Origin: Rhizaria sp. SCN 62-66
Lineage: Eukaryota
Length of the DNA stretch: 20,000 nt
NCBI GenBank assembly: GCA_001724265.1
Contig: MEDY01000236.1
Span: forward strand, 61,407-81,406
Reading direction: 5' to 3'
Of this stretch, positions 1 through 20,000 are shown one piece after another. Position 1 is the stretch's first letter. The number at the start of each line of letters is the position of its first letter. Made by a program: the position numbers and the translations under genes. The notes below the pieces were generated by a model. The model was not told where the DNA came from. It searched no databases and saw only the letters and a program-made list of their open reading frames with translations.

Positions 1-3000
1 GAGCTGCCGGCGCGGTACGGCGACGCTGAGGGCACGGGCGCCGTCGCGATCGCACTCGGCGCAGCGTATCCCGTCACTGGCGTGGGGTTGAAGTTGTTGT
101 AGTTCCCCGCGCCCGCGGTCGATAGCTGCGAGTCGTTGAGCGCGTCCAGGCTGCCGAACCCGCCGTAGCCCGCCGCGGCTGCAGCAGCGGGCGCGGGCGC
201 GGGCACAGCGCTGGCGGCCGGCGGCAGGGTCGCAGCGGGCGCCGTGGACGCGAAGGCCGAGTCCGAGTCCAGAAACGCCGGCTGGCGCTGCGGCCTCTCG
301 GCAGCCACTGCGGCGGCCTCGTCCTCGGCCCACCGCGCGGGCCCGTAGCTGCCGCTCGTGGCCGCGAAGCCGAACGCGGGGTGGCCCGCCGCGGCGCCGG
401 GGCCGAAGCTCGCGGCAAACGTGCTGTGCTGCTGCTGCTGCTGCTGCTACTGCGGTTGGCCGTAGGCAGTGGCGGCGGCGGGGCGCGCGGGGGAGGCGGC
501 GTGGGGTGTGCCGAGAGCGCGGGCGAGCTCGGCGCCGATGTCATCGTCGTCATCGTTCTTGTTGTTGCGCTTGCCGAAGCCGTGGCCGTGACTAGCGTGG
601 ACGTTGTTGAAGTCGCCGCTGTGGCTCGGCGTCGGCGGCTGGTACTGGAACTGCGTTTGTGACTGCTGCTGAGAGAGCTGGCCAGAGAGATGAGCGTTGG
701 CCTCGGCCGCAGCGTAGGCAGCGGCACGCCGCTCCATGGCGCCCGCCAGCCCGCCCGCCTTGGCGCTTGCACCGGCGGCGGGAGCGGGCTGGGCGGCGGC
801 AGGGGTGAACTGGCCGTAACCAATCTGGTGCTGCTGCTGCTGCGGCTGCTGCTGTTGAGGCCTCTGCTGCTGTTGCTGCTTGTTGGCAACGGGAGCGGCG
901 TCAAAGCTGTTAAATATGTCAGACGCGTCATTGTCCTCATCGCCAGCAACAAGAGGTGCAAGCATATGCTGCTGCTGCTGCAGCTGCGGTTGCTTGTGCG
1001 TGTTGGCAGCTGCAGGGCGCTCGTCCCAGTCGTCGAAGGGATCTGCCGTCTCCTCAGTCAAGTGACCGTGGGCAGGGTGATCGTGAGGCAGGCCGAACTG
1101 GTTGTTGTTGCTGTTGTTGCGCGCGTAGCCCGAGACCGTGGCTGTCGACGGCACGGGGCCCGGCGGCAGCAGTGGGGCGCCCACCAGGCCCAGACTGTCG
1201 TCATCACCATCAACGCCCTCGAACTCAGCCTTACCCTCGCGCTCGCGCTCGCGTCCGGGGTAGTTGTAATGATCGCTGTCGAAGTCATCGTCGTCGCGAC
1301 CGTGCGCACCGGTCACAGCCGGAGCCGCAGCAGCAGCAGTGGCAATGTTGGCGTTGGCGTTGGCCTTGGGGTCGTCGACGAGCACGGGCCCGTCCTGCAC
1401 CTCAGCGTCGTTGTCGCCGTAGTCGACGTCGCTCTCGCCCGCGCCGCGCGCGCCCCCCTCCTCCTCGTCGTCGTCAAGCCCGAAGGCGAAGTCGCCCGCG
1501 GCCGCGCCCGGCGGCGGCGGCACGTGCTACGCGACGTCGACGCCGGCGCCCGTCGCGCCCAGCGCAGCCGCCGGGGCCGGCGTCGGGGCCAGGGCCGTGG
1601 GCGGGAGCTCGGACGCAGGCGCAGACACAGGTTCGGGCTGTGCAGCAACAGGCGCAGGCCCAGGCTCAGGCACGGCAGTCGGCGCGGGCTCTTGCTGCTT
1701 CTCAGCACCGGCTGTGGCCGCATCCGCGTTGGGATACGCCGCGGGCACCCTTTCCTTGTTCACGTCACACAGATACTCCTGCTCCTCATCGTAGTCGTCG
1801 TCGTTCTCGACGCCTTCGGCCACGGTCGCGGAGACCTGCGCGCTAGGCGGCAGCGGCGGCGGCGGCAGCATCGCGCCCGCCGCGCGGTCGAAGATGGACA
1901 TCGTGCGCGTCTTTTGCTTTGGCACAAACGCCATCGCAGGCGCCGCAGCCGCACCAGCGCCAGCGCTGTAGCCATGGCCGTGTCCGTGTCCGTGAGCGTG
2001 GCCGGCGACAGTGACGGCCGGAGCGGGCGCGGGGGGAACGGAGAGGCCGCCGCCCGAGGCCGGAAGCGTGAGCGCAGACTTGGGCGGCAGCGGCGGCGGC
2101 ACGCGTGGCGGCGACACTGCACTGGCAGGCTCGCCAGCACCAGCGCCAGCAGCTGTCACAGCAGCGGGCAGGCCCGTCGCCGCCGGGGAGCTGACCGACA
2201 GGCGCGCGTGCAGCGGCGGCGGCGGCAGCGCGGCGTGCCGCGTGGGCAGCGGCACGTCCGCGCTGGGGCTTGGGGGCGCGGCTCCCAGTGAGCGGGCGCA
2301 TTGCCCCAACCCCAGCTCCAGCCCCTGTCCCTGTCCCTGTGCGAGCAGCGACGGCACGCCCTCGTCGTCTTCGCCCTCGGCGCCCGCGGGGCCGAACACG
2401 AGCTGGCCCGGCGCGGGCTGGGCGGGCGCGGCCGGCGCGGCGCCGCGGGCGGGCTTGACGGGCGCGGCGCGGGAGGAGGCCGCCGACGGGTGCAGCGGGG
2501 AAGAGCGCGAAAAGGCACGCTTGCCGGCGCGGTTGGGCGAGGTGCGGGCGCGCGCGTAGTAAATGCGACCGGTGCCGGCGATGAAGAACTTGCCCGTGCT
2601 AGAGGCTGCGGCAGGCGCACCGTCGCTGTGCTGCTGCTGCTGCTGCGCGAGAGAGAGCGCGGGCGGGGACGCGAGCGCGGCGACCCGCATCGCGACCGCC
2701 GGGTCGGTGGCGGCAGCGCCGGGCAGCGACGACGCCGACGATGACGCCGACGAAGACGCGGCGAGCGCGGCCTCGCGGATGCGGGCGCGCGTCAGCGGAC
2801 TGGACAGCGCGGCGCGCGGCGAGCAGAGCTCCGGCCCCGCGGCGTCGGTGCCCGGCCTCGCGGCCGTCAGCAGCGGCGACCGCAGCGAGCTGCCGCCGGT
2901 CGCCGGAGAGCGCGCGTTGGCGACCGGGCTGACGCAGTTCAGCGGGGCGGGCCGCCGCGCGTCGGCCTCGGCCCCCGGCGCCTCCGGGGACGTCACAACA

Positions 3001-3280
3001 ACCGTGGGCAGCGCCGGCGCGGACGCGGAGCCGGGCACCGCGGCGGCGCTGCTGTCCGCATTGCTCTCGCCGCTCGCGGCCTTAGTGTCCGCGGCGGGTG
3101 TGAGGTCGAAGGAGGACAGAACGGAGTCAAGCATGGCCGCGCTGACCGGCGCCAGCATCGCGCACACCGGCGCCGGGCCCTCCGGCACGCGCGGCCGCGG
3201 GCCGGACTGAGGGCTCGCGTGCGGTTGCGGCGAGGCAGCGGCGGCCGCAGCAACAGCTTCTTGATCAGGACGAGCTTGAG

Positions 3281-3312
<32 letters not shown>

Positions 3313-6300
3313 TGTTGCTGCTGCTGCTGCTGCTGCTGTTGACGCTCAACAAGAGAAGCAGCGGCGGGGAGCGCAGTGACGCTGCGCGCCGCGTTCCAGC
3401 GCGCGAGCTCGGCCACCAGGTCGGACGTGGCCCGCGCCGCCTCGGCCGCGGCCGCCTCGCCCGCTCTCGGTTCCGTCGGCCGCCGCACCGGCACTGGCGG
3501 CACCAGGGCCGCGCCGGGAGTCGCGGCAGCGTCGTACTGCTGCTGATGCTGCTGCACCTGCTGATCCTGTGTGAGCGGGGGCGGAACTCTGTAGGGTGAC
3601 GCGGCCGGGGGACCCGACTGGGAATACAGCGCCGCCGCCGCCGCGGCCATGACGGCGGCGTCCTGCGGCAGCACGTAGCCCGTTGCGGCCGGCTGCCCCG
3701 CGCGCGGACCCACCGAAGAGGGCATCAGCGGCGAGTTCCGCAGCAGCGCCACTCTGCCCTCGCCGCCGCGCGTCACTGCGGGCGCGGTGCCCGGAACGGT
3801 GCTCGCAGGGCAATGTGTGGCGGCGACCGAGGCGGGCAGCGGCGCCGTGACAAACGTGTCGCCCACCCACACGCCCACGGGCTTCGCGGCGCTCTGCGGC
3901 TGCGGCAGCTGCACACTCGCTGCTGCCTGCGCCGTCTGAGGCGCCGTTGCGGCGCTGCTGCGGGGCGGGACGGGCGGCGCGGCGGCGGGGCGCGGCGCGT
4001 TGCGACGCAGCTCCTCCAACCGCGCCTCAATCTCGTCGATGCGCGCGCGGTCGGCGTCGCGCAGCGCGGGCGCAGACGGCGTGCCCAGCGCGCCCGCGAA
4101 CGACTGCTGCCGCAGCGCCGGCGACGCCAGCGCGGCCGACAGCACGGCGGCCGCAGCGGCGGCGGACGCGGCCGCGAGCGCGGGGTCCGCGTGCTGCAGC
4201 TCCTGCTGGTATTGTTGCGAGGGCGGCGCAGCGCCGCGCGCGTACGGCGCGGCGGTCATCGCGTTTACGCTGCCGTTAAGGTCGTGCGCGTTCGCCCCGT
4301 TCACCGCGTTGTTGGCGTTGTTGCTGCTGCTCGGGAGCAAAGGGTCCTCGAAAACGAGACGAAACGCAGGCTCGGGGTCCGCGCCGGGCGCCTGCTGCGC
4401 GCGTTGCGGCTTCAGCGGCGTCGGCGCGCGGCCCAGCGCGGGCGGCAAGAACGCGGTCCCCGTCGCCACGTCGTGCGCCAGCGCGGCCGCCGCGGCGGGT
4501 ACCGGCACCGGCGGGGCGACGACCATAGCGGGCGCGGCAGCGGCAGCAGCAGCGGCGGCGGCAGCGGCGGCTGGAGGGGCCTGGGTCGAGAGCGAGGAGC
4601 CGCGGGGGCGCGTTGGCACCGCCGGCGGCGCCGCACCGGCAGCGGCAACGCCCCCCGGCGCGCTGGCCGCGGGAGCGAGGGCAGGCGGTGGCATGACAAC
4701 CTCCGTGGGCGTTTGGAACGTCGCGAAGTTAGGGCTGCCGCCCTGGCTCAGCGCGGCCGCGGGCGCTAAGGGGGCAGCGCCAGGCGCCGCGCCGGGTGCA
4801 GGCGCTTGTTTGCCCTGGCGCTCATCGGCGAGCTTGTCCTGATGTGCGCGCTGCTGCTGCAGCAGAACCTCGCGCTGCTGCGCGCTGTAGGCCACCTCCA
4901 CGGGTGCGGCGCCGGAGAAGGAGTACGCGTAACCGATGTTGCTGCGCTGCGCAGTGGCCACACCGCCCGGGACGTTGCTGCCGCCGCTGCCACTGCCATT
5001 GCCGAGACTGGCGCCCCCCGCGCCTGAGGCAGAGGCGGAGGGTAGCGCGCCCGAGGTGAGAGAGCGCGAGTCGACCCCGAAGGCCACCTCGCGCGCCTCG
5101 CCCCACTGCGCCGCCGCGCTTTGCACCAAGCCCGCGCCGCCGGGTCCGCTGCCGCTGCCGCTGCCGCTGCCGCCGTTGCTATCCGGGGCGCCGGCGGGGG
5201 ACAGGAGGCGCGCGTCGACCGCGGTCCCAGTCTGGAACCACGACGGCTGCGCTCCGGCCCCCGCGCGCGCGTCGGGGGCGCCGAACCCGCCAGTAGGCTG
5301 CCCCGGCTGCTGGTGCTGCGGCAGCGCCGCCGAAGGGTCCGAGCGGCCCGCCCACGCAGCGCTGGCCGCGGCAGCGTTGGCGGCGGCGCTGGGCGGAAGG
5401 CGCGGGTCCGCGGTCTGGCTGTGCACGAGCCCGCTGCCGCCCCAGGAGCCTGTCGCCGACGCCGAGGCCGCCGAGGCCAGGTCGGCCGGGTGCGGGCGCG
5501 CGGTCTCCCGCTCCAGCGGCTGCCCCGCGCCCACGCCCTCCTGGAACACCGCGCGCCCCTTGCCGTCCACTGTCGCCGCGGCGGGCGCAGCTGGCGCGCT
5601 GGGCGCGGGGCGGGAAGCGGGCCCCAGCGCGGCGGGCGAGGGCACTGCACCGGCGTAGCCGGCGTTGTAGCTGCTCAGCGGCGGTACGCCCACGCCCTCA
5701 GCGGCGAGTCCGCTCGCGGTGGTGGCCAGGTGGCCCGAGTGCGGCTGCAGGTACCCGTGGCCCGGCGCCGAGCCCTGCGCAAAGCCTGCCCGCGCAGACG
5801 GCCAGGGGTCTGCCGCCGCGCCAGTCACCGCGGCGGGCGCGGCTGGGCCGCTGGTGCCGCGCGCGGGGAGCTGCGGACCCAGCGCGGTTGCGGTCGCATG
5901 CGCGGCTGGGGGGGCACCGAGATTGGCAGTGGGGTCGGCAGCTGCCGAGACGGGGGCAGAATGGCCAGTGCCTGCCGAGTTGGGCCGGTGCTGCGGCCAC
6001 GCGCTGCCACCGGGGCCCGACACGGGCGCGGCCTCGGCGGTGGGGCCGTCGTCCGCAGCGTCCAAGGCCCACGCGCTCGCCCCGCGCGGCCGTGTCGCTG
6101 CGGCCGAATTAGCAGAGGAGCGGGGGGGCAGGCCGGGTTGGCCAGTGCGCAGAGCGCTGGCGAGGTCAGACTGCGACTGCGGGAACATCTGCTGCTGCTG
6201 CTGGTAGTTGTTATAGAGCACGCTCGCGTTTGAGTGGCTCTGTCCCCGCGTGTGCCCGCTGCCGTACCCGGCGGGACCCTGGGCCTGCGCCTGTGCCTGT

Positions 6301-9272
6301 CCATGTGCGGGCGTGCTGGGGTCCAGGTCGGGGTCCGACATCGCGGGCGTCGGCGGCGACTGCAGCAGCGGGTAGCCCAGCGCGCCAGCGCCAGTGGGCT
6401 TATTATTAGACTGTTGGTGCTAATGCTGCTGTTGGTTGGCCGCGGCGGCGGCGTAGGCGTGCACGCGCGAGGCCGTCGAGAACGCCGGCGACGCAGACGA
6501 CGGCGGCGGCAGCGCCCAGTAGCCCCCCGCCCCGTTGCCCGCCGCCGCGGCCACCGCAGCGGCTGGCGTTGCGGGCTGCGCTTGCGGCGCATGAGTGTGC
6601 TGCTGCTGCTGCTGCTGTGGCTGTTGTGGCTTCGCGGCACCCATGCCTCTATTGCCACCAAAGCTGTTGTGTGCGTTGCCCACGGGTCCGTGGCCATGTC
6701 CGTGGCCGTGGCCGGGGAGGACGATCTCGTGGAGCCCGTCGCCCGAGTCGTCTGGGTCCACCGTCACGGAGCGGTCGCCCGCGCTCGCGCTTGGGCCGCG
6801 CGCGAGCTCCGGGATGCCCTTAAGCGCGGCCGCCATCGCACTCGCTCTCGCGCCGCCTGGGCCGGCGCCGGGCTGCAGCCCGCCGCTGCTGCCATAGCCG
6901 GAGCCGCGGTAGTTGGCGGAGGACTGCGAGGGCAGCGGAGCGTTGAAGGCGACCACTGCGTCGGCGTCGCTGTCGCCAAATCGGTCAAAGTCGCCACTGT
7001 TGTGATGATAGCCGGCGCTGTTCTGCGCAAGCCGTGCATTGACGCCGCCTCCGCCGCCGCTGCTGCTGTTGCTGAGCGTGTAGCCGACGACGCCCGCCGA
7101 CGCGGGCCGCGCACGCACCGGCCCCGCCGCGGTGCCCATCGACGTCACCGTCGTCGCCACACTCTGCTGCTGCTGCTGCTGGCGGTGCGACTGCGAAGAG
7201 GGCACGTACGCAGCGCCTGCGCCGCCCGGCGCCGCACCCCAGGCGGGGAACTCGCGCATGTGCGGGGGCAGCGCGGGCGCGGCGGCGGCGTTGCGTGCGG
7301 CCGAATACGGCGCCGCGCCCCACGCCTCACTGCCCGCGGGGTCGAGCAGCAGCGGCGTCGCGCGCGTGTCTTGGTTTTCGCCCACGTAGCCCTGCGCCGC
7401 ACGGCGCATGTCAGGCCCGGCCGGGATTGCCGTCGCGGCCGCGGACGCAAACCACGGCTGCGCTGGCTGAGCAGCGGGCTGCGGCTGCTGGTACAGCGCG
7501 CTCGGCTGCGACGGCTGCGGCTGCTGCTGTTGCTGCTGTTGCTGTAGCGAGTGCGGGTGGTACTGCGGCTGGACCTGGTTCTGCGCGCTGCTGCTGTTGT
7601 GCGCGTTGCGGGGCGCCGAGGTGGCGGAGACGGCGTCGGCCCACGACACGAGCCCGTCGCCGTCGCCGATAGACGTCACTGTGGCCACCGCGTCGTGGTG
7701 ATGATACGCAGCACCCGTGCCGGTACCCGTGCCGGGACTCGTGCCACTCGCGGCGCCGTGGTTGACGTTGGCGCGCGCGGGCGCGGGGGGCGGTTTGCCA
7801 CTGGCACTCGCGGCGCTTGGGTTTGCAGTCGCAGTCGCGCTCGCGGGCGCAGCAGCAGCAGTCGCGACGGCAGGAGCTGCAGCATCTCTCGCCGAGTTGC
7901 TGCTGCCCGTGCTACTGCCGCTGGCGGCCATGGCCGGCGGCAGCGGCGCGACGTGCCCCGTCATGTTCAGCAGCGGCGGCGTGCGCGCGGCTCTGCCTCC
8001 GCCGCTGCTGGAGCTGCTGCGTGCGCTGCCCCCACTGCCGGGCCGCGCACCGCTGCTGCCGTTGCTGCTGGCGAGCGCGCGCTGGCCCTGGCCCGGCGAG
8101 GCCGCGTCGACGGGTTTGTCGGCCGGCCGCAGCGAGTACGGCGCCGGCTGCAGGAAGTGCGTGCGCAGCCAGCTCGACACAGACGTGGTGCTGTGCGCGA
8201 CGGGCACTTCGCCGGCGGAGGGCACTGCGGCCAAACGGGCCTGCGCCTCGGCGTTGCGCGCGCGCTCCATCTCGAGCTGGCGCGCGCGGGCCTCGGCCGC
8301 GCCGCGCTGGGCCTGCTAGAACGCCACCAGGGAGGGCGCGCGGATGTTTTGCACAGTCTGCGCAAAATATCAAGAATACAAGGGGGATAAGAACGTAAAC
8401 ATACAGAGAATACGTGAGAATACACCGGGTCCACGATGACATGAATTGCAAATCCATCCAGGGAAGCACAACGTACCTGCACATAGAACTGCGCGCGCGT
8501 GAGCGCGTCGACCCAGCCATTGGCGTCCTCCGCGGACTCGGCCCAGAGCACGAGCTCGCGGCCGCCCAGCGCGACGACCGAGGCCGCGCCGCCGGTCTGG
8601 CCCGACATGACGGAGCGCGCGTCGGCGGCCTCGTCGTCGCCGTCGCCGCCCGCGCCGCCCGCCGCGTGCGTGTGCGTGACGCGGATGCAGTGTGCCACAC
8701 CGCGGTACTCGTGCGGCGCCGACACCAACGCCACGGCCGAGAGCGGGATCGCGCGCGTGGGCGCGGCGCCGGGGTCGGGCGCCGCGAGCAGGGCCCAGTC
8801 TCCCGCAACCGTGGCCACAGTCCCGTTGCCCTGCGGGTGCGGCGGCGACGTCGCAGCGCGCGCGGCCGCTGCGGTGGAGTTGGCCTGCGAAGGCGCGCCG
8901 GCGCCAACGGGCGTGGGGACCTGGTACGAGTGCGGCAGCGCGGGCGCGTGCGCGGCCGCGGCGGCGGAGGGCGACGAGGCGTAGGCGAAGGGCTCTAGGC
9001 GGTAGTAGCGCTCGGTGTAAGGCTTGCCGAACAGGTAGGCGAGCTTGCCGGAGGCGGAAGTAGTTGATTTAAATTTCCGCAGCGAGCCGGCATACTGAGG
9101 GAAGGATATACAGATGGGGCTCAGAGCGTGAGAATGAGGGAGCGTGTCATATTGAAGAAAGGGAATGAGCCGGAGCCAAGGAGGTGCCGGCAAAGCGAAG
9201 GAGTCGATGGTTTGAAGGTGAAAAACGTACTAGCGGTGCGCCCTGAGGAGGGGGCATCGCCTGAGAAGCCAT
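1..9272 (-). CDS. Giant PH-domain protein with long intrinsically disordered Ala/Pro/Gln-rich region; join(9272-9231, 9094-8477, 8357-<1); 3'-partial; needs TAG read as a sense codon at 8316-8318, 6420-6422, 1527-1529 and 447-449
   Basis: ATG at 9272 gives MASQAMPPPQGAPL, spliced in phase 0 to YAGSLRKFK...AQFYVQ, then spliced in phase 0 to TVQNIRAPSLVAF*QAQ.... The ORF-track pieces 6420..8270, 1527..6341 and 447..1523 are all in one frame, separated only by single TAG codons. The frame stays open from 446 to base 1 (hand-translated) with the same codon style. Confidence 0.85.
3282..3341 (-). repeat. Coding (CAG/CAA)20 poly-glutamine tract
   Basis: Plus strand ctg/ttg run of 60 nt; translates as ER-Q20-PQ. 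Shorter poly-Q tracts occur near 429-449, 830-885, 6600 and 7520-7545. Confidence 0.95.
8358..8476 (-). other. Intron 2 of PH gene (119 bp, phase 0)
   Basis: Minus strand CAG|GTACGT...ttttgcgCAG; an AT-rich island between two GC-rich exons; removal puts the PH exon in frame with the 8.3-kb exon. Confidence 0.85.
8477..9094 (-). other. Exon 2, encoding a pleckstrin-homology (PH) domain with low-complexity loop insertions
   Basis: PH-like elements appear in order: PL|YAGSLRK (beta1), KPYTERYYRL (beta2), PTRAIPLSAV, HCIRV, and the typical C-terminal ELVLWAESAEDANGWVDAL strand-helix with the conserved Trp. Recognised by eye; no HMM was run. Confidence 0.8.
9095..9230 (-). other. Intron 1 of PH gene (136 bp, phase 0)
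   Basis: Minus strand GTACGT...ccttccctCAG; pyrimidine-rich; removal joins GAPL to YAGSLRK. Confidence 0.8.
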
Positions 9273-10227
9273 TGGCCGGTGCACAACACAGGTGAGTCAA
9301 CTTGAAGCGAGGAGAGTGGGCCAGCCTTTGAAAGCGGGCATGACGATAGGCGAAGAAAGTTAGGTGCGGATTGATGGCGATAAATTATCGAGCAAGAGTC
9401 ATATTTAAAATATATACATCTAAACAAATACGCGGCTTTGATGACAGAGTTAAACTCCCAATTGACGATGAGAATATTGGTTAAATGTGAGCTAAAGAGA
9501 AGCTACTCAGCCCTGACACAATCGAGCCGTTGCAGCCCTCACAAGCTCTTGTTTGACCTGAATAGAAGACGTTGTGAGAGGAGATATCGGTATAATTACA
9601 AAATCATTGCAGATTCACAAGGAAGAAACTTATTCAACTTTATTTTTAGTGACCGTATCTTGATATGCGCATTCTATCGAGCTACATCCACCATAAGCGG
9701 ATGATCATCGACACCACGACTGCTACTCGGACAAGGCGAGGAGGAGAAAGCAATGGCAGAAACAACATCACAACATTGGTAAACACCCAGGCAAAACGCT
9801 GGCATTACAGGGCGTTGTTATAATCGAATAAAAGGCACCCGTTGAGCATAATGCATAAACAACAAACAAAGATACGTAACTAGACACAGGAAAAAGGAAA
9901 AACAGTCACTATCAAGACGATACTTCTGAAAAAAATATGATTCGGAACACAGGAAAGCATTGCAAAATTGATTATTTTGCGATTTCTTTCATTCTCTTGA
10001 CAAGAAAACTGAACAAATGAGGGATAATTGTGATCAGGTTAGGCTGATCAACAGATGACAAGAAAACATATCTTGCGACAAAACATGGTGAATCTTGCAC
10101 CAAAAGTCACATAAAACAAATATGGTATGCAACATCAGCCAGTCTGATATCACATTACAGCGCAGAAAAATACCAACTGAATTAAATTTCGCACAATTCC
10201 TTTCCTGTTTTGTTGCAAACCAACGGT

Positions 10228-12131
10228 TTAGAGCTTCTTGGAGGTCAGCGCCTTGTTCGTCAGCTCACTGGCTTTGTTACCAAGTGTTTCACCCGATTCA
10301 TTCTCCGCATATCCCTTGGCCGAGTTGGCAAGCATGTCCGTGCTGACCTTATTGACAATCTTGCCCGCCTTCGTCGTCACAGAGGCAACCTTGGCTGCGG
10401 TCGCAGCGAGGTCCTTGAGCGCCTTAGACTTATACGCGTCTGCCTTGACCTTGCCGTCCGACTTTAGCATCGCCTGGTACTTGACCTCAATGGCCTTGGC
10501 GCCGACGCTGCTCGTAACCTTGCCCGTGACAGTGCCCACCTTGGTCGCAACCTTGTCGAGACCAGCGCGAGTCTTCTCAGCCACCCAGTCAGCGGTTACA
10601 GTCGCAGCCGCCCCCGCAGAGCCCGCGACCACAGTCTTGACCGTCTTCGCAGCAATGCTCTTGGCAGTTGAGGCAAGAGTCTTGGTGCCGAGAGCCTTAA
10701 GAGCGTCGAGACCAGCGCCTTGGGCACCGTCAGACAGCGCGTCCACCATGCCATCGATAGCTCCGGAGGTCACCTTGCTGTTGAGGTGTGTGACAGAGTT
10801 CAGGGCGTCGAACACCATACGCTCCGTCAGCGCAGTCTTGAGCTTACCCGCGATGATGGCCTTGTGGTATTCAATCTTCTCGGCATTGGTCATTTTCTTC
10901 ACCTTCTCGAGCTCGGCAGCGGCAGCGGCGGCGGCAGCGGCGTCGTCGGCGGCCTTCTTGACGTCGTACGCCTTTTGCTCCTGCGCGGAGGACCAAGCGC
11001 ACTGGCCAACAGTGGTGGGGCAAATTTGGCCGAGCGCAATGACGCGCTTGGTGCTCTTGAACAGGGACAGACCGGCGACCTTGAAGTCGGTGGCCGGGAT
11101 GGTGAACGACGGGATGGAGAAACTGCAGAGGCAGTCGGGGGTGACGCGGAGCTTCTTCTGGAGCAGAGCCATGCCCTGGCGGCACCAGGTCGTGAAGAGC
11201 GAGCTGAGATAGAGCGGGAAGCCGCAGAAAAACTTGCTGGCGATGGCGCCGAGACCGCCGGTCATAGCGCTGACGAGCAGGCCACACACCGCATTGCCAA
11301 ACGCCGTGCACGCAGAGCGGACAATGTAGTTGGCCACAGTCTTGCACCACGTGCACTTGTAGTCCTTAATCTTGGCGACGACCCAGTCGAACGCCTGGCC
11401 GATCTGCTCGCCGACGCCGTACATAACAGCATCCTGAACCAAGAGCGTGTGCAGCGTGCTGCGCGACTGGAACAGGTGCGCGTTCTGGTGCAGCGCAGCC
11501 ACAGCGACGCGGGCTTCAACAAAGGCAGCAGCGCCCTTGGGGGAGCGGCGCTCGCGGAGGGAGACCTCGGCGTCGACCTTGCGCAGCAGCGAGTCGAACG
11601 AGATCTTGTTGACCTGGACGGGGATGTCAACGCTCGCGGCGAGGTCAAGCAGGGAGGAGCGGTGCTGCTCAAAGAGCGCACTGTAGTCGTCAAGCTCCAT
11701 GTGCATGTGCGTACGAGCAATGTTTTGGCGCCAAGCTTGAAAGCCCTCCTTGTTAGCAGTCAGCGCGGCGAACACGGCCTTGTCTTGCTCGCTCTTCATG
11801 TCGAAGGGTACAGCAAGGAAGTCGTCCTGAGTGAGAGTGTCACGGGCGTTGTCGATGAAGCTTGCAACGTCGGAGGCCATAGAGGCACCAGGAGCCATCA
11901 GCGCCATCGCAGCGGTCTCATTAGACCGCATGTGAAGCACGTCGACAGACACCGCGACTCTGTGTGGGATGAATGGTGATGGGGAAGGGGGGCGAGGAAA
12001 ATGGGGTGAGCAAAAAGCGTGTATGGCGTAAGTGATAAGAAGAAAAAAGCACTCAGGTCCATTATATAAACGTACGTTTGAGTCACTGCAACAAGCAGTA
12101 GACCCAACAGGGCAGCGCATACGACACGCAT
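10228..12131 (-). CDS. Paralogue 1: putative secreted prepro-protein with 10-Cys saposin-like domain and basic K/A/T-rich tail, ~595 aa; join(12131-12076, 11959-10228)
   Basis: Exon 1 is MRVVCAALLGLLLVAVTQ(T), signal-peptide-like, followed by a phase-2 GTACGT..CAG intron. Exon 2 is homologous to the three neighbouring genes. Ends in TAA. The ORF-track N-terminus (MLVCDAC...) is translated upstream and intron sequence. Confidence 0.85.
11960..12075 (-). other. Intron 1 of paralogue 1 (116 bp, phase 2)
   Basis: GTACGT donor, ...cccacaCAG acceptor; same position (after 56 coding nt) as in paralogues 2 and 3. Confidence 0.85.
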
Positions 12132-12776
12132 CGCACACTAGCAAAAGGGATGGTTAACGAGAGGAGAAAAAAATTAATTTGTGGCAAAATTCGCATCCAG
12201 TTTTTCGGAACAAAGAGCATCTTGTTGAAGCATTCTCTACAAAAACATTATGATATCCGCACATCACGAAGAAAATAAACATGTGCACACATTTCTGGCG
12301 GTAATGGGATATACAAAATTTTCAATTTCATCTGCAGATACAAGGGATAAGAGAGAGAAACCAAAGGCATCACGTGTATTTTTTTAATCGACGACACAGA
12401 AGTGCAAAAACAACCAACAGAAGTCGGATAAGAAGAACCATAGCGCAGCTCTTTGTGCTTTCTGTCATCACCTCACACGTCTGTCTATCAGCGTCACACG
12501 CAGTGAAGAGCGATATGAGACGCACCCACCACAGGCCGTCAGAGGAATGTTGTGCACGACTGGGGGAGGCGGCGGGTGTGCAAATGTAAATGTACATGTA
12601 CATGTACAAGTTTAAGTGCGAGTGTGTGGCGCAGGCAGACATGACAAGCATGTTATCGACTCCATGCGCAGCACTACACGCGATGAGAACAGCAGATATT
12701 TCTGCACGCATATGAGTAAAAAGATCACGTAAATACACCACATATCACAGTGATTGTGCTGTTGCACACCGATTGC

Positions 12777-14637
12777 TTAGAACTTGACAGGGGCCAGCTT
12801 CGACTTGTCCGCGGTCGCGGTGGCGGTCTTGTTTGCAGTCTTGATCGGGGTCGTGGTCTTCTTAGTAGTCGACGCAGTGGTCTTGGAAGCGGTCTTAGAA
12901 GCAGTAGTAGCAGACTTGGAAGCAGCGGTGGCAGTCTTGGAGGTGGCAGTGGGCTTAGCAGCCGCAACGGGCGCCTTGGACGCGACCATGGGCATGTTGG
13001 CGTTGGCCTTGCCGGCAACCTTGGTGATAGAGGCGGCGACGGTGGGGAAGCTCTCGAAGTCGGTGATCTGCGACGGGCGCGCCGGCGTGGGGGCCTCGAC
13101 AGGCTTGCTAACCTCCTTCTCCTTGCCCCGGAAGGCGTCGAAGATGCGACGGAAGAAGGCGGACACGGTGGAGATGATGCCATCCTGCGGGGTGAGCTTG
13201 GTGATCTTGTTGAGCTCCTTGTTAACCTGCGTGCTCGACAGCGTCGTGGTGACGGTGCCGTTGAGGATCTGCGAGTGGTACGCGATCTTCTCCGCCTTGC
13301 TCATCTCGCGGATCGCCGCAATCTCGATCTCAGCGCGGCGCGCAAGGTCGGCCTGCATGGCGTCGTACTCAGCCTTAGCCGCGTCGGTGTCGAGGATGCA
13401 CTGGCCGCTCGCGACAGCGCACACGGTCCCGACGGGGACCTCGGCCGAGGCGACGGTCATGACGGGCTCGCCGGGCGCGGCCTGGACCTCAGCCTTGGGC
13501 AGCGTGAGCGAGGGCACGTTGAAAGAGCAGATACACTCGGGGGTGAGCTTGATGCGGGTCTGGATGTGGGACACGGCCTTGTAGCACCAGTTGCCGAAGA
13601 GCTTGTTGAGGTAGATGGGGAAGCCGCAGAAGAACTTGGCGGCGATGAAGCTGGTGACGCCGGTGAAGGCGGTGACGATGGCCGTGCAGATGTAGGTGCC
13701 GGCAAGGTCGCAGCTGGACTTAAGGATCTGTACGACGGCCTTCTGGCAGAGCTCGCACTTCTTCTCCTTGATGAGGTCGACGACCCAGTCGTAGGCCCTC
13801 TTGAGGTTGTTGATCAGGCCGAAGGTGATGGCGTCCTGCACCACGAGCGCGTGCAGCGTAGTGCGCGACTGGAAGAGGTGCTTGTTCTGGTGCAGCGCGG
13901 CAACGGTGACGCGGGCCTCGACGAACGCGGCGGCGCCCTTGGGGGAGCGGCGCTCGCGGAGGGAAACCTCGGCGTCGACCTTGCTGAGGAGGGCGTCGAA
14001 CGAGATGGCGTTGACCTTGGCGGGAATGTTCATCTCGGCAGCAAGGTCAAGCAGGGACGCGCGGTGCTGCTCAAAAAGGGGCTCGAAGTCCGAGAGCTCC
14101 ATGTGCATCGACGCACGAGCCATGTTCTGGCGCCACGCGTTGAAGGCCTCCTTGTTCTCCGTGAGGGCGTTAAAGACCTGGGCGTCCTGCTCGTTCTTCA
14201 TGTCGAAGTCGACAGCGAGGAAGTCGTTCTGGTTCAGAGAGCGCTGCGACTGCTCGAGGAACGCCTGAACACCCTCGATCGACTCAGACGAGTGGGGAGC
14301 GAGGATGGCCAGAGCCGCAGTCGAGTTCGACATGCGGCCCGCGGCGAGCGAGACCGCAGCACTGCAAGATAGAAGGGTGGAAAGTGAATGATGGGAACAA
14401 AAAAAAGACAAGACAGCAAAATAAGGCGGGAAAACGCAACATATCAACCCCGTGGCAATAGTGCATGAGATGCGTGCGAGGTCTGCATACAAAAAGAAGT
14501 TAGGCAAGAGAGTCGCGTCGGAGTAACCGAGCGAGCATGTTGTGCGTATCGCACGGGAAGCATTTGACAAGTTGTACGTACACCTGGGACACCATGGCCA
14601 TAAACAAGCCAAGGAAAACAGCGCAAAGGACACGCAT
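12777..14637 (-). CDS. Paralogue 2 (most divergent Cys domain and tail), ~546 aa; join(14637-14582, 14361-12777)
   Basis: Exon 1 is MRVLCAVFLGLFMAMVSQ(V), 56 nt. Contains the conserved HMELxDF..LFEQHR.SLLDLAA and KVDAEVSLRERRSPKGAAAFVEAR blocks and all 10 Cys. Ends in TAA. Confidence 0.85.
14362..14581 (-). other. Intron 1 of paralogue 2 (220 bp, phase 2)
   Basis: GTACGT donor, ...tatcttgCAG acceptor; homologous position. Confidence 0.8.
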
Positions 14638-15861
14638 GTTACCACTAGAGCGACAAGAAGGTTCAAGAGGCAGATTAGTGTGGCGTGAGCTTCGACCGTC
14701 GCGTCTGTTGGGGCGCTTACTAAAGCGATACCCCAGGGCCATAGTCAAATTAATAGAAGCATTGTCGAAGAAAAAGCAAAATTTCACCAAGGAATGCTGC
14801 AGAGAAAATACGAGCAACTGAAATTGACGAGCCAGAGAGGCACTACACGTGTTACAAAATTCCCGGCGACGCTGCTTGTAAAAGTCGTCGATCGACGACT
14901 GTATGTGCGAGCCAGTGACATTTTTTCGGAACAGCAACTTGAATAGACCGAAGTTTGTAATAAAAATGGGTGTACCCTAGTGAAAATATAATATAATTTA
15001 GATTTGACAGCACAATTAATCTGCATCCTAACGTGTCTATGTTATGCACCTATTCACATCCCAATTTTCAACGGGATGGGGTTGCTGTGCCGTGCTACGT
15101 CGCAAGCCAATTGTGTTCAACTCAGCTGAAAAGGTCCCTCAGATCCCATGAGTGGACGACCACGGAAATTACTTTTGTGGAAAACAAAGTACGTAAACGA
15201 AGATGTATTCAGGTACGATAGTTTTATAAGTCAGCGAACAAGGAAGGCTTGTCCTGGCTTGTGGAGAGAGGCACGTTCTCCGCGCAATTTTGAAGAATGC
15301 AGCACTCAAGTCTGCAAGAAAAAGATAAAACAAGACAGGAAGATTGCAGCACCGATATGATAGCACCGTTTGTGATTGCGTGCTCAAGGGCTGCGGGGGC
15401 AGCAGGGACAAGATAAGTTCGGAGGTGAGAGCAGTAGGACCAAACAGGCAAAATTAAGAGGAAAATCAGTTCAAGTACTTCAGCAGATGGAGTACACGTC
15501 GTGCAACACGATCCAGCAAAAACAGGAGGTCGACATCGACATCTTGTAGTATATAAAAATGATGATGATACAAAACAGCAACAGCAGACGTGGTGATGTA
15601 GGTGTCTGCAAGAGGTGCGTGAGATGCCTTGTAACGGCATAACTATTTACGCACCACGCAAACACACAAACAAACACAGACAACAAACCCGCTCAACAGC
15701 TGGCGCACAACTCACCAGCGTGAAAACACGACGTGGTAGTAGGGGTGTATATGCGGGCATCGCGATGATAAAATACACAAACAGAAACAATCACAGACAA
15801 AGAAACATAGGAATCACAGAAAGAGAAAACACACACGGTCACACGGTCACCACTCTTGGCT

Positions 15862-17943
15862 TTACTTGCCGTTGAGCTTTGAGTCAACCTTGTTGACAAC
15901 ATTTTTGGTCACCTTTTCGGCCACAGCGCCGTTGATTGCGTTCTTGGTCATATCGGATGCCACCGAGCCTGCCGCGCTGATGACCTTCTTCGTGGCCGTC
16001 TTCGTCGCGTTGGCTACCTTGTTGACGGTCTTGGTCGCGGACTTCTTGTAGGATGCTGCAGCAGCAGTGCCCTTTGTCTTCTTGATCACTGCAGTCTTGG
16101 CGTTGACGACTGCAGTGCCGACCTTCTTAACGGTCTTAGACGTGGCTGTCGCCGCCTTAGTGGCAACCTTGTCCGCCTTCTTCTTGACCTCCTTGGCAAC
16201 GTATGTTGCCCCCGTGGCCGTCACCGCGCCGATTGCGGACTTGGTCACCATTTTGGCAGCTCCAACAGCGGCCTTCTTGACGACAGCCTTGGCGCCGTCC
16301 TTGAGCGCGGTGCCCGCGGCCGCCTTGACGGCGCCCTTGATCCCTTCGCCCGACGCCAGCGCCTTGACGCCAGAGACGACAGACTTGCCGGCGGTCTTGC
16401 CAAGGCCAGTCACTGCAGTTAACACCTCGGTGACCATGCGCTGCGTCATCGCAGTCTTGATTTCGCCCTTGATGATCTTGGTGTGGTACGCGATCTTTTG
16501 CGCCTTGGTCATTTTCTTGACGCGCGCGAGCTCAGCCTCCGCAGCTGCTGCAGCAGCCGTGTCTTCCTTGGCCTTTTCAGCAGCGTATGTTTTCTTCTGA
16601 GCGGCTGTGGAGCCAATGCACTGGCCTGTCTTGGTAGGGCACACCTGGCCCAGCGCGATAGTGCGCGCCTTGTTCTGGTACACAACCGCGCCAAGAACCT
16701 CGAACTTGTGTGCCTTAATGGAGAAGGTGGGAATAGTGAAACTGCAGATGCAGTCGTTCGTGAGGCCAGCCTTGTTTTGAATCCAAGCCACGCCTTGGTT
16801 GCACCAGCCGGTGAATAGTGAGCTGAGATACACAGGGAAACCGCAAAGGAACTTGCCGGCGATGGTACCGATCGGGCCGCCCATGGCGCTGGCGAGCAGA
16901 TTGCACTACGATAGGATCGAGTGAGTTTGGAACAAAAAATAGTGAAAATGAGATATAGCACGCAGCGGAAAGATGTGAGTATGACTAAGAAATCAATCGA
17001 CACGAGTTGAATTTAACGTTAAAACAGTCATTTGACACATAAGAACGATCAAAGAAAACGTACGATAGCCTTTCCTGCAGCCTTGCATGCGTTTTTGAGA
17101 ATGTGGCTGACAATGTTCTTGCACCACGTGCACTTATACTTGGCAACATTCTTAATTACCCAATCAAATGCCTGCCCAATTTGAGTGCCAACACCGAACA
17201 TCACAGCATGCTGCACAAGCAGCGAGTGCAGCGTCGATTGCGATTGGAACAGGTGCGCGTTCTGGTGCAGAGTTGAGACAGTGACGCGGGCCTCGACAAA
17301 CGCCGCAGCACCCTTAGGGGAGCGGCGTTCGCGGAGAGAAACTTCAACATCAACCTTGCGGAGGAGCGCCTCGAACGAGATGGCGTTAACTTGAACAGGG
17401 ATGTCGACGCTGGCAGCGAGGTCAAGCAGCGAAGCGCGGTGGTGTTCGTGCAGGGCGCTGTAGTCACTGAGCTCCATGTGCATGCCGGTGCGGGCCATGT
17501 TCTCGCGCCAGGCCTAAAATCCGGACTTGTCGTGGGTCAACGCCTCAAACACGGCCTTATCTTGGTTGTTATTCATGTCAAACGGTGCGGCGAGGTAGTC
17601 TTGCAGGGAGAGGCGGTCCCCAACGTCTTCGATGTACGCCGCGATTTCGGCCAGACTGGCGGCGTTGCTGGGCTCCAACAGATTCAGGGCCGCAGTCTCA
17701 TTTGTTAAAGAAGACCGGTGGAGTGCCATGTTGACGGCAGAGCTGTGGACACAGGGTATTGTAGCAATATGAGTTCAGATGTGGGAATGGTCAGACGGGA
17801 GCAGAGAGGACGAAATGCATTTCGCGTGGCACCGGATGATCGCAAACGAACGTAAAAAGCGGCTTTGGGCTAGATGAGAAGACGTACGTTAAAACGACAA
17901 ATGCCGCTAGAACGAAAGCAAGCGTCGCCCTGAATGCACGCAT
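15862..17943 (-). CDS. Paralogue 3, ~592 aa; join(17943-17888, 17742-17064, 16905-15862); one in-frame TAG at 17514-17516
   Basis: Exon 1 is MRAFRATLAFVLAAFVVL(T), 56 nt. ORF pieces 17514..17729 and 17049..17498 are in frame across a TAG. The second intron joins GKAI|CNLLASAMGGP, matching GNAVCGLLVSAMTGG in paralogue 1. Ends in TAA. Confidence 0.85.
16906..17063 (-). other. Intron 2 of paralogue 3 (158 bp, phase 0), absent from the other three paralogues
   Basis: ATC|GTACGT...ctatcgTAG|TGC; AT-rich; removal restores a gapless alignment to the paralogues. Confidence 0.9.
17743..17887 (-). other. Intron 1 of paralogue 3 (145 bp, phase 2)
   Basis: GTACGT donor, ...gtgtccaCAG acceptor; homologous position. 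Confidence 0.8.
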
Positions 17944-18758
17944 GTTTTCACACCTGAGGATGAGAGAGGTGAAGCAACAAGTAAGTCCGAGGCTGAGTAA
18001 GGCACTTAATGAAGAAATAAAACGGAATATAATATGCAAACGGAAGTTAAGCTATTAAGAAGCAAAATTAATTAAATTGCGAATACGCGTCAAATTACTC
18101 ACATTGCGAGTTGATGCACATATCGTGCACATGCGGGCTATTGAGAACAGAAAGACCTCCTTTGGAGTCGCGTCAGTGGTCCTTTCTAAAGCCGCCTTAA
18201 CTCGATGAATACGTGCTCTCACCAAACATAATACAACAGACCACGAGGCACTGTAACTTTGACATATGAATATCGTAATGAAACTAGGAATCGCGGTCTT
18301 GCTACTGTGTTTTGACGCTACTGATGTAACTTCTCATCCGGATGTTGACTTCAGCCTCGTCGCCAGCTGGATCGGTAACCAGGTAACTGTGAGCACCAGA
18401 CACCACCCACATACACCGAAAAGTAGTGGATACAACAACGCAATTAAGTCGGACAATGATAATAATGACATATACTTGTTCTGCAGACCGCGCACTTTTT
18501 ACTCATTCCAATTTTGAGACGTTTATTGAAGATATTCAGAGGAATATGCTCGTTCAGTGAGGGTACTCTCAGTGCGTCTGGTTCTTACTGGGCATGATAG
18601 GCTCCATTGCGACACCTCTTCAATGGTTGTGACAATAAACAGTCCGTAGAAATGTGCTTCCATCAGCGTGATTCGTTCATCAACAACAACTGCGCTTTTG
18701 AGAGGAACTCAATCACGCATTAGTGGCCGAAGTTGTCTGACATAGGACCGTCAGTCGT

Positions 18759-19940
18759 TTACTTGGCACAAGTGCCGGCCTTGGGGATGCAAATCTGGCC
18801 CAGCGCAACAGAGCGCGCCTTGTTGCGATACACAACTTTGCCGAAGACGGTGAACTCGTGCGCCTTGAACGTGAACGTGGGGACGGTGAAGCTGCACACG
18901 CAGTTGTCTGTGACCTTGGTGGCGCGCTGGATCCACTCGACGCCCTTGACACACCACCCGGCGAACACAGAGTCAAGGTGCACGGGAAAGCCGCAGAAGA
19001 ACTTGTCGGCGATGAGCCCCAGCGGACCCGTCATGGCGTCGACGAGCAGGGTGCAGATCTTCTTGCCGGCGAAATCGCACATCTTCTCGCGGATCGACTT
19101 GACGATAGACTGGCACCACTGGCACTTGTACGTGTTTACCTTGCCCATCACCCAGTCGATCGCCTTGCCGATCTGCGCGCCGAGCCCGAACTGGATGGCG
19201 TCCTGCGCGATGAGCGGGTGCAGCGTCGTGCGCGAGTTGAACAGGTACGCGTGCTCATACAACCCGCTCACAAGCGCGCGCGCATCGACCGCAGCGGCAA
19301 CACCCTTGGGCGCGCGGCGCTCGCGAAGCGATACCTCGGCGTCAACCTTGCGCAGCAGCGCGTCGAAGGAGACCTGGTGGACCTGGACGGTGATGCCGAG
19401 CGAGGCCGCGAGGTCGAGCAGGGAGGAGCGGTGCTGCTCGAAGAGTGCGCTGTACTCGGCCAGCTCCATGTGCATCTCGGCGCGCGCAATATCCTCGCGC
19501 CAGGCGGTAAAGGCATCCTTATTCTCAGTCAGCGCATCGAAGATGGCGCGGTCCGACGCGTTGTTGTCGATGTCGAAGGCGACAGCGAGGTAGTCGTTGT
19601 GAGTGAGGCTCGCGGTCGTCTCGTCAAGGTAGGCCACCACCTCGGCGAGTCCAGCGTCGCTGCTGCTGGGGTTCAGCAAAGCAAGCGCGGCCGTTTCATT
19701 GGTCATCGCGGCCTGCGCGGACGCCATGAGTGAGGCGTTGCTGTCCATACAGGGACACGGTCGGCATGCGAGAGACGAGAGAGGTGGGTGAGAACATGAT
19801 GAGAATGAGGCAAGGCAGGGCTCCAGGAACTGGATCAACTGGCTTTGGATGTAAAAAAGAACGGTTGAACAGGTTTTAAGACGTACGTCAGCATGGCAAG
19901 TTGTCACAACCGACATTCTGCATAAAATACCAACTCTCAT
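18759..19940 (-). CDS. Paralogue 4: pro-like domain plus 10-Cys domain only, with no tail; main exon 19740-18759; first exon and start uncertain
   Basis: The main exon is intact and homologous, with all 10 Cys; TAA comes two codons after the last Cys (CAK*). Upstream is a GTACGT..CAG intron-like segment (19886-19741), but the MRV... exon is 54 rather than 56 nt, so it is out of phase. Confidence 0.7.
   Translation of the reverse strand: MRVGILCRMSVVTTCHADVRLKTCSTVLFYIQSQLIQFLEPCLASFSSCSHPPLSSLACRPCPCMDSNASLMASAQAAMTNETAALALLNPSSSDAGLAEVVAYLDETTASLTHNDYLAVAFDIDNNASDRAIFDALTENKDAFTAWREDIARAEMHMELAEYSALFEQHRSSLLDLAASLGITVQVHQVSFDALLRKVDAEVSLRERRAPKGVAAAVDARALVSGLYEHAYLFNSRTTLHPLIAQDAIQFGLGAQIGKAIDWVMGKVNTYKCQWCQSIVKSIREKMCDFAGKKICTLLVDAMTGPLGLIADKFFCGFPVHLDSVFAGWCVKGVEWIQRATKVTDNCVCSFTVPTFTFKAHEFTVFGKVVYRNKARSVALGQICIPKAGTCAK
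19741..19886 (-). other. Probable intron 1 of paralogue 4 (146 bp)
   Basis: AC|GTACGT donor, pyrimidine-rich 3' half and gaCAG|C acceptor, at the same position relative to NETAA as in the paralogues. Confidence 0.6.
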
Positions 19941-20000
19941 AGGCTCACACTGGGACAAACACCACCCACGGTCGTTTCGGGGCGGGTATATAAAGGTGGC

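What the first reader, a model, noticed from the sequence alone, without database searches (positions are those of the whole stretch)
447..17516. Non-standard nuclear genetic code: TAG read as Gln while TAA remains stop
Seen: five in-frame TAG codons in two unrelated, otherwise intact genes: 447-449 (GQPQ*QQQQQQH), 1527-1529 (DVA*HVPPP), 6420-6422 (ANQQQH*HQQS), 8316-8318 (VAF*QAQR) and 17514-17516 (KSGF*AWRE). There is no in-frame TAA or TGA in roughly 5000 codons, and all four gene ends seen are TAA followed by AT-rich non-coding sequence. Established: nuclear UAA and UAG are almost always reassigned together (ciliate code, NCBI table 6). Uncoupled cases are rare: UAG=Gln with UAA=stop corresponds to table 15 and was reported in the fornicate Iotanema spirale, and UAG=Leu was reported in a rhizarian and some ciliates. 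Inference: this GC-rich, intron-containing genome uses UAG=Gln with UAA stop and may be an unreported lineage for this code.
Basis: partly seen in the sequence, partly recalled or inferred. Interest (0 to 1): 0.95.

Follow-up and report, generated by a model that had tools for sequence, protein, structure and literature searches.

The report
Likely TAG-as-glutamine code, uncultured eukaryote
Two intact, transcribed genes of an uncultured GC-rich wastewater eukaryote carry five in-frame TAG codons while genes end in TAA, which most likely means that this organism reads TAG as glutamine, a rare genetic-code variant, though tRNA and genome-wide proof is still missing.

Summary
All five TAGs lie in frame on the minus strand at the stated coordinates. 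The window's coding frames hold 4958 codons with 5 TAG, 0 TAA and 0 TGA.

Four of the five TAGs are letter-identical in contigs from runs of other studies and years. One is also present in a cDNA-library contig. No CAG variant was listed at any site.

Both genes look alive:
- The giant gene keeps its frame and high GC3 through about 2900 codons after its first TAG.
- The family gene splices in frame, keeps the family's conserved residues and has the shortest branch of ten paralogs.
- A polyA RNA run covers the genes but hardly any spacer.

The family gene's TAG aligns with Gln in 10 of 15 homologs. Of 12 gene ends, 10 are TAA, 2 TGA and none TAG.

Best reading, confidence 0.65: TAG is a sense codon for Gln, about 2% of Gln codons, and TAA and TGA are stops.

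What stays open:
- No genome, tRNA(CUA), eRF1 or conserved gene could be reached.
- "All stops are TAG" is weak evidence, because about 75% of possible nonsense mutations in this CAG-rich gene would give TAG.
- The organism was not identified. One related contig carries IFT43.
- This code is already known from Iotanema and two ciliates.

The parts
9231..9272 (-). Giant gene, putative exon 1 (ATG at 9272, 14 codons, MASQAMPPPQGAPL)
   Evidence: the ATG and its translation, followed directly by GTACGT. Donor at 9230. The model is inferred and no spliced RNA confirms it.
9095..9230 (-). Intron 1 of the giant gene (GTACGT...CAG, 136 nt)
   Evidence: Joining across it is in frame with the PH-like exon. 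Inferred from the sequence.
8477..9094 (-). Giant gene exon 2, 206 codons, weak PH-domain match
   Evidence: PF00169, E 0.0027, 18.7 bits, below the 25.1-bit cut-off. Translation.
8358..8476 (-). Intron 2 of the giant gene (GTACGT...GCGCAG, 119 nt, GC 0.44)
   Evidence: Joins ...AQFYVQ | TVQNIR... in frame.
1..8357 (-). Giant gene exon 3: 2785 codons within the window, low-complexity Ala/Gln/Pro-rich, running off the window's left end. Protein P0018 shows 131 more codons beyond it.
   Evidence: GC3 0.76-0.92 in all 12 blocks of 250 codons. (P0018 identical at 101 of 102 residues to the window's last 102 codons).
8316..8318 (-). In-frame TAG 1 (VAF-TAG-QAQR), 13 codons after the intron 2 acceptor
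   Evidence: Identical in X4 contig record 10 (8044-10903, 0 differences) and in L001.
6420..6422 (-). In-frame TAG 2 (QQQH-TAG-HQQS)
   Evidence: X4 record 9 (5882-7948, 0 differences).
1527..1529 (-). In-frame TAG 3 (DVA-TAG-HVPPPP)
   Evidence: X4 record 8 (1056-2902, 0 differences).
447..449 (-). In-frame TAG 4, interrupting a CAG run (CAG TAG CAG x6)
   Evidence: No listed contig piece covers it (X2 was cut at the repeat 419-460), so only the window itself shows it.
10228..11907 (-). Family gene 1 (P0002, 559 aa), stop TAA
12777..14312 (-). Family gene 2 (P0014), stop TAA
15862..17732 (-). Family gene 3: exon 17732-17064, intron 17063-16906 (GTACGT...TAG, 158 nt), exon 16905-15862, stop TAA. 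The spliced CDS has 570 codons and a single in-frame stop.
   Evidence: Shortest terminal branch of 10 paralogs.
17514..17516 (-). In-frame TAG 5 (KSGF-TAG-AWRE), at a family column that is Gln in 10 of 15 homologs
   Evidence: X2 record 6 (16466-18544) and X6 record 23 (17373-17742), both 0 differences.
18759..19700 (-). Family gene 4 (P0015), stop TAA, truncated relative to its paralogs (lacks the C-terminal half)

Best explanation
The window is nuclear DNA of an uncultured, GC-rich, intron-poor eukaryote found in bioreactor and wastewater metagenomes. Its translation system most likely reads UAG as a sense codon, glutamine, at low usage: about 2% of Gln codons (5 of 277 in the window). UAA is the main terminator and UGA a minor one. 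That is an NCBI table 15-type code. The mechanism is expected to be a tRNA-Gln with anticodon CUA, which pairs with UAG but not UAA, together with an eRF1 that recognises UAG poorly. Shown here: the in-frame TAGs, the integrity, conservation and transcription of the genes that carry them, the Gln alignment at one site, and TAA and TGA as gene ends. Inferred, not shown: translation of UAG, the tRNA and the release-factor change.
For: (1) The coding frames hold 5 TAG, 0 TAA and 0 TGA in 4958 codons. The five non-coding frames of the giant gene carry 11-55 stops each.
(2) The TAGs are not assembly errors. Contigs from a 2017 run of another study (X4) cover 1527, 6420 and 8316 with 0 differences. 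A 2025 run (X2) and X6 cover 17514 with 0 differences. No alternative letter was listed at any of the five codons in four runs. L001, a separate public metagenome contig that may come from the same sample, matches window 8049-15084 with 0 mismatches in 7036 bases.
(3) The genes behave as live genes. After the first TAG (codon 14 of exon 3) the giant ORF stays open for 2771 more codons in the window plus 131 beyond it (P0018). GC3 is 0.76-0.92 in all 12 blocks, and there is no frameshift and no TGA or TAA. Gene 3 splices in frame to 570 codons with the TAG as its only stop. It departs from the other nine paralogs at 2 of 57 columns where they all agree; the range among paralogs is 0-11. It has the shortest terminal branch of the ten, 0.278 against 0.31-1.09.
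(4) Transcription. The polyA RNA run X7 gave contigs with 0-1 differences on the giant gene on both sides of TAG 6420 (5305-6031 and 6526-6804) and on gene 3 downstream of its TAG (17177-17463). Its depth was 0-0.7 in the mainly intergenic bins, where DNA runs X2 and X4 keep depth 4-8. X6 is recorded as RNA-Seq cDNA and shows the same gene-only pattern. Its contig carries the TAG at 17514-17516 unchanged.
(5) Amino acid. The TAG column of gene 3 is Q in 10 of 15 homologs; the others are L, K, R, N and T. Two further TAGs sit inside Gln runs (PQ-TAG-QQQQQQ and QQQH-TAG-HQQ).
(6) Terminators. Of 12 gene ends, 10 are TAA, 2 TGA and 0 TAG. These are four in the window, six family genes in related contigs and two other genes there. 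This is despite GC3 of 0.72-0.95.
(7) Splicing does not remove the TAGs. GC within 60 nt of the TAGs is 0.56-0.83, against 0.36-0.52 in the three introns.
Against: Only five codons in two genes support it, and both genes are lineage-specific: no named homolog was found. No conserved gene could be examined. No tRNA gene lies in the window or in the six related contigs, and no genome is held, so tRNA-Gln(CUA) and eRF1 are untested. Codon identity is weak evidence: about 75% of single-base nonsense paths in the giant gene lead to TAG (412 of 563), so four random nonsense hits would all be TAG roughly one time in three. The six family genes in related contigs have 0 TAG among 105 Gln codons. Zero TAG among 12 gene ends is only mildly unlikely if TAG were a normal, minor stop. 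No listed RNA contig from the polyA run spans a TAG. The TAG at 447-449 was not covered by any listed independent contig.
Confidence: 0.65

Rival explanations
1. Standard code with recent CAG>TAG (C>T) nonsense mutations. The giant gene and family gene 3 would be young pseudogenes or null alleles fixed in a clonal population.
For: CAG is by far the largest nonsense target in the giant gene: 176 CAG codons, and 193 of 240 transition paths to a stop give TAG. TAG aligned to Gln is therefore expected under this reading too. Multigene families often hold pseudogenes. Both genes are orphans, whose loss might be tolerated. All runs examined carry essentially one identical sequence, so a recent clonal sweep is possible.
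Against: It needs four separate nonsense hits in one gene without any frameshift, TGA or TAA in about 2900 downstream codons, and with unchanged GC3. Gene 3 is the slowest-evolving of ten paralogs and keeps the family's conserved residues and an in-frame intron. Both genes are represented in polyA RNA. Two of five genes in one 20-kb window would have to be hit, each by TAG only.
Confidence: 0.15
2. Standard code with leaky termination. UAG would be read through by near-cognate tRNA-Gln(CUG) in a favourable context, without a dedicated suppressor tRNA.
For: The base after the TAG is C in 4 of 5 cases (TAG-CAG twice, TAG-CAC twice). C at first codon positions is 0.31 overall in the giant gene. 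From general knowledge, a C after the stop is the leakiest context and Gln is a usual readthrough insertion.
Against: Full-length giant protein would need four successive readthrough events, so ordinary efficiencies of a few percent would give almost no product. The excess of C is also expected simply from neighbouring Gln and His codons. One TAG is followed by G. TAG never ends any of the 12 genes seen.
Confidence: 0.12
3. UAG is a sense codon for an amino acid other than Gln, or has a context-dependent dual meaning (sense inside genes, stop at gene ends).
For: Only one site has a homolog alignment, and 5 of 15 homologs there are not Gln (L, K, R, N, T). UAG=Leu codes exist (PMC5304391 and PMC11687900, abstracts). 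Twelve gene ends are too few to exclude occasional UAG termination.
Against: Three of five sites have a direct Gln context. A single C>T change links TAG to CAG.
Confidence: 0.05
4. Artefact: assembly or sequencing errors, RNA editing back to CAG, or TAGs lying in unrecognised introns.
For: The TAG at 8316-8318 could serve as an alternative, in-frame 3' splice site (TTCTAG|CAG) 42 nt beyond the modelled acceptor. The TAG at 447-449 lies in a CAG repeat that one assembly could not cross.
Against: Four of five TAGs are identical in contigs of other runs. A contig from a library recorded as cDNA keeps the TAG at 17514-17516. The flanks of the TAGs are GC-rich like exons (0.56-0.83), unlike the introns (0.36-0.52). 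The first AG after the intron's TTCTCAC motif is the modelled acceptor at 8358.
Confidence: 0.03

Closest known systems
Iotanema spirale (Fornicata) nuclear code: UAG=Gln, UAA the primary stop (Panek et al. 2017, PMC5304391; abstract and passages read)
   Same: UAG is decoupled from UAA, with Gln as the inferred meaning and UAA as the main terminator. It is a non-ciliate flagellate. A tRNA-Gln(CUA) was predicted rather than shown there as well.
   Different: That case rests on transcriptome-wide codon analyses; here only five codons are available. This DNA has very GC-rich exons (GC3 0.72-0.95). The organism is unplaced, so relatedness to Iotanema is neither shown nor excluded.
Hartmannula sinica and Trochilia petrani (phyllopharyngean ciliates): UAG=Gln, UAA the preferred stop (McGowan et al. 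2024, PMC11687900; abstract and sections 4 and 10 read)
   Same: The same code variant. UAA strongly dominates gene ends there (for example 91.9% in H. sinica) with UGA minor. Here the split is 10 TAA to 2 TGA among 12 ends.
   Different: There UAG makes up 18.5-31.8% of Gln codons and 78-84% of genes contain one. Here it is about 2% of Gln codons and 2 of 5 window genes. Tandem genes on a contig of at least 47 kb, 75% GC exons and 119-158-nt GTACGT introns do not look like a ciliate macronucleus; that judgement is from recall.
UAR=Gln codes (NCBI table 6 type: Tetrahymena, hexamitin diplomonads, oxymonads, some ulvophytes, Amoeboaphelidium; listed in PMC5304391 Background and PMC11687900 Introduction)
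   Same: Stop-to-Gln reassignment involving UAG.
   Different: In those codes UAA is also Gln and UGA is the only stop. Here UAA ends 10 of 12 genes and never occurs in frame in 4958 codons.
UAG=Leu codes (rhizarian exLh, PMC5304391; three TARA phyllopharyngean MAGs, PMC11687900)
   Same: UAG alone is reassigned and UAA is kept as stop.
   Different: The contexts here point to Gln: 10 of 15 homologs have Q and only 1 has L.
Context-dependent codes (Condylostoma, karyorelicts, Blastocrithidia; named in PMC11687900 Introduction and PMC12153298 abstract)
   Same: A stop codon that is translated inside genes.
   Different: In those codes the reassigned codons also terminate. Here no gene end uses TAG (0 of 12), but the sample is too small to exclude a dual meaning.

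Membership tests
Table 15-type nuclear code (UAG=Gln; UAA and UGA stop) | In-frame UAG in intact, expressed protein-coding genes | tested here: met
   Five TAGs in two genes. Frame, GC3, splice frame and family conservation are all kept. PolyA RNA contigs lie on both genes. Only two genes could be examined.
Table 15-type nuclear code (UAG=Gln; UAA and UGA stop) | UAG positions align with Gln in homologs | tested here: inconclusive
   At the one alignable site 10 of 15 homologs have Q. Two further sites lie inside Gln runs. The giant protein has no homolog to align.
Table 15-type nuclear code (UAG=Gln; UAA and UGA stop) | UAG is not used as a terminator | tested here: inconclusive
   0 of 12 gene ends are TAG. 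The sample is small, and 8 of the 12 come from related contigs that may belong to other species.
Table 15-type nuclear code (UAG=Gln; UAA and UGA stop) | UAA is retained as a terminator | tested here: met
   10 of 12 gene ends are TAA. For full-length family members they lie at the family's C-terminal end. GC falls after 8 of the 10; L004 and the second L005 gene show no drop.
Table 15-type nuclear code (UAG=Gln; UAA and UGA stop) | A tRNA-Gln gene with anticodon CUA | not testable with these tools
   No tRNA genes in the window or in six related contigs. No genome is held.
Table 15-type nuclear code (UAG=Gln; UAA and UGA stop) | eRF1 altered in its stop-codon recognition motifs | not testable with these tools
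   No eRF1 sequence of this organism could be reached.
Table 6-type code (UAA and UAG = Gln, UGA the sole stop) | In-frame UAA used as a sense codon, and genes ending only in UGA | tested here: not met
   0 in-frame TAA in 4958 codons, and 10 of 12 genes end in TAA.
Pseudogene (standard code) | Frameshifts, mixed stop types, loss of conserved residues, accelerated evolution, no transcript | tested here: not met
   No frameshift and no TGA or TAA. Gene 3 deviates at 2 of 57 conserved columns and has the shortest branch. RNA contigs are present. Very recent inactivation is not excluded.

The most novel reading that the evidence does not exclude
An unplaced, GC-rich, intron-poor eukaryote of engineered water systems, probably a flagellate and probably not a ciliate, has reassigned UAG to Gln on its own while keeping UAA and UGA as stops. 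UAG still makes up only about 2% of Gln codons. That would be a further independent origin of the decoupled UAG/UAA code, in a very GC-rich genome, and possibly an early stage of codon capture.
Probability: 0.5. Interest if true: 0.8.

Novelty: new member of a known kind. Interest (0 to 1): 0.62.

Why it matters
Codes in which UAG and UAA have different meanings are rare. The papers read here give two non-ciliate lineages (Iotanema, UAG=Gln; the rhizarian exLh, UAG=Leu) and several phyllopharyngean ciliates. Each new independent origin tests whether the usual coupling of UAA and UAG is a mechanistic rule.

A case in a genome with 75-95% GC at third codon positions and very low UAG usage would bear on how reassignment starts. 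The two models are loss of the codon followed by capture, and an ambiguous intermediate stage.

There is also a practical point. Gene callers using the standard code split this organism's genes. The public protein collection already holds the giant gene as fragments, for example P0018. Metagenome annotation of this lineage is therefore wrong wherever a TAG occurs.

Tried and rejected
**More sequence of the organism**
- The whole genome is not held.
- There are no earlier scan notes for this genome, this sequence or these words.
- The metagenome scan with the family alignment gave 8 short contigs. Two of them (L001, L007) are pieces of the window.
- Scans of genome contigs and viral contigs with the family found no relative.
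- The high-copy repeat at the window's right end had no exact match in genome contigs, viral contigs or the held loci.

**Homologs of the giant protein**
- The word-indexed search over residues 1-2789 found none, among candidates of 1533-4881 aa only.
- The full HMMER search with the last 1200 residues found 3 proteins. One is P0018, the organism's own C-terminal ORF piece. The other two are weak hits (E 6e-5 and 1e-4) on the poly-Gln stretch.

**Split family members**
- The 'shorter' search looked only at proteins of 30-123 aa and found none. It says nothing either way.

**Taxonomic placement**
- The Atlas gave only sub-threshold hits for the family and animal IFT43 clusters for the L002 gene.
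- Rfam found nothing in the window or in six loci.
- A literature search on GTACGT donor sites gave no lineage.

**Limits of the read laying**
- None of the listed pieces covers TAG 447-449.
- None of the listed X7 pieces spans any TAG.
- None of the 15 listed joints corresponds to the modelled introns; 204 joints were not shown. Splicing is therefore unconfirmed by RNA.

**Readings rejected**
- Chance open frame in GC-rich DNA: the other frames hold 11-55 stops.
- Several separate genes within the giant ORF: there are no AT-rich spacers and GC3 is uniform.
- RIP-like C>T decay: the giant gene is 74% GC. No dinucleotide index was computed.
- A kinetoplastid polycistron: the genes have canonical GT..AG introns.

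Full report
**What is there**

The window is eukaryotic nuclear DNA. Exons are very GC-rich (0.56-0.79) and spacers and introns are AT-rich (0.43-0.47). All recognisable genes lie on the minus strand.

The left 9.3 kb is one giant gene:
- A putative 14-codon first exon, with its ATG at 9272.
- A 136-nt intron.
- A 206-codon exon with a weak PH-domain match (PF00169, E 0.0027, below the curated cut-off).
- A 119-nt intron.
- A third exon of 2785 codons that runs off the window. It is low-complexity and rich in Ala, Gln and Pro.

Protein P0018, found in a public collection, is identical at 101 of 102 residues to the window's last 102 codons. It continues for 131 more residues, so the gene ends about 0.4 kb beyond the window.

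The right half holds four tandem members of an unnamed Cys-rich protein family. The third member has an internal 158-nt intron. All three introns modelled inside coding sequence start with GTACGT. The same hexamer also lies 150-270 nt upstream of each family ORF.

**The observation**

All five TAGs are in frame at the stated coordinates and show the quoted peptide contexts.
- The giant frame has 4 TAG, 0 TAA and 0 TGA in 2789 codons.
- The other five frames of the same DNA carry 11, 24, 35, 45 and 55 stops, mostly TGA. The open frame is therefore not a by-product of GC richness.
- Over all coding frames modelled in the window there are 5 TAG and no other stop in 4958 codons.
- The four gene ends in the window are TAA, each followed by a drop in GC.

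**Not an artefact**

The stretch occurs in bioreactor, wastewater and activated-sludge runs from several studies, 2015-2025. I laid four runs on the whole window.
- Contigs of X4 (2017) cover the TAGs at 1527, 6420 and 8316 with no difference.
- X2 (2025) and X6 cover 17514 with no difference.
- No alternative letter was listed at any of the five codons.
- The TAG at 447-449 sits in a CAG repeat, and no listed piece covers it.
- A separate public metagenome contig (L001), possibly from the same sample, is identical to window 8049-15084.

The TAGs do not lie in introns. Their flanks have exon-like GC (0.56-0.83 within 60 nt), against 0.36-0.52 for the three introns. Only the TAG at 8316-8318 could double as an alternative in-frame acceptor. 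The first AG after the intron's TTCTCAC motif is the modelled acceptor at 8358.

**Live genes or pseudogenes**

The giant gene has 176 CAG codons. In it, 193 of 240 transition paths and 219 of 323 transversion paths to a stop give TAG. Four random nonsense hits would therefore all be TAG about one time in three. A TAG aligned with Gln is likewise expected for a CAG>TAG mutation.

What speaks against decay is everything else.
- The first TAG is codon 14 of exon 3. If it terminated translation, about 2900 downstream codons would be untranslated. Yet they contain no frameshift and no TGA or TAA. GC3 stays at 0.76-0.92 in every block of 250 codons.
- Family gene 3 splices in frame to 570 codons, and its only stop is the TAG.
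- Gene 3 departs from its nine paralogs at 2 of 57 columns where they all agree. The range among paralogs is 0-11.
- Gene 3 has the shortest terminal branch of the ten, 0.278 against 0.31-1.09.
- The polyA RNA run X7 gave contigs with 0-1 differences on the giant gene on both sides of TAG 6420, and on gene 3 downstream of its TAG.
- X7 has depth 0-0.7 in the mainly intergenic bins, where DNA runs keep depth 4-8. That argues for transcripts rather than DNA carry-over.
- X6 is recorded as RNA-Seq cDNA, although the tool guesses DNA. It shows the same gene-only pattern, and its contig carries the TAG at 17514-17516 unchanged. That argues against editing back to CAG.

**Which amino acid, and which stops**
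- The TAG of gene 3 falls in a column that is Q in 10 of 15 homologs; the others are L, K, R, N and T.
- Two giant-gene TAGs interrupt Gln runs.
- In the window TAG is 5 of 277 Gln-type codons, about 2%. Gene 3, the family member with the lowest GC3 (0.72) and the most CAA, is the one that carries it.
- Of 12 gene ends, 10 are TAA, 2 TGA and 0 TAG. These are four in the window, six family genes on related contigs, and two other genes there.
- UAA is therefore clearly a terminator, which excludes a table 6-type code. UGA appears to be a minor stop.

**What could not be done**
- No genome is held.
- No tRNA gene lies in the window or the related contigs.
- No conserved gene of this organism was reachable.
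- The giant protein has no homolog.
- The family occurs only in unnamed metagenome proteins.
- Further scans for more contigs failed.
- The organism was not placed. The only hint is an IFT43 gene on a related contig (L002; PF15305, E 3.7e-12), which suggests a flagellated lineage.
- Supplementary files of the papers were not consulted.

**Comparison with what is known**

UAG=Gln with UAA as the main stop is documented for Iotanema spirale (PMC5304391, abstract and passages). It is also documented for the ciliates Hartmannula sinica and Trochilia petrani (PMC11687900, abstract and sections 4 and 10).
- In those ciliates UAG makes up 18.5-31.8% of Gln codons and UAA ends about 87-92% of genes.
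- UAG=Leu variants exist in a rhizarian and in TARA phyllopharyngean MAGs (same papers).
- The pattern here matches the Gln variant in kind, but with far lower UAG usage and in a very GC-rich genome.
- That this variant corresponds to NCBI table 15 is recalled, not taken from a call.

**Verdict**

Rivals and their rough weights:
- Recent nonsense mutations under the standard code: 0.15.
- Efficient readthrough without a dedicated tRNA: 0.12. Four of the five TAGs are followed by C.
- Another amino acid, or a dual sense/stop meaning: 0.05.
- Artefact: 0.03.

If true, it is a new member of a known, rare kind of code. It is worth following up on the organism's full assembly.

Noticed in passing
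window 19910-20000 (runs off the right end): A high-copy element. Summed contig depth there is about 1300-1900 in DNA runs X2 and X4, against 5-8 for the rest of the window. The window's copy differs from the majority at 19934, 19940 and 19955. X4 record 15 ends at 19930 and X2 has a loose end at 19910. A 25-mer from it had no exact match in genome contigs, viral contigs or the held loci.
   Followed up: partly
window 10228-19740, minus strand; loci L002-L006, L008: An unnamed tandem gene family. It has a conserved N-terminal half of about 300 residues with about 10 invariant or near-invariant Cys, then a coiled, Lys/Ala/Thr-rich low-complexity tail. There are no Pfam hits. It is known only from metagenome proteins (15 hits, none with a functional name). 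Some members have signal-peptide-like N-termini.
   Followed up: partly
window 19886, 17887, 14581, 12075 (minus strand): GTACGT lies 150-270 nt upstream of each of the four family ORFs. These are candidate 5' introns with tiny first exons; before 19886 the sequence reads ATGCTGAC|GTACGT. All three introns modelled inside coding sequence also start with GTACGT and contain a CTCAC motif near the 3' end. No RNA joint confirms them.
   Followed up: no
window 11497-11530: One contig of the polyA RNA run X7 differs from the window at 10 positions in 34 nt, nine of them spaced by multiples of three. It looks like a transcribed paralog, or the same gene in a close relative, diverged at synonymous sites.
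   Followed up: no
window 18759-18761: Family gene 4 ends at a TAA right after ...GTCAK, where its paralogs continue for about 250 more residues. No similarity follows the stop, and GC drops to 0.47. It is a truncated family member.
   Followed up: partly
L002 2539-3234, minus strand: An IFT43 (intraflagellar transport) gene sits next to a family member on a related contig and ends in TGA. It suggests that the lineage builds cilia or flagella.
   Followed up: partly
window 3-2000, minus strand (C-terminal part of the giant protein): Short acidic motifs such as DPFDDW and DIFNSFD lie in a disordered tail behind a PH-like domain. From recall they resemble adaptor-binding motifs of endocytic proteins. 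This was not tested.
   Followed up: no

Follow-up and report, generated by a model that had tools for sequence, protein, structure and literature searches.

An in-frame TAG at a glutamine position in a tandem gene family of a GC-rich wastewater eukaryote, and the probable use of UAG as a glutamine codon beside UAA termination

The DNA analysed here is a stretch of 20,000 nucleotides, called the window in what follows, which is eukaryotic and in which all of the modelled genes lie on the minus strand. Its part below about 9 kb is occupied by the long last exon, with 70-79% GC, of a low-complexity gene, and the region from 10.2 to 20 kb holds four tandem paralogues of a small gene family without a Pfam domain. 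The coding sequences have GC3 values of 0.72-0.89 and are interrupted by GT-AG introns of 116-220 nt; the three introns that were seen spliced have a GC content of 0.36-0.50. Neither a tRNA scan nor an Rfam scan of the window and of four related loci (L003-L006, described below) gave a match. At least part of the window DNA is carried by 19 of the 20 listed runs, which are bioreactor, wastewater and activated-sludge metagenomes, and at least half of the sampled words of the window are found in 4 of the 20, with 11 studies represented. A literature search on wastewater eukaryotes with a reassigned stop codon yielded nothing usable among the matches listed, which does not imply that such an organism is unpublished.

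The proteins of the tandem family share a signal-peptide-like start, a helical N-terminal part and a domain with 10 conserved Cys, followed in all but paralogue 4 by a long Ala/Lys/Thr-rich tail. A search of 5.8 billion proteins put the size of the family at about 16 members, none of them named, and a profile search found no further member beyond P0020, a 149-residue fragment of paralogue 3 itself and the sole representative of that paralogue in the protein database. Pfam has no family for the four paralogues or for the long open reading frames. In the ESM Atlas nothing exceeded 0.77, and no structural match exceeded a TM of 0.25 by query. AlphaFold2, run on an alignment of 9 sequences, gave a model with a mean pLDDT of 57 and a pTM of 0.32, which was too poor, and therefore no fold search was performed with it. 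Family scans of genome contigs and of viral contigs detected no relative. The metagenome scan for the family returned six loci, of which L001 and L002 are pieces of the window itself; the other four (L003-L006) are short contigs with nearly no other genes.

Paralogue 3 is the member that carries the in-frame TAG. Its exon 1 (17888..17943, minus strand) opens with an ATG at 17943 and encodes the signal-peptide-like start MRAFRATLAFVLAAFVVLT. Intron 1 (17743..17887), 145 nt long and of the form GTACGT..CAG, is spliced out in a cDNA contig, where its ends read CT..AC on the plus strand and the frame continues across the joint 17742|17888. Exon 2 (17064..17742), defined by the sequence and by the spliced cDNA joint, contains the TAG and is followed by intron 2 (16906..17063; 158 nt, GTACGT..TAG, GC 0.36), which is removed at the cDNA joint 16905|17064, and by exon 3 (15862..16905), which consists of 347 codons plus a TAA. 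A literature search on the GTACGT donor motif found nothing usable. Intron 2 contains stops in the raw frame (17063-16906), and has no counterpart in paralogues 1, 2 and 4 or in L003-L006. The full model runs to 592 codons and a TAA stop, the TAG being codon 95; the spliced coding sequence of 1779 nt contains this single internal TAG. The original prediction had described about 500 intact codons with all 10 Cys downstream of the TAG. Both the codons and the Cys are indeed there, all 10 Cys being present once intron 2 is removed, but the stretch is not contiguous and consists of 150 codons, the 158-nt intron and 347 codons.

The first-exon arrangement of paralogue 3 is repeated in paralogue 2, where splicing was seen, and in paralogue 1, where it is predicted. 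Paralogue 2 (12777..14637, minus strand) starts with an ATG at 14637, has an intron at 14581-14362 that was seen spliced, and ends in TAA. In paralogue 1 (10228..12131, minus strand) the main exon ends with the TAA at 10228; upstream of it, the prediction places a signal-peptide exon (12131-12076) and an intron of 116 nt. The main exon of paralogue 4 (18759..19748, minus strand) also ends in TAA. Of the four, paralogue 3 is lowest in GC3 (0.72) and uses CAA most.

The TAG occupies positions 17514..17516 of the minus strand. The segment from 17530 to 17499 is ACAAGTCCGGATTTTAGGCCTGGCGCGAGAAC, in which the codons aag tcc gga ttt TAG gcc tgg cgc can be read, and the codon alignment places the TAG opposite the CAA at 11737..11739 of paralogue 1 (minus strand; AAG GAG GGC TTT CAA GCT TGG CGC). 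This alignment, on which the original prediction was built, is correct to the base, and the Asn and Thr that it reported for paralogues 2 and 4 were found as AAC (14141-14139) and ACC (19508-19506). Over the whole family, 10 of 15 homologues have Q in the aligned column, the other five showing T, N, L, K and R. Moreover, the codon at this column is CAG in all four related loci, in agreement with the earlier remark that TAG lies one step from CAG; no in-frame TAG occurs in the family genes of these loci. Because of the majority of Q and the four CAG codons, the ancestral codon at the site was almost certainly CAG, separated from TAG by one C>T step.

It is important to mention that the aligned Gln had been offered as an internal control against pseudogenisation, a role for which it proved weak, since CAG>TAG is also a classic route to a nonsense codon. 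In paralogue 3, Gln codons are the starting point of 10-28% of the single-step routes to a stop, the range depending on transition bias; the alignment is therefore weak when taken alone, and is perhaps worth a likelihood ratio of about 4-10 and no more. The broader conclusion of the original prediction, namely that Gln is favoured over Leu and that the gene is alive, is probably right, and its support comes mainly from the spliced cDNA, the lack of a second lesion and the TAGs of a neighbouring gene, which are described below.

The TAG was compared with contigs assembled from other runs, over positions 8200-20000 of the window; a comparison of contigs is blind to minor alleles and to expression level. 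Three studies dated 2017 to 2025 (X2, X4 and X5) contain the codon unchanged. In X2, from another study and year, a 2079-nt contig (record 6, 16466-18544) keeps the TAG with no other letter differing; in X4, from a third study, record 14 also keeps it and stops 2 bases past the codon. Record 23 of X5 (17373-17742) is a cDNA contig which keeps the TAG, likewise with no other letters, and which is spliced at 17742|17888. It is thereby confirmed that the TAG at 17514-17516 is not an assembly error, and, because the X5 contig is spliced, the TAG survives into the processed mRNA with no editing to CAG. Both introns of paralogue 3 are spliced out in X5 cDNA contigs, one of which has the TAG. The transcription of paralogue 3, which had been named as a check, is thus borne out by a spliced cDNA contig carrying the codon, its level being unreadable from contigs. 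In the JGI assembly, positions 15085-17651 are not covered by any contig; neither this gap nor the early end of the X4 contig carries an inference. A candidate CAG allele, taken from an X2 contig that diverges at 17515, was rejected: its 8 diverging letters, with which the codons would read GGC TTC CAG, match the wording of other family members (-G GGC TTC CAG, for example in L004), so they were not counted as an allele and probably come from another family copy.

With the introns removed, paralogue 3 shows no frameshift, second stop or lost splice site, and its introns keep their GT..AG ends. Of the 44 columns in which the other 15 members do not vary it retains 42, and of the 87 columns with at least 90% conservation it retains 84, a degree of conservation that falls inside the spread of the family and exceeds that of paralogues 2 and 4. 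The two changes at invariant columns, R>Q and D>H, are both downstream of the TAG. The dN/dS comparison was carried out on the core region downstream of the TAG, with six pairs of other family genes as the control, and gave 0.21-0.43 for paralogue 3 versus 0.27-0.65 for the control pairs; as dS between the paralogues is saturated (1.05-1.43), these values are blind to a recent loss of constraint.

The second gene with in-frame TAGs is the low-complexity neighbour, which is PH-domain-like. Its exon 2 (8477..9094, minus strand) has a weak, sub-threshold Pfam match to the PH domain (E 0.0032, 18.4 bits versus a cut-off of 25.1), an exon 1 is predicted at 9231-9272, and its last exon (3..8357, minus strand) runs off the window in one frame that is open apart from TAGs. 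The protein database holds this gene in fragments, as produced by standard-code calling. From 8369 to 3 the frame contains 4 TAG, 0 TAA and 0 TGA over 2789 codons, whereas the other two sense frames over the same region contain 23 and 39 TAA plus TGA. The first robust TAG (6420..6422) sits within a Gln/His tract that reads N Q Q Q H [TAG] H Q Q; the next (1527..1529) is in the context G V D V A [TAG] H V P P, which is uninformative on the residue; and the third (447..449) lies in a poly-Gln run, after CAA CCG CAG and before CAG x6. These three TAGs fall outside the region in which contigs from other runs were compared. A fourth (8316..8318) is ambiguous, being in frame when the acceptor 8358|8357 is used and otherwise forming the last 3 bases of the intron (TTCTAG|CAG). 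Either acceptor keeps the frame; the pyrimidine tract is better at the upstream one, and the two candidates are 42 bases apart, with a GC content of 62% in between. This TAG may therefore be intronic, which would leave three robust TAGs in the neighbouring gene.

The stretches following the four TAGs (631, 1630, 359 and 148 codons) are stop-free with GC3 values of 0.79-0.90, and the GC content within 150 nt on either side of each TAG is 0.72-0.78, versus 0.36-0.50 in the introns seen spliced. Within 3 residues of the four TAGs there are 11 Gln, versus 1.78 at random positions (P = 0.002), and no L, E, K, Y, S or W. TAG is about six times rarer in this frame than predicted from position-specific composition (4 seen, 25.6 expected). 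That all of the in-frame stops are TAG was considered as evidence in itself and rejected, as it is expected of random nonsense mutation in a CAG-rich gene: 73-78% of the nonsense routes here give TAG, and the probability of three out of three is 0.39-0.47.

Taking the five genes of the window together, five in-frame TAGs, 0 TAA and 0 TGA were counted in 4764 codons, the TAGs being confined to two of the five genes. Among the Gln-type codons, CAG is used 230 times, CAA 44 times and TAG 5 times, so that TAG makes up 5/279 or 1.8%. The ends of the family genes present a uniform picture: in 8 of 8 (the four window paralogues and the four related loci) the stop is TAA followed by a purine. TAG is the end of none of the four genes whose ends are complete in the window, a small number, the end of the long gene being outside the window; an occasional use of UAG as a terminator alongside its sense use may occur.

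Based on these observations, we consider it likely that in the organism of the window UAG is decoded as Gln while UAA is kept as stop. The evidence on the code is a small sample, drawn from a single window of 20 kb in which two genes carry TAGs and one of the TAG sites can be aligned with homologues. On this reading, the TAG of paralogue 3 would be a Gln codon like any other, if a rare one, derived from CAG by C>T, and the gene would be intact, transcribed and spliced, encoding a secreted-type protein of 592 residues that combines a signal-peptide-like N-terminus, 10 conserved Cys and a tail rich in Ala and Lys. By analogy with such codes elsewhere, UAG would be read by a tRNA-Gln with the anticodon CUA, and the release factor eRF1 would be blind to UAG. 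The same decoding would presumably extend genome-wide.

The main rival is an efficient, context-dependent readthrough, in which UAG would still be a stop but would be read by the near-cognate tRNA-Gln(CUG) or by a low-level suppressor, leaving the code ambiguous. We regard this dual meaning of UAG as unlikely, even though several features of the window agree with it. A C at +4 weakens termination, and Gln is among the residues that near-cognate tRNAs insert at UAG; the base after the in-frame TAG is C in four of the five cases (TAG CAG/CAC; P = 0.035 from the composition of codon position 1). The true terminators are all TAA plus purine, and TAG is much rarer than the composition predicts. However, a preference for C at +4 cannot be told apart from an effect of the Gln/His-rich context, and the TAG of paralogue 3 is followed by GCC, with G at +4, and not by C-A. 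Moreover, with three to four TAGs in one frame, partial readthrough would be multiplied to almost nothing, whereas the frame and its codon bias persist for 2138 codons past the first robust TAG. The presence of several TAGs in one frame therefore favours near-complete decoding over leaky readthrough. Programmed readthrough at a single site was also considered and rejected, given the three to four TAGs in one frame and the location of the paralogue 3 TAG at codon 95 of 592 with G at +4.

A second alternative leaves the standard code in place and makes paralogue 3 a very young pseudogene or null copy, created by CAG>TAG in a redundant tandem family; this we judge to be quite improbable. The gene does resemble a duplicated or unitary pseudogene, in that the standard code gives it a single premature stop, the TAG of codon 95, and that three paralogues adjoin it as spare copies in the tandem family. 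The step from the CAG of its relatives is a single transition, along one of the Gln routes that make up 10-28% of the nonsense routes in this gene; the R>Q and D>H changes at otherwise invariant columns lie past the TAG, the saturated dS would hide a recent loss of constraint, and nonsense transcripts can still turn up in cDNA. Unlike a pseudogene, paralogue 3 has kept its conserved residues and yields spliced cDNA, its 592 codons show no further lesion, its introns are both still spliced, and the identical TAG recurs in X2, X4 and X5 over the span of those three studies. The strongest objection comes from the unrelated neighbour, which has the same "lesion" three to four times, is left unexplained by this alternative and would need to be dead too. 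A dead gene cannot account for a low-complexity frame of 2789 codons that is free of frameshifts, TAA and TGA.

It could also be argued that UAG is translated, though not as Gln (other reassignments of UAG have given Leu, Glu, Lys, Tyr or Ser), since a single site has homologues, five of the 15 homologues have T, N, L, K or R there, and the context of the TAG at 1529 is uninformative. We hold this to be very unlikely, as Q is the majority residue at the column (10/15), the TAG is one step from the CAG of the relatives, and the TAGs of the neighbouring gene occur amid poly-Gln and Gln/His tracts, L, E, K, Y, S and W being absent from the 3 residues on either side. An artefact of assembly or sequencing, or an editing of TAG to CAG in the mRNA, is hardly credible, because the TAG is identical in contigs of three other studies and is retained, with 0 other letters, in a spliced cDNA contig, and nothing was found in its favour beyond the X2 contig diverging at 17515, whose letters probably belong to another family copy.

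Returning to the reading of UAG as Gln and UAA as stop, some information on the host can be gained from the related loci, one of which contains an IFT43 gene (E 3.7e-12) that ends in TGA. This suggests that the relatives of the organism are flagellated and use TGA as a stop. Whether a GC-rich, intron-bearing wastewater or bioreactor eukaryote, with probably flagellate relatives, has independently decoupled UAG (Gln) from UAA (stop) is a wider proposal, for which we see about as much reason as against. If true, it would add another independent data point on the separation of UAG from UAA, in a very GC-rich eukaryote whose base composition is opposite to that of most stop-to-Gln lineages, and a further origin of a rare code outside ciliates and fornicates. 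UAG and UAA nearly always change meaning together. According to the excerpts of PMC5304391 and PMC11687900 considered here, only a few nuclear lineages are reported with UAG as sense and UAA as stop. There is also a practical consequence, in that gene callers using the standard code truncate the proteins of this organism at each TAG.

Several of the known codes can be compared with the one proposed here. The combination of UAG as Gln with UAA as stop is described in the excerpts of PMC5304391 for Iotanema spirale (Fornicata), and in those of PMC11687900 for Protocruzia tuzeti and two phyllopharyngean ciliate lineages. In the same two sources, as far as the excerpts go, UAR = Gln is more widespread, occurring in many ciliates, Ulvophyceae, Hexamita, Streblomastix and Amoeboaphelidium, and UAG has been reassigned to other residues with UAA kept in the rhizarian exLh (Leu) and in Scotinosphaera (Ser). 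The host of the window shares with exLh and Scotinosphaera the decoupling of UAG from UAA, but its contexts point to Gln and not, on the descriptions in these excerpts, to Leu or Ser. With the UAR = Gln codes (NCBI table 6 type) it shares the change of UAG from stop to Gln; in those codes, as the excerpts present them, UAA is also Gln, whereas here UAA is the stop in 8 of 8 family genes and does not occur in frame in the 4764 codons. The closest likeness, judged against the excerpted descriptions, is to the Iotanema type (similar to NCBI table 15), in which UAG stands at Gln positions and UAA terminates, and which the window host fits on three features: in-frame UAG, Gln in the homologues and UAA as terminator. 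It differs from the Iotanema and ciliate cases, as these are described there, in being very GC-rich and in having GT-AG introns of 116-220 nt, and its code was inferred from one window and not from a transcriptome. As this type of code is already known from Iotanema and some ciliates in the portions of these papers considered, the novelty lies in the host and not in the code: the organism of the window is probably a further host of the known type in which UAG is Gln and UAA is stop, the newness of the lineage itself not being claimed.

The base composition of the window shifts abruptly at about position 9000. The long gene, a low-complexity PH-domain-like neighbour of the paralogue array, has a GC content of 70-79%, vs 54-65% within the genes of the array and 44-48% in its intergenic regions. 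All eight family genes, that is, the four window paralogues and those of the related metagenome contigs L003-L006, are terminated by TAA followed by A or G.

On the metagenome contig L003, the family member is adjoined by a gene for the intraflagellar transport protein IFT43 (2539-3234, minus strand), which terminates in TGA and whose presence hints at flagella or cilia in the clade. The database protein P0011, corresponding to locus L004, represents a fifth family member, with 82% DNA identity to paralogue 1 across 516 nt. It shares its metagenome with pieces of the window and, according to the database, is also found on a 176-kb contig elsewhere. From paralogue 1 itself, a poly(A)-RNA contig (run X6, record 28) differs by 13 letters; among the differences listed, 10 are located in 11497-11530, and nine of these 10 fall at third codon positions. 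The contig represents an expressed second version, from another haplotype or strain or from a close copy, that is under purifying selection.

In paralogue 4 (18759-19748), a TAA stop comes immediately past the tenth Cys. This copy has no Ala/Lys/Thr-rich tail, a stretch of about 250-400 residues that is full-length in 14 of the 15 other aligned members; P0011 is the aligned member with a short tail. The DNA beyond the stop is AT-rich and non-coding in appearance. At about 19901-19967, contig depth in runs X2 and X4 climbs abruptly from roughly 6 to over 200; loose contig ends lie at 19901, 19932 and 19967, and position 19955 shows an A/G difference. A short stretch here, which shares positions with the first exon predicted for paralogue 4, is highly repeated, or is common to some far more abundant sequence.

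The Cys-rich domain of paralogue 3 is interrupted by an intron (16906-17063, minus strand), whose splicing was seen in cDNA and which is absent from paralogues 1, 2 and 4 and from loci L003-L006. It represents either a gain in a single copy of the tandem array or parallel losses.

A small first exon, encoding MR and a hydrophobic stretch and followed by a GTACGT intron, seems to be present in all four paralogues. On the minus strand, these exons are located at 17888-17943 (paralogue 3) and 14582-14637 (paralogue 2), whose introns were seen spliced, and at 12076-12131 (paralogue 1) and about 19887-19940 (paralogue 4), whose introns are predicted. The donor is GTACGT at all five fully read sites of the window introns (three seen spliced, two predicted), and the predicted donor of paralogue 1 begins GTACG. 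Given these small first exons, the database proteins of this organism begin too late. In the family genes of L003 and L005, the signal peptide is encoded without an intron.
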